Assembly (NCBI GenBank): GCA_034722015.1
Contig: JAYENI010000088.1
Span: forward strand, 30,574-94,573
Direction: 5' to 3'
Origin: Pseudomonadota bacterium
GTDB lineage: Bacteria; Pseudomonadota; Gammaproteobacteria; JAJDOJ01
DNA length: 64,000 nt
The notes below the pieces were generated by a model. That model had not been told where the DNA came from. It was given only the letters and a program-made list of their open reading frames with translations, and did no database searches. Positions 1 to 64,000 of the stretch are shown here, piece by piece (position 1 is the stretch's first letter; each line of letters opens with the position of its first letter). Made by a program: the position numbers and the translations under genes.

Positions 1-4
1 CTAC

Positions 5-1465
5 ATGGACTTTGTACTGTTTCCGACACAGTCGGCCGACGAGTTCTACATCCTCGCCGAACTGCCCAGCGGTTCGTCTCTCGAGCATACAGAGGAGAAG
101 CTGGCCGAGGTCGAGGCGATCGTGCAGGCGTTGCCCGCCGGGGAGCTGGATTCGATGGTGACCCGAGTGGGGACGCACGGACAGTTCAACCTGGGGGAAA
201 ACGAGAACTGGGCCATGGTCGGGGTCTACCTGACGCCCTTTGCGACCAGGAATCGCAACGCGGACGAGATTGTCGAGGCGCTGCGGGCGCGCGCCGCTGA
301 TCTAGAGGGGTTTGTCGGGCTCAAGTTCATCATCGACAGCGGCGGTCCTCCGGTAGGACGTCCGGTTACCCTGCGGGTGGTGGGAAGCGACGACGAGAAA
401 CGCAGTGACCTTGCCGACCTGTTGACGCAGCGCCTCGAGGACATGCCCGGCGTGAAGGATGTCGACCGGGACGACAAGACTGGAAAGCAGGAGATCCGGA
501 TCAATCTGGATTACACCCGACTCGCCGATCAGGGGATCAGTGTGGCAGACGTGGCCAGGAACATCCGCCTCTCATACGATGGCGAGATCGTGACCTCGGT
601 GCGTTACGGCGACGAGGACGTCGATTTCCGGGTGCAGCTGGACGAACAGGCCCGCCGATCAGCCGAAGGACTGGGCGAAATGATCGTCCCGACCCCGGAA
701 GACAGACTTGTTTACCTCTCCGAGGTGGCGACGTTCTCGGTGCAGCCCGGGCCGTCGAATTTCTATCACTTCGACAACGATCGCACCATCACCGTGACCG
801 CGGATGTGGTCAAGACGGTGACCACACCGCTCAAGGTGACCACGGATGTGATGCGGGGCATCGAGATGGACCGTGACTGGGAGGGCATGCGGGTTGTCGT
901 GGGCGGGGAGGCCGAGGAGACGCAGGATTCCATGGCGAGCCTGTTCGTTGCATTTCTGGCCGCCGCCGTCGGAATCTACCTGATTCTGCTGTTGCTGTTC
1001 AACTCGGCGGTTCAGCCGATACTGGTCATGTTCGCCGTACCCTTCGGTCTGGTGGGCGTCATCTTTGCGTTCGCCGTGCATCTCCAGCCACTGGGATTTC
1101 TGGCAATGCTCGGGGTCGTAGGCTTGACGGGCATCGTGGTGAACGATTCGCTGATCCTGGTGAATCTGCTGAACCGTTTGCGCCGGCAGCGCCCCGGGGA
1201 ACCCTTGAAGCAGCTGATCATCGAGGCGGCTTCGAACCGCCTGCGCCCGATCCTGTTGACTTCGGTGACGACCGTCGCGGGTCTGCTGCCGATGGCGTAC
1301 GGGCTCGGCGGGTCCGACCCGTTCTCGGCCCCCATGGCATTGGCGATGGGTTACGGAATCCTTTTCGCCACCCCATTGACCCTGTTGTTGCTGCCCTGTC
1401 TGCTGGTGCTGCATGAAGACGTGAGTGCACGTGCCGCGCGGCTATGGGCGGCACTGCACTGGTAG
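5..1465 (+). CDS. RND efflux transporter permease subunit (AcrB/HAE1-type), C-terminal portion; 5' end truncated by the window edge
   Basis: ORF continues from the window start; the translation has RND transmembrane-domain hallmarks (the FLAAAVGIYLILLLLFNS and LVNDSLILV helices, and the C-terminal GYGILFATPLTLLLLP). Confidence 0.85.
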   Translation: MDFVLFPTQSADEFYILAELPSGSSLEHTEEKLAEVEAIVQALPAGELDSMVTRVGTHGQFNLGENENWAMVGVYLTPFATRNRNADEIVEALRARAADLEGFVGLKFIIDSGGPPVGRPVTLRVVGSDDEKRSDLADLLTQRLEDMPGVKDVDRDDKTGKQEIRINLDYTRLADQGISVADVARNIRLSYDGEIVTSVRYGDEDVDFRVQLDEQARRSAEGLGEMIVPTPEDRLVYLSEVATFSVQPGPSNFYHFDNDRTITVTADVVKTVTTPLKVTTDVMRGIEMDRDWEGMRVVVGGEAEETQDSMASLFVAFLAAAVGIYLILLLLFNSAVQPILVMFAVPFGLVGVIFAFAVHLQPLGFLAMLGVVGLTGIVVNDSLILVNLLNRLRRQRPGEPLKQLIIEAASNRLRPILLTSVTTVAGLLPMAYGLGGSDPFSAPMALAMGYGILFATPLTLLLLPCLLVLHEDVSARAARLWAALHW

Positions 1466-1596
1466 TTGCCGCCCGTGAATTTCTGCGGATTCAGCTGACC
1501 GACAAGCAGACATTCATATCGCGGGTTTTTTTGCAATCGGGGCAGTGGTGTAATTCAATGTTGCTTCGTGCTCGTCGAGGTCGCAGGTGCTGAGGT

Positions 1597-2040
1597 ATGA
1601 GATATTTCGATAATTTGCTCCTTGTATTCGCCTTCTGGCTACTTGTATCCGACTGTTCCGCGGAATCACCCGAAATGGGCATAAATCCGGAGTATGAGGT
1701 CAGGCCCATCGGCTGGGTACGCAAGATCAACGGCAGGACCATCATCGAGGTGGACAGACAGTACCAGCCTGCCCTGCTGGGTGTGCAGGATCGCGAGGCC
1801 ATCTGGGTGCTGTACTGGTTCGACCGCAACGACACGCCGCAACGGCGGGCGATCCTTCAGGTGCACCCGCGTCGCAATCCGGAGAATCCGCTGCGCGGCG
1901 TATTCGCCACGCGTGCCCCGGTTCGGCCCAACCTCATCGGTCTGAGCCGCTGCCGGGTGCTCTCGGTTCACGATAACGTTATCGAAATCGACGACATCGA
2001 CGCCTTCGCCGACACACCGGTGCTGGACATCAAACCATGA
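1597..2040 (+). CDS. tsaA: tRNA-Thr(GGU) m6t6A37 methyltransferase TsaA (YaeB family, SAM-dependent)
   Basis: 147 aa; motifs RPIGWVR..IIEVD...LLGVQD..IWVLYWFD...RRNPENPLRGVFATRAPVRPNLIGLS are typical of YaeB/TsaA. Confidence 0.75.
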   Translation: MRYFDNLLLVFAFWLLVSDCSAESPEMGINPEYEVRPIGWVRKINGRTIIEVDRQYQPALLGVQDREAIWVLYWFDRNDTPQRRAILQVHPRRNPENPLRGVFATRAPVRPNLIGLSRCRVLSVHDNVIEIDDIDAFADTPVLDIKP

Positions 2041-2160
2041 CGCACGGTGAGAGTTCTGGAAATTGGTTGAAAGGCTCGTTGTTTGGCTCGGACCCTGTCA
2101 ACAATTCAAGCCAGACCGGGACATTCAAGCGCCCCAGGCTTGAGTGAATTTTTCGAAAGA

Positions 2161-3490
<1,330 letters not shown>

Positions 3491-3695
3491 TGACTGGCCT
3501 ATTCCGGGTTTGCATGGCTGCTTGACGGCCGCGACGCGGCAAAGCTATGTTGCCGGGGCGGCTGCTCGTCGACACGTGTCGTCATATCCCGGCCGCCGGC
3601 ACCGAATTATAACAACAGACGCTTCCCCGGAAGAGGCCGGACGTGGGTCTGCCGCCTGGTCCCCGATACCTTTTGTTGTCCAGCGAGGTCAGTTG

Positions 3696-3980
3696 ATGGT
3701 CGATTCGACGGAGACGGTCTGTGTGCGATGCCGCGTTACCGGGCGGGTCCAGGGCGTCTTTTTTCGCGCGTCCACCGTGGACAGGGCTCGGGGGCTGGGG
3801 CTGTCCGGCTATGCCCGGAATCTCGCCGACGGCAGCGTCGAGATCCATGCCTGCGGTCGTACCGATGCCGTGGAGGCCCTGAGGGCCTGGTTGTGGGAAG
3901 GTCCCCGGCACGCGCGCGTCGATGCGGTGGTGTGCGTGCCCGCCGAACCCGGGGAGCACAGTGGATTCGGCGTGAGATAA
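3696..3980 (+). CDS. acyP: acylphosphatase
   Basis: 94 aa beginning MVDSTETVCVRCRVTGRVQGVFFR (the acylphosphatase VxGxVQGVxFR signature); the track ORF has a non-homologous N-terminal extension. Confidence 0.8.
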   Translation: MVDSTETVCVRCRVTGRVQGVFFRASTVDRARGLGLSGYARNLADGSVEIHACGRTDAVEALRAWLWEGPRHARVDAVVCVPAEPGEHSGFGVR

Positions 3981-3985
3981 CCGGA

Positions 3986-4008
3986 CCCGGCGGCAGTCTG
4001 ATGCCGCC
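3986..4008. terminator. GC hairpin between convergent acyP and proS (cccggcggcag-tctga-tgccgcc)
   Basis: 7-bp perfect stem read directly; possible bidirectional terminator. No clear U-tract. Confidence 0.35.
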
Positions 4009-4059
4009 TTGACGGCCTTTCCGACGCCCCGGTCGGGCCATACCCTGGTGCGTATCCGG

Positions 4060-5772
4060 TCAGTTCGCTGCGAGTGCTGACCGCAGGTAGGGCACCAGTT
4101 CGTCCAGCGGAATATCGCGCGGTTTTTCATCCCTGCGCCCCTTGTATTCCGCCGTGCCCGAATCGAGCCCCCTTTCTCCCAGCACCACACGGTGAGGGAT
4201 ACCGATCAGTTCGAGGTCGGCGAACATGACGCCCGGCCGGATGTCCCTGTCGTCGAACAGTGTGTCGATTCCGGCCGCGAGCAATTCCCTGTAAAGGGCC
4301 TCGGCTGCAACGCGGGTTCGCTGTGACCGGCCCATGCTGATTGGCGCCAGTGCCACCTGGAAGGGTGCGACGGGAATGGGCCAGACGATGCCGCGATCGT
4401 CGTGGTTCTGCTCGATCGCCGCCGCAACGATGCGCGTGACACCGATGCCGTAGCAACCCATGATCATCTCCACGGCGCGCCCGCTTTCGTCCAGGGCGGT
4501 GGCGTTCATGGAATGGCTGTATTTCGAGCCGAGCTGGAAGATGTGCCCGACCTCGATCCCCCGAACAATGGATAGCACCCCCCGCCCGTCCGGGCCGGGG
4601 TCGCCGTCGACGACGTTTCGTATATCGACACTCTCGACCGCCGCCAGGTCGCGCCCCCAGTTGGCGCCGGCCAGATGCACTCCATCCCTGTTTGCGCCGC
4701 AGACGAAATCTGCGAGGCGGGCCGCAGCGTGGTCCACGAAGATCGGGATGTCCAGGCCGAGTGGGCCAATGGATCCGGGGCGGCAACCGCAGGCGGCGAG
4801 TACCGAAGATTCGTCGGCGAGTTCCAGCGGCGCGGCCACTCCGTCCAGCTTTTCGGCCTTGACGCGATTGAGTTCGTGATCGCCGCGAAGTACGAGCGCG
4901 ACGAGCGTATCGTTCTCTCCCTGAACGACGAGCGTCTTGACGCAACGCGATCCGGGTACGCCAAGAAACTCGCTGACCTCCGCAATCGAGTGGGCTCCGG
5001 GGGTTTCAACCTCACGCAATTCCTCACCCGGTGCCGCATGGGCAGCCCGCAGTGGTGTGACCGCGGCGAGTTCGACGTTGGCCGCATAATTACCTTCGGA
5101 GGAAAACGCAATGGCGTCCTCGCCCGAATCGGCAAGGACATGGAATTCGTGTGACGCGTTGCCGCCGATTGCCCCGGTGTCCGCCTGCACTGCCCGGTAG
5201 TCCAGACCGAGCCGGTCGAAGATGCGGCTGTAGGTGGCGTACATGACATCGTAGGTCTCGCTCAGGGAGTCCTGGTCCATGTGGAAGGAGTAGGCGTCCT
5301 TCATGATGAACTCGCGCGCCCGCATGACCCCGAATCTTGGTCTGACCTCGTCGCGGAACTTCGTCTGGATCTGGTAGAAATTGATCGGCAATTGCTTGTA
5401 GCTGCGGATCTCGCGCCGGGCAAGGTCGGTAATAACCTCTTCGTGCGTGGGTCCGTAGCAGAAATCCCGCCCGTGGCGGTCTTGCAGGCGCAGCAATTCG
5501 GGACCGTACATTTCCCAGCGGCCGGATTCGCGCCACAGTTCCGAGGGCTGGACCGCCGGCATCAGTACCTCGATGGCGCCACTGCGATCCATTTCTTCCC
5601 GAATAATGTTTTCGACCTTGCGCAGCACCCTCAGGCCCAGCGGCAACCAGGTGTAGAGACCGGTGGCCAGCTTGCGAATCATGCCGGCGCGAAGCATCAG
5701 TTTGTGACTGACGATCTCGGCGTCAGCCGGGGTTTCCTTGACGGTGGACAGCGGAAAACTGGACGTGCGCAT
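4060..5772 (-). CDS. proS: proline--tRNA ligase
   Basis: Near-colinear similarity to E. coli ProS starting at [19 protein letters not shown]; start codon placed at 5772 (forward-strand cat at 5770-5772), giving about 570 aa. Confidence 0.95.
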
Positions 5773-5942
5773 GGATAATTTCCGTTTCTTCGGCGCGTCG
5801 TCAGGAAGTCCCTCTGCAAATGGCAGCGTCTTGCGCTGCATCCGACTCGCTCATTTGTTCAGGGATTTCCCGGCGGGCGGGGATCCGGGGACCCGTTTCG
5901 TTGATGATGGAGATGCGGTGGTCGGCCAGCGTCTTCGGGATC

Positions 5943-6287
5943 TCAGAAGGTGCGGCCGTCGTAGCCCCACATCTTCCGCGGTGCGTCCACAAACTCGATA
6001 TAGGTCCGGGCACGCGGGACGTTGAGGTACTGCTCAACCAGCTCGCACAGTGCTGCCGACAATCCCGCCGTCGCCTCTTCGGACAGTCCGATGCTGGCCA
6101 GGCGCAGCAGGGCCAGCGGTTCCTTGCTCCCGGCGAATATCATGTTCGGGTTCTGCGCCGCGCGCACCATGATATAGCCTTCGGGCTTCCCCAGTTTCTC
6201 CGAAGTCAGGCGCGATGCGGCTTCTAGAAGGCCCGGCATGGCCTTGTCGTCGATCTGCCGGTTGGTTTCTATGCTTAGCAGGGGCAT
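5943..6287 (-). CDS. MIF / tautomerase-superfamily protein (Pro-1 tautomerase)
   Basis: 114 aa beginning MPLLSIETN (Met-Pro N-terminus needed for the Pro-1 catalytic base); about 115-aa MIF-like length; the upstream extension in the track has no homology. Confidence 0.7.
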   Translation of the reverse strand: MPLLSIETNRQIDDKAMPGLLEAASRLTSEKLGKPEGYIMVRAAQNPNMIFAGSKEPLALLRLASIGLSEEATAGLSAALCELVEQYLNVPRARTYIEFVDAPRKMWGYDGRTF

Positions 6288-6554
6288 TGTTGGGATCTCG
6301 TCAATGGATTGGGCATGATCGGCTGCAGGGTGCACCAGCCTGCTGGACAGGTCTGTACCATGAGGGGACGCTTTGGCGGCGGGGAACCGGGTGTTTAGGC
6401 GATTGCCGGAAAATGACATACCGGATTGCGCAGGATTTTCGTTCGTCATCAAGGCGCGACAACGGGCGCATAGTCGAACTATGGAACGGTTGTCGCAACA
6501 CAGAAGACGGACGAAGAGACCAACAGGATGGTATGTCAATTGACAGAAATCGCC

Positions 6555-7001
6555 TTAGTCGCAGAAACTGCTGATATTCGCCTCGGCCTCTCGAATGAGT
6601 TCCTGGCGCTCCTCTTCCGGCAGGATCCTGTACTCGTCGCCTTCCTTCAACTTGACGCGTCCGCGGCTGGTGAGCCGGGTCAGCGATTGCCTTGAAAGAT
6701 CGCAGTTCTGTCGGCGGGCTTCGGCTTCGCGCTGTTGCCTCGCGTCACCGGCTTCGGTTTCCATTCGCTCCAGGCGACGGTCCTCGTAGGCCTCCATCTC
6801 CTGCAGCAGTCGGGGATCCGGCTGCCCCGCGTTAGGAGGCGCCCTTTCCGGTGTGATTTCCAGGGCATTCGCATCGGGAGGCGGTGTCTGGGTGTAGTGA
6901 ATCTGTCCCGATGCGTCCCGCCACTTGTACATCGCCGCTGATACTGTCACGGGCGCCAGGATGCATGCCGCGGCGAAAAAGAAAACGATCCGGTTCAACA
7001 T
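6555..7001 (-). CDS. DUF4124 secreted protein
   Basis: Signal-peptide-like N-terminus MLNRIVFFFAAACILAPVTVSAA followed by the MYKWRDASGQIHYTQTPPP motif characteristic of DUF4124; charged coiled-coil C-terminus. Confidence 0.65.
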   Translation of the reverse strand: MLNRIVFFFAAACILAPVTVSAAMYKWRDASGQIHYTQTPPPDANALEITPERAPPNAGQPDPRLLQEMEAYEDRRLERMETEAGDARQQREAEARRQNCDLSRQSLTRLTSRGRVKLKEGDEYRILPEEERQELIREAEANISSFCD

Positions 7002-7215
7002 AGATCCAGCAGCCAGAGTGAATGTCGCGGAACTATACAAGAATCCAGGTCCCGATACATCCGCGTGCCGGATTGTCCGCCCCCGGGGGTGTATGGGGAA
7101 GGACCCACGGGCGTAAACGATTTGCGGGCCGTGACAGGAATGGCAGGCGCGAGTTTGAGATACCGGAGTGATATAATATATTTATCGCTCCAGACACAGT
7201 CTTTATGAGAAACCC

Positions 7216-8151
7216 ATGGCCGACCGACGATTGCAGGTCTTCTACACGGTAGCCCGCCTGTTGAGCTTCACCAAGGCGGCGGAGACGCTGCACATGACCC
7301 AGCCGGCCGTCACGTTTCAGGTCAGGCAGCTGGAGGACCACTTCAATACGCGTTTGTTCGACCGTACGCACAATCGTGTCTCTCTGACGGAGGCGGGGCG
7401 TCAGGCCTACGAATACGCGGAAAAGATCTTCGAGCTGTACGGTGAGATGGAGAACGTGGTAAAGGAACTCACCGGGGATGTCAGTGGCGCATTGACGCTG
7501 GGCGCGAGTACCACCATCGCCGAGTACATGCTGCCCGCGCTACTCAAGGACTTCAAGGAACAATACCCGGACCTTAATCTCATCCTCAAGGTGTCCAATT
7601 CAGACGGCATCGTATCGATGGTCGAGAACAGCATGATCGATCTCGGCGTCGTGGAGTCCCCGGTCACGAACAAGAACCTGCTGGTCGATGTCTGCCGCAT
7701 CGACCACCTCGTGGTGGTCGTCAAACCCGGTCATCCACTGAGCGAACGTGAGTCGCTGACGATGGACGAGCTGTTGAAGTTTCCCTTTATCTGCCGGGAA
7801 GAGGGATCGGGCACCCGCGACGTCATCATGGAGTACCTGGAGCGGTCCGGCGTCAAGCGCAACGAGCTCATGGTCTGCATGGAACTGGGAAGTCCCGAAT
7901 CCATCAAGGGGGCGGTCGAGGCCGGTATGGGCGTATCGATCCTTTCCAGGGCGACTCTCGTCAAGGAGCTGGCGCTGGGGACCCTGGTGGCCCTCGACCT
8001 GGAGCCGCCGCTAGAGCGGGAATTCTCTTTCGTGCGCCAGCGGCAGAAATTCAGTCATCAGGCCATGGAAGAGCTGTTGAACCATGCGCGCAGGTACTGC
8101 CAGCGTGATGCAGACGCCGAAGCGGCGAAGCGCGCTGCCTCCCAGGGCTGA
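7216..8151 (+). CDS. LysR-family transcriptional regulator
   Basis: N-terminal HTH (LQVFYTVARLLSFTKAAETLHMTQPAVTFQVRQLE) plus a C-terminal substrate-binding domain; divergent from the DUF4124 gene with an AT-rich spacer. Confidence 0.85.
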   Translation: MADRRLQVFYTVARLLSFTKAAETLHMTQPAVTFQVRQLEDHFNTRLFDRTHNRVSLTEAGRQAYEYAEKIFELYGEMENVVKELTGDVSGALTLGASTTIAEYMLPALLKDFKEQYPDLNLILKVSNSDGIVSMVENSMIDLGVVESPVTNKNLLVDVCRIDHLVVVVKPGHPLSERESLTMDELLKFPFICREEGSGTRDVIMEYLERSGVKRNELMVCMELGSPESIKGAVEAGMGVSILSRATLVKELALGTLVALDLEPPLEREFSFVRQRQKFSHQAMEELLNHARRYCQRDADAEAAKRAASQG

Positions 8152-8304
8152 CGCCGGTCCGGCGTTCGCCCGCAGGGGCCCACCGTCGACGCCAGTGGGT
8201 CGGCGCCGCATCGGACCGACGCCCGGTACGGATCGCTCGTTGTCGGGTAAAATCCACCGGTAGCCGGCGCGTCCCGCCCGGAAATACCAGTCAGGTCATC
8301 CCAG

Positions 8305-8709
8305 ATGCTCGGAAACATGCAACCCCTGGACGGTTCCCTCATTCGGGACGCAGCAACGCGAAAGCTTGTGAGGAATTTCTCCAGGCTGTCCCCCGGTGAT
8401 CGCGAAACGGTGATCGCGTTCGTCGAGTTTCTCCTGCAGCGATCCGAGGAGGGGCCTTCGGACGATGCCGGGGACACGCCTGCGGCGGTACCGCTGGATA
8501 TCCCGCGGCCGGCGGTCGAATCCGTCGTGAAAGCCATCAAGCGGTTGTCGGCCACCTACCCGATGGTGGAAAAATCGGAAATGCTGAACGAGACATCGTC
8601 ACTGATGACGCAGCACCTCGTGCAGGGTCGCCGGGCGTCGGAGGTGATCGACGATCTCGAAGCGATGTTCAGCGCTCACTTCGAGGTGTGGAAGGAGAAG
8701 CGAGGGTGA
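8305..8709 (+). CDS. hypothetical protein (134 aa, acidic, no recognizable domain)
   Basis: ORF only; stop overlaps the next gene start (GTGA), which suggests translational coupling with the AI-2E transporter. Confidence 0.4.
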   Translation: MLGNMQPLDGSLIRDAATRKLVRNFSRLSPGDRETVIAFVEFLLQRSEEGPSDDAGDTPAAVPLDIPRPAVESVVKAIKRLSATYPMVEKSEMLNETSSLMTQHLVQGRRASEVIDDLEAMFSAHFEVWKEKRG

Positions 8710-9836
8710 TCGATCTCCTGCGAAACTGGTACAAGCGGCACTTCTCGGACCCGCAGGTCGCCATCCTTGCGTTCATCATCCTGTGCGGGCTGGCCGTCAT
8801 CGTGCTGGCGGGCGACATCCTCGCGCCCTTGCTGTTTGCCATCGTCATCGCCTATGTCCTCGACGGCGCCATCGACCAGTTCGTTCGACTGAAGGTGCCG
8901 CGACTTGCTGCGCTGGGTGTCGTGTTTGCGATGTTTCTCACCTTCCTCGTTTCACTGATTTTCGGCCTGCTGCCCATGCTTTTCAGGCAGAGCGCGCAGT
9001 TCTTCAGGGAAGTGCCGAACATGATCTCCCAGGGGCAGGCACTGCTGATGGAACTGCCGGAGCGTTACCCGAAAGTGATCTCGCAGGAGCAGGTCATCGA
9101 TCTGATCGGCGCATTGCGCAACGAGGTGTCGGAGGCGGGCCAATACGTGCTCTCCACTTCGATTTCGTCCGTTATGGGCATGATCTCGCTCATGGTGTAT
9201 CTGATCCTGGTGCCGCTGCTGGTCTTCTTCTTCCTGAAGGACAAGCAGAAGATACTCGACTGGGCGGCCGGCTTCCTGCCCGAAGAGCGTGGGCTGTCCG
9301 TCGCCGTTTGGGGGGAGGTCAACCGCAAGATCGCGAGCTACATCCGGGGCAAGATCGGAGAGATCATTGTCGTCTGGGGCGTGTCCTATGTAACCTTCAT
9401 GGTCCTGGGACTCGACTTCGCGATGCTGTTGTCCTTTCTGGTCGGGATTTCCGTTGTCGTGCCCTATGTCGGCGCGGCCATCGTGACGCTGCCGGTGGCG
9501 GTGGTGGCGTACTATCAGTGGGGATTCACCTCGGATTTTGCCTATACGCTGGTTGCCTACGGCGTGATTCAGTTCATCGATGGAAATTTACTGGTCCCCA
9601 TTCTGTTCTCGGAGGTGGTCAATCTTCACCCGGTCGCCATCATCACCGCAGTGCTCGTTTTCGGCGGGATCTGGGGTTTCTGGGGGGTGTTTTTCGCGAT
9701 ACCTCTGGCGACGCTGATTCATGCGGTGATCAACGTCTGGCCGGACCGCGGAAAGGCCAACGAAGCCAGTCCGGTCTCGGAGGTTTCGACCAGGGTGTCC
9801 GCCGGCCCCGGTACCGGCCGGAAGACGGGTAGCTGA
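8706..9836 (+). CDS. AI-2E family transporter (PerM/YhhT-like permease)
   Basis: About 376 aa polytopic membrane protein with AI-2E-like helices; start probably GTG at 8706. Confidence 0.8.
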   Translation: MIDLLRNWYKRHFSDPQVAILAFIILCGLAVIVLAGDILAPLLFAIVIAYVLDGAIDQFVRLKVPRLAALGVVFAMFLTFLVSLIFGLLPMLFRQSAQFFREVPNMISQGQALLMELPERYPKVISQEQVIDLIGALRNEVSEAGQYVLSTSISSVMGMISLMVYLILVPLLVFFFLKDKQKILDWAAGFLPEERGLSVAVWGEVNRKIASYIRGKIGEIIVVWGVSYVTFMVLGLDFAMLLSFLVGISVVVPYVGAAIVTLPVAVVAYYQWGFTSDFAYTLVAYGVIQFIDGNLLVPILFSEVVNLHPVAIITAVLVFGGIWGFWGVFFAIPLATLIHAVINVWPDRGKANEASPVSEVSTRVSAGPGTGRKTGS

Positions 9837-9912
9837 GCGGGGCCAGTTCCCAGGCGATTTGCGCCAACCGGTCCGCGTGACCGCATCGAAATCCAATCGG
9901 TCCCTGCGTGCC

Positions 9913-10818
9913 CTATGGGTTTTCGCGAACCCGCAGAAAGGAGGCGTGCCTGGGATTTCCGTTACCGGTCAGACCATAATACTTGAACGTGATGGTGGAA
10001 CCGACCGGGGGCGGGTCCCGGCGCTGTGCATCGGTGAAGCCGGTGCCGACGCGGATACGCCGGTTACGCCAATCCAGCAGCAGCGCGCCCATCATCCCCT
10101 CGAATTTGCCACTGCCCGGCAGGTGCGCTATGACAATGCCCTCATCGTCGAGGTACGGTTTGAGTTTGAGCAGGTCGGACGACCGGCCCGCTGCGTAGTA
10201 CGAGTCACCCCTGTGTAGCATCAGACCCTCGCCACCTTTGGCGGTGACCTCTTCGAGCATCCGCGCCAGCATTGCCTCGTCCAGGACCCTGGTTTGTGGC
10301 ACGGAACGAAGATACGGGGAATCTGCCTTTCCCACGATGCTTGCGAGGGTCTCAAGGCGTTCGTCGAAGGTGGTCCGGAAACCCGGCAGGTCGAACGCCA
10401 TGAAACGGATGCCGCGCCACTCCGATTCGACCGGTTTCATTCTTCGCACGGCGGCTGACAGGGCCTCGAATGTCCCCCTGCCCATCCAGAGTTCGCCGTC
10501 AAGCGCGATGGCGGGGAATCCTTCGGTGAACCAATCGGGTGAGGCGATTTCATGTCCATTGCGCGAGAGCAGCCGGTCACCGTCCCACAAGGCCCGTACC
10601 CCGTCGTACTTTTCGCTCACCCGGTATTCCCGAAGGTCGATGCCCTTCTCGTAGACCTCCGCCAGTAACAGGGGCGGCACGGGACTTGCGGGCAACGGGA
10701 TCGCGGCGGTGCTGGCCAACAGAAGAAATGTTACCAAGGGGCGCGTGCCGTATTTCGACGCGCTTCGCACCCTCGTGCCGCCACCGGCCAGAACGTTTTC
10801 CCGCCTTGCAGGTTTCAT
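9913..10818 (-). CDS. minimal ATP-dependent DNA ligase, Lig E type, with N-terminal signal peptide (predicted periplasmic)
   Basis: Motif I SEKYDGVRALWDG (KxDG adenylation lysine), motif III-like IALDGELW, motif IV EGLMLH, motif V LLKLKP; hydrophobic leader RPLVTFLLLASTAAIPLPA; about 300 aa with no extra domains. Confidence 0.8.
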   Translation of the reverse strand: MKPARRENVLAGGGTRVRSASKYGTRPLVTFLLLASTAAIPLPASPVPPLLLAEVYEKGIDLREYRVSEKYDGVRALWDGDRLLSRNGHEIASPDWFTEGFPAIALDGELWMGRGTFEALSAAVRRMKPVESEWRGIRFMAFDLPGFRTTFDERLETLASIVGKADSPYLRSVPQTRVLDEAMLARMLEEVTAKGGEGLMLHRGDSYYAAGRSSDLLKLKPYLDDEGIVIAHLPGSGKFEGMMGALLLDWRNRRIRVGTGFTDAQRRDPPPVGSTITFKYYGLTGNGNPRHASFLRVRENP

Positions 10819-10862
10819 GGCGTCGTTCGCGTCAGTTCACGGTCCGCGCCGGGCGGATGTCC

Positions 10863-12269
10863 TCAAAGGGCTTCCGAGGCGAAGTCCGCGAGACGGGACC
10901 GTTCACCGCGCAGCAGGGTGATGTGTCCTGCGTGGGGCCATCCCTTGAAGTGGTCGACGACGTAAGTCAATCCGGAAGTCGTTTCCGTCAGGTAGGGTGT
11001 GTCGATCTGGGCGATATTGCCGATGCACACGAGTTTGGTTCCCGGCCCCGACCGCGTAATCAGTGTCTTCATCTGCTTCGGCGTGAGGTTCTGCGCCTCG
11101 TCGAGGATGATGTAGCGATTCAGGAAGGTTCGACCCCGCATGAAATTGACGGAGCGGATCTTGACCTTGCTGAGCACGATGTCGTTGGTGGCGGCACGCC
11201 CCCACTCGCCGCCTTCCCCTTTCTGCGTCAGCACCTCCAGGTTGTCCATCAGGGCGCCCATCCACGGTGTCATTTTTTCTTCCTCGGTCCCGGGGAGAAA
11301 ACCGATGTCCTCGCCGACCGGGATGGTGATGCGCGTCATGATGATTTCACGATATCTTTGTTCGTCGAGCGTCTGCGCCAGCCCGGCTGCCAGGGCCAGC
11401 AGGGTCTTGCCGCTGCCGGCGACGCCAACCAGGGAGACGAAGTCGATATCGGGATCGAGTAGAAGATTCAGCGCGAAATTCTGTTCGCGGTTGAGTGCCG
11501 TCACACCCCAGACACTGTGTCTGGGCTCAGTGTAGTCGTTGGCGTATTCGATGACGGCGTGGTCAGCTGCCACGTCACGTACAATTGCGCCGAATGGCTC
11601 CGCTCCCTCCAGGCTGAGGCAGAGGTTGGGAGTCCAGCTTGCCGCCAGTGGACCCTTGATTCTGTAGTAGGTATGGCCTTGTTCTTTCCAGGACTCCATC
11701 TCTTTACCGTGGGTCTCCCAGAAGTCGTCGGGAAGCTCCGCAGTGCCGCTGTACAAAAGGTCCACGTCCTCGAGGACCTGGTCGTTGTAGTAATCCTCGG
11801 CGTGAATCCCCAGGACTGCCGCCTTGATGCGCAGATTGATGTCTTTTGATACCAGCGTGACATGGGTCTGCGGGGAGTTCCCGCTAAGCGCCAGTGCAAT
11901 GCCGAGAATGGCATTGTCGGGTGTCGTGCCGGGCAGGCTGTCCGGCAATTCCACCGGTTGTTCCCGGGTTTGCAGAAAGAGTCTGCCACTGGCCTTGCCG
12001 GGGACCTCACCTATCTCACTGATCCGCAGGCCCTGCGTGATCTCGTCGCGGTTCCGGCCGGTGGTCAGTGCGTCGATGATCCTGCTGGCCTGGCGTACGT
12101 TGCGCGCCACTTCCGACACCCCTTTCTTGGCCTGGTCGAGTTCCTCGAGCACGACCATGGGCACGTAGATGTCGTGGCGTTTGAAACGGTACAGCGCCAT
12201 CGGGTCATGCATCAGGACATTCGTGTCAATGACAAAAAGGCGGTTCTCGGTGGTTGTTTTTTCAGGCAT
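10863..12269 (-). CDS. PhoH2-type protein: N-terminal PIN nuclease domain fused to a PhoH-like ATPase/helicase domain (YlaK-like)
   Basis: N-terminus LFVIDTNVLMHDP (PIN), central Walker A VGVAGSGKT, PhoH-family C-terminus. Confidence 0.85.
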   Translation of the reverse strand: MPEKTTTENRLFVIDTNVLMHDPMALYRFKRHDIYVPMVVLEELDQAKKGVSEVARNVRQASRIIDALTTGRNRDEITQGLRISEIGEVPGKASGRLFLQTREQPVELPDSLPGTTPDNAILGIALALSGNSPQTHVTLVSKDINLRIKAAVLGIHAEDYYNDQVLEDVDLLYSGTAELPDDFWETHGKEMESWKEQGHTYYRIKGPLAASWTPNLCLSLEGAEPFGAIVRDVAADHAVIEYANDYTEPRHSVWGVTALNREQNFALNLLLDPDIDFVSLVGVAGSGKTLLALAAGLAQTLDEQRYREIIMTRITIPVGEDIGFLPGTEEEKMTPWMGALMDNLEVLTQKGEGGEWGRAATNDIVLSKVKIRSVNFMRGRTFLNRYIILDEAQNLTPKQMKTLITRSGPGTKLVCIGNIAQIDTPYLTETTSGLTYVVDHFKGWPHAGHITLLRGERSRLADFASEAL

Positions 12270-12551
12270 GGCGTCTCACGGAAGGGATCGAAAACACAGG
12301 GAGCGTTCGGAATTTGGCGGTCCTGTTCCGGGTGTGTGACCCCGGCATCAGTGTCTTTCGGGTCTGCCCCCGTCGACGAGCGGGACTGGAGGGCACGAGT
12401 GATCCGCCGGGCCAGCGCCACGCGGAACAGGGGATACGCCCGTATTCCTGGATAAATCATGTGGTGCCCTCGAGGCAGCGCGACAAGCCGGAGGCGCCCG
12501 ACGGTTCCCGTCACCAATTACCCCGCCATACCACGCGTCCCAACGCATGGT

Positions 12552-13085
12552 TCAGGGAACCTTGATTGGCTCCAGGACACCGTCCAGGTTCAGTTCGTCG
12601 CAAAGATCCATGAATTCCTCCCGCAAGTGCGCAATGTGCAGCGAGGAAGGCACTTCAATCGTCATCCGGATTGTCAGCATGGGGGTAGCGGTGTGGGCCG
12701 CATGATAGGTGCTGGTGACCATGTCCTGGATATTGATGCCCCGGGTCGCCAGGAAGGCCGCAACCTGATTCACGATGCCGGGTTGGTCGAGGGTGACCAC
12801 ATCGAGGGTGTACGGCAGCATTCGTTCTTTGGACTTGCGCTGCTCGGTATTTCTCGAGGTAATGGTCAGGTTGAGCGGCCCCTGCAGCGCGGCTAGCGCG
12901 TTCTCCAGTTTGGCGAGATTGTTCCACTGGCCGGAGACGAGCTGGATCAGTGCAAACGATCCGCCGAGCACGGACATCCTGCTGTCTTCGATGTTACAGC
13001 GGTGTCCCGTCACGGTGGCCGAGAGTTTTTCCACGGTCCCCGCACGATCTTCGCCGATTGCCGAAATGACCAGATAATTCGCCAT
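12552..13085 (-). CDS. gcvR: glycine cleavage system transcriptional repressor GcvR (tandem ACT domains)
   Basis: 177 aa beginning MANYLVISAIGEDRAGTVEKLS (ACT); divergent from dapA as in E. coli gcvR-dapA-bamC. Confidence 0.75.
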   Translation of the reverse strand: MANYLVISAIGEDRAGTVEKLSATVTGHRCNIEDSRMSVLGGSFALIQLVSGQWNNLAKLENALAALQGPLNLTITSRNTEQRKSKERMLPYTLDVVTLDQPGIVNQVAAFLATRGINIQDMVTSTYHAAHTATPMLTIRMTIEVPSSLHIAHLREEFMDLCDELNLDGVLEPIKVP

Positions 13086-13270
13086 GCCCGATTCCGATAC
13101 GCTCACAAGTGCCTCAAGGTTACCAGTATTCAGGGTGTCCATAAACGGAAACTCGCGCTTGACGCACCGTTGCGGATTCCTGTCGGCCGGCCCTCCGGTA
13201 TGACCTCCGGTTTGCTTGTCAAGCCATACGGCCAACAGTACCATGGCTTGAATTTTTTGCGGAGAGGCCA

Positions 13271-14152
13271 ATGTTTCACGGCAGCATCGTTGCCCTGGTG
13301 ACACCCATGTCGGGGGACGGCGCAATCGACAACAGGGCGCTTGATGAGCTGATCGAGTTTCATATTGAGAGCGGTACCGATGGTATCGTTCCCGTCGGGA
13401 CGACCGGCGAATCCGCCACACTGGACCACGAGGAACACTGTGCAGTCATCCGGCGAGTCGTCGATCGGGTCGCCGGTCGTATACCGGTGATCGCGGGCAC
13501 GGGCGCGAATGCGACCAGTGAGGCGATCGAATTGACTCGGTGTGCCATGGAGGTGGGTGCCGATGCCTGTCTGCTCGTCACACCGTATTACAACAAGCCC
13601 ACCCAGGAGGGGCTCTACCGCCACTACAAGGCCGTGGCGGATGCAGTTCCCGTTCCGCAGATCCTTTACAACGTGCCGGGAAGGACGGCTTGTGACATGC
13701 TTCCCGAAACCGTTGAGCGTCTGGCCGGGTTGCCGAATATCGTTGGCATCAAGGAAGCCACGGGAGATCCCGCGAGATCGAAGGAGATCGCCGGGCGATG
13801 CGGAGACCGGCTTGACGTATTTAGTGGAGATGACGCTGTCGCGAGGGAGATTATACTTGGCGGCGGCAAGGGCGTGATCTCTGTCACCGCCAATGTGGCG
13901 CCGGCCGCGATGCGAGCGATGTGTGAAGCCGCGATCCAGGGGGATGCGGAGCGGGCGCTGGCACTCGACGGTCCTTTACTTGGTCTTCACCGCGATCTTT
14001 TCCTCGAGTCGAATCCTATCCCGGTGAAATGGGCCCTGGGTGAAATGGGGCTCATTCCCCGGGGTATTCGTCTGCCGCTGACACCATTTTCGGATACGTT
14101 TCAGCCGCGTCTCAGGCAGTCCATGATCCAGGCCGGTCTCCAGGTGGCATAG
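13271..14152 (+). CDS. dapA: 4-hydroxy-tetrahydrodipicolinate synthase
   Basis: MFHGSIVALVTPM....GTTGESATL... DapA signature; 293 aa. Confidence 0.95.
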   Translation: MFHGSIVALVTPMSGDGAIDNRALDELIEFHIESGTDGIVPVGTTGESATLDHEEHCAVIRRVVDRVAGRIPVIAGTGANATSEAIELTRCAMEVGADACLLVTPYYNKPTQEGLYRHYKAVADAVPVPQILYNVPGRTACDMLPETVERLAGLPNIVGIKEATGDPARSKEIAGRCGDRLDVFSGDDAVAREIILGGGKGVISVTANVAPAAMRAMCEAAIQGDAERALALDGPLLGLHRDLFLESNPIPVKWALGEMGLIPRGIRLPLTPFSDTFQPRLRQSMIQAGLQVA

Positions 14153-14157
14153 AAACC

Positions 14158-15315
14158 ATGGTCCAGACAAGAGAATTGCGGTTTTTCCTGCACCGTGCGG
14201 CGTTACTCGGGTTGTGCGTTTCTGTATCCGCCTGCTCGTTTTTCGACCGGCGTGCCGACAAGGAATACGCGGATAGCCGGTCAGTCGAGAAACTCGAGAT
14301 CCCACCGGACCTCACCCAGCCCAGCTGGAGTGAGCGCATGAACGTCCCCGGAGAAGAAAGCGTCCGCGCCAGCGCGAGAAGGGAAGGTGCCGCCGCGACG
14401 GCGGGTGCCGGAACCGTGGTGGCATCGCAGGGTCAGAGCAACGTAATCCCCGATTTTCAGAATATCTCGGTCGGGCGGGACGGCAACACGCGCTGGCTCG
14501 AGGTGCAGGTGACGCCGGATGCAGTATGGCCCGAACTTCAGGACTTCTGGAAAGATCAGGGGATCGACCTGGAGCGTAATGAACCGGTCCTCGGGGTGAT
14601 GCAGACGGAGTGGGTGGCGGAGCGGCACAGTTTGCCGGTGTTTGGCATCCAGGGCGTACTGACCAGCGTAACCGGTGTGCTGAAGGGTGGTGTCGGTGTG
14701 CGCGAGCGCTTTCGTACCCGTGTGGAGCGTCAGGGGGGCTCGGCAACCGACATCTATATCACTTCGGAACGCGCCGAGCTGGTTGCCGACCAGATGGACA
14801 ATGATCAGACCCCGGAATGGGGTATGGTTCCACCCGACCCGGGTGCTGATGCGGAGATGCTGACCCGCCTGATGGTATATCTCGGCACCAACGAGGAACG
14901 TGCACATGAAGCTGTCGCCACAGCCACCGGCACCGGTGTGTCAATCGGGATCGTCACTGAAGGAGAGACGCCGGTTCTGGTTGTGGACGATGAATTCGAC
15001 AGCGTCTGGCGCTTGACGGGGGTTGCGCTCGATCGGGCAGGGCTTTACGTGGAACAGCAGGATCGATCGGCAGGTACCTACTACTTTACCTACACCGAGG
15101 ACAGGCGCAAGAAGCGCAGTTTCTGGCAGAAATTGAAGGGCAGTAACGCAGGCGGATTGAAAACGGACGAGTTGTACGAGGTACACCTGACCCAGACCGG
15201 CGATGAGGTGCGAATCACCGCGCATGACAGCGGTGAAGAAGCCGAGCCGCTGGAGCCGGAGGGCGCCGAGGCGATTCTCGAGCGTCTGATGACGTCCTAC
15301 AAGGTAAGCAGCTAG
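14158..15315 (+). CDS. bamC: outer membrane protein assembly factor BamC (NlpB) lipoprotein
   Basis: Lipobox LGLCVSVSAC, about 385 aa, immediately downstream of dapA (conserved synteny). Confidence 0.8.
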   Translation: MVQTRELRFFLHRAALLGLCVSVSACSFFDRRADKEYADSRSVEKLEIPPDLTQPSWSERMNVPGEESVRASARREGAAATAGAGTVVASQGQSNVIPDFQNISVGRDGNTRWLEVQVTPDAVWPELQDFWKDQGIDLERNEPVLGVMQTEWVAERHSLPVFGIQGVLTSVTGVLKGGVGVRERFRTRVERQGGSATDIYITSERAELVADQMDNDQTPEWGMVPPDPGADAEMLTRLMVYLGTNEERAHEAVATATGTGVSIGIVTEGETPVLVVDDEFDSVWRLTGVALDRAGLYVEQQDRSAGTYYFTYTEDRRKKRSFWQKLKGSNAGGLKTDELYEVHLTQTGDEVRITAHDSGEEAEPLEPEGAEAILERLMTSYKVSS

Positions 15316-15327
15316 CGAATGTCGAAC

Positions 15328-15346
15328 TTGCCCTCGTGCAGGGCAA
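15328..15346. terminator. hairpin ttgccct-cgtgc-agggcaa followed by a T-rich tract, between convergent bamC and folE2
   Basis: perfect 7-bp stem read directly; downstream ttcaacgtttcaggatttt. Confidence 0.5.
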
Positions 15347-15460
15347 TTCAACGTTTCAGGATTTTATTCTTACGCCTGGCGGCCGCAGATGGGTATTTGA
15401 ATCCCTCCAGAGGCTTCTGTAACCCGCGCCGCCGATGGTTCGTCATCCGGCCGGGGATGT

Positions 15461-16303
15461 TCAGTCAGCTGTGCCGGCCGACGCCTCTTTTTCTTCCGCT
15501 TCCTTGTCCCTTTCGATCAGGGCGTATGCCGAGTGGTTGTGAATGGATTCGAAGTTTTCGGATTCCACGACATAGGCGGAGATCCTGTCGTCCTGGTTCA
15601 ACCGGACGGCCATGTCGCGAACCAGGTCCTCAACAAACTTGGGGTTATTGAAGGCCTGCTCCGTTACGTACTTTTCATCCGGGCGTTTCAGCAGGCCGTA
15701 GAGTTCGCTGGAGGCCTCCAGCTCGACGAGATCGATCAGATCTTCTATCCACACGAAATCGCGCAGCCTGACCTTGACCGTTACGTGGGAGCGCTGGTTG
15801 TGGGCGCCGTAGTCCGAGATTTTCTTGGAGCACGGACACAGGCTGGTGACCGGGACGACGGCCTTGATGAATGTGTGCGCCACCCCGTCGATGATTTCTC
15901 CAATGAGGGTGACATCGTAATCCATCAGGCTTTCAACGCCAGACACGGGGGCGGACTTGTTCACGAAATAGGGGAAGGACATCTCGATGTGGCCGGAGTC
16001 CGCCTCCAGTCGCTCCGTCATTTCCTGCAGCATTTCCCGAAACGACTTGACCGTGATCTCTCGTTCGTGAATGTTCAGTATTTCGACGAAACGCGACATG
16101 TGTGTGCCCTTGAAATTGTGCGGCAGGTTCACGTACATGTTGAAACGCGCTACGGTGTGCTGCTCCCCCCCCGTGCGATCCTGAATTCGAACCGGGTGGA
16201 GGATGTCCTTGATGCCGACTTTGTTGATCGGGATCTGACGCGTGTCGGGCGACGACTGGATGTCAGGAATGGACTTGACGAGTTTCTTGGCTACGGTATT
16301 CAT
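15461..16303 (-). CDS. folE2: GTP cyclohydrolase FolE2 (GTP cyclohydrolase I type 2 / MptA family)
   Basis: 280 aa with the conserved LCPCSK..GAHNQRS FolE2 motifs. Confidence 0.85.
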
Positions 16304-16487
16304 GATCGAATGACGACTGCTCCATCATGTCCGGAACACGCCCTTGGGATGCTTCGGCCATTGCTGAGTTGAACGGCGTAATTCCTGATTCGGGGCACCC
16401 AATTTCGGGATCTGGTCTCCCTCCTTTCACCCCGAAAAGACGCTTGGGCGGACGGGTTGCCGATGAATTGAATAACTGAGTAAAGCC

Positions 16488-18380
16488 CTAAGATATTACT
16501 TGAGAACGGAGCGGCTTGCAATTTGACTCGTCCCTGACAGAACGGATAGAGCGGAGGATACCGGCCTCGTCCAGACCCGCTTCGGAAAGCAACTGCTCAC
16601 GCGAGCCGTGCTCGAGAAACCGGTCTGGCAGCCCAAGATTGAGGGTGGATGGCTCCGGACCGCAGCTTGCCAGAATTTCGTTGACCGCACTTCCGGCCCC
16701 TCCCGCTACGGCATTGTCTTCGACGGTGACGATCAGGTCGTGGTTCGCTACCAGATCGTGGATCAGGTCTTCATCCAGAGGTTTGACGAACCGCATGTCC
16801 GCGACGGTCGCGTTCAGCGAATCCGCCGCAACCAGGGCGGCTGAAAGCGGGCTGCCAAACGCCAGAATCGCGATTCCTTTCCCTTTCCGGCGAATGACGC
16901 CCTTGCCGATGGGCAGGGACTGCATCTCGTCTTGTACGACCGCGCCGGGCCCCTTCCCACGTGGGTAGCGGACTGCCACGGGGCCGTCCTGAAGATAGCC
17001 CGTGTACAGCATCTGCCTGCATTCGTTTTCGTCTGAGGGTGCCATGACGATCATGTTCGGCACGCAACGCAGATAGGTCAGATCGAAGCTGCCGGAGTGC
17101 GTGGGTCCGTCGGGCCCGACAACACCGGCGCGGTCGACGGCGAACAGGACGGGGAGGTTCTGCAGCGCAACGTCGTGTATCAACTGGTCGTAGGCCCGCT
17201 GCAGGAACGTCGAGTAGATTGCGACCACGGGTCTGGCGCCCTCGCGCGCCATTCCGGCCGCGACCGTCACCGAATGCTGTTCGGCGATACCGACGTCGAA
17301 ATAGCGCCCCGGATATTCCCGGTCGAAGCGTACCAGACCCGATCCCTCCCGCATCGCGGGCGTGATGCCGATCAGTCGCTCGTCAGCGGCGGCCATATCG
17401 CAGATCCAGTCCCCGAATATCTTTGTGTAAGTCGGACTGGACGGGCCCTTGTCCGCCACGACGCCCACATTCGGGTCGAACCTGGGTACGGCGTGATAAC
17501 CGACCGGGTCCGCTTCGGCCGGTTCATAGCCCTTCCCCTTGCGGGTCACCGTGTGCAGCATTCGGGGGCCTTTGTGCGACCTCAGGTTGCGCAGGGTCTG
17601 GACAAGCGCGACCACGTCGTGTCCGTCCACGGGTCCGAAATAGTTCACCCCGAGTTCCTCGAACAGCGTCCCGGGGGCAATCATGCCCTTGACGTGCTCC
17701 TCGGTCCGCTTCGCCAGTTCCCACATCGGCGGCATTTGTTTCAGCAGTTTCTTGCTCCCCTCGCGCATCGAGGAGTACACCTTGCCGGAAAGCAGCCGGG
17801 TGAGATAGTTGGTCATGGCGCCCACGTTGGGCGATATCGACATTTCATTGTCGTTGAGTATCACCAGGACGTCGGCATAGACGTCACCCAGGTGATTGAG
17901 CGCCTCGAATGCCATGCCGGCGGTCATGGCACCGTCGCCGATGATCGCAACGCACTTGTGCTGTTCGCCCCGCTGTCTGAAAGCCAGGGCCATACCCAGC
18001 GCTGCACTGATGGAGGTGCTGGAATGTCCCACGCCGAAGGTGTCGTACTCGCTTTCCTGCGGGGTCGGGAACGGTGCGAGCCCGCCCTGTTGCCGAATCG
18101 AGGATATCCGGTCACGCCGGCCGGTCAGGATCTTGTGGGGGTAGGACTGGTGACCGACGTCCCACACCAGCCTGTCGAAAGGGGTGTCGAAGGCATAGTG
18201 CAGGGCCACTGTCAGTTCGATCGTGCCCAGACCGGCCGCGAAGTGCCCGCCGCACCCCGAGACGGTGTGCAGGAGATACGAGCGCAACTCATCGCACAGC
18301 ACCGGCAAATCCTGCACCGGCAACTTGCGGAGGTCGGCGGGCGTGTCGATACACGCCAGTAATGGGTACTCGTCGTTCAT
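16488..18380 (-). CDS. dxs: 1-deoxy-D-xylulose-5-phosphate synthase
   Basis: 631 aa from [20 protein letters not shown]; TPP-binding GDG..N motif; the upstream 124-codon extension in the track has no homology. Confidence 0.95.
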
Positions 18381-18762
18381 AATATTCAATTTAATCGACA
18401 GATTATCCTGTTCGGCCGGAATCCATGCAAGCCGTTTTCCTTTCGCTGCCCGGTTTTCGACTGGAATCCGGTAGAGGAAACGATCGCCCGCAAACCGGGC
18501 ATTTTCCCGGAAACCGGCCAGGGGTGGAGCAATCGGTACCCTCCGGGGGGGCGTTACGTGATCCAGGGGCGGGGCCCCGCGACCTGCCGGAATTGCGGTT
18601 GGCGCGAGCAGAGCGGCGCCGGCACACGATTTCCGAAACACCCGGGGTGTCCAAAAACCTGGTGACGGCTTGCGCGCCAGGACAGCCGGCCGCTTGCCGC
18701 GACCCATCGCGGAATCTCGAAATTGGGGGCCAGGAAGTCCCGGGCGATCCACTTGGGCTGAT

Positions 18763-19665
18763 TCAGCTTTCTCTCGTGACGATGAAGGCGGCGATGTCTT
18801 TCAACAGTGACGCGTCATCTCCCAGTCCGGACAGGCTGTCCGTCGCGTCGTTATACAGGTCCAGCGCGCGGACCCTGGATTCCGCCAGGCCGAGGATCGC
18901 CGGGTAAGTGGGTTTATTCAGATCTCTGTCGGACCCCTGCGGTTTCCCGAGTATTTCGGTATCACCTTCCACGTCCAGCACGTCGTCGTGGATCTGGAAG
19001 GCGAGTCCGATGCATTTCGAGAAGTGGTCCAGTCGACCCAGAGTGTCGGTTTCGATGCCGGGTTTCGCATGCGCGGCCAGCATGACGCTGGTACGGATGA
19101 GCGCCCCGGTCTTGTGAATGTGCATGTCTTCCAGTTCGGTCAGGCTGAGCGCCATGCCGACTGATGCCAGATCGATGGCCTGTCCTCCGGCCATGCCGCG
19201 TGATCCCGCGGCATGTGCCAGAACCTCTATCATTTTCAGTCTTATCGTGGCCGACACCGGTCCCTCCGGGTCCGAGGCGATAATGTTGAATGCCAGCGCC
19301 TGGATCGCGTCTCCGGCCAGGATGGCCGATGCCTCATCGAAGGCCTTGTGGCATGTCGGTTTGCCGCGTCGCAGGTCGTCATCGTCCATTGCGGGCAGGT
19401 CGTCGTGAATGAGCGAATAGGCATGAATCAACTCGACTGCCGCCGCGGCCCCGTCGAGCGACTTCAGGGGAACGCCGAGCGCCATGCCCGTGGCATACAT
19501 GAGGGCCGGGCGAATGCGCTTGCCGCCGTTCAGGACGGAGTAGCGCATCGCTTCGTGCAGGGAGGCCGGGTGAATGTTCTCCCGTGGAAGCCAGCGTTCC
19601 AGGGCCGATTCCACGCGCTGGCTGAGGAAGCTGAGTTGTTCCTCGGTCACTTTCAGCCGGTCCAC
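18763..19665 (-). CDS. ispA: (2E,6E)-farnesyl diphosphate synthase / geranyltranstransferase
   Basis: [14 protein letters not shown] and FQIHDDVLD aspartate-rich prenyltransferase motifs. Confidence 0.9.
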
Positions 19666-19866
19666 CGGTTCTCCTTGTAGATTGTCTCGTGGTGTCCCGC
19701 AGGGACCGGCGGGACTCGGTTGATTGACGCCCGGAGATCGAGCAGGTGACCGGTACCGGGAGGCGGCGAGTGTCAGGCGACGAAAACACTCGCGGCGAAG
19801 CGGACATGTCGGTCCATCGCTCGCCGGGGCGCGCCACGGGCCAGGGCGCAGTCTATCATCATCCCG

Positions 19867-20148
19867 TCAGCGTTCCACTGATTCGTCCCCGGCGGTGCCG
19901 GTGCCAGACGGGGTGAATTCGTGTTCGGTGCCGTCGGCAGACAGCATCCTGACCTTCTGTTCGGCGGTCTTCAGCTCGGCTTCGCAAGCTTGAACCAGGC
20001 GAATACCGAGTTCGAAGGACTCGAGTGATTTTTCCAGGGAGAACTCTCCCTGTTCGAGTTGTCCCACCAACTTTTCCAGTGCCTCGAGTTTGCCTTCGAA
20101 GCCCCGTGGCATGGAGGGCGAATTTTTCGATGTTTTTTCCTGCGCCAC
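19867..20148 (-). CDS. xseB: exodeoxyribonuclease VII small subunit
   Basis: FEGKLEALEKLVGQLEQGEFSLEKSLESFELGIRLVQACEAELKTAEQKV matches XseB; start is either GTG at 20148 or ATG at 20112. Confidence 0.8.
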   Translation of the reverse strand: MAQEKTSKNSPSMPRGFEGKLEALEKLVGQLEQGEFSLEKSLESFELGIRLVQACEAELKTAEQKVRMLSADGTEHEFTPSGTGTAGDESVER

Positions 20149-20258
20149 TATATAATCCCCGCGGTTGCGATTTCGTACCCGGCAAAACATTAACACGGCG
20201 TCATTTTCAATGGACCCGCATGTCATGTTGACAAGCAACCCGCCTTAACTTAGAGTTC

Positions 20259-20276
20259 AATTCTAGGTTTAGAATT
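20259..20276. promoter_or_regulatory. 7-4-7 perfect inverted repeat AATTCTA-GGTT-TAGAATT in the rubrerythrin promoter region; candidate repressor operator (PerR/Fur/Rrf2-like)
   Basis: Read directly. It lies between a TTGACA hexamer (20228-20233) plus a TAGAGT -10-like element and the rubrerythrin start (20329), overlapping the -10 and the transcription start region. Confidence 0.4.
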
Positions 20277-20328
20277 AGTCTAAATCGATGATGTCCGATC
20301 TTCATCCACTTCCCGGAGGTAACTGAAT

Positions 20329-20748
20329 ATGTCACTGAAAGGCTCAAAAACCGAGCAGGCTCTCAAGGACGCATTTGCTGGCGAGTCACAGGCCAATCGC
20401 CGCTACCTGTATTTCGCATCCAAGGCCGACGTCGAGGGTTACAACGATGTAGCCGCCGTGTTCCGTTCCACTGCCGAGGGCGAGACCGGGCATGCACATG
20501 GTCACCTGGAATATCTCGAGGAATGCGGTGACCCCGCCACGGGGCTGCCTTTCGGGCCGACCGACGAGAATCTGAAGACCGCGATCGCCGGTGAGACCCA
20601 TGAGTACACCGACATGTATCCCGGCATGGCCAAGGGCGCGCGCGACGAAGGTTTCGACGAGATTGCCGACTGGTTCGAGACCCTGGCAAAGGCCGAACGG
20701 TCCCACGCCAATCGTTTCCAGAAAGCTCTGAATACTCTCGGCGACTAA
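20329..20748 (+). CDS. rubrerythrin-family diiron protein (ferritin-like domain only, no rubredoxin domain)
   Basis: 139 aa with three E-x-x-H diiron motifs ([25 protein letters not shown]). Confidence 0.8.
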
Positions 20749-20761
20749 ACCCGCGTCGGAC

Positions 20762-20796
20762 GGGAAACGGGGCCGCTGAACCGGCCCCGTGTTCCC
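20762..20796. terminator. strong GC hairpin (gggaaacggggccg-ctgaa-cggccccgtgttccc) downstream of the rubrerythrin gene
   Basis: about 14-bp stem with one bulge, read directly; no clean U-tract, so it may be a partial terminator or attenuator before the CCG Fe-S gene. Confidence 0.4.
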
Positions 20797-20912
20797 CCGA
20801 TCTTTCCGGGCTACGGTTCCGGGACCTTGACAACCGGTTACCGCGCCTTTGGCATCGCTGGTATCGTATGCGTGGCGACGTTGTATCGACTAGATCAGAG
20901 GCTTTAGAGACT

Positions 20913-22259
20913 ATGGCGACACCGACCGAGGGGCAGCGTGAAGGCAGCCTGGAGGCGCCTACACGACACCCGCTGGATTGGCGCAATCCGGAGTTCTTTG
21001 ACGAGGGCTCGTTGTTTTCGGAACTGGAGCGTATCTACGAAATATGCCACGGTTGTCGTCGTTGCGTCAGTCTGTGCAACTCTTTCCCGACGCTGTTCGA
21101 TCTCATCGACGAGTCGGAGACCATGGAAGTCGATGGCGTCGACAAGAAAGACTACTGGCAGGTTGTGGATCACTGCTACCTGTGTGACCTCTGTTATCTG
21201 ACGAAGTGTCCCTACGTGCCCCCTCACAAGTGGAATGTCGACTTTCCCCACCTGATGCTGAGGGCCAAGGCGGTCAAATATAAAAAGGGTGACGTCAAGC
21301 GTCGCGACAGGATACTTACCTCGACGGATACCGTCGGGCGGCTTGCGGGCATTCCGGTCGTGGTCCAGGCGGTCAATGCCGCCAATCACAACGGCGCGTC
21401 GCGCAAGCTGCTGCGGAAGACACTCGGCGTACATCCCGATGCGATCTTGCCCGAGTACCATTCGAATACCGCGCGAAAGCGCCTGTCGGGGAATCTCGGT
21501 TCTGCCGCCAACCCCGTACCGTCGGGCAGGACGCGGGGGCGTGTCGCCCTGTTCGCGACCTGTTACGGCGACCGCAACGAGCCGCAGGTAGTCGAGGATC
21601 TGGCCAGGGTTTTCGAACACAACGCAATCGAAGTGACGCTGGCTGACAAGGAACGATGTTGCGGCATGCCCAAGCTGGAACTGGGGGACCTGGAAGCAGT
21701 CGAGGTGGCAAAGGAGGCCAACATACCGGTGCTGGCGCGCATGATCGACGAAGGCTGGGACATCGTGGCGACTGTTCCGTCCTGCGTGCTGATGTTCAAG
21801 CAGGAACTCCCGCTGATGTTCCCCGACGATGAGGAAGTCGCCAGGGTTCGGGATCATTTTTTCGACCCGTTCGAGTACCTGATGATCCGTCATGCCGACG
21901 GCAAGCTGAACACCGACTTCAAGAACGCGCTGGGCAAGGTCGCGTATCACGCTGCGTGTCACCTGAGGGTCCAGAAAATCGGGCTAAAAACCCGGGACCT
22001 GCTCAATCTCGTCCCGGGCACGGAACTCGACGTGATCGAACGCTGTTCCGGACATGACGGGACCTATGCCGTCAAAGAGGAGTATCACGAGATATCGATG
22101 AAGATCTGCCGCCCGGTGGTCAATCGTGTGAAGAAGGCGCAGGCCGACCACTACTCGAGTGACTGCCCGATGGCCGGGCACCAGATCGAGAATGGTCTGA
22201 GGGACGGCAGCACACCCGAACATCCACTGTCGCTGCTGCGGCAGGCCTACGGGATTTGA
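20913..22259 (+). CDS. Fe-S oxidoreductase, HdrD/GlpC/GlcF-like: two 4Fe-4S ferredoxin motifs plus two CCG domains
   Basis: CHGCRRCVSLC and CYLCDLCYLTKCP ferredoxin motifs; CCG domains (..ATCYGDRN...ERCCGMP and ..AACHLRVQ...ERCSGHDG). Confidence 0.8.
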   Translation: MATPTEGQREGSLEAPTRHPLDWRNPEFFDEGSLFSELERIYEICHGCRRCVSLCNSFPTLFDLIDESETMEVDGVDKKDYWQVVDHCYLCDLCYLTKCPYVPPHKWNVDFPHLMLRAKAVKYKKGDVKRRDRILTSTDTVGRLAGIPVVVQAVNAANHNGASRKLLRKTLGVHPDAILPEYHSNTARKRLSGNLGSAANPVPSGRTRGRVALFATCYGDRNEPQVVEDLARVFEHNAIEVTLADKERCCGMPKLELGDLEAVEVAKEANIPVLARMIDEGWDIVATVPSCVLMFKQELPLMFPDDEEVARVRDHFFDPFEYLMIRHADGKLNTDFKNALGKVAYHAACHLRVQKIGLKTRDLLNLVPGTELDVIERCSGHDGTYAVKEEYHEISMKICRPVVNRVKKAQADHYSSDCPMAGHQIENGLRDGSTPEHPLSLLRQAYGI

Positions 22260-22279
22260 TCAAACCAGGGACATGACAG

Positions 22280-22573
22280 ATGGCAAACGAAGGCTTCCAT
22301 GAATCGATCGACGAACTCTCGGACGAAACGCGCGACATGCATCGTGCGATTGTCTCCCTGATGGAAGAACTGGAGGCCGTGGACTGGTACAACCAGCGGG
22401 TCGACGCCTGTCGGGACGAGGAGCTGCGCGCCATTCTCGCCCATAATCGTGACGAAGAGAAAGAGCACGCGGCCATGGTGCTGGAATGGATCCGGCGGCG
22501 CGATCCGTCCATGGACAAGGAGTTGAAGGATTATCTGTTTACCGAAGGTTCCATCGCCTCACTGGAGCACTAG
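22280..22573 (+). CDS. EncFtn-like (encapsulated-ferritin-like) mini-ferritin, about 97 aa
   Basis: HRAIVSLMEELEAVDWYNQRVDACRDEELRAILAHNRDEEKEHAAMVLEWIRRRD closely resembles the metal-binding core of the Rhodospirillum rubrum EncFtn as I recall it (the E...EEKEH motif); no encapsulin shell gene is adjacent. Confidence 0.6.
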   Translation: MANEGFHESIDELSDETRDMHRAIVSLMEELEAVDWYNQRVDACRDEELRAILAHNRDEEKEHAAMVLEWIRRRDPSMDKELKDYLFTEGSIASLEH

Positions 22574-22838
22574 TGCTCTATCCAGGCGATAATTACGGAT
22601 TCAGCGTTCCCCTGGTGTTTCGCAGTAAGGCGCAGCGTGCAGGCAATGGTCATTCCCTTGTCAAACGCTGCAACGCGGCTGCGGGACACCAGGGGAGCGC
22701 CCGGAGGGTTAGCTTGTCATCGCCCATGGACGGTGTTGCGCCGCTTGGAAAGGGAGCGGCCATTCCCGGCGAGGCGCGCCTTGCCATGCGCGCTGGCAAG
22801 CTTAACTGAACTCGCAATTATCACCTGGATAGAGCACT
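22572..22838. mobile_element. MITE-like element, copy A1 (about 267 bp) with 14-15-bp terminal inverted repeats (a)gtgctctatccagg / cctggatagagcac(t), flanked by TA...TA
   Basis: Inverted termini read directly; a second, shorter copy with the same termini is at 37728-37850; the left TA of the flank forms part of the TAG stop of the upstream gene. Confidence 0.6.
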
Positions 22839-22852
22839 AAGGACTGATACCG

Positions 22853-23437
22853 ATGGACAAGTTGAAACGCGAAGACCTCTATTCCCTGGAAAAGTATTCC
22901 GAGATACGGTCCGAATTCCGAAAGGGGGTTATCGCGCACAAGAAGGTCCGGCTGGTGCATGTCGGTCCCAATGTCACGATACATTTCGAAGACCAGCTGG
23001 TCATGCAATACCAGATTCAGGAAATGCTGCGCGCGGAGAGGATTTTCGAGGGTGAGGCGATCCAGGAAGAGCTGGATGCCTACAACCCGCTGATCCCGGA
23101 CGGGTCCAACTGGAAGGCAACGCTGATGATCGAGTTCGATGACGAGGACGAACGTCGGCGTCAGCTGGCCCAGCTCAAGGGTCTTGAGGCCGCGACCTGG
23201 GTTCGCGTCGGGACGCAGGACAAGGTTCACCCGATTGCGAACGAGGACCTGGAGCGCGAGACCGAGGAAAAGACCTCCTCGGTCCATTTCCTGCGGTTCG
23301 AACTGACGCCCGAAATGGTGGCCCAGGCAAAGGGTGGGGTCCCGATCGGCGTCGGTATCGATCACCCGAAATACGAGCATGAGATAGTCGCGGTGTCCGA
23401 GCCCGTACGGACTTCCCTGGTCAACGACCTCGACTGA
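22853..23437 (+). CDS. uncharacterized conserved protein (194 aa; possibly a DUF3501-type partner of the rubrerythrin / CCG Fe-S genes)
   Basis: ORF with good coding appearance, no catalytic motif recognized. The DUF3501 assignment is from memory of that family co-occurring with rubrerythrin and HdrD-like genes; unverified. Confidence 0.5.
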   Translation: MDKLKREDLYSLEKYSEIRSEFRKGVIAHKKVRLVHVGPNVTIHFEDQLVMQYQIQEMLRAERIFEGEAIQEELDAYNPLIPDGSNWKATLMIEFDDEDERRRQLAQLKGLEAATWVRVGTQDKVHPIANEDLERETEEKTSSVHFLRFELTPEMVAQAKGGVPIGVGIDHPKYEHEIVAVSEPVRTSLVNDLD

Positions 23438-23472
23438 TCCCGAAGCCATCCGGCATCCGCCGGACGGATACG

Positions 23473-25437
23473 CTATTTCCCGCCGCCCAGTCGTTTCTCC
23501 AGCAGCTCGCCCAGGCTCGCGATCGTTGGATGATCGAACAGGTCCGTGACGTCGATGGTCTCGGGAAAGGCTATCTCGATGCCTTCGTGTATCCGGGCCA
23601 GTTCGAGTGAACTCGTTCCGATGTCGAACAGGTTGTCTGCGATGCCCACGTCCTTTCCTTCCAGAACCTCGTCGCAGACGGCCTTGAGCTGGCCCTCGAT
23701 CTTCGTCAGGTCCTGGTCGTAACCTTCCTTCGGGGCCAGCGAGATTTCCTCGAGTCGGGCCAGGACATCGGCGAAATCACCGCCGCGGTAGGCTTCGACC
23801 AGCAAGTGCCGCTGGACCTTGCCACTGGTGGTCTTCGGGATCCGCTTCACCGGGATGATGTGCAGGGCCTCGAGACCGGTGTGTGCATTGAGCACGGCAT
23901 GGACTTCGCGGGCGATCCCCGTCACGTCTTGGACGTTCCCCTTATGCAGCAGGAAGACGAGTAACTCGTCGCTGTCACTCCCGTGCGGACGCCATGCCGC
24001 CGTCACGATCTTTCCGAGCTCGATCCCTGTTTCCCGCTCCACGATGGACTCGAGGTCGTGCGGGTAATAGTTTTGCCCGTTGGCGAAGATGATTTCCTTG
24101 GATCGCCCGGTCACTACCAGACCGCAATCCGTCGTGAATCCAAGGTCGCCCGTATCGAGCCATCCGTCCGGTGTGAACGCCGCGTGGTTCGCCTCGTCAT
24201 TACGGAAATAGCCCCTTGTCACGTTTGCGCCACGGATCTGGATATGGCCCACGCTCCGCTCGGGCAGGGTCGTGCCCGACGCGTCGCAGATCCGCATCTC
24301 GCAGCCCGCGACCGGCTGGCCCGTGCAAACCAGCGACAATGCCGCGGGATCGTCCCCGTTTACGATTTGCACGCCGGTCCCGGTCTGCAAGCTGTCGCGC
24401 TCGACGCTGACCGGCGTGATGCCCGTGCCCACCGCGGGGAAAGTGACCGCAAGGCTGGCCTCGGCCAGGCCGTAGACGGGAAACATGCACGACGGGTCGA
24501 GACCGTGCGGCGCCAGCGCTTCGAGGAACTCCCGGCACAGGTCGACAGAAATAGGTTCAGCACCGTTGATGATCAGGCGTATACGATTCAGGTTCAGTTC
24601 CCCGGGTGGATGCTTCCCAAGCGCCCGGAGTAGGTGCTTTAAACCGAAATTGGGCGAGCAGGTCACGCTGACGCCCAGCTCGGCGGACTTCTCGAGCCAC
24701 AGCAACGGGCGGCGGACAAACAGGTCGGTGGGCATCAGGCAGTGGTCCGCACCGGTGGCCAGGGGTGTGAGATGAAACCCGATCAGCCCCATATCGTGTG
24801 TCAGTGGCATCCAGCTCAGCCCCCTGTCCTGCCCGCTCACCCGGATGCCGGCGGCGATGGCATGAATGTTGGCGAGAATATTTTCGTGACTCAGCACCAC
24901 GCCCTTGGGCTCGCTGGTCGATCCTGATGAGAACTGGATGAAGGCGGTGTCCGCGGGGGCGGCGCTGTGCAGACGCCCCTGAGCGCCAGACAACACTACG
25001 TTTCCCGACTCGATAGTGCGTGATGACAACACCTCCGGGACCGCATCTTCTCCCGCCTCGTTTTCCAGGGTGCCGAGCCGTTTCAGGGTACTGGCGTCGG
25101 TGAAGAGCCAGGGGTCGGACAGCATCCGGAATATACGAATCAGCTTGAATCTGTGCTCGTCGCTGATGCCAGGCGCGACGGGTACGGGTACGATCCCGCC
25201 CAGGATGCAGGCCCAGAACGCGTAGAGGAATGGTTCGTTGTCGTTGACATGTATAATCAATTCGCTCCCCGGCCCTAGTCCCCGGGTCTGCAGTGCGTAC
25301 AGCAGGGCGCTTGCGCGGGTATGGAGTGCTGCGATCGGCATTTCCTGCGACCGTTCCGCGCCCGTCAACAGAATGATCCGGCCCTCCCCCCCGGCCCTTT
25401 CCGCCAGTGCTTGCGTCAGTGTTTTGAAGTTTGTCAT
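23473..25437 (-). CDS. fatty acyl-AMP ligase (AMP-binding adenylation domain) fused to a C-terminal acyl/peptidyl carrier protein domain (FAAL-ACP)
   Basis: AMP-binding motifs FSSGSTSEPKGV, YGLAEAS, DTGDLG, and KTTSGKVQR; C-terminal PP-binding motif DNLFDIGTSSLELARI (serine attachment site); start at 25437 (MTNFKT). The upstream extension in the track has no homology. Confidence 0.85.
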   Translation of the reverse strand: MTNFKTLTQALAERAGGEGRIILLTGAERSQEMPIAALHTRASALLYALQTRGLGPGSELIIHVNDNEPFLYAFWACILGGIVPVPVAPGISDEHRFKLIRIFRMLSDPWLFTDASTLKRLGTLENEAGEDAVPEVLSSRTIESGNVVLSGAQGRLHSAAPADTAFIQFSSGSTSEPKGVVLSHENILANIHAIAAGIRVSGQDRGLSWMPLTHDMGLIGFHLTPLATGADHCLMPTDLFVRRPLLWLEKSAELGVSVTCSPNFGLKHLLRALGKHPPGELNLNRIRLIINGAEPISVDLCREFLEALAPHGLDPSCMFPVYGLAEASLAVTFPAVGTGITPVSVERDSLQTGTGVQIVNGDDPAALSLVCTGQPVAGCEMRICDASGTTLPERSVGHIQIRGANVTRGYFRNDEANHAAFTPDGWLDTGDLGFTTDCGLVVTGRSKEIIFANGQNYYPHDLESIVERETGIELGKIVTAAWRPHGSDSDELLVFLLHKGNVQDVTGIAREVHAVLNAHTGLEALHIIPVKRIPKTTSGKVQRHLLVEAYRGGDFADVLARLEEISLAPKEGYDQDLTKIEGQLKAVCDEVLEGKDVGIADNLFDIGTSSLELARIHEGIEIAFPETIDVTDLFDHPTIASLGELLEKRLGGGK

Positions 25438-25642
25438 CTTTACGTGAGAGCGGAATCGGTAGTTTGAGGCCGTCGAGGGTGGTCGGGTATCGCGGCCTGC
25501 CTGGGCACGTACGGAGCCGTGAACGCGGGGCCCGCGCGCAGGTGCGGTTTTCAACGGGAATATTTTGTGCCTGGCAAGTATACGACGATGACAGGAGGTG
25601 TCGCGAGCGGCGGGCCTGGCCAGATGACGGGGCGGTCTGTCC

Positions 25643-26344
25643 GTGGCTGAGATGGCGGACGACATCGGGTTGCCGTTACACAAGCGATTGCTCTTTCCTG
25701 TCCTCGCGCCGCTTGCCGCCTGGTTGCTGAGGTTTTTCTGGTTCGTTTGCAGGGTACGGCGAATCGAGGGCGAGGAACATCTCGAGGCGCTGAATGCGGG
25801 GGGCGCCATCATCCCCTGTCACTGGCACCAGCGGCATATCTTCTGTGCGTACTATCTGGTCCGAAAACTGTCCGGCAAATACAGGATCGGATACCTTGTG
25901 AGTCCCTCCAAGGACGGGGACCTCGGGGCCATGATCCTGAGGCGACTCGGAGTGATACCGATCCGTGGATCGGCGAACCGCACGGGCGCCCAGGCCATCC
26001 GCGACATGTACCTCTGCCTCTCTCGGGACGGGGTCTCGCCCGTACTGACTCCGGATGGTTCCGAGGGGCCGATCTACAAGTTCAAGCCGGGGCCGGTGAT
26101 GCTGGCGCAATTGTCCGGGGCGCCGCTGGTCCCGATGAGCTACGCCGCGCGCAGCGCGTGGACGCTCAATTCCTGGGACCGGTTCATGATCCCGAAACCG
26201 TTCACCCGCGTGGCCATCGTGATCGGCCGGCCCCGCTACGCGGAAAAGACCGGCAGGCTGGACGGGACCGGTTCCCTGCAGGAGCAGATGGAACAGGAGC
26301 TGAACCGGCTGGGGATGGAGGCGGAGGCGGCCCTGGACGCCTGA
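25643..26344 (+). CDS. DUF374-type lysophospholipid-acyltransferase-superfamily protein
   Basis: 233 aa; the N-terminal hydrophobic segment and the GG.IIPCHWHQRHIF...GSANRTGAQAIRDM region look like DUF374/LPLAT; divergent from FAAL-ACP. Confidence 0.65.
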   Translation: MAEMADDIGLPLHKRLLFPVLAPLAAWLLRFFWFVCRVRRIEGEEHLEALNAGGAIIPCHWHQRHIFCAYYLVRKLSGKYRIGYLVSPSKDGDLGAMILRRLGVIPIRGSANRTGAQAIRDMYLCLSRDGVSPVLTPDGSEGPIYKFKPGPVMLAQLSGAPLVPMSYAARSAWTLNSWDRFMIPKPFTRVAIVIGRPRYAEKTGRLDGTGSLQEQMEQELNRLGMEAEAALDA

Positions 26345-26348
26345 CAGG

Positions 26349-26480
26349 CTGTTGCAAAACTCTCATGCGGCACCATTCGGCGTTAAAATCGGGCTCCGAA
26401 TGCTCATTTACTGCGAGTAAACTGCGCTTCCTCACCCGATATTGCCTTGCCAGGCACTCACCTGAGACTTTTTCAACAGC
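26349..26480. repeat. intergenic repeat family B, copy B1 (about 132 bp); inverted relative to copy B2
   Basis: Reverse complement aligns at about 75-80% identity with 37858-37988 (shared blocks such as GAGGAAGCGC.GTTTAC.CGCAG.AAA and TTTAACGCC.AATGGTGCCGC.TGAG). Confidence 0.55.
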
Positions 26481-26503
26481 CGGCTGGCTGCCGGCGTTGC
26501 AAG

Positions 26504-27862
26504 TCATTCGAGTGATCGCAGATGGTCGATCGCCTCGATCAACCGGTTTGCGGTAAGCACCTTGAGTTTTCCGCTGCTGCTCCTGGGGGCGTTTGCCCCG
26601 GGGACGAGGGCATAGCGGAAACCGTGTGTCTCGGCCTCCGCCAGCCGCTCCTGACCGTTGGGCACGGGCCGGATTTCCCCCGCAAGGCCGAGTTCCCCGA
26701 AGACGACCAGGTCAGCAGGCAGGGGCCGGTCCCGGAAGCTGGACAGCGCGGCCAGCACAACGGCCACATCGGCCGCCGTCTCGGTCACGCGGACGCCCCC
26801 CACCACGTTCACGAAGACGTCCTGATCGACCATCGGTATGCCGCCGTGGCGGTGCAGTATGGCGAGCAGCATCCCGAGTCGGTTCTGGTCGAGGCCAACC
26901 GAGACCCGCCTGGGGTTGGCGAGGTGGCTCTCGTCCACCAGCGACTGTATCTCCACCAGCATGGGGCGGCTCCCCTCCCGCGTCACGACGATGACGCTCC
27001 CCGACACCGGCGCCTCGTGCCGGGAAAGGAAGATCGCGGAGGGGTTGCCCACTTCCCTGAGCCCCGATTCGCTCATCGCGAACACACCGATTTCGTTGAT
27101 CGCGCCGAACCGGTTCTTGACCGCGCGCAGGATCCGGTATCGCCCTCCCGGGTCCCCCTCGAAGTAGAGTACCGTATCCACCATGTGTTCGAGCACCCGG
27201 GGGCCGGCCAGCGCCCCCTCCTTGGTGACGTGTCCGACGAGAAAGATGGTCGTGCCGCTGGTCTTGGCGAACCGTACGAGTCGGGCCGCGCTTTCCCTTA
27301 CCTGGCCGACGGATCCGGGTGCCGACTGAAGGTTGTCCGAGAACAGGGTCTGGACCGAGTCGATCACCGCGAGGCGGGTACGCTCGCGGGCCAGTACTTC
27401 GATGATCCGCTCCACGCTGGTTTCGGTGAGCAGTCTGAGATGCGGCGCCTCGAGCCCCAGTCTTCGGGAACGCAGGGCGATCTGTCCGGCCGATTCCTCC
27501 CCGCTGACGTAGAGATTCGAGTGCTGGGCGACCGTGGCGAGCATCTGCAGCAGGAGTGTCGATTTACCGATGCCGGGGTCACCACCGATCAGAATCACCG
27601 AGCCTTCGACGATGCCCCCGCCGAGCACCCGGTCGAGTTCCGCGATGTGGCTTGGAACGCGGGGTTCCTCACCGGAAGTGACCGACGAAAGCGCCACCAC
27701 GGCGGTGTTCCCGGACCCGGTCCAGCCGCCACGCCGGTCTTGCCGTGCAGGCGCGATCTCCTCGATGACGTTCCATTCCCCGCAGTCGGTGCACTGTCCG
27801 GACCACTTGCTATGCGATGCCCCGCACGAGCCGCATTGATAGGCTGGTTTCGTCCTGGCCAT
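26504..27862 (-). CDS. radA: DNA repair protein RadA/Sms
   Basis: N-terminal zinc finger YQCGSCGASHSKWSGQCTDCGEW, Walker A GDPGIGKST, Lon-like C-terminal domain. Confidence 0.95.
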   Translation of the reverse strand: MARTKPAYQCGSCGASHSKWSGQCTDCGEWNVIEEIAPARQDRRGGWTGSGNTAVVALSSVTSGEEPRVPSHIAELDRVLGGGIVEGSVILIGGDPGIGKSTLLLQMLATVAQHSNLYVSGEESAGQIALRSRRLGLEAPHLRLLTETSVERIIEVLARERTRLAVIDSVQTLFSDNLQSAPGSVGQVRESAARLVRFAKTSGTTIFLVGHVTKEGALAGPRVLEHMVDTVLYFEGDPGGRYRILRAVKNRFGAINEIGVFAMSESGLREVGNPSAIFLSRHEAPVSGSVIVVTREGSRPMLVEIQSLVDESHLANPRRVSVGLDQNRLGMLLAILHRHGGIPMVDQDVFVNVVGGVRVTETAADVAVVLAALSSFRDRPLPADLVVFGELGLAGEIRPVPNGQERLAEAETHGFRYALVPGANAPRSSSGKLKVLTANRLIEAIDHLRSLE

Positions 27863-27970
27863 GGTCTGCTCAGTTTCGGGTGTTACGGGCTGTCGTCATA
27901 CAGTGGTTCCCGGATCGTCGAACGGCGCGGGCAGGATTCGTTCCCGAACCACCGCTCGCGTCGGCGTTTC

Positions 27971-29245
27971 TCAGGAACCTTTGGTTTTTCGCCACTTCGG
28001 TCGTATCCGGACGGTAATTACCGCGTTGGCCTTTGTCTGTATCACCTCTACGGGATAGCCATTGATCATGAGACTGGTACCCGGCGCGGGGATGAACTCC
28101 ATGTGTTCCGTTACAAGACCGTTGATCGTGCGGGGTCCGCTGTCCGGAAGTTGCCAGCCCAGGCTGCGATTGAGATCCCGGATGTGTGTGCCGCCGTCCA
28201 CGATATAGCTGCCGTCGCCCTGCGGCAGGATATCCTTGTCGTAGGCGCTGGGATCGCTGGTGAATTCCCCGACAATCTCTTCCAGCAGGTCCTCCAGGGT
28301 AACGAGTCCCTGGATGTCGCCGTATTCATCAACGACGAGCCCGGAACGTTGCCTTCCCATCCGGAAATTGAGTAACTGCCGGGAAAGGCTCGTACCTTCC
28401 GGGATGAAGTGCGGATCACCAATGGCCTTCTCCAGTTCCTCGGGCGTCAGTTCGTCGCGGGACAACAGCGGAAGAACCTTGCGGACGTGGAGAAATCCCG
28501 CCACGTTGTCGATGCTGCCCCGATACACGGGAATGCGGCTGAAATGACCGTCGTGGAGTTCAGTGAGAACCTGCTCCCAGTCATCTTCCAGATCGATGCC
28601 GGTAATCTCGTTACGCGGCACCATGATGTCCTGGACGATCGCCTTTTCCAGGTCGAGAATCCCGACCAGCATCTCGCGGTGCTCCCTGGGAATCATGCCC
28701 CCGGCCTCGGTGACGACCACCCGAAGTTCTTCGCGTGAGAGGGCATGACTGTCTGCCCCCTCCGGGGAAACGCCGAACAGCCTGATAAGACCCGAGGAGA
28801 CCTTCGTCAGCAACCAGACAATGGGGTAGAGAAACCGGGACAGCGGGGTGTACACCCAGGCGGCTGGAAAGGCGAACTTTTCCGAATGCACCGCCGCCAG
28901 TGTCTTCGGCGTGATCTCCGCAAAGATCAGCAGCGTCAGCGTCAGTACCCCGGTGGCAATGGCGATACCGGCATCTCCGTACAGTCGATAGCCGAGATAT
29001 GTCGCCACCTGGGTAATGACAATGTTGACGAAATTGTTCCCCAGCAGGATCAGTGTGATCAGGCGGCCGGGGTTTTCCAGCAGTTGCTGCGCCCTTTCCG
29101 CGCCCCCGTGTCCGGTCCGCGCCAGGTGGCGAAGCCGGTAACGGTTCAGGGCGATCAGCGCCGTTTCTGAACCGGAAAAGAACGCTGACAGCAGGAACAG
29201 TGCGAAAAGGGCGAGGAACAGTGTACTGAGAGGCAGGGTATCCAA
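27971..29245 (-). CDS. CNNM/DUF21-CBS-CorC_HlyC family transporter (CorC/HlyC-like)
   Basis: N-terminal DUF21 TM domain, tandem CBS, C-terminal CorC_HlyC; 424 aa. Confidence 0.85.
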   Translation of the reverse strand: MDTLPLSTLFLALFALFLLSAFFSGSETALIALNRYRLRHLARTGHGGAERAQQLLENPGRLITLILLGNNFVNIVITQVATYLGYRLYGDAGIAIATGVLTLTLLIFAEITPKTLAAVHSEKFAFPAAWVYTPLSRFLYPIVWLLTKVSSGLIRLFGVSPEGADSHALSREELRVVVTEAGGMIPREHREMLVGILDLEKAIVQDIMVPRNEITGIDLEDDWEQVLTELHDGHFSRIPVYRGSIDNVAGFLHVRKVLPLLSRDELTPEELEKAIGDPHFIPEGTSLSRQLLNFRMGRQRSGLVVDEYGDIQGLVTLEDLLEEIVGEFTSDPSAYDKDILPQGDGSYIVDGGTHIRDLNRSLGWQLPDSGPRTINGLVTEHMEFIPAPGTSLMINGYPVEVIQTKANAVITVRIRPKWRKTKGS

Positions 29246-29319
29246 GGGGGTGGCCGGGTCATGGAAGTGCCGTCATTACACGGTGACACGGCTAGGGCTG
29301 TCAAGCGTGAAACGGGCTG

Positions 29320-30132
29320 TCAAACCGTCCGCTCCAGGACCAGTTCAAGCACGAACTTGCTGCCGAAATAGGCCAGCATCAGCACGACGAATCCACCCAG
29401 TGTCCACCGGATCGCGGTGCGTCCCCGCCAGCCGAAACGCCAGCGCCCGACAAGCAGGACCACGAAGACCACCCACGCCAGGATGGACAAAATGGTCTTG
29501 TGGACGAGATGCTGCGCAAAAATGTCTTCCAGATAAAAAAAGCCCGTTGCCAGTGAGACGCTGAGCAGCAGCACCCCCAGGCCGATCAGGCCGAAGAGGA
29601 GTTGCTCCATCAGCTGTAGTGGTGGAAGGGCGCGGATGATCCCCCCAGGGCGATGGTTGTGGATATGTCGGTCCTGCACCGCGAGCAGGACCGCCTGGAG
29701 CGCCGAGAGCGTCAGCACGCTGTACGCGAGCAGGGAAAAGAGTACGTGGACCTGAAGGGCGGGCTTGTCCGCGCTGATGATTGCGGCCTGGGCCGGGGCG
29801 AACTGGGTCAGGATGACACTCAGGGTGCATAGCGGCAGCACGGCGATGCCAAGGTTCTCCAGGGGGCGAACCGTCGCGCCGAGCCACAATACGCAAGAGA
29901 TCGTCAGCGCGACCAGGGCGGAGGCGTTGAAAATATTGAGGTCCAGCCCCAGTGGCAACAGGAGATGGTCATGAACCACAAGCGCGTGCAGGGGGATCGC
30001 GGCTGCCCACAGCAACAATGCGCCGGTCTTTTCCGTTTCGCCGCCCATGGCTATTCTGCGCAGACGCAGCAGCAGAAATGCCGTGGCGGACAGGTAAAGC
30101 AGTGCGGTGATCAGGCTGAAGGCGATATACAT
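29320..30132 (-). CDS. cytochrome c assembly-family inner membrane protein (YpjD-like)
   Basis: About 270 aa polytopic protein from MYIAFSLITALLY; adjacent to the corC-like gene as ypjD-yfjD in E. coli; the 86-codon upstream extension in the track is ignored. Confidence 0.7.
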   Translation of the reverse strand: MYIAFSLITALLYLSATAFLLLRLRRIAMGGETEKTGALLLWAAAIPLHALVVHDHLLLPLGLDLNIFNASALVALTISCVLWLGATVRPLENLGIAVLPLCTLSVILTQFAPAQAAIISADKPALQVHVLFSLLAYSVLTLSALQAVLLAVQDRHIHNHRPGGIIRALPPLQLMEQLLFGLIGLGVLLLSVSLATGFFYLEDIFAQHLVHKTILSILAWVVFVVLLVGRWRFGWRGRTAIRWTLGGFVVLMLAYFGSKFVLELVLERTV

Positions 30133-30405
30133 TTCGGTGTGCGCATTCGTTCCACGTAACGGGACTACTGTCGGTGAATCGGTTCCCGGTGGCAAGAAAC
30201 TGTTGACTGGTCGTGACGAATGACCGGTCGCTGCGATTGCGGCTATTGACGTCTTCGTCTGGTGGATCCGGGATGGACGAAGACCCTGTCGGTTCCAGCT
30301 ACCTTGATCGACCGTATCGTGGTAGCGTTGCCGCCAGTGTGAATCCAGTCCGACCGGGCGCTCCACCGGGGGGCTGCCGGATGTCTCCACAACCCCGGAC
30401 TATTC

Positions 30406-31101
30406 ATGTACCGACTGCTGCGCCTGTTTCGAACCTCGATCGGCAGCAAGCTGATGATGGCTGTCAGCGGCCTGGTACTGGTCGGGTTCGTGACGGGGCA
30501 TCTTGTCGGTAACCTGAAGGTCTTCCAGGGACAGGAGGCAATCAACGATTACGCAGCCTGGCTTCAGGGACATCCCCTGTTGTGGGGGATCCGTCTGACG
30601 ATTCTCGCGGTCTTCGCACTGCATGTCTACACGGGGATACGACTCGCCCGCGAGAACAGCGCCGCGAGACCCCGTCGGTACGCCGTTCGCACCGTTGTCG
30701 ACACCGGGTTTGCCGCCCGCCATATGCTCTTCAGCGGACTGACGGTCCTGGCCTTCGTGATCTATCACCTGCTGCACCTGACGATAGGGGTGATCCAGCC
30801 AGAGTACGCCGGTCTGCTTGACCGGGCGGGCCGCCCGGACGTCTACACACGCCTGGTTCTCGGACTGTCAAACCCCTGGCTGGCGGCAATCTACGCAACT
30901 GCCGTCGTCCTGGTGGGACTACATCTATGGCACGCCGTACGCAGCATGCTGCAGACCCTCGGGCTGGGACACGACGCCTGGCGACGCGCAACCGACGTTG
31001 GAACCGGCGTCTTCAGCACCCTGGTCGTTGCCGGGTTCCTGTCCATGCCCGTAGCGGCGCAACTCGGCTGGCTGAGCGTACCGCTCACGGTGCCACGATG
31101 A
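30406..31101 (+). CDS. sdhC: succinate dehydrogenase / fumarate reductase diheme cytochrome b subunit (type B, five-helix)
   Basis: 231 aa with conserved His in helices ([31 protein letters not shown]); stop overlaps the sdhA start. Confidence 0.75.
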
Positions 31102-33017
31102 GTGTGCGGCTCGATGCGCGTGTGCCGGATGGCGCCCTGGAAGACAAGTGGAACCACCGCCTGGACGCACTCAAACTGGTGAGCCCGGCCAATCGGCGAA
31201 AATATCGTGTGCTCGTGGTCGGTTCCGGACTTGCCGGTGCGTCGGCGGCAGCCACGCTGGCCGAACTTGGTTACCAGGTGGAGTGTTTTACCTTTCACGA
31301 CAGCCCGCGACGCGCGCACTCGGTCGCCGCGCAGGGCGGGATCAACGCGGCAAAGAACTACCAGAACGACGGGGACAGTGTCTACCGCTTGTTCCATGAC
31401 ACGATCAAGGGGGGCGATTTCCGGGCGCGCGAGGCGAACGTGTATCGCCTGGCTCAGGTCAGCAACCGCATCATCGACCACTGCGTGGCGCAGGGGATTC
31501 CGTTTGCGCGCGAGTACGGCGGGCTGCTGGACAACCGTTCCTTCGGTGGCGCTCAGGTCTCGAGAACTTTTTACGCGCGCGGCCAGACCGGACAGCAGTT
31601 GTTACTGGGGGCCTACGGGGCGTTGAACCGGCAGATCCACGCCGGACGTGTTCGGGTCCACACCCGCTGCGAGATGCTCGATCTCGTTCTGGTGGACGGC
31701 AGGGCGCGGGGGATCGTCACCCGCGACCTGGTGAGCGGTGGCATCGGACGGCATGCCGGACACGCGGTGGTGCTCGCCACCGGTGGTTACAGCAACGTCT
31801 TCTTCCTGTCCACCAACGCCCTGGGTTGCAACGTGACGGCCACCTATCGGGCCTGCAAGCGCGGCGCCTTGTTCGCGAACCCGTGTTTTACCCAGATTCA
31901 TCCGACCTGCATCCCGGCCAGTGGCGCGCACCAGTCCAAGCTCACCCTGATGTCGGAGTCCCTGCGCAATGACGGTCGCATCTGGGTACCGGTAAATCCC
32001 GGGGAAACGAGGGTGGCCGACAAGGTCCCCGAAGGTGAGCGTGACTACTATCTCGAGCGCCGTTATCCGGCCTTTGGCAACCTGACGCCCCGGGATATCG
32101 CGTCCCGGGCGGCCCGGCAGGTCTGCGATGAGGGGTGTGGTATCGGACCGACCGGGCGCGGCGTCTATCTGGATTTCGCGCAAGCCATTGGCCGTCTGGG
32201 GCGCGCTGCGATTGAGCAGCGTTACGGTAACCTGTTCAGCATGTATGAGCGCATCACCGGGGAAGACCCCTATCGGGTGCCGATGCGTATCTATCCGGCG
32301 GCGCACTACACCATGGGTGGTCTGTGGGTGGACTACGATCTGATGAGTAACGTCCCGGGGTTGTTTGTTATCGGCGAGGCCAACTTTTCGGACCATGGGG
32401 CGAACCGGTTGGGGGCGAGCGCGCTCATGCAGGGCCTGGCCGACGGTTACTTCATCCTGCCCCAGACCCTTGGCCACTATCTGGCCGTTGAGAGACCGGA
32501 CCTGCCGGATCCCGGTTGCGAATCCTTCAGTTCGGTGGAAGAAGACGTCGCGGTGCGTACGGCAAGACTGCTGGACATCGGTGGCGATCGCCCGGTCGAG
32601 AGCTTTCACAGGGAATTGGGCGAAATCATGGATTCGTGTTGTGGCATGGCCCGGAACGAAGCGGGGCTCAGAGAGGCGCTGGTTGCCATTCCCACGCTGC
32701 GTGAGGCGTTCTGGCGTGAGGCCTGCGTGTGCGGGAACGGGGAGGAGTTCAATGTGTCTCTGGAGCGGGCGGGACGCGTGGCCGATTTTCTGGAGTTCGC
32801 CGAGTTGCTTTGCCATGATGCGCTGGCGCGGGAGGAGTCCTGCGGCGCGCACTTCCGGGAGGAGCACCAGACCGGGGAAGGCGAGGCGGTTCGTGATGAC
32901 AAACACTTTTCGCACGTGGCGGCGTGGGAATACCGGGGGCAGGGTGTCGCGCCGCGTTGTCACCCCGAGCCCCTGACATTCGAGACGGTGCACGCTGTAA
33001 CCCGGAGTTACAAATGA
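31098..33017 (+). CDS. sdhA: succinate dehydrogenase / fumarate reductase flavoprotein subunit
   Basis: FAD-binding [12 protein letters not shown], covalent-FAD region [12 protein letters not shown], about 639 aa; start ATG overlaps the sdhC stop. Confidence 0.95.
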
Positions 33018-33799
33018 GACTCAGGCTCCGGGTGTGGCGCCAGCGATCCGCGGAACATGCCGGCCAGCTGGTCGGGTACGACGTGGACGGGGTGGAGGGG
33101 GACATGTCGTTTCTCGAAATGCTCGATCTGCTGAATCTGGGGCTGTCGCGAAAGGGCGAGGAGCCGGTTGCCTTTGATCACGACTGCAGGGAGGGCATCT
33201 GCGGGTCATGCTCCCTGGTTATCGACGGGGTCCCCCACGGACCGCGTTCGGCGACGACCGCCTGCCAGCTATACATGAGGCACTTCCGCGATGACCAGGC
33301 GATCGTCGTCGAGCCCTGGCGAGCCGCGGCCTTTCCGGTCATTCGGGACCTTGTCGTCGATCGAGGGGCCCTCGACAGGGTCTTGCAGGCCGGTGGCTAT
33401 GTATCCGTCAAGGCCGGGTCGGCCCCCGATGCAAACACACTGCCGGTCGCGCGACAGTGCGCGGAGCGTGCGTTCCAGGCCGCGTCCTGCATCGGCTGCG
33501 GCGCCTGTGTCGCCGCATGTCCAAATGCGTCGGCGATGCTCTTCGTGGCGGCCAAGCTCGGTCAGTTCGCCGCGCTACCGCAGGGACAGCCCGAGCGGAT
33601 GCATCGCGCCATCGCGATGGTCGAGTCCATGGACGACGAAGGGTTTGGAAACTGCGGGAATCACTACGAGTGCGTTGCCGTTTGTCCTAAGTCCATTCCC
33701 CAGGATTTTATCGCCCGGCTCAATCGGGAGTTCTTCCACGCCGCGATGACCGCCCACGAGTTTGCGTCGTTACCGGAGCACGAGGAGCATGAGGAGTAG
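33014..33799 (+). CDS. sdhB: succinate dehydrogenase / fumarate reductase iron-sulfur subunit
   Basis: 2Fe-2S ([10 protein letters not shown]) plus 4Fe-4S/3Fe-4S cysteine motifs ([24 protein letters not shown]); ATGA overlap with sdhA. Confidence 0.9.
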
Positions 33800-33801
33800 G
33801 G

Positions 33802-36648
33802 TTACGTCCCGGGCTCTTCTGCCGGGCCGGGTTTCGCGGGCAGCGGGCCGACGTCATCGTCTGAATCGTTTCGTCCCGCTCTCGAATCGGGTTCCGCAGA
33901 ACAGATCATCCTGAAAAACGCCTCGGCGGTTACCGGCCTTCCGAAGTGGAATCCCTGGAACACGTGGCACCCGCGTTTCTTCAGGAACTCGAACTGATCC
34001 TCGGTCTCGACGCCTTCGGCGACAGCTTCCAGCCCCAGATGTCCGGTGATGGAGATGATGGTTTCCACGATAGCGGCGTCCTGTGCGTCGGTCGAGATGT
34101 CCCGGACGAAGGAGCGATCGATCTTCAGGATATCCAGCGGCAGACGCTTGAGATAGGTCAGTGACGAATATCCGGTACCGAAATCGTCGATAGAAAGGTG
34201 CAGACCGTAGCGCTTCAGCCGGCGCATCTTGTGAATGATCTCGTCCAGATCGCCGAGAAGGGCGCCCTCGGTGATCTCGATTGTGATACGACTCGAGTCG
34301 ACCCCCGTTTCCTCAATGATTGAGGCGACGCCATTGACGTAGTCGTTCTGACGGAATTCGATCGGGCTGACGTTGATCGCCAGATAACGCATGCCGTCTT
34401 GACATTCACCGGTCTCCATCCAGCGCTTTAGCTGGAGACAGGCCTGGCGCATCACCCACCGGCCAACATGTAGTATCAGCCCCGTTTCCTCCGCCACGGG
34501 GACGAAACTGGCCGGTGGCACGGGTCCCCGGACAGGGTGGTCCCAGCGGAGCAGGACCTCCGCACCCACGATGTCGCCGGAGGCCTGTACCAGAGGCTGA
34601 TAGCTCAGGGATAGCTGGTCTTCGTCCAGCGCGTCGCGTAACTGGCTTTCCAGCGACAGGCGATGGTCCGCCTCTTTCTGCATTCCCGGCTCGAAGAAGC
34701 GGGTCCCGTTTCCACCGGCGTGTTTCACCTTGTACATGGCGGCATCGGCGTTGCGCAGTATGTCTTCGGACTGGCTACTGTCATCGGGAAACAGGGAGAT
34801 GCCGATGCTGGCCGTGACCTGGTAACGGTGCCCGCCGAGTTCAAAGGGTTCGGCGAGTGCCCGGCGGAGCTTGTCGGCAACGGCACGCACATCGGCGCCC
34901 GAATTCCCGGGTCCCGCGCCGAGTTCCGGCAGCACGACCACGAACTCGTCACCACCGATTCGCGCCACGCTGTCCTCGGCCCGCAGTGACCCGACCAGTC
35001 GCCGTCCTGCCTGGCGCAGCAGCTCATCGCCTACTGCGTGTCCCAGGGCGTCATTCAGCGTCTTGAAGCGATCGAGGTCGAAAAACAGTACCGCACCCTT
35101 TTTCGAATGCCTTGCCGCGAGTTGCATGTCGTGTTGCAGCCGGTCCAGCAGCAGGCGACGGTTGGCCAGACCGGTCAGGGGATCGAAGTAGGCCAGTCGT
35201 TCGATCGCTTCGGCGTCGCGGCGTTTACTGATCCCCATGCTGAGGACGTCTGCGACCTGCTCGAGAAAGGCCTGCTCGTGGGTCGAGTAAGCGTGTCCGT
35301 GGGGCACGTAGAACACCATGGCACCCAGGGTGGTCCGGTTGTCCGCCATAATCGGCACGTTGTAGTGCCCGTGAGGGGCCATGCCGGGGTACCGGGTGAC
35401 GTGGCGATCGTCCACGCAGTTGGCGAATTGCGTGCAGTGTTCCAGCGCCGCGCGTCCGCACAGGCACTGTCCGAACGGGACTTTCGCGCACAATTGCCGG
35501 ATTTCAGGCGCGAGATTGTGGCTGGAAACCAGTCTCAGTTCCTCACCGGTCTCAGTCGCCACGAAGATGCCGGCCTGTGGCAACACCTCCAGCCAGGGAA
35601 TCGCGTGGATCAGGCTGTCGAGCGACTGCTGCAGGAAAATTTCGAGGGGGTGACCTTCCAGGGACAGGCGAAGCAACACGCCCAGTGTCTGTTCCTCCGC
35701 CTCGGAACGGTCGCGCTGCTCGATATTGCCACGGAGTACCCTCGTCCTGCGCTGCAGGACGAGCTCGAATATCAGAAAGAGCAGCAGGATAGCCAGGGCC
35801 GAGCCGATCACGCCCAGCAGTGCCCAGCCGAACCAGCCGGGCCATTCCGAATGGGGCGCCTCGTCCAGCCATTCCTCGAGCAATCCGTAATAGATCGAGT
35901 CCGGATCCGCCTTGAGGTCTCCCAGGCGTCTGTCGATAGCCGCGACCAGCTCCGCACCGCCGGCCTTGTCCCCGGGCATCGCCAACCTGAGTCCTACGGG
36001 ATTGAAGATGACGGGCGTCCGCTCGATACCGCTTGACCTGCTTTCCGGTCCGGAAAACAGACGGGTTGCCAGGCCTGCGTCCGCATGCCCGAGTGCGATC
36101 GAATCCAGCACCTGGTCGTAGTTTGAGAAATCCCGGAAATCGATGGATATCTCGTAGGCGTCGGCCAGTTCGCGCAGCTTCCGGTAATGTATGTCGTCGC
36201 TGACGACGGCCACCCGCTTGCCGTCGAGGTCCCGGATCGACTCAATCCTGAGTCCGTCGCGCGCGAAGATCTTCCCCCAGTTGATAATGAAATTCCTGCG
36301 GTTGAACCGATAGCGCCGCAGTCGATCCGCATTCACCGCAATGGGTATGAGCAGGTCGATATCACCCGCGTCGAGCATCGCGAGACAGCGGGGAAATTCA
36401 CAGTGTACGTAGTCGAGTTTCCAGCCTTCCCGGGTGGAGATATCGTTGAACAACGCCGGAAGAAAGCCATCGATCTGTCCGGACTGGTCGAGAAAGACCA
36501 GCGGAGGGTTGTCGTATACGCCGATACGGAAGCTGGTATCGGTCCCGGCGCGGGCCGCGAAAGGAGCGGACAATAGCAGTGCTCCCAGCAGCAGCCAGCC
36601 GTAGGCCGGGCCTACCGACTGGCACGTTCGTCTGAATCCGCGTCCCAT
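33802..36648 (-). CDS. sensor protein: signal peptide - 2x periplasmic solute-binding (SBP_bac_3-like) - TM - GAF - GGDEF - EAL (c-di-GMP cyclase/phosphodiesterase)
   Basis: RIGGDEFVV (GGDEF); EAL-domain motifs (EVLLRW, DDFGTGYSSL, QGFHFGRP); GAF region between them; 948 aa. Confidence 0.85.
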   Translation of the reverse strand: MGRGFRRTCQSVGPAYGWLLLGALLLSAPFAARAGTDTSFRIGVYDNPPLVFLDQSGQIDGFLPALFNDISTREGWKLDYVHCEFPRCLAMLDAGDIDLLIPIAVNADRLRRYRFNRRNFIINWGKIFARDGLRIESIRDLDGKRVAVVSDDIHYRKLRELADAYEISIDFRDFSNYDQVLDSIALGHADAGLATRLFSGPESRSSGIERTPVIFNPVGLRLAMPGDKAGGAELVAAIDRRLGDLKADPDSIYYGLLEEWLDEAPHSEWPGWFGWALLGVIGSALAILLLFLIFELVLQRRTRVLRGNIEQRDRSEAEEQTLGVLLRLSLEGHPLEIFLQQSLDSLIHAIPWLEVLPQAGIFVATETGEELRLVSSHNLAPEIRQLCAKVPFGQCLCGRAALEHCTQFANCVDDRHVTRYPGMAPHGHYNVPIMADNRTTLGAMVFYVPHGHAYSTHEQAFLEQVADVLSMGISKRRDAEAIERLAYFDPLTGLANRRLLLDRLQHDMQLAARHSKKGAVLFFDLDRFKTLNDALGHAVGDELLRQAGRRLVGSLRAEDSVARIGGDEFVVVLPELGAGPGNSGADVRAVADKLRRALAEPFELGGHRYQVTASIGISLFPDDSSQSEDILRNADAAMYKVKHAGGNGTRFFEPGMQKEADHRLSLESQLRDALDEDQLSLSYQPLVQASGDIVGAEVLLRWDHPVRGPVPPASFVPVAEETGLILHVGRWVMRQACLQLKRWMETGECQDGMRYLAINVSPIEFRQNDYVNGVASIIEETGVDSSRITIEITEGALLGDLDEIIHKMRRLKRYGLHLSIDDFGTGYSSLTYLKRLPLDILKIDRSFVRDISTDAQDAAIVETIISITGHLGLEAVAEGVETEDQFEFLKKRGCHVFQGFHFGRPVTAEAFFRMICSAEPDSRAGRNDSDDDVGPLPAKPGPAEEPGT

Positions 36649-36848
36649 TTCCCCGTTTTCATCCTCTGTTCTGAAATAGGGGTAAGCCCGTACGCCGAAT
36701 TCTACCGCGTTCCCGGTCAGGCCACATTGGCGCGTACCATGGAGTCCGCCCGTGACAGATGCGCACAGGGAGGTTCGCCAATCCCTTGCGTACGTCCGCG
36801 GCAGGATAAGCTTTTCTGCGCTGTTGTGACGCAGTCAACAACAGTGAA

Positions 36849-36864
36849 TGTGAGGCATTTCACA
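36849..36864. promoter_or_regulatory. perfect CRP-consensus box TGTGA-ggcatt-TCACA, about 97 bp upstream of the class-II phosphodiesterase gene
   Basis: Read directly; a second, imperfect palindrome TGTTGTGAC-gca-GTCAACAACA lies just upstream (about 36822-36843). Confidence 0.5.
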
Positions 36865-36960
36865 GCAAGCGGCATTCTACATCCCGGGATGCGGTACGGA
36901 GGATTATGGCGTGCTAGCATCGGTTGTCCGGCGGCTAGAGCGTGAAGAGCGGCGATATCA

Positions 36961-37728
36961 ATGCGCGTTGAAATTCTGGGTTGCAGCGGGGGAATTGGCG
37001 AGGGCCTGCGAACCACATCCATGCTGTTGGGAGACGAGGTACTGATCGACTGCGGGACCGGTGTCGGTAACCTGTCTGTCGAGCGGATGCGAAAGCTTCG
37101 GCACATCTTTCTCACACACCAGCACCTCGACCACATCGCAAGCCTGCCGCTGCTGGCCGATACGCTCTACGAGACCCTACAGGTGCAACCCCTGGTGGTC
37201 CATTGCGAACCCTCCACTTACGAGACCTTGCGCGCTCATGTATTCAATTGGGAGGTCTGGCCGGATTTTTTTCGGTTGCCGCAAGGGAAGGACCCGGTGC
37301 TTCGGTACCTGCCGATCATGCCGGGCGAGTCCCACAGGGTGAATGACCTCGAAATCCAGGCCATACGCGTCAACCATGTGGTTCCGGCGCTGGCGTATTA
37401 CGCCTCCGACGCCCACTCAGCGATGTCCTTCAGCGGTGACACGACGACCAACGACACGCTTTGGGATGCCCTGAATGCCCATGAGTGTCTGGATCTGCTC
37501 GTCGTCGAATGTGCCTATCCGGAGAGCGGGCGGGAACTGAGCACGATGGCCCGTCACTATTGCCCCTCGCTGCTGGCGCAGGACCTCGGCAAACTGAACC
37601 ACGATCCCAGGATCTGCATTTCCCACCTCAAGCCCGGTTCCGAACCGGAAACCATAGACGAGATCAACGCACTTCTGTCGGGTCAGGTAGGTCACCGGCT
37701 GACAAACGGAGAAGTGTTCGAGATCTAG
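36961..37728 (+). CDS. class-II-type 3',5'-cyclic-nucleotide phosphodiesterase (MBL fold)
   Basis: THQHLDHIASLPLL matches the class-II cAMP-PDE signature H-x-H-L-D-H; 255 aa, no signal peptide. Confidence 0.7.
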   Translation: MRVEILGCSGGIGEGLRTTSMLLGDEVLIDCGTGVGNLSVERMRKLRHIFLTHQHLDHIASLPLLADTLYETLQVQPLVVHCEPSTYETLRAHVFNWEVWPDFFRLPQGKDPVLRYLPIMPGESHRVNDLEIQAIRVNHVVPALAYYASDAHSAMSFSGDTTTNDTLWDALNAHECLDLLVVECAYPESGRELSTMARHYCPSLLAQDLGKLNHDPRICISHLKPGSEPETIDEINALLSGQVGHRLTNGEVFEI

Positions 37729-37850
37729 TGCTCTATCCAGGTGATGTGCGAGTTCAGTTGACAAGAGAATGGCCATTGCCTGCACACTACGCCTCGCTGC
37801 GAAACACCAGGGGGAACGCTGAATCCGTAATTATCAGTTGGATAGCGCAC
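37728..37850. mobile_element. MITE-like element, copy A2 (about 123 bp; an internally deleted relative of A1) with the same terminal inverted repeats
   Basis: Termini gtgctctatccagg ... ccagttggatagcgcac; the internal sequence is colinear with the ends of A1. It again abuts a TAG stop codon, this time of the phosphodiesterase gene. Confidence 0.55.
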
Positions 37851-37857
37851 TGGTGCG

Positions 37858-37988
37858 CTGCTGAAAAATGTCTCGGGTGTGTGCCACGCAAAGCAGAATC
37901 GGGCGAGGAAGCGCGGTTTACACGCAGAAAATATGCAACCGGGGCCCGACTTTAACGCCAAATGGTGCCGCCTGAGGGCTTTCATCAG
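37858..37988. repeat. intergenic repeat family B, copy B2 (about 131 bp)
   Basis: See B1; located immediately after MITE A2 and upstream of ffh. Confidence 0.55.
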
Positions 37989-38069
37989 ATTGCCAGGGCG
38001 CCTGGCCGCGTTGGCAGCCCGTGATCGTCTATAATGCGGCACTTTTCAGATAGCGCAAACGGGTAAACG

Positions 38070-39431
38070 ATGTTCGAGAACCTGAGTGAGCGACTTGCGG
38101 GCACCGTCAAGCACCTGAAGGGGCAGGCGCGGCTCACCGAAGACAATATCAGCGATACCCTGCGGGAAGTCCGCATGGCACTGCTGGAGGCGGATGTGGC
38201 GCTTCCCGTCGTCCGGTCCTTTATCGATGACGTCCGGGAACGCGCCCGCGGTCAGGATGTGTTGCACAGCCTGACGCCGGGGCAGGCGCTGATCAAGGTC
38301 GTCAATGACGAGTTGGTGCGGGTCATGGGTGAGGCCAACGAGGGCCTGAACCTTCAGGCACGGCCTCCCGCGGTGGTCATGATGGCCGGTCTGCAGGGCG
38401 CGGGCAAGACGACGACCGTCGGCAAGCTGGCGCGCTGGCTCGCGGAAAATTCCGGCAAGCAGGTGATGGTCGCGAGCTGCGACGTGTACCGTCCCGCCGC
38501 CATACAGCAGCTGGAAAAACTTGCCGCAGAGGTTGGGGCGGTTTTCTATCCGAGCGAAAACGGACAAGACCCGGTGGAGATTGCGAAGGGCGCCCTGGAA
38601 AGAGCGCGTACGCAGGTCGTGGACGTTCTGATACTGGACACCGCCGGCCGTCTTCATATCGATGAAGCGATGATGGAAGAGGTCGCCCGTATCCATTCGG
38701 CGGTCGATCCCGTCGAGACGCTGTTCGTCGTGGACAGCATGACCGGGCAGGATGCGGCAAACTCCGCCAGGGCGTTCAACGACGCACTGCCACTGACCGG
38801 TGTCATCCTGACCAAGACCGATGGCGACGCCAGGGGCGGCGCGGCGCTATCGGTCAGGCATGTGACCGGAAAACCGGTCAAGTTTATCGGTGTGGGTGAG
38901 AAAACCGCCGCGCTGGAACCGTTTTATCCGGATCGTATCGCCTCGCGCATACTGGGGATGGGCGACGTCCTGGGTCTGGTGGAAGAGGCGCAGCGCAACG
39001 TCGATCAACGCGAGACCGAGAAACTTGCCAAAAAGCTGAAGTCCGGCAAGGGATTCAGCCTGGAAGACCTGAAAACACAACTCGAGCAAATGCTCAATAT
39101 GGGAGGTGTCGCCGGGTTGCTGGACAAACTCCCCGGCGCAACGTCTCTGCCGGCCGCCGTCAAGAACCAGGCCGACGACGGCGAAATTCGCCGGATGATT
39201 GCCATCGTCGACTCAATGACTCGCCGTGAACGGCGTTTCCCCGAGATGATCAAGGGGTCTCGAAAGCGACGGATTGCCAACGGCTCGGGAACCCGCGTCC
39301 AGGACGTGAACCGACTGCTGAAGCAACATACCCAGATGCGCAAGATGATGAAGAAATTCTCCAAGGGCGGCATGAACCGTTTAATGAGGGGAATGAAAGG
39401 CAGGATGCCCCCTGGCATGCCTTTCGGATAG
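38070..39431 (+). CDS. ffh: signal recognition particle protein Ffh
   Basis: N, G (GLQGAGKTTT) and Met-rich M domains; 453 aa. Confidence 0.97.
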   Translation: MFENLSERLAGTVKHLKGQARLTEDNISDTLREVRMALLEADVALPVVRSFIDDVRERARGQDVLHSLTPGQALIKVVNDELVRVMGEANEGLNLQARPPAVVMMAGLQGAGKTTTVGKLARWLAENSGKQVMVASCDVYRPAAIQQLEKLAAEVGAVFYPSENGQDPVEIAKGALERARTQVVDVLILDTAGRLHIDEAMMEEVARIHSAVDPVETLFVVDSMTGQDAANSARAFNDALPLTGVILTKTDGDARGGAALSVRHVTGKPVKFIGVGEKTAALEPFYPDRIASRILGMGDVLGLVEEAQRNVDQRETEKLAKKLKSGKGFSLEDLKTQLEQMLNMGGVAGLLDKLPGATSLPAAVKNQADDGEIRRMIAIVDSMTRRERRFPEMIKGSRKRRIANGSGTRVQDVNRLLKQHTQMRKMMKKFSKGGMNRLMRGMKGRMPPGMPFG

Positions 39432-39622
39432 ATGCTCCGGGCGTGGCTGACCGGACTCCGGATCGGGATCAGGTGGCTTGTGTGGCCGTGGCGCAGCAAC
39501 TTTTGCTCGTCTGAATCGTTTTCGCCTCTTCACTTTTCTCCAGATTAGGATAGAATCGCCGGTTTTGGTCAAGGCCTAATCGGGCTGCGGATCGTGTAAT
39601 TCCGTCATTGGAAGCAGAAAAA

Positions 39623-39871
39623 ATGGTGACAATGCGTCTTTCTCGGGCTGGCGCCAAAAAGCGGCCCTTCTATCACATCGTTGTTACGGATTCCCGGAGG
39701 AGACGTGACAGTGGATACATCGAGCGCATCGGGTACTTCAATCCCGGTGCCCGTGGAAAGGAAGTGAAACTGAACATCGACATGGCCCGTGTAGAGCACT
39801 GGCTATCGGTCGGCGCCGGGACTTCCGACCGGGTCGATACCCTGATCCGGGAGCAGCGAAAGGCCGGCTGA
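39623..39871 (+). CDS. rpsP: 30S ribosomal protein S16
   Basis: [21 protein letters not shown]. Confidence 0.95.
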
Positions 39872-39882
39872 AGGGGCCCCAG

Positions 39883-40386
39883 TTGCCGACGGAGCCGCTG
39901 GTGCTCGGCCAGGTTTCGGGCCTGTACGGGGTGCATGGTTGGGTCAAGATCCATTCATACACCCAACCAAGAGAAGGTATTACGCAGTACGATTCGTGGC
40001 TGCTACGCGAAAATGACGGGTGGCGTCGATATCGGGTGCTATCCGGAAGGCCGCAAGGCCGAACCGTGGTGGCCAGGCTGGATGGCATCGACGATCGCGA
40101 TCAGGCGGCCGGGGTGGTAGGGCTGCGGATTGCAATTGAACGCGATCAGCTTTCTCCGCTCGAGGACGGGGAGTACTACTGGGACCAGTTGATCGGCCTG
40201 CATGTCGTGAACTTGCGTGGGGAGTCCCTGGGCGAGGTGCGGCACATGATGCAGACCGGTGCCAACGACGTCATGGTCGTGCAGGGAGAACGCGAAAGAT
40301 TGATTCCCTGGGTGCGTGGTTCAGTGGTGAAGTCGGTCGACGTGGGTTTGGGGACGATCCATGTGGATTGGGGTGCCGACTATTAG
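39883..40386 (+). CDS. rimM: 16S rRNA processing protein RimM
   Basis: LGQVSGLYGVHGWVKI PRC-barrel protein, operon position. Confidence 0.9.
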   Translation: MPTEPLVLGQVSGLYGVHGWVKIHSYTQPREGITQYDSWLLRENDGWRRYRVLSGRPQGRTVVARLDGIDDRDQAAGVVGLRIAIERDQLSPLEDGEYYWDQLIGLHVVNLRGESLGEVRHMMQTGANDVMVVQGERERLIPWVRGSVVKSVDVGLGTIHVDWGADY

Positions 40387-40400
40387 CGTGGGGGGGCACC

Positions 40401-41195
40401 TTGCGCGTTGACGTACTCACCCTGTTCCCGGAGTTCGTGGCTCAGGTGCTCGGTTACGGCGTCACGGCGCGTGCCGTCGAGCGTGGGTTGATCGAAGTGC
40501 ATACGCACAATCCCCGGGAGTATGCAACGGATCGGCACCGGAGCGTGGATGACCGGCCTTTCGGCGGCGGACCGGGAATGGTGATGACCGTCGAACCCCT
40601 GCGGACCTGTATTCGGGCCGTCAGGAAGGAGATCCGCGCTGAAGCGCGGACTGTGTTTCTGAGTCCTCAGGGCAAGCCGCTCGACCAGGACACGGTCAAC
40701 ACGTGGGCCAGGTTCCCCGGATTGGTGCTGGTGGCCGGGCGCTACGAAGGCGTTGACGAACGTTTCATTGAAACTGAGATCGACGACGAGTGTTCCATCG
40801 GCGACTATGTGCTGAGTGGCGGGGAACTCGCGGCCATGGTAATCGTTGACGCGCTGGCCCGATTGTTGCCGGGTGCCTTAGGTCACGCCGATTCCGCACG
40901 GGAAGACTCGTTTATGGAAGGACTGCTCGATTGTCCTCACTATTCCCGTCCGGCTTCGGTCGACGGGCTTGGCGTGCCGCAGGTTCTGTTAAGTGGCGAT
41001 CATGAGGCGATCCGGCGCTGGCGATTGAAACAGTCGCTCGGACGGACATGTGTCAGGCGCCCCGAGTTGCTGGCGCGTCGGCGCCTTGACGAAGTTGAAA
41101 GGGCCTTGCTGGACGAATATCTGAACGAACAGGGGATAGACGCAGGATCCTGTTCCGACGTAGTGGATAGTGTACGAGGGAAAACTCATGGGTAA
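40401..41195 (+). CDS. trmD: tRNA (guanine37-N1)-methyltransferase
   Basis: [10 protein letters not shown]..., SPQG...., [21 protein letters not shown]; start probably TTG at 40401 (the track shows TTG starts as M). Confidence 0.9.
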
Positions 41196-41535
41196 CGTCA
41201 TTGACGAACTGGAATCGGAACAGCTGAAATCCGATATTACGGAATTCGCGCCGGGTGACACGGTCGTGGTGCAGGTAAAGGTTTCCGAAGGCGGTCGTGT
41301 GCGGCTGCAGGCCTTCGAGGGTGTGGTGATCGGCAAGCGTAACCGGGGGCTGAATTCCTCGTTTACCGTGCGCAAGATATCTCACGGCGAGGGTGTCGAG
41401 CGCGTGTTTCAGACCCACAGTCCGCTTGTCGCGGGCATCACAGTAAAACGCCGCGGCAATGTGCGCCGGGCCAAGCTGTACTATCTTCGAGGCCGGACAG
41501 GCAAGGCTGCCAGAATCAAGGAAAAGCTCGGCTGA
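41188..41535 (+). CDS. rplS: 50S ribosomal protein L19
   Basis: [41 protein letters not shown]. Confidence 0.95.
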
Positions 41536-41878
41536 TGATACTCGGCCGGCACGATGCCACGCGGGTGTCCGGATTCTGGTGTGAAAACGGTTGATTCGCA
41601 CGCCCCGGCCCCTGATCGACAGGGTTTCAGTGCTTCGCCGCCGGTCTTTTTGACGGTTGCGTTCCCGCGGCGGGATATGGGTATCAGCTCGAAGTGCTGC
41701 ATGCGTTATCGCACGTCGGTTGTTCATGCATGGCGCCGCCCTGGTCCGGGTTTCAGGAGAGCGCGTTTGCCGGCGTGAATGAGACCGGCGGGCCGGTTCG
41801 ATCCCGTCCCGGTTGCCTCAGGCCTCAAATACCTCCCCTTCATACGTACGACCAACTGTACGCTTGCGATTCTTTTCG

Positions 41879-42607
41879 ATGAAGATTCACTATCTGATGC
41901 ACGTACCCTTCGAGGGATTGGGGGGAATTGAGCCGTGTCTGGTCGGGCGCGGATTCGCACTTTCCAGAACGCGTCTGTTTGCGGCGCAGCGATTGCCCGA
42001 ACCGGGGTCGGTCGATGGATTGATCGTCATGGGCGGACCCATGTCTGTCGGCGATGCCGGTCCGTACTCGTGGTTGCTGGAGGAAAAACGCTTTATCGCA
42101 AAGGTGCTGCATAGCGGGAAACCGGTTCTCGGCATCTGTCTGGGGGCGCAGCTTCTGGCGGATGTCCTCGGAGTGCGGGTCTATCGAAATCGCGAAAAGG
42201 AAATCGGCTGGTTTCCCGTCGCGTTGACTCCCGACGGCAGGTCGAGCCCGTTTTTCCGGGGCTTTCCCCCGGAATTCGATGCGTTTCACTGGCACGGAGA
42301 CACGTTCGATATCCCCGCCGGCGCCTTCGGAATCGGTTTCAGCGAAGCCTGTGACAATCAGGGATTTGTGCTGGACAATGCAGTCGCATTGCAGTTTCAT
42401 CTCGAGTCGCAGCCCTCCGGCGTCATGGATCTTTGCTCGGAATGCGCGGACGAACTCGTTCCGGCGCCCTTTGTGCAGACTCCCGAGAAGATGCTCGTCG
42501 ATCCCGGTCGCTTTTCGACACTTCAGGATCTGAATCGCACCCTGCTCGGGAACCTGTTCGTCCCGGACGATCCGGTGATCGGTGATATCCCCCGGGAGGC
42601 TACCTGA
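41879..42607 (+). CDS. class-I glutamine amidotransferase (GMP-synthase-like GATase1 domain protein)
   Basis: GICLGAQLL catalytic Cys motif and a His/Glu region (FHWHGD); 242 aa. Confidence 0.75.
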
Positions 42608-42698
42608 TTTACCGGTTCGCGTTGCGGAACCACTTGAGAATCGGCGGTTTCATCCCCATTTTCCCCATTCGATACCAGCACCTGCGGAGCATCAAGGC

Positions 42699-44624
42699 AT
42701 GATAGTAGCAACACAGAAGGAAACGCTTCAATTCCAGACTGAAGTGACTGAGTTACTTCACCTGATGATTCATTCCCTGTATTCCAACCGCGAGATCTTT
42801 CTGCGCGAGTTGATCTCCAATGCCTCGGATGCCTGCGACAAGCTGCGTTTCGAGGCGATCTCGGACGAAGCGCTGTTTGAGCAGGATACGGACCTGAAGA
42901 TCGAGGTTGAATTCGACAAGGACAAGCGCACTGTGACCATTCGCGACAACGGGATTGGTATGTCCCGTGATGAGGTGGTCAGCAACATCGGCACAATCGC
43001 CAAGTCCGGCACTCGCGAATTCTTTGAGTCCCTGACCGGTGACCAGGCGAAGGACGCCGGGCTGATCGGGCAGTTCGGCGTCGGTTTTTATTCCGCGTTT
43101 ATCGTCTCGGACAAGGTCAGTCTCGTAACCCGTCGGGCGGGAATGGGTCCCGAACACGGGGTGCGCTGGGAGTCTGACGGAAAAGGCAGTTTCGAGATCG
43201 AGAACGTCGAAACCGAAGCCCGGGGTACGGAGGTCACCCTGTGGTTTAAGGAGGAAGAGGCGGAATTTGCGGACAGCTGGCGTCTGAGATCGATTATCCA
43301 CAAATACTCGGATCACATTCCGCTTCCCGTGCGAATGCTGAAGGAGCAGGGGGATGGGGAAGAAGCTTCCGGGGATCAGAAAGAGGCGCAATGGGAGACT
43401 ATTAACAAGGCCTCGGCGCTGTGGTCGCGACCGAAATCCGATATCAGCGAGGAAGAATACAAGGAATTTTACAAACACGTCGGACATGATTTTCAGGACC
43501 CTCTGGCCTGGACCCATAACAGGGTAGAAGGCACGCAGGAGTACACGACGTTGCTCTATATTCCCTCCAAGGCACCTTTCGATATGTTCGACAGGGAGCA
43601 TATGCACGGCGTCAAGCTGTATGTGAAGCGGGTCTTCATCATGGATGATGCCGAGCAATTGTTGCCAAAGTATCTTCGTTTTGTCCGCGGCGTCGTCGAC
43701 TCCAGCGATCTGCCGCTCAACGTTTCACGCGAGATCCTGCAGAGCAACAAGGTTATCGACAACATTCGCGGAGGGGCCGTCAAGAAGATCCTCGGGCTGC
43801 TGGGGGACATGGCGGGCAAGGAACCGGAAAAGTATGTGACGTTCTGGTCGGAATTCGGCAAGGTCATGAAGGAAGGGCCGGCCGAGGACTTTGCCAATCG
43901 CGAACAGATCGCCGGACTGTTGCGTTTCTCTTCCAGTCATGACGATAAAGAGACGCAGGCAGTGTCCCTGGACGACTACATCGATCGCATGAAGGAGGGA
44001 CAGGAGAAGATCTACTACGTGACCGCCGACAGTTTCGCCGCCGCGAAGAGCAGTCCCCACCTGGAGATCTTTCGCAAAAAGGGTATTGAGGTGCTGTTGA
44101 TGCACGATCGGGTCGACGAGTGGCTGGCCGGCAATCTGAACGAATACAAGGGCAAGTCGTTGCAGTCCGTCGCGAAAGGTGAACTCGATCTTGGCGATGT
44201 GGAGTCGGAGGACGACAAGAAGGAGTACGAGAAGGTCGAGAAGGACGCGGAAGAGGTTGTTGGACGCATCAAGAATGCCCTCGGGGACCGCGTTGATGAG
44301 GTGCGGGTATCACACCGGTTGACCCGTTCTCCCGCGTGCATCGTGTTGAACGAGCACGATATGGCAATGTACATGCAGCACCTGCTCAAGCAGGCGGGCC
44401 ATGAGATGCCCGCGAGTCGACCGTCACTGGAGATCAACCCGACCCACCCGCTGCTCGGGCGTATGGGGGAGGAGTCGGATGACGAACGGTTCGGGGACTG
44501 GTCTACGATGCTGTTCGAACAGGCCGTTCTGGCGGAAGGCGGGCAGCTGGAGGATCCCGCTGGTTTCGTGACGCGGCTCAATGCCCTGATGATGGATATG
44601 GCCTCGAATCCCGCAACGGACTGA
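42699..44624 (+). CDS. htpG: molecular chaperone HtpG (Hsp90)
   Basis: [44 protein letters not shown]-terminal ATPase signature; 641 aa. Confidence 0.97.
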
Positions 44625-44680
44625 GCGAAGCCGCCAAGGCCGGGTTGCCCTTCAACCTGTGAAGCGGGCCTTTCGCCGGA

Positions 44681-45082
44681 ATGCGTAAATGCGACACAGA
44701 TGACGATGCCATTCGCCTGGACAAGTGGCTCTGGGCGGCTCGCCTGTTCAAGACGAGAGGACTTGCAACACAGGCGATCGGAGGCGGGAAAGTGCATGTC
44801 AATGGTGAGCGGGTGAAAGCCGGCAGACGGGTGAGGTCCGGGGACACCCTCGAAGTGACACGTGGCAATGAGCGGATGACCGTCGTCATTCGGGGGATCG
44901 CCATGCGAAGGCGATCCGCGCCGGAGACTGTAGGTTTGTACGAGGAAACCGCCGAAAGCCGGGAGCGCCGGGAACGGGAGCAAGAGGCGAGGAGACTCGC
45001 CAGTGTTGCCGTGCAGAGACCGAATCGGCGGCCGGATAAACGTGAGAGGAAGTCGTTACGCAGGTTAGGCGGGAAGGATTGA
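44681..45082 (+). CDS. hslR: ribosome-associated heat shock protein Hsp15 (S4 domain)
   Basis: [37 protein letters not shown]4 RNA-binding motif and a basic C-terminal tail; follows htpG. Confidence 0.85.
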
Positions 45083-45525
45083 TCGTGGCGCGTCCGGAAA
45101 CTCCGCTGCTGGCCGTGGATGTCGTTATTCGTGTGACGATCCCCGATGGGAAGCGCCGTATCGTACTCATCGAGCGCAGAAATCCGCCGTACGGATGGGC
45201 CTTGCCTGGGGGGTTCGTCGACATCGGGGAAACCCTGGAGTCGGCAGCCGTACGGGAAATGAGGGAGGAGACGAGCCTTGATGTAACGCTCGAGGCACTC
45301 CTGGGTTGCTATTCTGACCCCTCCCGCGACACCAGGGGGCACACGGTGAGTGCGGTCTACGTCGGCTCCGCGGAAGGTACGCCGATGGCCGCGGACGATG
45401 CGAAGGCGATTCGTGTCGTGGACCCGGAGAGTCCGGGTGTCGAACTAGCTTTCGATCACCACCTGATTCTGGGAGATTACCTCACATGGTCCAGTTCCGG
45501 CCGAGCGGCGCCCCTCAGGCCCTGA
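45079..45525 (+). CDS. NUDIX hydrolase
   Basis: Nudix box [24 protein letters not shown]; TTG/GTG start overlapping the hslR stop. Confidence 0.7.
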
Positions 45526-45526
45526 G

Positions 45527-46534
45527 CTACACACCGTAGTAGTCCCGGTACCATTCGACGAATCTCCGAACGCCCGTTTCTACCGGCGTTCTCGGTTTGT
45601 AGCCGACATCGTGAACCAGATCCGAAACATCGGCATAGGTGTCTGGTACGTCGCCGGGCTGGAGCGGAAGCAGGTTTTGCACGGCCTTGCTCCCCAGACA
45701 ATCCTCCAGCACCTCAATGTAGTGCCTCAATTCCACGGGCTGGTTGTTGCCGATGTTGTACAGTCGCCACGGAGCCATACTGGTGGCGGAATCGGGCGCG
45801 TCACCGTTCCAGTCGGGGTTGGGCTCGGGGATCGAATCCAGGGTTCGAATAACACCCTCGACGATATCGTCTATATAGGTAAAGTCCCTGCGGTGGTTCC
45901 CGTAGTTGAAGACATCGATGGGTTCACCAGCGAGGATCCTGGCGGTAAACAGGAACAGCGCCATGTCCGGTCGGCCCCAGGGTCCGTAGACGGTAAAGAA
46001 CCTCAGTCCAGTGGTCGGAATTCGGTAAAGGTGGCTGTATACGTGCGCCATCAGCTCATTGGCCTTCTTGCTCGCGGCATACAGGCTGAGGGGATGATCT
46101 ACGTTGTCGTGAACGGAAAACGGCATGTGCGTGTTGGCGCCGTAGACCGAACTGCTCGAGGCATAGACCAGGTGCTCCACCTGGTGGTTTCGGCAGCCTT
46201 CGAGCACGTGGAGGAAGCCAACCAGGTTGCTGTCCACGTAAGCGTGCGGATTTTCGATTGAATATCGGACACCCGCCTGAGCGGCCAGGTTGACCACACG
46301 CTGCGGCTCATGGGCCGTGAACACCCGCTCGATGGCTGTGCGGTCCTCCAGGCTGGCGCGGACGTCGGTAAACGTCTCGTAGGCCCGGGTGCGCTCTAGT
46401 CGGGCCTCCTTGATTCGAATATCGTAGTAGTCGTTGAGATTGTCGATTCCAACAACCTCGTCCCCGCGCTCCAGGAGCCTGAGGGACAGTGCCGAACCGA
46501 TGAAACCCGCAGATCCCGTCACAAGTACCTTCAT
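45527..46534 (-). CDS. NAD-dependent epimerase, UDP-glucuronate 4-epimerase-like (extended SDR)
   Basis: [16 protein letters not shown] Rossmann motif, YAASK catalytic motif, about 335 aa, similar to the Cap1J/LpsL/WbpP group. Confidence 0.8.
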
Positions 46535-46950
46535 ATCCGCTCCCTGTTGCAATTGTCGGTTATTCACGCCAGCGTACAGGCGGGTGGCTATCGTACCAAA
46601 CCGGGTGGTTTCGGGTTCGGAGCTCGGGTACTAGAGTAGGGTGCCAGGGGGCAGAGTCTCGGGTACTGGGGGCAGAGTGTGGCGACAAACTGACGGACTG
46701 ATGCGTCGCAGCCACAATTGTGAGAAGATACGGGGAAACGAGAAATGGGAGTCTCGGCAACTCCCTGGCCGGGGCTAGAATCGAAGAACCCGAGTGATTC
46801 CAAAAGGTTAGTTTCACCAGGCGCCATTGTGAAAGTGCCCGGGACTCAAGGTTCCCGACGCGCTGCCACGATTGATCGATGTCACGCGATTTTGTCGACC
46901 TGGTGCGCATTAGTTAAGGTTGCGAGTGGTAAACTTGCCGATATTTCTGT

Positions 46951-48312
46951 ATGAGAAATAATGCCCGGGGCCGGAAATTGCGCACGATATGGTCCACACG
47001 GTTCATGAACAGCAGGGAACAAAGTATGGGTATTCTCAGTTTATTGCAGAGCAGTCGCGGAGAAGCTTACGGGGTCGCAGGTATTTCAATTCCTGACCGG
47101 TTGAAGAATCTGGCTCCTGCTTCCCTTGCGGCCACGCTAATCACCGTTCTTGCTCCTTCGCTGGTCTGGGCGGAGGCTTGGGAACTCGAACCCGAGTTCA
47201 GTATTGGTGGTAATTACAACACCAATTTCCGGCTGTCGACGACGGATCCCGACGAAGTCGGGACCGGGCGAGTCGCCGGTGCGCTCAAGTTCAGCCGTCT
47301 CACCGAGTCCTTCGAGCTTGCGGGACTTGCGCGACTGGATTTCGTCGGTTTCGTCGGGGATACCGACAGACTGTCCAACACGGGCAATCAGTTGTTCGGG
47401 TTCGAGTCGAAGAAAAAATTCGAACGCTCCAATATCGGTCTTGACGCGTTGTGGAAGCGTGACACGGTACTCAGGAGCATCAGGGTGGTGGGAGACCCCG
47501 ACAACCCGGCCATTGAGCCTGACCAGTCGGTTGACGACAACATCGTGAACGAGAACATTCGTCGCAACGCGATCGATGTTCGCCTCCCGTACAAGTATGA
47601 TCTCACGGAACGAGATAGATTGGGCGCGAGGTTGCGGTTTAATACTACCCTCTATGAGGAGAACGATTTTCTGGATGATTACCGGCAAGGTTCGCTGAGG
47701 CTCGATTACAACCACGAACTGACGGAAAAGGACAATATTATCGCCCTGTTCCAGACATCGCGATTCGACTCCGACAGCGGGCGCACGACGGATAACTACG
47801 AACTGCAGGCCGGATACCGGTACGCCTTTTCGGAGACGACGAGCGCCGGATTTACCGCGGGCGGGCGCTATACGGTCTTCGACAACCCCGGTTCCGGGGA
47901 TGACGGCACCAATACAGGTTTTGTGGCCCGGTTGCAGGCCTCGAAGATTACGGGTAAGGCGCGGTACGATGTCAGGCTTGAGAGAAACCTCTCCCCCAGT
48001 GGTGTTGGCGATCTGGTAGAGACCGATGAACTGAACGCCAACATGAGCTACCAGCTCCAAGAGAGATGGACTTTCGCGATTAGGTCACGATTGTTCGAGA
48101 ACGAAAATATCGACAACCCCGAGTCGGGCAGCAACCGGCGGTTCTTTTCGCTGCTTCCCGTTTTGTCGTATCGGTTTACGCCAGACTGGCGCGTGGAAAC
48201 GGCCTATCGGTATCTGAGACAGAAGCGGTTCAGCGAACCGACCAGCGCCGACAGCCACACGGTGTTCCTTAATGTGCGATGGACGAAAGTTACGCCGATC
48301 GATACGCTTTAA
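46951..48312 (+). CDS. outer-membrane beta-barrel protein, PEP-CTERM/EPS-locus-associated type (TIGR03016-like)
   Basis: Signal peptide (AATLITVLAPSLVWA), alternating beta-strand pattern, aromatic-rich C-terminus; the first gene of the polysaccharide locus; exact start uncertain (46951 to 47026). Confidence 0.55.
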   Translation: MRNNARGRKLRTIWSTRFMNSREQSMGILSLLQSSRGEAYGVAGISIPDRLKNLAPASLAATLITVLAPSLVWAEAWELEPEFSIGGNYNTNFRLSTTDPDEVGTGRVAGALKFSRLTESFELAGLARLDFVGFVGDTDRLSNTGNQLFGFESKKKFERSNIGLDALWKRDTVLRSIRVVGDPDNPAIEPDQSVDDNIVNENIRRNAIDVRLPYKYDLTERDRLGARLRFNTTLYEENDFLDDYRQGSLRLDYNHELTEKDNIIALFQTSRFDSDSGRTTDNYELQAGYRYAFSETTSAGFTAGGRYTVFDNPGSGDDGTNTGFVARLQASKITGKARYDVRLERNLSPSGVGDLVETDELNANMSYQLQERWTFAIRSRLFENENIDNPESGSNRRFFSLLPVLSYRFTPDWRVETAYRYLRQKRFSEPTSADSHTVFLNVRWTKVTPIDTL

Positions 48313-48475
48313 GCTGGACGCTGCCCCCCAGGGTGGAGTCAGTCGTTCGGGGGGCCAGCCCTCAGGACGTGTCTCGAAGGGATATGACATAACACCCGGA
48401 GGCATGGCTTTTGCCGATGGTTGGAAAAATTAGGTGACTCCTTACCATTTCTCGGGTGACGAACGCAGGTAACAA

Positions 48476-50248
48476 ATGGGAAAGCAGGATCGCCAGGCGG
48501 GGTACGAGTTACGAGAGTATGTCGGCATACTACGGCGCAGAAAGCGGGAAATTTTCCTGCCTGCCGCAGGCATACTTTTGCTGGCGGTGGTCGTAGCATT
48601 TATGTTGCCCGTCGTTTACCGGGCCCCGGTAACCATCCTGATCGAGAGCCAGGACGTCCCGGAGACCTTTGTCGCCGCGACAATGCGTGAAGAATTGTCG
48701 GAGCAGATGCAGAGTGCCATGTTGCGCGTGCTGGACCGGGACACGTTGCTTGGAATTGTCGAGTCCAACAATCTTTTCCTCGACGAGACAGACGAGCTGC
48801 TGCCGGCGCAACTGGCCGGGATGTTGCGCAAATCCATCGGGATGGAGATCGCACAGTTCCAGGCGGTGAAATCTGAAGATACCGCATCGGCCACGATGGC
48901 GATCCAGATCTACGCTGATCTCGATGAACCGGTCGCCGCGGCCGCTGTATCAAACGAAGTTGCGAGCCTGTTTCTCAGTGAAGACCGTGCCAAGCGCAAC
49001 GAGGAAGCGGAATCGGTCTATAATTTCCTGCAGGCCGAGGCCGAAAAGCTAAACACGGTCATTGAGGAACTGGAGCGGAAACTTGCGACTTTCAAGGTTG
49101 GAAACATCAACCAGCTTCCGGAACTCAAGGACTTCAACATGCGCCTCTATGAGCAGACAGGGAACAAACTGGAGCGCACGGAAGAGGAAATTCGTTCTCT
49201 GGAGGACAGAAAACTCAATCTGGAATCCCAGATGGCCGTCACGAATCCATACGGCACCCTGTACGCGGAGCCTGGCAAGACCCTGCTTTCCGGTCCGGAG
49301 CGTCTGCGCACTCTGCTGACCGAGTACCTCAGGGTATCTTCCCAATATACCCCCAATCACCCTGACGTCATCAAGCTTCGAAGGGAAATCAATTCACTGG
49401 AAGGCCAGGTGGGTGGCTCGAGCAGGGCGAGTAGCCTGGTCAACAAACTGACAGTGACGCGCGAGCAACTGTCCGAACTAAAACAGAAATACACCAGAGA
49501 ACATCCCGACATCGTGAAGCTGAACAACAGTATTCCTTTGCTTGAAAGGGAATTGCGGGAATTTACCGAGGCTCAGGGCATGGCTGGAGGCGGAGTGGCG
49601 AGCCCGACAAATCCTGCATATGTCTCGCTGAAAACACAGCTTGATACCATTAGTGCCAATCTCAGGGCGAAGTACGAACAGAAAACGAGTCTTCAGTCCA
49701 AGCTGAACGACTACGAGGAACGCCTCAGCCAGACGCCGATTGTCGAGCGGGAATATCTTTCGTTGAGCCGTGACTACGATAATGCGATGGGTAAATATAA
49801 GGAAATCAAGGACAAGCAGCTCGAAGCGCAATTGGCGCTGGGCCTTGAGGGTGACTCGAAAGCACAGCGATTGACCCTGGTTCGGAGGGCCAATGTGCCA
49901 ATAGCGCCGTACAGCCCAAATCGGCCGGCATTGTTTGCAATCGGATTGGTGCTGGGTCTGATTGTCGGAGTGGGCGTCGCGACTATCGCCGAATACAACG
50001 ACGAGACCGTCAGAGGCAAGCGGGGTGTTTTGGATGTCTTTGGTGCGCCTCCCCTGGCGACGATTCCCTACATTGAGAACAGTGTCGACGTCATAGCAAG
50101 GTCCAGACGAACCAGAATGATCCTGGTTGTTGCTGGAGTGGTTTTCACGGCGGTGCTTGCCTATGCCTACTACTTGTGGTCTTCACAGGCTGTCGTAGAA
50201 AAAGCGGATAGTACATCAGGGAATGCGTATAGTTCCCTGCGTGGCTAG
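48476..50248 (+). CDS. polysaccharide chain-length determinant / co-polymerase protein (Wzz-like, PEP-CTERM-locus subfamily-like) with a long coiled-coil periplasmic domain
   Basis: N-terminal TM after YELREYVGILRRRK, extensive coiled-coil, second TM near the C-terminus (LFAIGLVLGLIVGVGVATIA). Confidence 0.75.
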   Translation: MGKQDRQAGYELREYVGILRRRKREIFLPAAGILLLAVVVAFMLPVVYRAPVTILIESQDVPETFVAATMREELSEQMQSAMLRVLDRDTLLGIVESNNLFLDETDELLPAQLAGMLRKSIGMEIAQFQAVKSEDTASATMAIQIYADLDEPVAAAAVSNEVASLFLSEDRAKRNEEAESVYNFLQAEAEKLNTVIEELERKLATFKVGNINQLPELKDFNMRLYEQTGNKLERTEEEIRSLEDRKLNLESQMAVTNPYGTLYAEPGKTLLSGPERLRTLLTEYLRVSSQYTPNHPDVIKLRREINSLEGQVGGSSRASSLVNKLTVTREQLSELKQKYTREHPDIVKLNNSIPLLERELREFTEAQGMAGGGVASPTNPAYVSLKTQLDTISANLRAKYEQKTSLQSKLNDYEERLSQTPIVEREYLSLSRDYDNAMGKYKEIKDKQLEAQLALGLEGDSKAQRLTLVRRANVPIAPYSPNRPALFAIGLVLGLIVGVGVATIAEYNDETVRGKRGVLDVFGAPPLATIPYIENSVDVIARSRRTRMILVVAGVVFTAVLAYAYYLWSSQAVVEKADSTSGNAYSSLRG

Positions 50249-50553
50249 ATATCCATGAAAACAGCGCTTGTATAGCGACAAAACGACGAAAGAGGCATCC
50301 CTTTCTTTGGGGTGGATATAGGATTCTGGTACGTTCGGTGCGGTTGTGCCGGATTGAGGATGTTTGATGGCCATAGTGTCCACCGAATATGCAACTGTTT
50401 CGTCCCCGTGTATGACGTGATAGGAAAGACATAGGGCAGGATCGGCGGTAGCAATTGCGGGTGTAGCGCGTCCCGGTTTCAATAAACCTGTTGTGCAATT
50501 TATCAGGTTTATACTCGGTGGAATTGACGATCAAGGTGTAACTGGAAAGTATT

Positions 50554-51360
50554 ATGGACAGCATTTCAAAAGCAATGTCGCTCGCGAAGAGTAACATCAA
50601 GCGATCTCCAGTGGCGCTGAGAGAGGAAGAAGAAAAGAATATACGATACTCCAAGACCCGGAACTACAGCATTCGCGAAGATGTTCTAAAAGAGAATCGT
50701 TTGCTTAGCGAGTCCTCGGACAAGAGGGTCGTGGACGCATTCCGTTTGTTGCGAACACGTGTGATGAGTCGGATGCAGCAAAACCAGTGGAATACGCTTG
50801 GAATAACAAGCTGTAGGCCGAATGAGGGGAAATCCCTGACCGCGATCAATCTCGCGATAAGTATCGCGATGCGCCACAACTACACAGTCATGATGGTTGA
50901 CACTGATCTGAGACGACCCAGCATCCACTCGTTTTTTGGTATTACTCCGAAATACGGGCTCGCAGATTACCTTATCAGGGACGTGCCAATCGAAGAGGTC
51001 CTGGTTCACCCGGGGATTGAACGTTTTGTCATGCTCCCAAGTGGGGGATCTCTTGATGCGCAGTATCATTCTTCGGAGTATCTTGCTTCGCCGAAGATGG
51101 CGCAACTGGTCGACGAACTCAAGACGCGTTACCCCTCCCGGTTGGTTCTCTTCGATCTTCCTCCCATCCTGATTGGTGATGACGTCGTTGCGTTTTCCAC
51201 CTATCTGGACGCGATCATGCTGGTCGTCGAGGACGGAAAGACACGTGAGGGGGAACTGGCTCACGCGCTTGATCTTGTTTCCGAGGTAGAGGTCATCGGC
51301 ACTGTTCTTAACAAGTCGGATGAACTGACGCAGGATAATCACTACCAGGGTTATTACTAG
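50554..51360 (+). CDS. tyrosine-kinase-like P-loop ATPase of the CpsD/CapB/EpsG family (separate cytoplasmic partner of the Wzz-like protein)
   Basis: Degenerate Walker A (PNEGKSLTAINLAISIA), Walker A' (VMMVDTDLRRP), Walker B (LVLFDLPP); C-terminal Tyr-rich tail YQGYY. Confidence 0.7.
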   Translation: MDSISKAMSLAKSNIKRSPVALREEEEKNIRYSKTRNYSIREDVLKENRLLSESSDKRVVDAFRLLRTRVMSRMQQNQWNTLGITSCRPNEGKSLTAINLAISIAMRHNYTVMMVDTDLRRPSIHSFFGITPKYGLADYLIRDVPIEEVLVHPGIERFVMLPSGGSLDAQYHSSEYLASPKMAQLVDELKTRYPSRLVLFDLPPILIGDDVVAFSTYLDAIMLVVEDGKTREGELAHALDLVSEVEVIGTVLNKSDELTQDNHYQGYY

Positions 51361-51559
51361 TGTTGACCGTCCCCTTTCGGTACGCTCAACAGTAGCAGAA
51401 CCCTTGTACCTGGACATGGATCGATGTTCTGCAATCTGGAAGGAAGCAAGGACTCATGAATCACCGTATCCGGAAGGGATATGCGTGAGGCGCCATAGAC
51501 GAATTGACAGGGTCTAGCATTCCCCTTCCGCTCCGATCCCGAACACCCGGTAGAAAAAT

Positions 51560-52333
51560 ATGAAAGCCGTTTTGCTGGCTGGCGGTCTTGGCACGCGCCT
51601 GTCCGAGGAAACTTCGATTCGCCCGAAACCCATGGTAGAAATAGGCGGTAAGCCTATCCTGTGGCATATCATGAAGATCTACCATGGTCACGGAATCAAG
51701 GAATTCATTGTGTGCTGTGGTTACAAGGGCTTCGTTATCAAGGAGTACTTTGCGAACTACAGGCTGTATATGTCAGACGTGACATTCGATATTCGGGCGA
51801 ACGAGATGAAAATCCATCAGAGCGATGCCGAGGATTGGAAAGTGACCCTGGTCGACACCGGTGTAGACACAATGACGGGTGGAAGGATGCGGCGGGTGCA
51901 AGACTACCTTGGTGACGAAACATTCCTGATGACCTACGGTGACGGTGTCGGTGATATCGATATTGGAAAACTGATTTCGTTTCACCGGGAGCAAGGTACG
52001 CTCGCGACATTGACTGCGGTACAGCCGTCCGGGAGATTCGGTGCCTTTACACTCACGGATGATCAGAAAAAGATCGACCATTTCCGGGAGAAGCCAAGAG
52101 GTGACAATGCGTGGATCAACGGCGGGTATTTCGTCCTGGAGCCGGAAGTCCTCGACTACATCGAGGGTGATGATACCGTCTGGGAAAGAGATCCTATGGA
52201 ACGACTTGCTTCCGAGGGGCGACTATCCGCCTATCAGCATCACGGTTTCTGGCATCCGATGGACACACTGCGGGACAGGGACAATCTGGAATCAATCTGG
52301 GAAAGTCGCGATGCACCCTGGAAAAACTGGTAA
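51560..52333 (+). CDS. rfbF: glucose-1-phosphate cytidylyltransferase (CDP-glucose pyrophosphorylase)
   Basis: MKAVLLAGGLGTRL...PKPMVEIGGKPILWHIM, 257 aa, RfbF/DdhA family. Confidence 0.9.
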   Translation: MKAVLLAGGLGTRLSEETSIRPKPMVEIGGKPILWHIMKIYHGHGIKEFIVCCGYKGFVIKEYFANYRLYMSDVTFDIRANEMKIHQSDAEDWKVTLVDTGVDTMTGGRMRRVQDYLGDETFLMTYGDGVGDIDIGKLISFHREQGTLATLTAVQPSGRFGAFTLTDDQKKIDHFREKPRGDNAWINGGYFVLEPEVLDYIEGDDTVWERDPMERLASEGRLSAYQHHGFWHPMDTLRDRDNLESIWESRDAPWKNW

Positions 52334-52338
52334 CGGCA

Positions 52339-53532
52339 GTGACGGATTTCCTGGTTATCGGGGGCGGGATTATCGGCATCAGTATTGCCCGGGAACTGAA
52401 ACGAACCTACGCCGACGCATCGGTTGAAGTTGTAGAGAAGGAGTCCTCGGGAGGCGAGCATGCGAGTGGCCGCAACAGTGGTGTACTGCACGCAGGATTC
52501 TACTATACGGCAGACAGTCTGAAGGCCCGTTTTACAAGAGACGGCAACCGGGAACTCACGGAGTATTGTGAAAGTAGAAAAATCCCGCTGAACAAATGCG
52601 GGAAGCTTGTCGTGGCGAAGAACGAGACCGAAGACGTGATGCTGGACGAGTTGATGGTACGCGGCAGAAAAAATGGTGTTCTGCTCGATGAGGTGACGGC
52701 CGAGGAGGCGAAGGAGATCGAACCGAGGGTGAAGACTTACCGTCGCGCCCTGTTTTCGCCCACGACATCATCTGCTGATCCCCGGCAGGTACTTGCCGCC
52801 ATGGAGGCGGATGCCAAACGGGAAGGAATTCGGATTAGCTACTCGGTGAGCTTTGTCTCCAGGACGCGGGACGGGATTCGGGTGTCTGACGGCGTACGTA
52901 ATGTAGGATATGTCGTCAATGCGGCAGGCTTGTATGCGGACCGTATCGGTAAGGAGTTCGGATTTTCCGAAAACTACACGATTCTTCCCTTCAAGGGACT
53001 CTATCTGAGTTCGGATGAGCCTCCTGGGGCGTTTCGAACGAATATTTATCCAGTTCCTGACCTCAGAAATCCGTTTCTTGGCGTGCATTTTACGGTGAAG
53101 GCAGACGGACGTGTAAAGATCGGGCCCACGGCAATACCTGCCTTGTGGCGGGAACAGTACAGTGGATTCGAAAATTTCAATTCGGGAGAGGCATTCGAGA
53201 TGGCATTGCGTTCCGCGAGCCTGCTATTTTCCTCGGGTTTCGGATACTCGGGTCTTGCACTGTCGGAAGTCAGGAAATATTCAAGACGGTACATGGTGAA
53301 ACTTGCGGGAGAGCTTGCGACCGGTATCGAAGTTTCCGCCTTCCGGAAATGGGCGAGACCTGGAATCAGGGCCCAGCTTCTGGACACGCGGACGCGACGT
53401 TTGGAGATGGATTTCGTGCTCGAAGGAGACTCGCGATCGATGCATGTGCTGAACGCGGTGTCCCCAGGCTGGACGTGTTCCTTGCCGTTTTCCGCCCATG
53501 TCGTCAAGGCAATCGATAAAAAACTGGGATAA
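52339..53532 (+). CDS. FAD-dependent oxidoreductase of the L-2-hydroxyglutarate oxidase (LhgO/YgaF) / glycerol-3-phosphate-oxidase-like family
   Basis: N-terminal dinucleotide motif VIGGGIIGISIA..E, 397 aa; embedded between rfbF and the sugar epimerase genes. Confidence 0.75.
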   Translation: MTDFLVIGGGIIGISIARELKRTYADASVEVVEKESSGGEHASGRNSGVLHAGFYYTADSLKARFTRDGNRELTEYCESRKIPLNKCGKLVVAKNETEDVMLDELMVRGRKNGVLLDEVTAEEAKEIEPRVKTYRRALFSPTTSSADPRQVLAAMEADAKREGIRISYSVSFVSRTRDGIRVSDGVRNVGYVVNAAGLYADRIGKEFGFSENYTILPFKGLYLSSDEPPGAFRTNIYPVPDLRNPFLGVHFTVKADGRVKIGPTAIPALWREQYSGFENFNSGEAFEMALRSASLLFSSGFGYSGLALSEVRKYSRRYMVKLAGELATGIEVSAFRKWARPGIRAQLLDTRTRRLEMDFVLEGDSRSMHVLNAVSPGWTCSLPFSAHVVKAIDKKLG

Positions 53533-53551
53533 GAAAAAGAGGTAGTCGCTG

Positions 53552-54595
53552 GTGAATATCGTTATAACGGGGAACATGGGTTACATTGGTCCGACTCTGG
53601 TGAGAATGCTTCTGTCATCCGAACCAGATGCAAACATTTATGGGATCGATTCCGGCTTTTTTGCGCATTGCCTGACCGGAGTCAGATCGTTTCCGGAACA
53701 CAACCTAAAGGCGCAGTTCTTCCGGGACATACGGGATATCGACGAGACCCTGCTGCAAGGCATGGATGGCGTTATTCATCTGGCAGCGATTTCAAACGAC
53801 CCAATGGGAAAAGCCTTCGAGGAAGTGACGGCAGACGTCAATTACCGCGCAAGTGTCAAACTGGCAAAGTTGGCAAGGAAGGCTGGTGTTGGGCGGTTTG
53901 TATTTGCATCGAGTTGTAGTGTCTACGGTTATGCGGAGGGCGAAGCACGGGATGAGCGTTCCGAGCTGAATCCTCTTACGGCGTATGCCCGTTCCAAGAT
54001 AGCCACGGAAAAGGACATCGAGCCGCTGGCGAGTGAGGAATTCGTTATCACCAGCCTGCGATTCCCCACTGCGTGCGGCATGAGCGACAGGCTTCGCCTG
54101 GATCTGGTTCTCAATGATTTCGTCGCCTCTGCTGTCTCAACAGGAAAGATCAGGATCCTTAGCGACGGAACGCCGTGGAGACCATTGATCGATATAAAGG
54201 ATATGAGCCGTTCGATGAGCTGGGCGGTTGAACGCAATCCCGAAGACGGGGGGAATTTTCTTGCGGTGAACGTGGGACGCACCGAGTGGAACTATCAGGT
54301 CAGGGACGTAGCCGAGGCCGTAAGGGCGGAAATGCCACACGTGGAGATTGAAGTCAACAAGGATGCCATGCCTGACAAGCGATCCTATCAGGTTGACTTT
54401 GGCATGTATGCGGGTCTCGCACCGGACCACCTGCCGGAAGTGGATCTCGCCCAGTCGATTCGGGAGCTCAGGAAAGGACTGACCGATATGGGGTTCGACA
54501 ACGGTGAGTTTCGAAATTCGGACTTCATGCGACTGAAGGTACTTACGGGCCTGCGTGAGCGCGGGATGCTGGATGAGGAATTACGTTGGCAATAG
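53552..54595 (+). CDS. NAD-dependent epimerase/dehydratase-family protein (extended SDR, nucleotide-sugar modifying)
   Basis: ITGNMGYIG Rossmann motif, YARSK catalytic YxxxK; 347 aa. Confidence 0.75.
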   Translation: MNIVITGNMGYIGPTLVRMLLSSEPDANIYGIDSGFFAHCLTGVRSFPEHNLKAQFFRDIRDIDETLLQGMDGVIHLAAISNDPMGKAFEEVTADVNYRASVKLAKLARKAGVGRFVFASSCSVYGYAEGEARDERSELNPLTAYARSKIATEKDIEPLASEEFVITSLRFPTACGMSDRLRLDLVLNDFVASAVSTGKIRILSDGTPWRPLIDIKDMSRSMSWAVERNPEDGGNFLAVNVGRTEWNYQVRDVAEAVRAEMPHVEIEVNKDAMPDKRSYQVDFGMYAGLAPDHLPEVDLAQSIRELRKGLTDMGFDNGEFRNSDFMRLKVLTGLRERGMLDEELRWQ

Positions 54596-54722
54596 CACAG
54601 TCGATTTTGGTGTTCCGGTTTTCCGATGTTGGTTGAGGCGTGTTTCTTTTCTGGGCAAGGCCCCATCTGACCCGCCAATGTGTCGTGAGTGCGGGAGAAA
54701 TCCGGACTCAGTGAGATAAGCA

Positions 54723-55253
54723 ATGAAATTTACAGAGACCCGATTGCCCGGCGCATACGTCGTGGAGCCCGAACCGCTCGTTGATGAGAGGGGGTTCTTC
54801 GCCCGTGCCTGGTGCAGCAGCGAATTCGAGAAGAATGGGCTGGTGAACCGGTCGGTACAGGCGAACATGTCGAGCACCAGGAAAAAGGGAACGATGAGGG
54901 GACTGCATCATCAGGTCCCTCCTCATGCCGAGACCAAGTTTTTTCGGTGTACCAGAGGCAGTCTGTTCGATGTCATCGTGGACCTGCGCAAGGATTCCCC
55001 CACCTTCCGGCAATGGACGGGATTGGAATTGTCCGCGGAAAATCACGTGGCCATCTATGTGCCGGAAGGATTCGCGCACGGTTATCTTACGCTGGAAGAC
55101 GAAACAGACGCCTATTACCAGGTTTCAGAGTTCTATACGCCGGGCGCCGAACGCGGTTTCAGATATGATGACCCGGCTTTCGGCATAGATTGGCCGATAG
55201 AACCCCGTGTCGTGTCGGACAAGGACCTGTCATGGGAACCCTTCGGGTGTTGA
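54723..55253 (+). CDS. dTDP-4-dehydrorhamnose 3,5-epimerase-family (RmlC-like cupin) sugar-nucleotide epimerase
   Basis: RGFFARAW....RGLHHQ...K.FRCTRGSLFDVIVDLR...YVPEGFAHGY, typical RmlC motifs; 176 aa. Confidence 0.85.
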   Translation: MKFTETRLPGAYVVEPEPLVDERGFFARAWCSSEFEKNGLVNRSVQANMSSTRKKGTMRGLHHQVPPHAETKFFRCTRGSLFDVIVDLRKDSPTFRQWTGLELSAENHVAIYVPEGFAHGYLTLEDETDAYYQVSEFYTPGAERGFRYDDPAFGIDWPIEPRVVSDKDLSWEPFGC

Positions 55254-55303
55254 GGCGACGAGCCCTCGATGGAGATCCGCATAAATCATGATGGAATGGA
55301 AGG

Positions 55304-56140
55304 ATGTCTAGCGAAAATGACTTGAATGACGTAGCGGTAATCAGACCTCCGAAGAGCTGGGAGCTTCTCGATTTCAGGGAGTTGCTCGCCTATCGCGATC
55401 TTTTTTACTTTCTGGTGTGGAGGGACATCAAGGTTCTCTACGCCCAGACGGTACTGGGATTCGCATGGGCCATACTTAACCCGCTGATACAAATCATCAT
55501 TTTCAGCGTAATTTTCGGAAAGGTTGCGCGCCTGGATACGGGAGGAATTCCGTATGTTCTTTTCTCTACGGTTGCCATCATCCCGTGGACCTATATGTCT
55601 GAGGCAATGTCGGCGTCAAGCCAGAGCCTGGTCACCGGGCAGAATATGCTGGGAAAGGTCTATTTTCCCAGATTGATTTTTCCGCTGACCCCGGTTCTGG
55701 CAAAGCTGGTTGATTTCAGTATTTCTCTGTTGCTCCTCGTTGGCGTGATGATCTACTACAAGATTACCCCGTCGATCAATCTTGTCTACCTGCCCGTATT
55801 TGTGCTGCTGATGATGGCCATTCCCGCCGGTGTCGGGTTGTGGATGTCGTCTCTGGCCATTCGATTCAGGGATGTCAAGTTCGCCATGCCGTTTGTCATG
55901 CGCATGCTGATCTATACCGCCCCGATTCTCTATTCCGCGGAGAAGATCCCGGAGCAGTACCGGTTGCTTTACTCTCTCAACCCGATCGTTGGTGTGATCG
56001 AAGGTTATCGGGCCTGCCTGCTCGGGACGGAAATGCAGTGGGAGTACATCCTTCCGGGGGTGGTGACGGGGGTATTGTTACTGGTAAGCGGTGCAATGTA
56101 TTTCCGGCGCATGGAACGTGTGTTCGTCGACGTCATTTGA
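55304..56140 (+). CDS. wzm: ABC-2 type polysaccharide/O-antigen export permease
   Basis: 6-TM ABC-2 permease, about 278 aa, paired with the downstream ATPase. Confidence 0.85.
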   Translation: MSSENDLNDVAVIRPPKSWELLDFRELLAYRDLFYFLVWRDIKVLYAQTVLGFAWAILNPLIQIIIFSVIFGKVARLDTGGIPYVLFSTVAIIPWTYMSEAMSASSQSLVTGQNMLGKVYFPRLIFPLTPVLAKLVDFSISLLLLVGVMIYYKITPSINLVYLPVFVLLMMAIPAGVGLWMSSLAIRFRDVKFAMPFVMRMLIYTAPILYSAEKIPEQYRLLYSLNPIVGVIEGYRACLLGTEMQWEYILPGVVTGVLLLVSGAMYFRRMERVFVDVI

Positions 56141-56197
56141 TCGTAACAGGAGGCGGCGGTTTCCCGGAACGCGGGGCGTCGCACGTTTGGTAAGAAG

Positions 56198-57520
56198 ATG
56201 AAAAAAGATCTCGCCATCGAAGTTGAAAATATCAGCAAGATCTACCGAATCGGAACGCGCGAAAAGTCGAATGACAACTTCGCCGGTGCGATGTTCGATT
56301 ATGTGAGAAGTCCGCTTGAGAATTTCAGAAAATACAAATCATTGTATGATTTCTCAGACGTCGAACAGTCGACCGGGGAAGATGAAGACCCGTCGGTGCT
56401 TTGGGCGTTGCGGGACGTCTCGTTCGAAATTCCCAGAGGAGAGGTCGTCGGTGTGATCGGTACAAATGGTGCCGGCAAGTCTACGCTACTGAAGATCCTT
56501 TCCAGGATTACACCGCCGACGCGTGGACAGGTCGGTATCCGCGGCAGGGTGAGCAGCCTTCTGGAGGTTGGCACCGGTTTTCACCAGGAATTGACGGGAC
56601 GCGAAAACGTCTACCTTAACGGCACTATTCTCGGTATGCGCAAGCGCGAGGTCGACAGGAAGTTCGACGAAATCGTCGACTTCTCCGGAGTGGACAAGTT
56701 CCTGGATACCCCGGTGAAGCGCTATTCGAGCGGCATGCGGGTACGTCTGGCGTTTGCGGTCGCAGCGCATCTCGAGCCGGAGATATTGATCATCGACGAA
56801 GTGCTCGCGGTGGGCGATGCCACTTTTCAGCAGAAATGCATGAACAAGATGCAGGACGTTGGTCAGCAGGGACGCACAGTGCTGTTCGTGTCTCACAACA
56901 TGGCTGCCGTTACGAGACTCTGTCCGCGGGCGATCCTGCTCGATCAAGGCGGTCTGGTCGAGGACGGGCCTTCGAACAGGGTCGTAGAGCACTATCTCAA
57001 GACCGGGCTGGGAACGACACCCGTGAGGGCGTGGGACGATTTGACGAACGCGCCGGGAGATGACGTCGTCAGGTTACGCCGTATCAACGTATCCACCGAG
57101 CAGGGGGAGTCTCCGGACAGCGTCGATATCAGGCGGCCGTTGGGATTGCGGATGGAATACCGAGTGCTGAAGGAAGGAAAGGTACTGTTTCCGTACTTCA
57201 TCGTCACCAATGAACAGGGCGTCATGGTATTTTCCACGATCGACCAGGATCCCGAATGGCTGGGGCGTCCGCGTCCCCCGGGGGATTACGTCAGTACGGC
57301 CTGGATTCCGGGAAATCTGCTCAGCGAAGGAATTTTCTACGTCAACCCCGTGATGCGGGCACCGGAGCGCAGAATCAGGCACTTCAACGAGAAGGACGCG
57401 GTGGCTTTTAACATCATCGATCCGGCTGAGGGCGACTCCTCGCGCGGGCACTGGACCGGACGGCTCAGCGGCGTTGTCCGCCCCATGCTCAGATGGGAAA
57501 CTGAATTTACGCCAGCCTAG
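56198..57520 (+). CDS. wzt: polysaccharide/O-antigen ABC transporter ATP-binding protein with a C-terminal substrate-binding (Wzt_C-like) domain
   Basis: Walker A GTNGAGKST, signature YSSGMRVRLAF, Walker B ILIIDE; about 190-aa extra C-terminal beta-rich domain. Confidence 0.85.
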   Translation: MKKDLAIEVENISKIYRIGTREKSNDNFAGAMFDYVRSPLENFRKYKSLYDFSDVEQSTGEDEDPSVLWALRDVSFEIPRGEVVGVIGTNGAGKSTLLKILSRITPPTRGQVGIRGRVSSLLEVGTGFHQELTGRENVYLNGTILGMRKREVDRKFDEIVDFSGVDKFLDTPVKRYSSGMRVRLAFAVAAHLEPEILIIDEVLAVGDATFQQKCMNKMQDVGQQGRTVLFVSHNMAAVTRLCPRAILLDQGGLVEDGPSNRVVEHYLKTGLGTTPVRAWDDLTNAPGDDVVRLRRINVSTEQGESPDSVDIRRPLGLRMEYRVLKEGKVLFPYFIVTNEQGVMVFSTIDQDPEWLGRPRPPGDYVSTAWIPGNLLSEGIFYVNPVMRAPERRIRHFNEKDAVAFNIIDPAEGDSSRGHWTGRLSGVVRPMLRWETEFTPA

Positions 57521-57610
57521 CTGCGCATGCCGCCGGCACGCGCCAGGTAATATCCGAGCCCCTCACAGGTGGGCGGTTGCGTACCGTTGCCGAGGCGGCT
57601 CGGGCCCGTG

Positions 57611-58081
57611 TCACATGTGGTGACTGAACAAACCTTCCCTAGCGTTGCCCATCAGGGCGCGAAAATTATCCGCGCTTACCTTGACAAGGGATTCGTGATC
57701 ACCTGCCTCGAAATAGACTTCCTGCTCTCGCCCCAGATGTGAGTCCCAGAGTGCCTGTATCCCGTAGGCGTCCCCGACTGGAGGTGCGGCACCGCGGGCG
57801 CAATCCGGGAACAGGTCGCTGAGTTCGTCCTCGGTTGCCATGCCCACGATGTTGTGAATTTCCTCACCGACCTTTTCAAGATCGAGGTGATAGTCGGCGG
57901 GAATCACGACCATGGCGTAGTGGTCGTGCGTCTTTACGACGACGGCCTTTGCCAGCCGGTCACCGGGAACGTGTGCCTCCTCGGCCGACTCCAGACTCGA
58001 CCCGGTACGCGTGTGCGACACAAGTTCGAAAGGAATCCCGTTCGAATTCAGGTAGGTGTTCAGTTTGGTTGCGATTGCCAT
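57611..58081 (-). CDS. YbaK/ProX-family aminoacyl-tRNA deacylase domain protein
   Basis: 156 aa from MAIATKLNTYLNSNGIPFELVSH with the YbaK-like fold signature (..KAVVVK....VVIPADYHLDL.K). Confidence 0.65.
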   Translation of the reverse strand: MAIATKLNTYLNSNGIPFELVSHTRTGSSLESAEEAHVPGDRLAKAVVVKTHDHYAMVVIPADYHLDLEKVGEEIHNIVGMATEDELSDLFPDCARGAAPPVGDAYGIQALWDSHLGREQEVYFEAGDHESLVKVSADNFRALMGNAREGLFSHHM

Positions 58082-58248
58082 TTGTCGCCCTCGGTTCCGG
58101 AAAATGGTTTCCAATGAAATCATGGACTGGATCCGGGGGGCTTGCAAGCGGAGTCGCCGGGTTGTCTGATTGATGTCAACGCAGGGGCGGATCGGCGGCC
58201 GCGAGAACGGCCAGGCCCCCTGTCGGCGGGCTCTGCCAAGCATGCGAT

Positions 58249-58965
58249 ATGATGCGCTCCATGGACAGAAATGAATCGCTTATCCGGGTAAGAGACCTGC
58301 ACCGGGCCTATCGCGAGGGTGATCGGTCCCGTGTTGTGCTGGACGGTATCAACCTGGATGTGCCGCAGGGGGAAATCGTCGGATTGCTGGGTCGTAGTGG
58401 ATCCGGCAAGTCGACCCTGCTGAATCTCCTGGCGGGAATCGACCGTGCCGACCAGGGTGAGGTTTGGATCGCAGGGATCGATCTACAGGGTGGTTCGGAG
58501 CGTCGGCGAACCTTGTTCCGGCGGACCCACATCGGATTTGTCTATCAGTTCTTCAATCTGATTCCCACACTGACCGCCGCTGACAATATCCGTCTTCCGC
58601 TGGAACTCAACGGCGCAGGCACCCGCGAGGCACAGGTACGCGTATATCGATTGCTCGAGTCCGTGGGTCTGGAGGACCGGGGGGGGGCGTTTCCGGATGA
58701 CCTCTCCGGCGGAGAGCAACAGCGTGTCGCCGTCGCGCGCGCACTCGCCCACCGCCCCCCGGTCGTGCTTGCTGACGAGCCGACCGGGAATCTGGACGCC
58801 GAGACCGGAAAGTCGGTCATGGATCTATTGGCCCGGATGGTCGTGGAACACGGCACAACCCTGATTCTGGTGACCCACAGCGCCGCCGTCGCGGGGTTTG
58901 CAGATCGATGCCTGACCCTGGAAGCGGGGCGATTGTCCGGAGACCACGATACTACGGCATGGTGA
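58249..58965 (+). CDS. ABC transporter ATP-binding protein (MacB/LolD/YbbA-type)
   Basis: Walker A GRSGSGKST, signature LSGGEQQRVAVARAL, Walker B VVLADEPTGNLD. Confidence 0.9.
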   Translation: MMRSMDRNESLIRVRDLHRAYREGDRSRVVLDGINLDVPQGEIVGLLGRSGSGKSTLLNLLAGIDRADQGEVWIAGIDLQGGSERRRTLFRRTHIGFVYQFFNLIPTLTAADNIRLPLELNGAGTREAQVRVYRLLESVGLEDRGGAFPDDLSGGEQQRVAVARALAHRPPVVLADEPTGNLDAETGKSVMDLLARMVVEHGTTLILVTHSAAVAGFADRCLTLEAGRLSGDHDTTAW

Positions 58966-61472
58966 ACCGGACCCTTTTGCGAGGTGCGACGGCCTTTCAT
59001 GCGAGGCACCCCTGGCAAGCGGTATTGGCCGTGGTGGCGGTGGCACTGGGTGTTGCCATGGTGGTCGCCGTGGATCTAGCCAATGAGAGCGCCCTTCGGG
59101 CCTTCCGGCTTTCCGCCGAAGCGGTGACGGGAACGGCAACGCATCAGCTGACGTCTCCTCCCGTTGGGATTGCGGAGCACATTTATACGGACCTCCGCCT
59201 GCGTCACGGTTTCAGGCTTAGCGCGCCATTTGTGGAGGGTGCGGCCGCCTATCACGGAGAGACCCTTCGGCTGCTGGGGATCGACCCGCTCGCCGAGGCA
59301 CCCTTCCGGAACTGGCGCTCGTCAGGTGCGGGCGGCGGGGCGTCGCGTCTACTGTCCGAGCCGGACACTGTGCTCATGGCAAGTTTGACCGCAGACCGAA
59401 TGAAGATCTCCGAGGGCGATCAGCTCAACCTCGTCGTGAGCGGGCGTCAGGTGTTGGTCACGGTGGCGGGCATCTTCGAGAATGAAAATCCGCAGGCGAT
59501 CGATGGTGTGATGCTGGCGGACATCGCCACTGCACAGGAGCTGCTCGGCAGTGAAGGCCGAATTGACCGGATCGATCTCATCCTGACCACCGACGACGCG
59601 GACCGTCTTGCCCGATTGCTTTCTCAGGGAATGGTGCTGGAGGCGGCTTCGGCGGGTACGCGCAACATGCTGAACATGACTCGCGCGTTCCACACCAACC
59701 TCTCGGCGATGAGCCTGCTTTCCGTCCTGGTCGGCGGGTTTCTGATCTACAACATGATGACCTTTACGATCCTGCGCCGACGCGCGACCCTGGGGATTCA
59801 GCGCATGCTGGGTGTCACGAGGCGCGAGATCTTTCTGCTCGTGCTGGCAGAGACACTTGCACTGGGCCTGATTGGCTCGCTGTCGGGTGTCGTTCTTGGC
59901 TGGTTTCTGGGTCACGGTCTGCTCCGGCTGGTGGCACGTACGATCAACGACATCTATTTTGCCGTCAACGTGACGTCGCTGAGCTTCGAGCCGTGGTTGC
60001 TGACCAAGGGCATCATCGTCGGCGCCGGCGCCGCGGTACTCGCCGGCCTCGGCCCGGCCATTGAGGCCTCGAGGGCCTCGCCGCTCGAAGTGCGGCGCCG
60101 GTCCTCGCTGGAGAGAAGCGGACATCGCTGGGCCCCCTGGCTCTCGTTGGCGGGATTGCTGGTCTGCGGGGCCGGATATGGTGTATTGCGACTGGTGGAA
60201 AGAGACCTCGGATTCGGCTTCGTCGCACTGTTTCTACTGGTGACAGGTTACGCCATGATGGTTCCCGCTGCGGTCTTGTTGATGCTGCGCGTCGCCGCGC
60301 CGGTGATGGGCGGGCTCACCGGGGTGACCGGGCGTTTCGCCGTGCGGGGTGTCTCCGCGGGCCTCAGCCGCACAGGGCTGGCAATTTCCGCGCTTGTGGT
60401 TGCGACGGCGGCCACCGTCGGTGTGGGAATAATGATCGGGAGTTTCCGCGATTCCGTCTCCGTCTGGCTGCACCAGACGTTGCAGAGCGACATCTATGTG
60501 TCCGTAGACGGGCCCGGATCGGACGCCTTGCTGGATCCTCGGGTCGAGGGGCTGATGCGGGAGGTCCAGGGCGTCGATTCACTGAGTACGGGGAGGGTGG
60601 TGCCGCTTCGTACGGCCTTCGGTGACGTCGATGCGCTGGTACTTGGACCAGGCACACACAGCAGGGACGGATACCGCTTGCTCGGTGACGATATCGAACG
60701 GATCTGGCCCCGGTTAGAGAACGCGGAGGTCGTACTGGTATCCGAGCCCCTGGCCTGGCAACACGGGATCCGGTCGGGCGACACAATCGAATTGCTGGCC
60801 GGCACCGCTGGCCCGCTGCAGGTGCCTGTCGGCGGTGTATTTCGTGACTACAGTTCGAGCAGCGGATTGCTGGTCATGGCCCGTGCGCTGTACGAGCGCT
60901 ACTGGGATGATCCCGGAGTCGCGACGGTGGGGGTCAGGCTGGATCCGGCCGCGGATCCGGACGAACTGGCCGGGCGACTTCGCATGGCCCTGTCGGAAAC
61001 AGGTCAGGACCTGAGGGTGAGTCACGCCGCTGCGATTCGCGAGATGTCACTGGAGGTCTTTGACCGCACGTTTGCCGTGACCCGGGTCTTGAGGTGGTTG
61101 ACCATCGGGGTAGCGGTTGTCGGATTTCTGAGTGCCCTGCTCGCGCTGCAGATTGAGCAGGCCAGGGAACACGCCTTGCTGCGTGCAACCGGGGTCACAC
61201 CCGCAGGGCTGTTTGCGCTGGTCCTGTCCCAGACGGGCATCATGGGCTTGATGGCCGGGCTGCTGGCCCTGCCGCTGGGCGGGTTGATGTCGGTCGTACT
61301 GATTCACGTGATCAACCAGCGCGCGTTCGGCTGGAGCATGGAGACCACAATACCGCCGGAGGTCATACCCGAGGCCCTGGTGCTGTCCCTTGTGGCGGCC
61401 CTGGTCGCCGGGACGCTCCCCGCGTTACGCATGAGCCGGATTCCTCCCGCCTTGGCACTGAGGGAGGAGTAA
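58959..61472 (+). CDS. ABC transporter permease with two FtsX-type 4-TM domains and large periplasmic domains (YbbP/MacB-like)
   Basis: 837 aa; the FtsX topology is duplicated; ATG overlaps the stop of the ATPase gene. Confidence 0.85.
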   Translation: MVNRTLLRGATAFHARHPWQAVLAVVAVALGVAMVVAVDLANESALRAFRLSAEAVTGTATHQLTSPPVGIAEHIYTDLRLRHGFRLSAPFVEGAAAYHGETLRLLGIDPLAEAPFRNWRSSGAGGGASRLLSEPDTVLMASLTADRMKISEGDQLNLVVSGRQVLVTVAGIFENENPQAIDGVMLADIATAQELLGSEGRIDRIDLILTTDDADRLARLLSQGMVLEAASAGTRNMLNMTRAFHTNLSAMSLLSVLVGGFLIYNMMTFTILRRRATLGIQRMLGVTRREIFLLVLAETLALGLIGSLSGVVLGWFLGHGLLRLVARTINDIYFAVNVTSLSFEPWLLTKGIIVGAGAAVLAGLGPAIEASRASPLEVRRRSSLERSGHRWAPWLSLAGLLVCGAGYGVLRLVERDLGFGFVALFLLVTGYAMMVPAAVLLMLRVAAPVMGGLTGVTGRFAVRGVSAGLSRTGLAISALVVATAATVGVGIMIGSFRDSVSVWLHQTLQSDIYVSVDGPGSDALLDPRVEGLMREVQGVDSLSTGRVVPLRTAFGDVDALVLGPGTHSRDGYRLLGDDIERIWPRLENAEVVLVSEPLAWQHGIRSGDTIELLAGTAGPLQVPVGGVFRDYSSSSGLLVMARALYERYWDDPGVATVGVRLDPAADPDELAGRLRMALSETGQDLRVSHAAAIREMSLEVFDRTFAVTRVLRWLTIGVAVVGFLSALLALQIEQAREHALLRATGVTPAGLFALVLSQTGIMGLMAGLLALPLGGLMSVVLIHVINQRAFGWSMETTIPPEVIPEALVLSLVAALVAGTLPALRMSRIPPALALREE

Positions 61473-62606
61473 GTGCGGCGACTGGTCCTGTTGTGGTGTG
61501 CCTTTCTGGTGGCCGGCTGTGCTCCCCGGGAAGAATCGTTGCCCCGCCTCGACATCACCGAATTTTTGTCCGGTGAGGAAGTGCAGGGGTACCCTCGGGC
61601 ATTGGCGCCACGTGACTTCCGTTTTCCCGAGGATCACGGGGCACACCCAGAATTCCGCAGCGAGTGGTGGTACGTTACCGGTAACCTCGAGGACACGTCC
61701 GGCAGGCCCTTCGGGTTCCAAATCTCATTTTTCCGCTACAACCTGGCGCCGGGCCAGGTAGAGCGCAGCTCGGCCTGGGGCACGAATCAGGTTTGGATGG
61801 CGCACCTTGCCGTCAGTGATATCGAGACCGGTGAACACCTCGCCGACGAACGCCTCGCCCGGGGCGCGATGGGACTGGCTGGCGTGGAGCAGGATCCTTT
61901 CCGCGTCTGGGTCGAGGACTGGGAAATGTCGGGCCCTGCGGAATTTCCCTGGCACATCCAGGCATCAACCGAAAATTTTTCCATGGATCTGACGATCCGG
62001 CCCGAAAAGCCTGTCGTGCTGCAGGGCGATCGGGGTCTGAGCCCGAAGAGTGATATCGAGGGAAACGCGTCGTACTACTATTCGCTCACGAGACTGCGTA
62101 CCGATGGCCAGGTGCGCATCGGTGGTCGCACACATCACGTGACGGGTACCTCGTGGCTGGACCGTGAGTGGGGTACCAGCGCGCTCGCGTCCAATCAGGA
62201 AGGGTGGGACTGGTTCGCGCTCCAGCTTGAGGGGCGTCGGGAGTTGATGTTCTATCGGCTTCGGCGACGTGATGGATCCAAGGACCCGGCAAGCCGCGGG
62301 GTACTGGTGGATCCTGACGGGGCCTCGATCAAATTGTCGGCAGGGGACGTGATCGTTCATCCCCTACAAACCTGGACCGGTCCCCGCGGCGATTCCTGGC
62401 CCGTGAAATGGCGGCTTCGCGTTCCCGACCAGGAGATCGACTGGATCGTGTCCGCAGCGTTCGAGGACCAGTTGGTCGATCTCGCGTTTCGCTACTGGGA
62501 GGGCAGCGTGCGAGTTCAAACATTCGAGGGTGGTGCGCCGGTCGGATACGGCTATCTGGAAATGACGCGCTACGGCGGATTGCGGACCGGGAATCCGGCT
62601 CCCTAG
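61473..62606 (+). CDS. lipocalin-like / CrtC-domain lipoprotein (AttH-like)
   Basis: Lipobox LVAGC; DHGAHPEFRSEWWYVTGNL...WLDREWGT motifs of the AttH/hydroxyneurosporene-synthase-like family; GTG start right after the permease stop. Confidence 0.65.
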   Translation: MRRLVLLWCAFLVAGCAPREESLPRLDITEFLSGEEVQGYPRALAPRDFRFPEDHGAHPEFRSEWWYVTGNLEDTSGRPFGFQISFFRYNLAPGQVERSSAWGTNQVWMAHLAVSDIETGEHLADERLARGAMGLAGVEQDPFRVWVEDWEMSGPAEFPWHIQASTENFSMDLTIRPEKPVVLQGDRGLSPKSDIEGNASYYYSLTRLRTDGQVRIGGRTHHVTGTSWLDREWGTSALASNQEGWDWFALQLEGRRELMFYRLRRRDGSKDPASRGVLVDPDGASIKLSAGDVIVHPLQTWTGPRGDSWPVKWRLRVPDQEIDWIVSAAFEDQLVDLAFRYWEGSVRVQTFEGGAPVGYGYLEMTRYGGLRTGNPAP

Positions 62607-62730
62607 TGATTCCGATGTTGTGCCGTGGCAGGTATCATCGGGCCGTCGTGGGTTGATCGGATGACAACCGGTGGATCGTGACCGGCTACGGTCATTTCAG
62701 TTACCAACGGGAAACAGGAACGGAGGAAAA

Positions 62731-63201
62731 ATGGCCATAGAAGAAGGGAAGGCCGCGCCACTGTTTACCTTGTCAGATACGCACGGTGACAAGGTGACGT
62801 TGAAGTCGTTTCGCGAGTGGGACGTCATCGTCTATTTCTATCCACGCGACGATACGCCGGGCTGCACGAAGGAGGCCTGCGGTTTTCGCGATCTATGGGG
62901 TGAAATCGAGGCGCTGGGCGCGGTCGTGCTGGGAATCTCGCCTGACGGCGCCGACTCGCATGCCAGGTTCGCCGGAAAGTACGACCTGCCGTTCACGTTG
63001 CTTTCCGATCCGGACAGAAAGGTGATGACGAAGTATGGCGCCTACGGGGAAAAGATGATGTACGGCAAGAAGACCATGGGTGTGATCCGGTCGACCGTTT
63101 GGATCGGGCCGAACGGCAAGGTGGTCAGGCACTGGCGACGTGTCCCCAAGGCGGCAGACCATCCCGCGAAGGTGCTGGAGGCGATTAAGGCCGGCGCCTG
63201 A
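62731..63201 (+). CDS. bcp: thiol peroxidase Bcp (peroxiredoxin Q)
   Basis: FYPRDDTPGCTKEAC peroxidatic Cys motif; GGAGGA ribosome-binding site 8 bp upstream. Confidence 0.9.
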   Translation: MAIEEGKAAPLFTLSDTHGDKVTLKSFREWDVIVYFYPRDDTPGCTKEACGFRDLWGEIEALGAVVLGISPDGADSHARFAGKYDLPFTLLSDPDRKVMTKYGAYGEKMMYGKKTMGVIRSTVWIGPNGKVVRHWRRVPKAADHPAKVLEAIKAGA

Positions 63202-63801
63202 TCAATTCACCTTGCCAGTGAGTTGCCTGAGGAAATCGATGTAGGGTGGTGTGTTCCAGGGGCGGCCGCCGAGCGCCTGGTAGTGTATACGACCTTCCGG
63301 ATCCACCAGGAACGTCGAGGGCAGCCCGCGAGGTTGCCAAACACCGGTCACCTTGCCGTCGGGATCCATCAGCGTTTCGAGGTCCGGTGCAACGGCACTG
63401 AGGAACATGAAGACCTGGTCCTCGGTCTCGGCCGTGTTGACCATGAGTATGTCGAGCAACTCAGGGCCAAGCGCCTCGGACATGCGCTGGATCGTGGGCA
63501 TTTCTTCGCGGCAGGGTCCGCACCAGCTGGCCCAGAAGTGTACGAAGGTCCAGCGTCCGGCGGAGTCCCGCAGGCTACGTATTTCCCCGTCCATATCCTG
63601 CAGTTCGAGCGGGGGCGCGGTCAGGGTGTCAACCCGCAAGATGCCTTTTGGAAGCGGGTCCGTCCCTGCAGTGGCCCACGTGGAAACCAGCATCATGCAG
63701 GCCAGGGCGACTGACCGGAATGACACATGTCTCGTGAACCGGGAAACCAGCAGTAAACGGTTCCGAGGGCGTACCGGTATGCAGGGCGATGTGCGCTCCA
63801 T
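63202..63801 (-). CDS. TlpA/ResA-like periplasmic thiol:disulfide oxidoreductase (thioredoxin fold)
   Basis: WASWCGPCREE CxxC motif, signal-peptide-like VALACMMLVSTWATA; start is approximate. Confidence 0.7.
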   Translation of the reverse strand: MERTSPCIPVRPRNRLLLVSRFTRHVSFRSVALACMMLVSTWATAGTDPLPKGILRVDTLTAPPLELQDMDGEIRSLRDSAGRWTFVHFWASWCGPCREEMPTIQRMSEALGPELLDILMVNTAETEDQVFMFLSAVAPDLETLMDPDGKVTGVWQPRGLPSTFLVDPEGRIHYQALGGRPWNTPPYIDFLRQLTGKVN

Positions 63802-64000
63802 CGCCGGGCTGCCCGGTCGGTCCGGGTCGATATGTTCCTTTCGCCCTGTGCTGCTTCCTTCCCGTTGGTTCGCTGTGGTTTCCATTGTCTACTCCGCGTC
63901 CCGCGCACAGCGTACTTCGTCGTAACGTATGTGGATCGGCTCGCCGTCCCGTTTCGCGCCGGTCGAGAAGTTCGCTTCCAGGGAGAACGGCCCCGGCACT

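Follow-up and report, generated by a model that had tools for sequence, protein, structure and literature searches.

The window analysed here, a stretch of 64,000 nucleotides (64 kb) from a Pseudomonadota bacterium, carries an island in which an export trio is followed by CDP-sugar genes and a Wzm/Wzt ABC transporter, raising the question of what such a mixture could make and export without a glycosyltransferase of its own. The island (46951-57520, positive strand) consists of nine intact genes in the order OMP, Wzz-type co-polymerase, BY-kinase, rfbF, L-2-hydroxyglutarate (L-2-HG) oxidase, SDR, RmlC-type epimerase, wzm and wzt, and the genes and coordinates of the first-pass annotation were confirmed (Table 1). 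We consider it somewhat better than an even chance that the island serves a cell-surface polysaccharide by joining export genes to a rare-sugar pathway, and leaves out the assembly enzymes; this is one joint judgement on the whole explanation, comprising a module of two halves, sugar oxidation with a cofactor shuttle, and export. The most interesting part of the island is a putative sugar-oxidising enzyme encoded beside the probable recycler of the metabolite that it consumes.

Table 1. Features of the island and its upstream border, with the evidence for each assignment.
Feature	Coordinates	Strand	Evidence
Sugar-nucleotide 4-epimerase-type SDR, UDP-glucuronate 4-epimerase-like	45527..46567	-	5U4Q match, 8e-143
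Intergenic region	46568..46950		Between divergent resident SDR gene and first island gene
Outer-membrane 18-stranded beta-barrel (OMP), candidate polysaccharide porin	46951..48312	+	AF2 model, Foldseek, weak TIGR03016
Polysaccharide co-polymerase, Wzz/PCP	48476..50248	+	PF02706 Wzz, TIGR03007, hydropathy
Separate cytoplasmic BY-type tyrosine autokinase	50554..51360	+	Motifs, TIGR03018, TIGR01007
Glucose-1-phosphate cytidylyltransferase RfbF, makes CDP-glucose (by family)	51560..52333	+	TIGR02623, 444.2 bits (cut-off 300.25)
FAD-dependent L-2-HG oxidase/dehydrogenase, LhgO/L2HGDH family	52339..53532	+	NF008726, 302.3 bits (cut-off 299)
Extended SDR, proposed CDP-glucose C4-dehydrogenase of Cj1427 type	53552..54595	+	Sequence, profile, fold
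RmlC-type NDP-4-keto-hexose 3,5-epimerase	54723..55253	+	TIGR01221, 178.4 bits (cut-off 155.75); PF00908, 211.8 bits
Wzm-type ABC-2 permease	55304..56140	+	PF01061, 57.5 bits
Wzt-type ABC ATPase	56198..57520	+	PF00005, 83.8 bits; best NCBIfam TagH and Wzt/RfbE

The GC content of the island is 0.540, compared with 0.609 ± 0.010 in 72 upstream windows of equal length (approximately 7 SD lower), and the GC3 of its genes is 0.64, compared with 0.73 in flanking genes (Mann-Whitney p = 3.6e-5). This dip, seen in both the sliding windows and codon composition, bears out the earlier proposal of a lower-GC polysaccharide island of horizontal origin. Both ends are bounded by housekeeping genes. A relative (L086) carries the same island at the same chromosomal site with 74-93% amino acid identity and a dS that is close to, or slightly higher than, the values for flanking housekeeping genes; the acquisition is therefore not recent, and the 10.6 kb module was acquired horizontally and thereafter kept vertically. 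Relative to L086, dN/dS is 0.04-0.14 at dS above 1 (0.07 for the co-polymerase and 0.04 for the kinase), comparable to flanking housekeeping genes, and the island is under purifying selection.

The divergent SDR gene upstream has a flank-like GC3 (0.72), and the PDB matches of its product after 5U4Q are UDP-GlcA and UDP-GlcNAc 4-epimerases. It adjoins the island in L086, is absent in L089, and is probably a resident gene outside the island. Two weak sigma-70-like matches lie in the intergenic region, together with the direct repeats reported in the first-pass annotation, which are present as two copies each of CTCGGGTACT (46623-46632 and 46658-46667) and GGGGGCAGAGT (46647-46657 and 46668-46678). 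As the rest of the window shows no enrichment of either motif, these repeats (46623-46678) are a small local duplication. An open reading frame of 116 aa on the minus strand (46560-46910) has no family match among Pfam and NCBIfam profiles and is probably not a gene.

The start of the OMP gene is probably 47026, the position given by the gene calls of the Logan (L001) and JGI (L086) contigs. An AF2 model of its product has 18 strands (pLDDT 77.7, pTM 0.72), and its Foldseek matches are 18-stranded channels, with the best TM-scores for AlgE (0.51-0.53). The co-polymerase scores 34.2 bits against PF02706 (cut-off 25.5), and hydropathy places transmembrane segments at approximately residues 23-57 and 481-507, with a long helical periplasmic region. 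The kinase has intact Walker A (ITSCRPNEGKS), Walker A' (VMMVDTDLRRP) and Walker B (LVLFDLPP) motifs and a C-terminal tyrosine cluster (HYQGYY). At the other end of the island, the permease has multiple transmembrane segments and its best NCBIfam match is the galactan Wzm/RfbD permease, while Wzt ends in an extension of approximately 170 aa that may be a carbohydrate-binding domain; this extension scores 21.2 bits against Wzt_C, below the cut-off of 30.4, and has no PDB sequence match. Of the previously proposed export pair with a carbohydrate-binding Wzt C-terminus, the pair itself is therefore present, and the binding domain draws weak support from the Wzt_C score.

The order of trio, cassette and wzm/wzt recurs in L002, L003, L010, L017, L048 and L089, so the mixture is a recurring architecture and not accidental. 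In gammaproteobacterial relatives the order is OPX, OMP, Wzz, kinase, (ATPase), cassette, wzm and wzt, and in relatives with a more distant OMP the OMP gene lies directly 3' of a short OPX gene. Fuller relatives add a short OPX, a DRL oxidoreductase, glycosyltransferases and sulfotransferases to this core; the first-pass annotation had missed that the window version is without these genes. The island in the window is a reduced, OPX-less form of the architecture, a form present in three lineages (the window, L086 and L089) at two chromosomal sites. The L089 site lies approximately 0.8 kb downstream of tRNA-Ser(GCT), and the island there has a GC content of 0.51-0.63, compared with 0.67-0.72 in its flanks.

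In the proposed export route, the finished, lipid-linked glycan would cross the inner membrane through Wzm/Wzt, and the co-polymerase, BY-kinase and 18-stranded barrel would take it through the periplasm and outer membrane. Such a route would resemble the documented PCP, Class-3 OPX and Wzp-porin model (PMC9601211, PMC9603273, PMC12819527), but an ABC transporter would supply it and, in this lineage, it would operate without an island OPX gene. A possible, though less probable, alternative is that two independent systems are adjacent through co-transfer, the cassette and Wzm/Wzt serving an O-antigen-like glycan and the trio serving a separate Wzx/Wzy- or XrtA-type pathway encoded elsewhere. 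Many phyla have the cassette and wzm/wzt without the trio, including Nitrospira, Planctomycetota, Acidobacteriota and other groups; across loci Wzm is found in 49%, Wzz in only 14% and OMP in 7%; and in L009 and L023 the cassette is accompanied by OPX, OMP, Wzz and kinase genes, but the 10 kb downstream of the SDR contain no wzm/wzt. Since loci occur with either one alone beside the cassette, the trio and the ABC transporter may not cooperate, and intergenic spacing is wider at the trio genes (163, 305 and 199 bp) than within the cassette. However, at least seven loci, belonging to different lineages (the window and the six listed above), show the colinear, same-strand order from trio to wzt, a PCP and an outer-membrane channel are required by ABC-dependent capsule systems (PMC9603273), and Wzx and Wzy were found neither in the window nor in the gene calls of L002 and L003.

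The CDP-sugar branch described in the first-pass annotation is present, with rfbF identified by TIGR02623. The lhgO-like gene begins 5 bp after rfbF and ends 19 bp before the SDR gene; its product matches dmL2HGDH (PDB 8W75, 5.5e-52) and conserves all 2-OG ligands of that enzyme (S47, H51, Y237, L247, H250 and R344), as do 29 of 29 cassette-linked homologues, which form two clades (58-67% and 30-38% identity). The SDR, previously labelled an epimerase, is a better candidate for a C4-dehydrogenase similar to C. jejuni Cj1427 (6VO6/6VO8), which is its top match by sequence, profile and fold. Cj1427 is the nearest solved relative by single sequence (69.9 bits), scores 103.6 bits with the family profile compared with 75.6 for the next match, and occupies Foldseek ranks 1-5 with a small margin over other extended SDRs. 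The two proteins are approximately 25% identical and have in common the motifs RLRLDL(V/L)(L/V)NDF and PDKR(S/D)Y, and the catalytic region of the SDR (SSCSVYG...YxxxK), as read from the sequences, is of the epimerase/dehydrogenase type without the dehydratase Asp/Glu pair. The RmlC-type epimerase, matched by PDB RmlC structures (up to 8e-47), is present alongside the SDR in 95% of 59 genome loci, and a TylC3-type NDP-4-keto-sugar C-methyltransferase occurs in 36 of 80 loci, mostly directly 3' of the SDR. Given this company and the absence of a 4,6-dehydratase from the island (NCBIfam scan), a 4-keto product of the SDR is expected. The window has no C4-reductase and the pathway is incomplete as encoded there; at this point relatives have a DRL-type oxidoreductase, a C-methyltransferase or another SDR.

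The first-pass annotation had missed the likely mechanistic partner of the LhgO-like enzyme, the adjacent Cj1427-like SDR. Cj1427 is a ping-pong dehydrogenase that depends on alpha-ketoglutarate and yields L-2-HG, its substrate being GDP-heptose and not CDP-glucose (PMC10680097), and in P. aeruginosa WbpB converts 2-ketoglutarate to D-2-HG, with loss of D2HGDH reducing O-antigen synthesis (PMC8651671). By analogy, we infer that CDP-glucose C4 oxidation is driven by a built-in alpha-ketoglutarate/L-2-HG shuttle. RfbF, judging from its family membership, would make CDP-glucose; following the nearest characterised relative, the SDR would oxidise C4 without dehydration by means of tightly held NAD, and alpha-ketoglutarate would re-oxidise this bound cofactor to give L-2-HG. 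The adjoining flavoenzyme would convert L-2-HG back to alpha-ketoglutarate, as suggested by its substrate ligands, the adjacency of the genes and the WbpB/D2HGDH precedent. With such recycling, catalytic alpha-ketoglutarate would suffice for the oxidation and inhibitory L-2-HG would stay low, and the RmlC-type enzyme would epimerise the CDP-4-keto-hexose at C3 and/or C5. LhgO immediately precedes the SDR in 31% of SDR-anchored genome loci, and among 72 LhgO-anchored metagenome loci 29 (40%) have the SDR as the next gene downstream, an adjacency that spans several phyla and both oxidase clades and was not found described in the literature searched.

It is doubtful that the cassette is an ordinary one, with a plain CDP-hexose 4- or 2-epimerase as its SDR and LhgO as a metabolic passenger for general L-2-HG detoxification. 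The SDR has a GalE-like catalytic motif, many UDP-hexose 4-epimerases are nearly equal in the fold search, approximately two thirds of cassettes are without an LhgO-like gene, and in 60% of LhgO-anchored loci equally similar genes lie outside the cassette. However, RmlC- and TylC3-type enzymes need free 4-keto sugar nucleotides, for which the cassette has no other source, the 31-40% adjacency in two ligand-keeping L2HGDH clades is far above passenger-gene expectation, and the family profile puts Cj1427 28 bits ahead of epimerases. The presence of LhgO in only about one third of cassettes implies that the proposed shuttle is dispensable or supplied in trans.

The first-pass annotation had assigned the trio to the XrtA/PEP-CTERM-locus type. 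Profile searches returned the predicted families as best matches, TIGR03016 for the OMP (32.6 bits, cut-off 90.85), TIGR03007 for the co-polymerase (198.6 bits, cut-off 278.85) and TIGR03018 for the kinase (183.6 bits, cut-off 230.65; TIGR01007, 96.6 bits), but each of these three best scores is below its curated cut-off. As a search of the window and of the genes called in L002 and L003 gave no exosortase either, the trio is best placed by its profile scores as a sister of the XrtA export module and not as a member. The extra genes of relatives match TIGR03027 and TIGR03015, completing a one-to-one correspondence with the XrtA export set; it is nevertheless unlikely that the trio is a true part of an exosortase system with its other genes elsewhere in the genome, as the 64 kb and the same called genes yielded neither an EpsB-type transferase nor a PEP-CTERM protein, and the module is linked instead to wzm/wzt and the CDP-sugar cassette.

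Glycosyltransferase, polymerase, flippase, OPX and exosortase genes are absent from the island and were not found among the predicted genes scanned with Pfam across the 64 kb, in agreement with the earlier statement that the island has no glycosyltransferase. In tblastn searches of the 64 kb with OPX, DRL, AAA, GT2 and sulfotransferase queries from relatives, all matches had E > 0.1. With no OPX, glycosyltransferase or initiating transferase in the window, the export function relies on genes outside it; these genes, as well as the reductase, would have to be encoded elsewhere in the genome. Fuller relatives hold OPX, DRL, glycosyltransferase and sulfotransferase genes beside the same core and the window holds none, but it is very improbable that the island is a non-functional relic, in decay, of a larger sulfated-polysaccharide locus, given nine intact genes, housekeeping-like dN/dS at dS above 1, an OPX-less layout kept in three lineages and no pseudogene fragments of the missing genes in the window (tblastn).

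Among known systems, the export genes resemble the Class-3 OPX/beta-barrel translocons of Myxococcus xanthus (EpsY/EpsX and WzaB/WzpB), which act with a PCP and BY-kinase (PMC9601211, PMC9603273, PMC12819527). An AlgE-like barrel gene lies beside PCP and BY-kinase genes here, and in fuller relatives an OPX gene of 214-229 aa lies directly 5' of the barrel gene, that of L003 also matching the EpsY model. The M. xanthus systems are Wzx/Wzy-dependent, whereas the inner-membrane exporter here is Wzm/Wzt, and the OPX gene is missing from the island in the window, L086 and L089. The XrtA/PEP-CTERM set (TIGR03027, TIGR03016, TIGR03007, TIGR03018 and TIGR03015) provides gene-for-gene best matches for the trio and the relatives' OPX and ATPase, all sub-cut-off, but lacks the coupling to an ABC transporter seen here. 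Wzm/Wzt O-antigen and KpsMT group 2 capsule export similarly rely on an ABC-2 permease whose partner ATPase bears a C-terminal extension, and the PCP and outer-membrane channel here parallel KpsE and KpsD. In contrast to those systems, the PCP here belongs to the XrtA/PCP-2 type, not to PCP-3, and its BY-kinase is a separate protein; a beta-barrel takes the place of a Wza- or KpsD-type OPX in the outer membrane; glycosyltransferases and a terminator enzyme are missing from the locus; and the Wzt carbohydrate-binding domain is weakly recognisable.

The sugar cassette is most similar to the Cj1427/Cj1430/Cj1428 heptose pathway of the C. jejuni capsule (PMC10680097), in which an extended SDR is also paired with a cupin-type 3,5-epimerase that requires a 4-keto sugar nucleotide formed without 4,6-dehydration. 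It differs in its predicted substrate (CDP-glucose, from RfbF, compared with GDP-D-glycero-D-manno-heptose), the low SDR identity, the lack of a Cj1428-type C4-reductase in the window and the L-2-HG oxidase immediately upstream. The latter feature recalls P. aeruginosa LPS synthesis, in which tightly bound NADH of WbpB (UDP-GlcNAcA 3-dehydrogenase) is re-oxidised by 2-ketoglutarate, and a 2-HG dehydrogenase, D2HGDH, regenerates the 2-ketoglutarate (PMC8651671). That system involves D-2-HG, a GFO/IDH/MocA enzyme, a PCMH-fold D2HGDH and unlinked genes, whereas the island would use the opposite enantiomer, L-2-HG, with an SDR and a DAAO-fold L2HGDH whose genes abut in one cassette.

The island at window:46951-57520 consists of nine open reading frames oriented on the positive strand, the products of which were assigned identities based on Pfam and NCBIfam matches. 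These assignments support the gene set read from the sequence in the first-pass annotation, namely an outer-membrane protein (OMP), a Wzz-type co-polymerase (PCP), and a kinase-like ATPase (BY-kinase), here called the trio, followed by a CDP-sugar cassette (rfbF, lhgO, SDR, and rmlC) and a wzm/wzt pair. Set against its relatives, the island is a pared-down yet conserved form of a locus type that recurs, in which an ABC transporter and a PCP/kinase/barrel module accompany a nucleotide-sugar cassette. The earlier observations on gene content, composition, repeats, and missing functions were all checked and hold overall, and the first reading of the island was largely correct. It is probably neither an XrtA system nor an ordinary O-antigen cluster.

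Genes of the island, with window coordinates and profile matches (bit scores; second values are cut-offs)
Gene product	Position	Strand	Profile match
Outer-membrane protein	46951/47026-48312	+	TIGR03016 weak, 32.6 vs 90.85
Wzz-type co-polymerase	48476-50248	+	PF02706 above cut-off; best hit TIGR03007, 198.6 vs 278.85
P-loop ATPase / BY-kinase	50554-51360	+	Best hit TIGR03018, 183.6 vs 230.65
RfbF	51560-52333	+	TIGR02623, 444 vs 300
DAO-family flavoenzyme, LhgO-like	52339-53532	+	NF008726 narrowly passed, 302.3 vs 299
Extended SDR	53552-54595	+	No equivalog match
RmlC-type epimerase	54723-55253	+	TIGR01221, 178.4 vs 155.75
ABC-2 permease (Wzm-type)	55304-56140	+	PF01061, 57.5
Wzt-like ATPase	56198-57520	+	PF00005, 83.8; C-terminal extension Wzt_C, 21.2 vs 30.4

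A GC content below that of the flanks had been suspected and is borne out: the island has a GC content of 0.540, compared with 0.609 ± 0.010 in 72 equal-length upstream windows, and a GC3 of 0.64, compared with 0.73 in flanking genes (p = 3.6e-5). Housekeeping genes border it on either side; the upstream flank contains ffh, rimM, trmD, rplS, a glutamine amidotransferase gene, htpG, hsp15, and genes for a Nudix hydrolase and a divergent 4-epimerase-type SDR, and the downstream flank encodes a YbaK-like protein, a MacB-type ABC transporter, a CrtC-like lipocalin, and peroxiredoxins. The YbaK-like editing-domain protein (window:57611-58243, negative strand) has an N-terminal extension of approximately 60-80 residues and scores 27.8, well short of the YbaK/EbsC cut-off of 153. 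Beyond it, a three-gene unit at window:58249-62606 (positive strand) encodes the MacB-type ABC ATPase, a fused double FtsX/MacB permease (854 aa), and then the CrtC-like protein, which has two lipocalin domains. Elsewhere in the window lie a 617-aa ORF that matches nothing in Pfam or NCBIfam and has an unusually high first-position GC of 0.78 (window:26522-28375, positive strand), and a gene for a stand-alone 779-aa AMP-binding and phosphopantetheine-carrier protein (window:23473-25812, negative strand), for which no NRPS/PKS partner was found among the neighbouring genes scanned.

The direct repeats reported upstream of the island are present in the divergent promoter region (window:46623-46678) as an interleaved duplication, with two copies each of a 10-mer (CTCGGGTACT) and an 11-mer (GGGGGCAGAGT), however this is a minor local duplication and the motifs are not enriched elsewhere in the window. 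It could serve as a regulator site, a role without comparative support. Promoter and terminator consensus scans did not exceed shuffled expectation, and an Rfam gathering scan of the entire window returned nothing.

The absence of a glycosyltransferase from the island, noted from the sequence, is confirmed and extends to all annotated genes of the 64 kb window, among which there is likewise no flippase, polymerase, OPX, or exosortase. When the OPX, DRL-type oxidoreductase, AAA ATPase, GT2, and sulfotransferase sequences of relatives were searched against the window by tblastn, all matches had E > 0.1 and no gene remnants were detected, which argues against a recent deletion of these genes. A CDP-3,6-dideoxyhexose (rfbFGH-type) pathway is rejected since no 4,6-dehydratase lies beside rfbF: TIGR02622 (CDP-glucose 4,6-dehydratase) is not among the island SDR matches listed at E ≤ 0.01, and the resident upstream SDR scores 81.3 against the TIGR02622 cut-off of 278.45. 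Nor is this upstream, minus-strand SDR accepted as the C4-reductase that the island lacks; it is closely homologous to 5U4Q (4-epimerase type), has native GC3, and is missing beside the island of L089, a contig from a more distant lineage. No C4-reductase, glycosyltransferase, or OPX is encoded in the window, so that the genes present do not define a finished sugar, a polymer, or a complete route of export.

Among solved structures, the top sequence match of the island SDR is Cj1427 (6VO6/6VO8; 69.9 bits), and a profile of the SDR family matches Cj1427 over its full length with 103.6 bits, compared with 75.6 for the next SDR. Cj1427 chains occupy Foldseek ranks 1-5, by a slim margin, in searches with an AlphaFold2 model of the SDR (pLDDT 83.7), and the two proteins share motifs beyond the generic SDR core. 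They are approximately 25% identical and their substrates differ; these matches indicate that the SDR is probably a specific relative of Cj1427. Cj1427 holds NADH tightly and follows a ping-pong mechanism in which alpha-ketoglutarate re-oxidises the cofactor and is released as L-2-hydroxyglutarate (L-2-HG), and its 4-keto product is processed by a C3/C5 epimerase and then a C4 reductase (PMC10680097). The island SDR is predicted to act in the same way, with tightly bound NADH, alpha-ketoglutarate as the oxidant, and release of L-2-HG, and this chemistry is indirectly supported by the adjacent L-2-HG oxidase with its conserved ligands. A 4-keto product would be expected, since RmlC, a partner in nearly all related loci, and the C-methyltransferase encoded in many of them both require a free 4-keto sugar nucleotide and no 4,6-dehydratase is encoded. 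The island carries the RmlC-type epimerase; relatives additionally have DRL, a C-methyltransferase, or a second SDR.

The flavoenzyme gene, located 19 bp upstream of the SDR gene, encodes a homologue of L2HGDH/LhgO (8W75, 5.5e-52) that very probably belongs to this family. The residues that contact 2-OG and L-2-HG in dmL2HGDH (Ser88, His92, Tyr289, Leu299, His302, and Arg393; PMC10726252) are all kept, as S47, H51, Y237, L247, H250, and R344, within identical local motifs. Every 2-oxoglutarate ligand is likewise retained in 29/29 cassette-linked oxidase homologues, which form two clades with 58-67% and 30-38% identity. Oxidase and SDR genes are adjacent in 31% of SDR-anchored genome loci; in oxidase-anchored metagenome loci the SDR gene is directly downstream in 29 of 72, compared with just 18 of 69 with rfbF directly upstream, making LhgO and the SDR the tightest pair. 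Two thirds of cassettes are without the oxidase, and similar oxidases are found outside cassettes. LhgO-like genes with 60-65% identity and no downstream SDR gene occur at L094, L101, L105, and L107 and approximately 40 further metagenome loci, and these free copies could show whether the cassette copies stem from a housekeeping lhgO.

2-Hydroxyglutarate is inhibitory, and Cj1427/WbpB-type turnover uses alpha-ketoglutarate and yields this product. In P. aeruginosa, WbpB converts 2-KG to D-2-HG, an imbalance that is resolved by an unlinked D2HGDH, and loss of D2HGDH lowers O-antigen synthesis (PMC8651671). From this precedent, the kinship of the SDR with Cj1427, the oxidase ligands, and the gene adjacency, we infer that an alpha-ketoglutarate/L-2-HG shuttle may be built into the cassette, where it would drive the C4 oxidation of CDP-glucose. 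Literature searches found no described link between an L-2-HG oxidase and a sugar-nucleotide pathway, and no CDP-glucose C4-dehydrogenase; the proposed pairing of oxidase and dehydrogenase is thus a new hypothesis, and one open to direct testing. The adjacency of the two genes, seen in about a third of several hundred related cassettes across many phyla, may serve as a simple and testable predictor of ping-pong dehydrogenases among SDRs, and the cassette as a whole points to an uncharacterised CDP-hexose pathway.

The trio had been linked to XrtA/PEP-CTERM loci from the sequence. Its best NCBIfam hits are indeed XrtA-locus families, however all three genes fail the curated cut-offs, and neither XrtA nor PEP-CTERM proteins turned up in the 64 kb window or in the gene calls of the relatives L002 and L003. 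The five export genes of relatives show the same pattern, with best hits to the five XrtA-locus TIGRFAMs and every score below cut-off, including those of OPX (TIGR03027) and the ATPase (TIGR03015). This export module is most readily seen as a sister of the XrtA export module, not a member. No EpsB-type sugar transferase was found in the window by Pfam, and tblastn matches to OPX and the ATPase are limited to E > 0.1. The BY-kinase signature is complete (Walker A, A′, and B motifs and a C-terminal HYQGYY tyrosine cluster), and in the co-polymerase two transmembrane segments flank a helical periplasmic domain; the Wzz match exceeds its cut-off and the GNVR match is slightly short (24.1 vs 27.7).

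In an AlphaFold2 model (12 input sequences, pLDDT 77.7), the OMP forms an 18-stranded barrel whose PDB neighbours are 18-stranded channels, with the alginate exporter AlgE giving the best TM-scores (0.51-0.53) within the top 50 PDB hits. AlgE is also the nearest structural homologue reported for Myxococcus EpsX (PMC9601211). A short OPX gene is absent from the islands of the window, L086 (a closer relative), and L089, and lies directly upstream of more distant barrel homologues in L002, L003, L009, L010, L012, L017, L023, and L058. For the adjacent permease and ATPase, the best NCBIfam hits are of the Wzm/RfbD and Wzt/TagH types, all below equivalog cut-offs. The C-terminal extension of the Wzt-like protein matches Wzt_C weakly and has no hit among PDB sequences; the L003 homologue bears a precomputed Wzt_C hit. 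In other taxa the cassette is accompanied by the trio alone or Wzm/Wzt alone; the two may or may not act as one joint export system.

The SDR family is large, with matches in at least 574 species genomes. Eighty genome loci were scored by tblastn. Where 3 kb or more of sequence was available on either side of the SDR gene (59 loci), rfbF was found with it in 95% and rmlC likewise in 95%; wzm occurs in 49%, and a DRL-type oxidoreductase gene follows rmlC in 44%. A TylC3-type C-methyltransferase (Methyltransf_13/14; e.g., L017:8401-9642 and L048:13857-15092) is encoded in 36 of the 80 loci, mostly immediately after the SDR, and these loci imply a C-methyl-branched hexose retaining its 6-OH in Nitrospira, Desulfobacterota, and other groups. 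DRL (440 aa; L003:11668-12987 and L089:11603-12925), missing in the window, is nearest to the Brucella DXR-like protein 3UPL (2e-70). Since DXR-type enzymes catalyze rearrangement and reduction of keto-sugar phosphates, DRL could have an unusual role if it acts on a CDP-4-keto-hexose. The core cassette is also found in cultured bacteria, among them Pontibacter and Mucilaginibacter species and Thioalkalicoccus limnaeus, and the Methylophilaceae isolate of L020 has an lhgO-like gene as well.

The full gene order, found in several gammaproteobacterial MAGs, is short OPX, OMP, Wzz, kinase, (AAA ATPase), rfbF, (lhgO), SDR, rmlC, (DRL), wzm, and wzt, followed in several of them by glycosyltransferases and sulfotransferases. 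Because the same order recurs in relatives, the mixture of trio and Wzm/Wzt is a recurring architecture, with an XrtA-like PCP/kinase/barrel module coupled repeatedly to Wzm/Wzt. The approximately 6 kb past wzt in L017 and L048 encode a sulfotransferase, a DUF4910 protein, and other modifying enzymes, with no glycosyltransferase; DUF4910/M28-like genes also flank fuller relatives of the island. Several sulfotransferases are encoded at L003:15313-20275 and L009:15153-17093 and one each at L017:14469-15437 and L048:16428-17504, which suggests that these Gammaproteobacteria from sediment and groundwater make sulfated polysaccharides.

The window island is without OPX, AAA ATPase, DRL, C-methyltransferase, glycosyltransferase, and sulfotransferase genes. 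Decay is rejected as an explanation: L086 and L089 keep the OPX-less layout, and three island genes compared with L086 have dN/dS values of 0.04-0.14 (dS 1.1-1.4, with 0.66-1.09 in flanking housekeeping genes). L086 (74-93% amino-acid identity) carries its island at the same chromosomal site. L089 (45% OMP and 71% SDR identity) encodes OMP, Wzz, kinase, rfbF, DAO, SDR, rmlC, DRL, wzm, and wzt at a different site, with GC below the flank and approximately 0.8 kb downstream of a tRNA-Ser(GCT) gene (L089:2884-2976) that follows lysC and csrA. tRNA genes are a classical site of island integration; in contrast to L089, a tRNA scan of the window found none and no tRNA-linked integration signature, and no tRNA lies near the L086 island. 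The shared site in L086, the other site in L089, and the lower GC argue for a mobile island, which the window lineage gained before its split from L086 and then kept under selection. Both the coupling of the module to Wzm/Wzt and this conserved OPX-less sub-lineage would bear on how Class-3-type translocons are constructed.

It is possible, although doubtful as a whole, that the island joins two undescribed arrangements: a self-contained alpha-ketoglutarate/L-2-HG shuttle in a nucleotide-sugar pathway, and an OPX-free, ABC-fed docking of PCP and BY-kinase on an 18-stranded barrel. If so, the L-2-HG oxidase would pull the otherwise unfavourable C4 oxidation of CDP-glucose, and at least 574 species would have a route to hexoses of the non-deoxy L-configured or C-methyl-branched kind.

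Compared with known systems, the cassette resembles the Cj1427 pathway in its 3,5-epimerase partner and differs in that the window is without a dedicated C4-reductase. The trio shares its best-hit families with the XrtA/PEP-CTERM locus, however the island lacks the companion OPX, ATPase, and EpsB-type transferase. In the known composite Class-3 OPX/beta-barrel translocon, PCP, Class-3 OPX, and Wzp porin are joined in Wzx/Wzy pathways (PMC9603273, PMC12819527); the island is similar in its 18-stranded AlgE-like barrel, whereas its inner-membrane exporter is an ABC transporter and the adjacent short (D1D2) OPX gene is missing. The separation of BY-kinase and PCP matches a PCP-2b-like arrangement, and the adjoining permease and ATPase pair resembles that of ABC-transporter-dependent glycan export.

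Follow-up and report, generated by a model that had tools for sequence, protein, structure and literature searches.

The operon described here probably encodes a CDP-hexose pathway that starts with an oxidation and not with a 4,6-dehydration, and in which a flavoenzyme recycles the L-2-hydroxyglutarate (L-2-HG) released by an extended SDR; we put the probability of this reading at roughly 0.6. The operon lies in a stretch of 64,000 nucleotides of gammaproteobacterial DNA, referred to below as the window. An unusual oxidation of a CDP-sugar at this locus, as proposed in an earlier sequence-only reading, is very probable, but the Cj1427-like SDR is a better candidate for it than the flavoenzyme, which is predicted to recycle the co-substrate of the SDR.

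Gene content of the window

The first gene of the block is rfbF (51560 to 52333, + strand), assigned to a glucose-1-phosphate cytidylyltransferase that makes CDP-D-glucose. Its product matches Pfam NTP_transferase and, over the full length, the TIGR02623 equivalog (444.2 bits; cut-off 300.25). The flavoenzyme gene (52339 to 53532, + strand) starts with GTG and encodes 397 aa, and the existence of this ORF was checked in the window. The gap of exactly 5 nt between the end of rfbF (52333) and the flavoenzyme start (52339), together with the ORF and the DAO and NF008726 matches given below, bears out the LhgO-like FAD enzyme that had been read 5 bp after rfbF. Downstream, two epimerase/SDR genes had been expected. 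The first is indeed an extended SDR (53552 to 54595, + strand), separated from the flavoenzyme gene by 19 nt; the second (54723 to 55253, + strand) is an RmlC-type NDP-4-keto-hexose 3,5-epimerase of the cupin type (PF00908, E 6.9e-63; E down to 8e-47 against RmlC entries of the PDB), so that there is one SDR and one cupin. The cupin passes TIGR01221 (178.4 bits; cut-off 155.75), a dTDP-specific equivalog, which makes its use of a CDP-sugar putative; yet rmlB and rmlD are absent from the window, where the sole RmlA-like match is rfbF itself. In related loci this cupin is conservedly linked to rfbF and the SDR.

A Wzm-type ABC-2 permease for polysaccharide export (55304 to 56140, + strand; PF01061, E 1.8e-15; Wzm/KpsM-type NCBIfam matches, all below cut-off) begins 50 nt after rmlC and is followed by a Wzt-type ABC ATPase with a C-terminal domain (56198 to 57520, + strand; PF00005, E 2.3e-23; weak Wzt_C match). 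Both are conserved beside the rfbF block in related loci. Upstream of rfbF, also on the + strand, are genes of the XrtA/PEP-CTERM-associated kind for an outer-membrane protein (46951 to 48312; TIGR03016), a Wzz/GNVR chain-length determinant (48476 to 50248; TIGR03007) and a tyrosine autokinase-like ATPase (50554 to 51360; TIGR03018), all scoring below the cut-offs of these models. The same trio precedes rfbF in loci L001, L022, L028, L046, L080, L150 and L163. The promoter and terminator scan returned no more sites than expected by chance, and none between the rfbF, flavoenzyme and SDR genes.

Neither the NCBIfam models nor a tblastn of the whole window with RmlB, Gmd, the RfbH equivalog and other pathway enzymes detected RfbG or RfbH in the window, in agreement with the sequence-only reading. 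From the CDP-3,6-dideoxyhexose set RfbF/G/H/I only RfbF was found, and the gene set does lie, as proposed, outside the standard CDP-6-deoxyhexose pathway. The same tblastn uncovered a single further extended SDR (45527 to 46567, - strand), which is UDP-glucuronate 4-epimerase-like and matches 5U4Q (E 8e-143). Its candidacy for the missing C4 reductase was dismissed because of this similarity and because it is only 23-26% identical to second SDRs found in related loci. No separate C4 reductase and no glycosyltransferase were found in the window, which tells against the pathway favoured below.

The flavoenzyme and its ligand pocket

The flavoenzyme is predicted to be an FAD-dependent L-2-HG dehydrogenase/oxidase of the LhgO/L2HGDH family. 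Residues 3-381 match DAO in Pfam (PF01266, E 4.4e-53, 181.5 bits), and the FAD-binding GxGxxG motif of the DAO-type fold is present at the N-terminus, where it reads VIGGGIIG. The top NCBIfam match is the L-2-hydroxyglutarate oxidase equivalog NF008726, aligned over its full length (3-390 of 389) at 302.3 bits, only about 3 bits above the cut-off of 299; for comparison, relatives of the flavoenzyme reach 312-333 bits and LhgD from E. coli 604. The second match, to type 2 glycerol-3-phosphate oxidase, reaches 111.1 bits against a cut-off of 460, and identity as GlpO was rejected on this score. Fly L2HGDH is the best hit in the PDB (8W75, E 5.5e-52), and identity to E. coli LhgD is 34% over the full length (E 1e-60). 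Some members of the flavoenzyme family also show a faint Pfam signal for Mqo (malate:quinone oxidoreductase).

In dmL2HGDH the ligands of 2-OG are Ser88, His92 (the catalytic base), Tyr289, Leu299, His302 and Arg393, and mutants of the side-chain contacts to 2-OG had their activity abolished or impaired (PMC10726252). The aligned residues of the flavoenzyme (S47, H51, Y237, L247, H250 and R344) are all identical, and the six are invariant in 92 of 92 flavoenzyme homologues (37 linked and 55 unlinked). H250 is the counterpart of His302, which is absent from the residues that the dmL2HGDH paper lists as conserved in GlpO (PMC10726252). Since the ligand residues are kept, NF008726 is passed and relatives occur in housekeeping contexts, the flavoenzyme is, as judged from sequence, most likely a genuine L-2-HG dehydrogenase rather than a sugar oxidase.

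The pocket also bears on a shuttle using another keto acid, in which the SDR would reduce oxaloacetate or pyruvate and the flavoenzyme would oxidise L-malate or L-lactate. The Mqo signal could be taken in its favour, but the Arg contacting the C5 carboxylate is kept in the flavoenzyme family together with the remainder of the L-2-HG pocket, dmL2HGDH does not accept L-malate or L-lactate as substrates (PMC10726252), and Cj1427 uses alpha-ketoglutarate (PMC10680097). We consider such a shuttle very improbable.

The adjacent SDR

Among PDB sequences searched with phmmer, the best match of the SDR is Cj1427 (6VO6/6VO8, E 1.7e-18; these entries are Cj1427 according to their Foldseek descriptions, and the chain sequence matches C. 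jejuni proteins at 96%). Foldseek with the AlphaFold model (pLDDT 86.5) also placed Cj1427 first (E 5.7e-19, TM 0.73-0.84, 25% identity), ahead of TunA and GalE-type structures by a small margin. The relationship is distant, with identities of 25-29%. The SDR keeps the catalytic Ser and the YxxxK motif, with Y145 and K149 invariant, and it shares its R(L/M)RLDLxxNDF motif with Cj1427 only. The invariant Cys122 beside the catalytic Ser was counted against the best explanation.

No cut-off was reached when the SDR was compared with the NCBIfam equivalogs. A bona fide CDP-glucose 4,6-dehydratase (RfbG/DdhB), which the sequence-only reading had left as an option for this gene, was rejected: the SDR has no match to TIGR02622 at E <= 1e-3, and it reads SSCSVYG where dehydratases read STDEVYG or STSELYG. 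S121-C122-S123 thus occupy the site of T-D-E (RmlB) or T-S-E (Gmd), and the acid/base pair with the dehydratase Asp/Glu is absent. In related loci the SDR sits directly after rfbF, in the place of RfbG, and its partners are RmlC, a TylC3-type C-methyltransferase, the RfbH equivalog and a YerE-like ThDP enzyme, all of which act on 4-keto sugars. Those related loci with C-methyltransferase, RfbH or YerE-like partners contain no RfbG. A hidden RfbG in the RfbH-containing relatives, with the SDR as a late-step enzyme, was likewise rejected, since the second SDRs of these relatives reach 41-48 bits on the CDP-4,6-dehydratase model, whose cut-off is 278 bits.

We propose that the SDR is a CDP-glucose C4-dehydrogenase of the Cj1427 type, ping-pong and alpha-ketoglutarate-dependent. 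Cj1427 is a stoichiometric ping-pong dehydrogenase of nucleotide-sugar C4 whose tightly bound NADH is reoxidised by alpha-ketoglutarate, yielding L-2-HG, before an RmlC-like epimerase acts (PMC10680097). By analogy with this distant relative we infer that the SDR holds NADH tightly and uses alpha-ketoglutarate. The linked L2HGDH genes, here and beside Cj1427 orthologues, would indirectly support reoxidation of the trapped NADH through alpha-ketoglutarate.

Conservation of the linkage and origin of the linked flavoenzymes

The sequence-only reading had raised the question of whether the block occurs in other genomes. It does: rfbF-flavoenzyme-SDR(-rmlC) recurs in Gammaproteobacteria and Nitrospira. 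When the flavoenzyme served as seed, about 25 of 80 genome loci had the rfbF-FAD-SDR arrangement. With the SDR as seed, which gives a set unbiased with respect to flavoenzyme presence, the flavoenzyme is immediately upstream of the SDR in 12 of 57 cases, and in 8 of 13 among the closest SDRs. The conserved linkage to rfbF indicates that the placement of the flavoenzyme is not coincidental. Most rfbF-SDR-rmlC loci lack a linked copy, which makes the flavoenzyme dispensable in cis.

We also examined seven contexts outside Campylobacter in which a true Cj1427 orthologue (66-69% identical) lies in a GDP-heptose-type cluster; they represent six distinct architectures. An L2HGDH-family gene is present in two of the six. 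In the Bacillota locus L165, whose architecture is common to L167, the flavoenzyme shares 44% identity with the window protein and retains every motif; in the Nitrospirae MAG locus L164 a Bp3253/3DME-type enzyme lies beside the Cj1427 orthologue. By family assignment, these genes are an independent replication of the linkage.

These data can be set against the possibility that the gene is an ordinary metabolic LhgO, functionally unconnected to the sugar genes. The sequence-only reading had envisaged such an LhgO with no linkage to rfbF, and one half of this stands: the protein resembles ordinary LhgO, and its family also occurs in housekeeping contexts. The other half does not, as dozens of loci, drawn from several lineages, have the genes side by side with short gaps and in varying order, and independent cases occur next to Cj1427 orthologues of other phyla. 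A coincidental neighbour is strongly disfavoured, and is the least probable explanation that we considered.

Nitrospira relatives of the flavoenzyme, about 60-68% identical, are found in housekeeping neighbourhoods (LepA, CarB, GreA), and operon-linked and housekeeping-context members score alike on the LhgO model (302-333 bits). The linked Nitrospira copies are 68% identical to Nitrospira housekeeping copies versus 60% to the linked gammaproteobacterial ones; the linked copies track host lineage and form no sugar-specific clade. Because the linked Nitrospira copies are nearer to the housekeeping copies of Nitrospira than to the linked gammaproteobacterial ones, the sequences point to recruitment of an ordinary LhgO. 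Inspection of two unlinked loci, L023 and L039 (Planctomycetes, Verrucomicrobia), for a cryptic sugar context gave nothing decisive.

The sequence-only reading had suggested that the flavoenzyme itself acts on the CDP-sugar, or on the sugar once transferred, and yields for example a keto or uronic derivative. The position of the gene within a sugar operon, the diversity of substrates in the DAO family and the marginal excess over the LhgO cut-off would agree with this. Against it stand the invariant L-2-HG/2-OG-binding set, including His250, the equal LhgO scores of housekeeping-context relatives, the missing sugar-specific clade and the presence of the same enzyme type beside Cj1427 orthologues that act on another sugar nucleotide. 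Direct oxidation of a sugar by the flavoenzyme is hence very unlikely.

Proposed pathway

The scheme that we favour would begin with RfbF making CDP-D-glucose, a step assigned from family scores. The SDR would then oxidise C4 to give CDP-4-keto-D-glucose, and, by analogy with Cj1427, its bound NADH would be reoxidised in place by alpha-ketoglutarate, which would leave as L-2-HG. The flavoenzyme, whose substrate is suggested by the conserved ligand-binding residues, would return L-2-HG to alpha-ketoglutarate and pass the electrons to quinone or O2. The alpha-ketoglutarate/L-2-HG pair would in this way form a catalytic hydride shuttle that pulls an unfavourable alcohol oxidation and prevents product inhibition. 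RmlC would epimerise the 4-keto sugar at C3 and/or C5. With no separate C4 reductase in the window, the final reduction at C4 would fall to an enzyme encoded elsewhere or to the SDR in its NADH form.

In an alternative reading the SDR would be nearly redox-neutral, as an epimerase acting with RmlC or as a non-canonical dehydratase, and would now and then release its keto intermediate and be trapped as E-NADH; alpha-ketoglutarate would rescue it and the flavoenzyme would clear small amounts of L-2-HG. L2HGDH is generally viewed as a metabolite-repair enzyme (PMC10726252), the lack of a separate C4 reductase in the window agrees with reduction of the epimerised sugar by the SDR, and the flavoenzyme is missing from many rfbF-SDR-rmlC loci. 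However, many related loci have candidate C4 reductases, either a DRL_cat oxidoreductase (for example at 12897 to 14216 of L163) or a second SDR, and enzymes that use up the free 4-keto sugar irreversibly (C-methyltransferase, RfbH); both features imply net oxidation. Cj1427 itself, moreover, works as a stoichiometric dehydrogenase. Repair of a side reaction is unlikely, though it deserves more weight than the other alternatives, and net oxidation with recycling of L-2-HG is the reading retained below.

Comparison with known systems

The closest parallel is the C. jejuni pathway to GDP-D-glycero-L-gluco-heptose (Cj1427/Cj1430/Cj1428), where an extended SDR oxidises C4 without 6-deoxygenation, as predicted here, and an RmlC-like C3/C5 epimerase follows. 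The substrate there is a GDP-heptose, whereas RfbF points to CDP and a hexose here; Cj1427-type partners include a separate C4 reductase, whereas none adjoins here; and the operon here encodes a predicted L-2-HG dehydrogenase. In the open-access literature we found no mention of an L-2-HG dehydrogenase for C. jejuni.

In P. aeruginosa, WbpB has tightly bound NADH and converts 2-KG to D-2-HG, and D2HGDH is needed for full LPS synthesis; this D2HGDH (PA0317) is treated as a general enzyme of D-2-HG catabolism (PMC8651671). The WbpB-D2HGDH and SerA-D2HGDH couplings share with our proposal a tight NADH reoxidised by 2-ketoglutarate and a flavin 2-HG dehydrogenase that regenerates 2-ketoglutarate. 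In contrast to the present locus, WbpB is a GFO/IDH/MocA-type sugar 3-dehydrogenase, the product is the D-enantiomer and D2HGDH belongs to a different family; here, the dehydrogenase and flavoenzyme genes are adjacent. Our best model is that the scheme would be an L-enantiomer counterpart of the WbpB/D2HGDH coupling, fixed in one operon.

LhgO/LhgD of E. coli and P. putida, which act in glutarate/lysine catabolism, and the eukaryotic L2HGDH belong to the same family as the flavoenzyme and have an identical set of substrate-binding residues. The context differs, being a CDP-sugar/ABC-exporter locus (rfbF-SDR-rmlC-wzm-wzt) and not glaH(csiD)-lhgD-gabDT; the E. coli order is glaH-lhgD-gabD-gabT, and context is not defining for the LhgO family. 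L-2-HG would come here from a sugar dehydrogenase instead of a glutarate hydroxylase. The CDP-3,6-dideoxyhexose pathways (RfbF/G/H/I with RfbS/E/J; AscE/AscF; YerE/YerF) also start with RfbF, which in related loci is joined by RfbH, an RmlC-like epimerase or a YerE-like ThDP enzyme. Unlike in these pathways, a Cj1427-like SDR replaces RfbG, and intermediates may keep the 6-OH. The open-access literature yielded nothing that connects CDP-glucose or O-antigen clusters with LhgO or L-2-HG.

Implications

The broader proposal, which we hold at about even odds, is that of an undescribed and widespread CDP-hexose entry, in which a Cj1427-like CDP-glucose 4-dehydrogenase stands in for the 4,6-dehydratase, an operon-encoded alpha-ketoglutarate/L-2-HG shuttle leads to the respiratory chain and the same logic operates beside Cj1427 orthologues. 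If true, the sugars could keep the 6-OH, for example as L-hexoses or as 3-C-methyl, 3-deoxy or C4-branched hexoses.

That Cj1427 depends on alpha-ketoglutarate was reportedly discovered in vitro, and we found no open-access paper on the fate of the L-2-HG that it makes. The presence of L2HGDH genes beside Cj1427-type enzymes, seen in bacteria that are unrelated and with two different sugar nucleotides, offers a concrete and testable answer to how L-2-HG is disposed of and, if the proposal is true, would constitute first evidence, drawn from living genomes, for a physiological role of this dependence. The data suggest that polysaccharide synthesis can employ 2-hydroxyglutarate deliberately as a redox carrier and that the compound is more than a metabolic error, which mirrors the D-2-HG coupling of WbpB and SerA. 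The 'NAD-dependent epimerase/dehydratase' genes found after rfbF, a large family, are, on sequence evidence, probable CDP-glucose 4-dehydrogenases. For annotators, an 'LhgO' within a sugar cluster has a reason to be there, and the 4-dehydrogenase reading predicts unusual CDP-sugars, possibly retaining the 6-OH, in Nitrospira and sulfur-oxidising Gammaproteobacteria.

Organization of the locus

The open reading frame at 52339-53532 (+ strand, GTG start, 397 aa) is genuine and begins, as first described, 5 nt past rfbF, an unambiguous glucose-1-phosphate cytidylyltransferase gene on the same strand that ends at 52333 (TIGR02623, 444 bits against a cut-off of 300). After a 19-nt gap it is followed, also on the + strand, by an extended SDR gene (53552-54595), an RmlC-type cupin gene scoring above the TIGR01221 cut-off (54723-55253), wzm (55304-56140) and wzt (56198-57520), and a terminator scan found no terminator-like site in any rfbF-to-wzt intergenic gap. 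Upstream of rfbF are genes for an outer-membrane protein, a Wzz/GNVR chain-length protein and a tyrosine-autokinase-like ATPase. At 0.51-0.55, the G+C content of the region is below that of the flanks (0.60-0.64), a sign that the locus may have been acquired horizontally.

A tblastn search of the whole window with dehydratases, an RfbH equivalog and other pathway enzymes detected neither RfbG nor RfbH, upholding their reported absence. The sole further extended SDR gene that it detected (45527-46567, - strand) adjoins the export genes; its product matches PDB 5U4Q (E 8e-143) and UDP-glucuronate 4-epimerases (6ZL6), and it is probably a UDP-GlcA 4-epimerase outside the CDP pathway. No glycosyltransferase was found at the locus or among the scanned window ORFs (20868-64000), and the GT2 type carried by related loci was not found in any part of the window.

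The segment 46951-57520 joins export genes of the Wzz/tyrosine-kinase and XrtA/PEP-CTERM-like types with a Wzm/Wzt ABC exporter. Elsewhere the window has several unrelated genes: those for a CCG-domain protein (20868-22259), for an AMP-binding protein that also carries a PP-binding domain (23473-25812, - strand) and for a 696-aa flavoprotein of the fumarate-reductase/succinate-dehydrogenase type (30927-33017), as well as two large ORFs without Pfam match (25747-28375).

Identity of the flavoenzyme

The protein belongs to the DAO family (Pfam, E 4.4e-53), and its top NCBIfam match is the L-2-hydroxyglutarate oxidase equivalog (302.3 bits, cut-off 299); the glycerol-3-phosphate oxidase model scores 111 bits, far under its cut-off of 460. 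NCBI lists an identical protein from a Pseudomonadota MAG as L-2-hydroxyglutarate oxidase, E. coli LhgD is 34% identical over the whole length, and the closest solved structure is Drosophila L2HGDH (dmL2HGDH; 8W75, E 5.5e-52). In dmL2HGDH, 2-oxoglutarate is contacted by Ser88, His92, Tyr289, Leu299, His302 and Arg393, and activity is lost or impaired when the contacting side chains are mutated (PMC10726252). Alignment showed that all six are identical in the window protein (S47, H51, Y237, L247, H250 and R344), and they are invariant across 92 homologues from the fetched loci. The sequence-only reading was right about the gene and its setting, and its interpretation holds in part; its proposal that the flavoenzyme oxidizes a sugar directly is disfavoured by these LhgO-like residues and scores, and we consider it very unlikely.

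The SDR resembles Cj1427

The same reading had left room for the SDR being a bona fide CDP-glucose 4,6-dehydratase; we obtained no match to that model, and the protein reaches no NCBIfam equivalog cut-off. Aligned with E. coli RmlB, Gmd, Fcl and RmlD, it keeps the Tyr-x3-Lys motif and the catalytic Ser, and at the dehydratase acid/base positions it has S-C-S, against T-D-E in RmlB and T-S-E in Gmd. The structures 6VO6/6VO8, annotated as Campylobacter jejuni Cj1427, are both its top PDB sequence match (E 1.7e-18) and the first-ranked Foldseek hit of its AlphaFold model (pLDDT 86.5; E 5.7e-19), with a small lead over TunA and GalE-type enzymes and an identity of only 25-29%. The motif R(L/M)RLDLxxNDF is common to the SDR and Cj1427 and absent from the other aligned SDRs.

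Residues S120-S121-C122-S123 are all invariant in 36 sequences of the SDR family. The Cys directly follows the catalytic Ser and occupies the position of Asp/Glu in dehydratases; it may serve as an acid/base, perhaps in epimerization.

Conservation and origin of the linkage

A search for the same block in other genomes recovered it: among 80 genome loci seeded with the flavoenzyme (proteins 60-66% identical to the window protein), about 25 carry rfbF, flavoenzyme and SDR genes, usually with rmlC and wzm/wzt, in unclassified Gammaproteobacteria, Thiotrichales, Acidiferrobacteraceae, Sulfurifustaceae and Nitrospira. A locus on a 2.67-Mb contig (L163) matches the window's architecture gene for gene, with one extra DRL_cat/GFO-type oxidoreductase gene between rmlC and wzm. 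That the flavoenzyme is a coincidental neighbour is extremely unlikely. A metagenome scan seeded with the SDR, and hence unbiased as to the flavoenzyme, gave 57 non-redundant loci with upstream sequence; the gene immediately upstream of the SDR is the flavoenzyme in 12 and rfbF in 19, and the flavoenzyme accompanies 8 of 13 SDRs at least 64% identical to that of the window. The core module is therefore rfbF-SDR-rmlC, with the flavoenzyme as a frequent insert.

Sugar genes are absent from 55 of the 80 flavoenzyme-seeded loci, and unlinked Nitrospira copies neighbour LepA, CarB, GreA and a BioA-like gene. Linked and unlinked members have similar LhgO-model scores (302-333 bits), and the linked Nitrospira copies share on average 68% identity with Nitrospira copies in housekeeping contexts and 60% with gammaproteobacterial linked copies. 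The flavoenzyme does not appear to be a sugar-specific offshoot; given these scores, contexts and lineage-wise identities, the linked genes seem to be ordinary LhgO genes, each recruited within its own lineage, a point that is suggestive, not proven, since the tree is neighbour-joining without support values.

Variants of the block were also observed. The locus L102 has two flavoenzyme paralogues upstream of the SDR (2700-3887 and 5811-6980; 47% and 62% identical to the window protein), and two peat loci, L129 (1999-3057) and L135 (3782-4828), have a remoter DAO-family gene (34% identical) near rfbF. An exception is a Verrucomicrobiota MAG (L039, 7162-9173), in which the flavoenzyme gene comes straight after an rfbF-like gene and precedes genes for a metallophosphoesterase and a GlcNAc 2-epimerase-like protein; no Cj1427-like SDR lies in the vicinity.

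Accessory genes and the 4-keto sugar

In related loci the SDR neighbours RmlC, a TylC3-type C-methyltransferase (PF08421/PF08484), a YerE-like ThDP enzyme, second SDRs and a DRL_cat oxidoreductase, and also clusters with the RfbH equivalog (646 bits against 423). In deoxysugar pathways RmlC, TylC3-type methyltransferases, RfbH and YerE all need an NDP-4-keto sugar. No RfbG was found in the related loci with these accessory genes, their second SDRs scoring 41-48 bits against a cut-off of 278, which leaves the SDR after rfbF as the one candidate for producing the 4-keto group there. The missing dehydratase residues and the linked L-2-HG enzyme suggest that the 6-OH may be retained.

In three peat/soil metagenome loci, L136 (5851-12332), L113 (1563-5099) and L130 (4672-10361), rfbF is followed by a Cj1427-like SDR, an RfbH equivalog (646 bits), another SDR and lastly either a YerE-like ThDP enzyme or transketolase subunits, and RfbG is missing. 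Such an order suggests that 3-deoxy or branched CDP-sugars are reached there by way of the dehydrogenase and not of a 4,6-dehydratase. Many related clusters have, downstream of the SDR or RmlC, a TylC3-type C-methyltransferase paired with a DUF4910/DUF2172/HTH_47 aminopeptidase-like protein (L096, 1159-2400; L093, 9051-10379; also L022, L046, L051 and L063).

Probable coupling through L-2-hydroxyglutarate

Cj1427, a nucleotide-sugar C4-dehydrogenase, binds NADH so tightly that NAD+ cannot displace it and is reoxidized by alpha-ketoglutarate, giving L-2-hydroxyglutarate (L-2-HG); an RmlC-like C3/C5 epimerase acts next, and after it a C4 reductase (PMC10680097). If the flavoenzyme is present because of L-2-HG, it should also adjoin true Cj1427 orthologues, and we tested this prediction. 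A search with the Cj1427 chain placed C. jejuni in the top cluster (96% identity), and seven non-Campylobacter contexts of orthologues (66-69% identical) were examined. Heptose-activation genes (GHMP kinase, SIS isomerase and/or NTP-transferase) occur in all but one of them; the context L168 has glycosyltransferases only. In two related Bacillota contigs (L165 and L167) a DAO gene lies two genes upstream of the orthologue, and its product, with all motifs kept, aligns with the window protein from end to end at 44% identity. In a Nitrospirae MAG (L164) a Bp3253/3DME-type DAO gene (E 3.7e-79) lies three genes upstream, and Bp3253 conserves all substrate-binding residues of dmL2HGDH (PMC10726252). 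The other four contexts contain no DAO gene. An L2HGDH-family gene is thus present in 2 of 6 distinct architectures, the Bacillota pair counted as one, and the two positives involve two L2HGDH subfamilies and a sugar nucleotide other than the window's. Functional coupling through L-2-HG is strongly supported.

The WbpB system of Pseudomonas aeruginosa is a direct precedent: WbpB binds NADH tightly, its reduction of 2-KG yields D-2-HG, and D-2-HG inhibits it; deletion of D2HGDH lowers LPS O-antigen (PMC8651671). The window locus differs from this system in the enantiomer, in both enzyme families and in how the genes are arranged, and our search of open-access papers found none linking LhgO to CDP-glucose or O-antigen clusters.

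We propose, with a probability of about 0.62, that the flavoenzyme recycles L-2-HG made by the Cj1427-like SDR. RfbF would form CDP-glucose, the SDR would oxidize it at C4 and discharge its bound NADH onto alpha-ketoglutarate, the flavoenzyme would reoxidize the resulting L-2-HG and pass the electrons on, and RmlC would epimerize the keto-sugar; a shuttle using a different keto-acid seems highly improbable. The last step may be encoded elsewhere or done by the NADH form of the SDR. In the main rival explanation the NADH form does perform that step, and alpha-ketoglutarate/L-2-HG has a rescue role that is not stoichiometric; a whole-window search found no C4 reductase, which fits this explanation, and we regard it as rather unlikely. 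The gene is best described as encoding an L-2-HG-recycling dehydrogenase fixed in a nucleotide-sugar operon beside a Cj1427-like C4-dehydrogenase.
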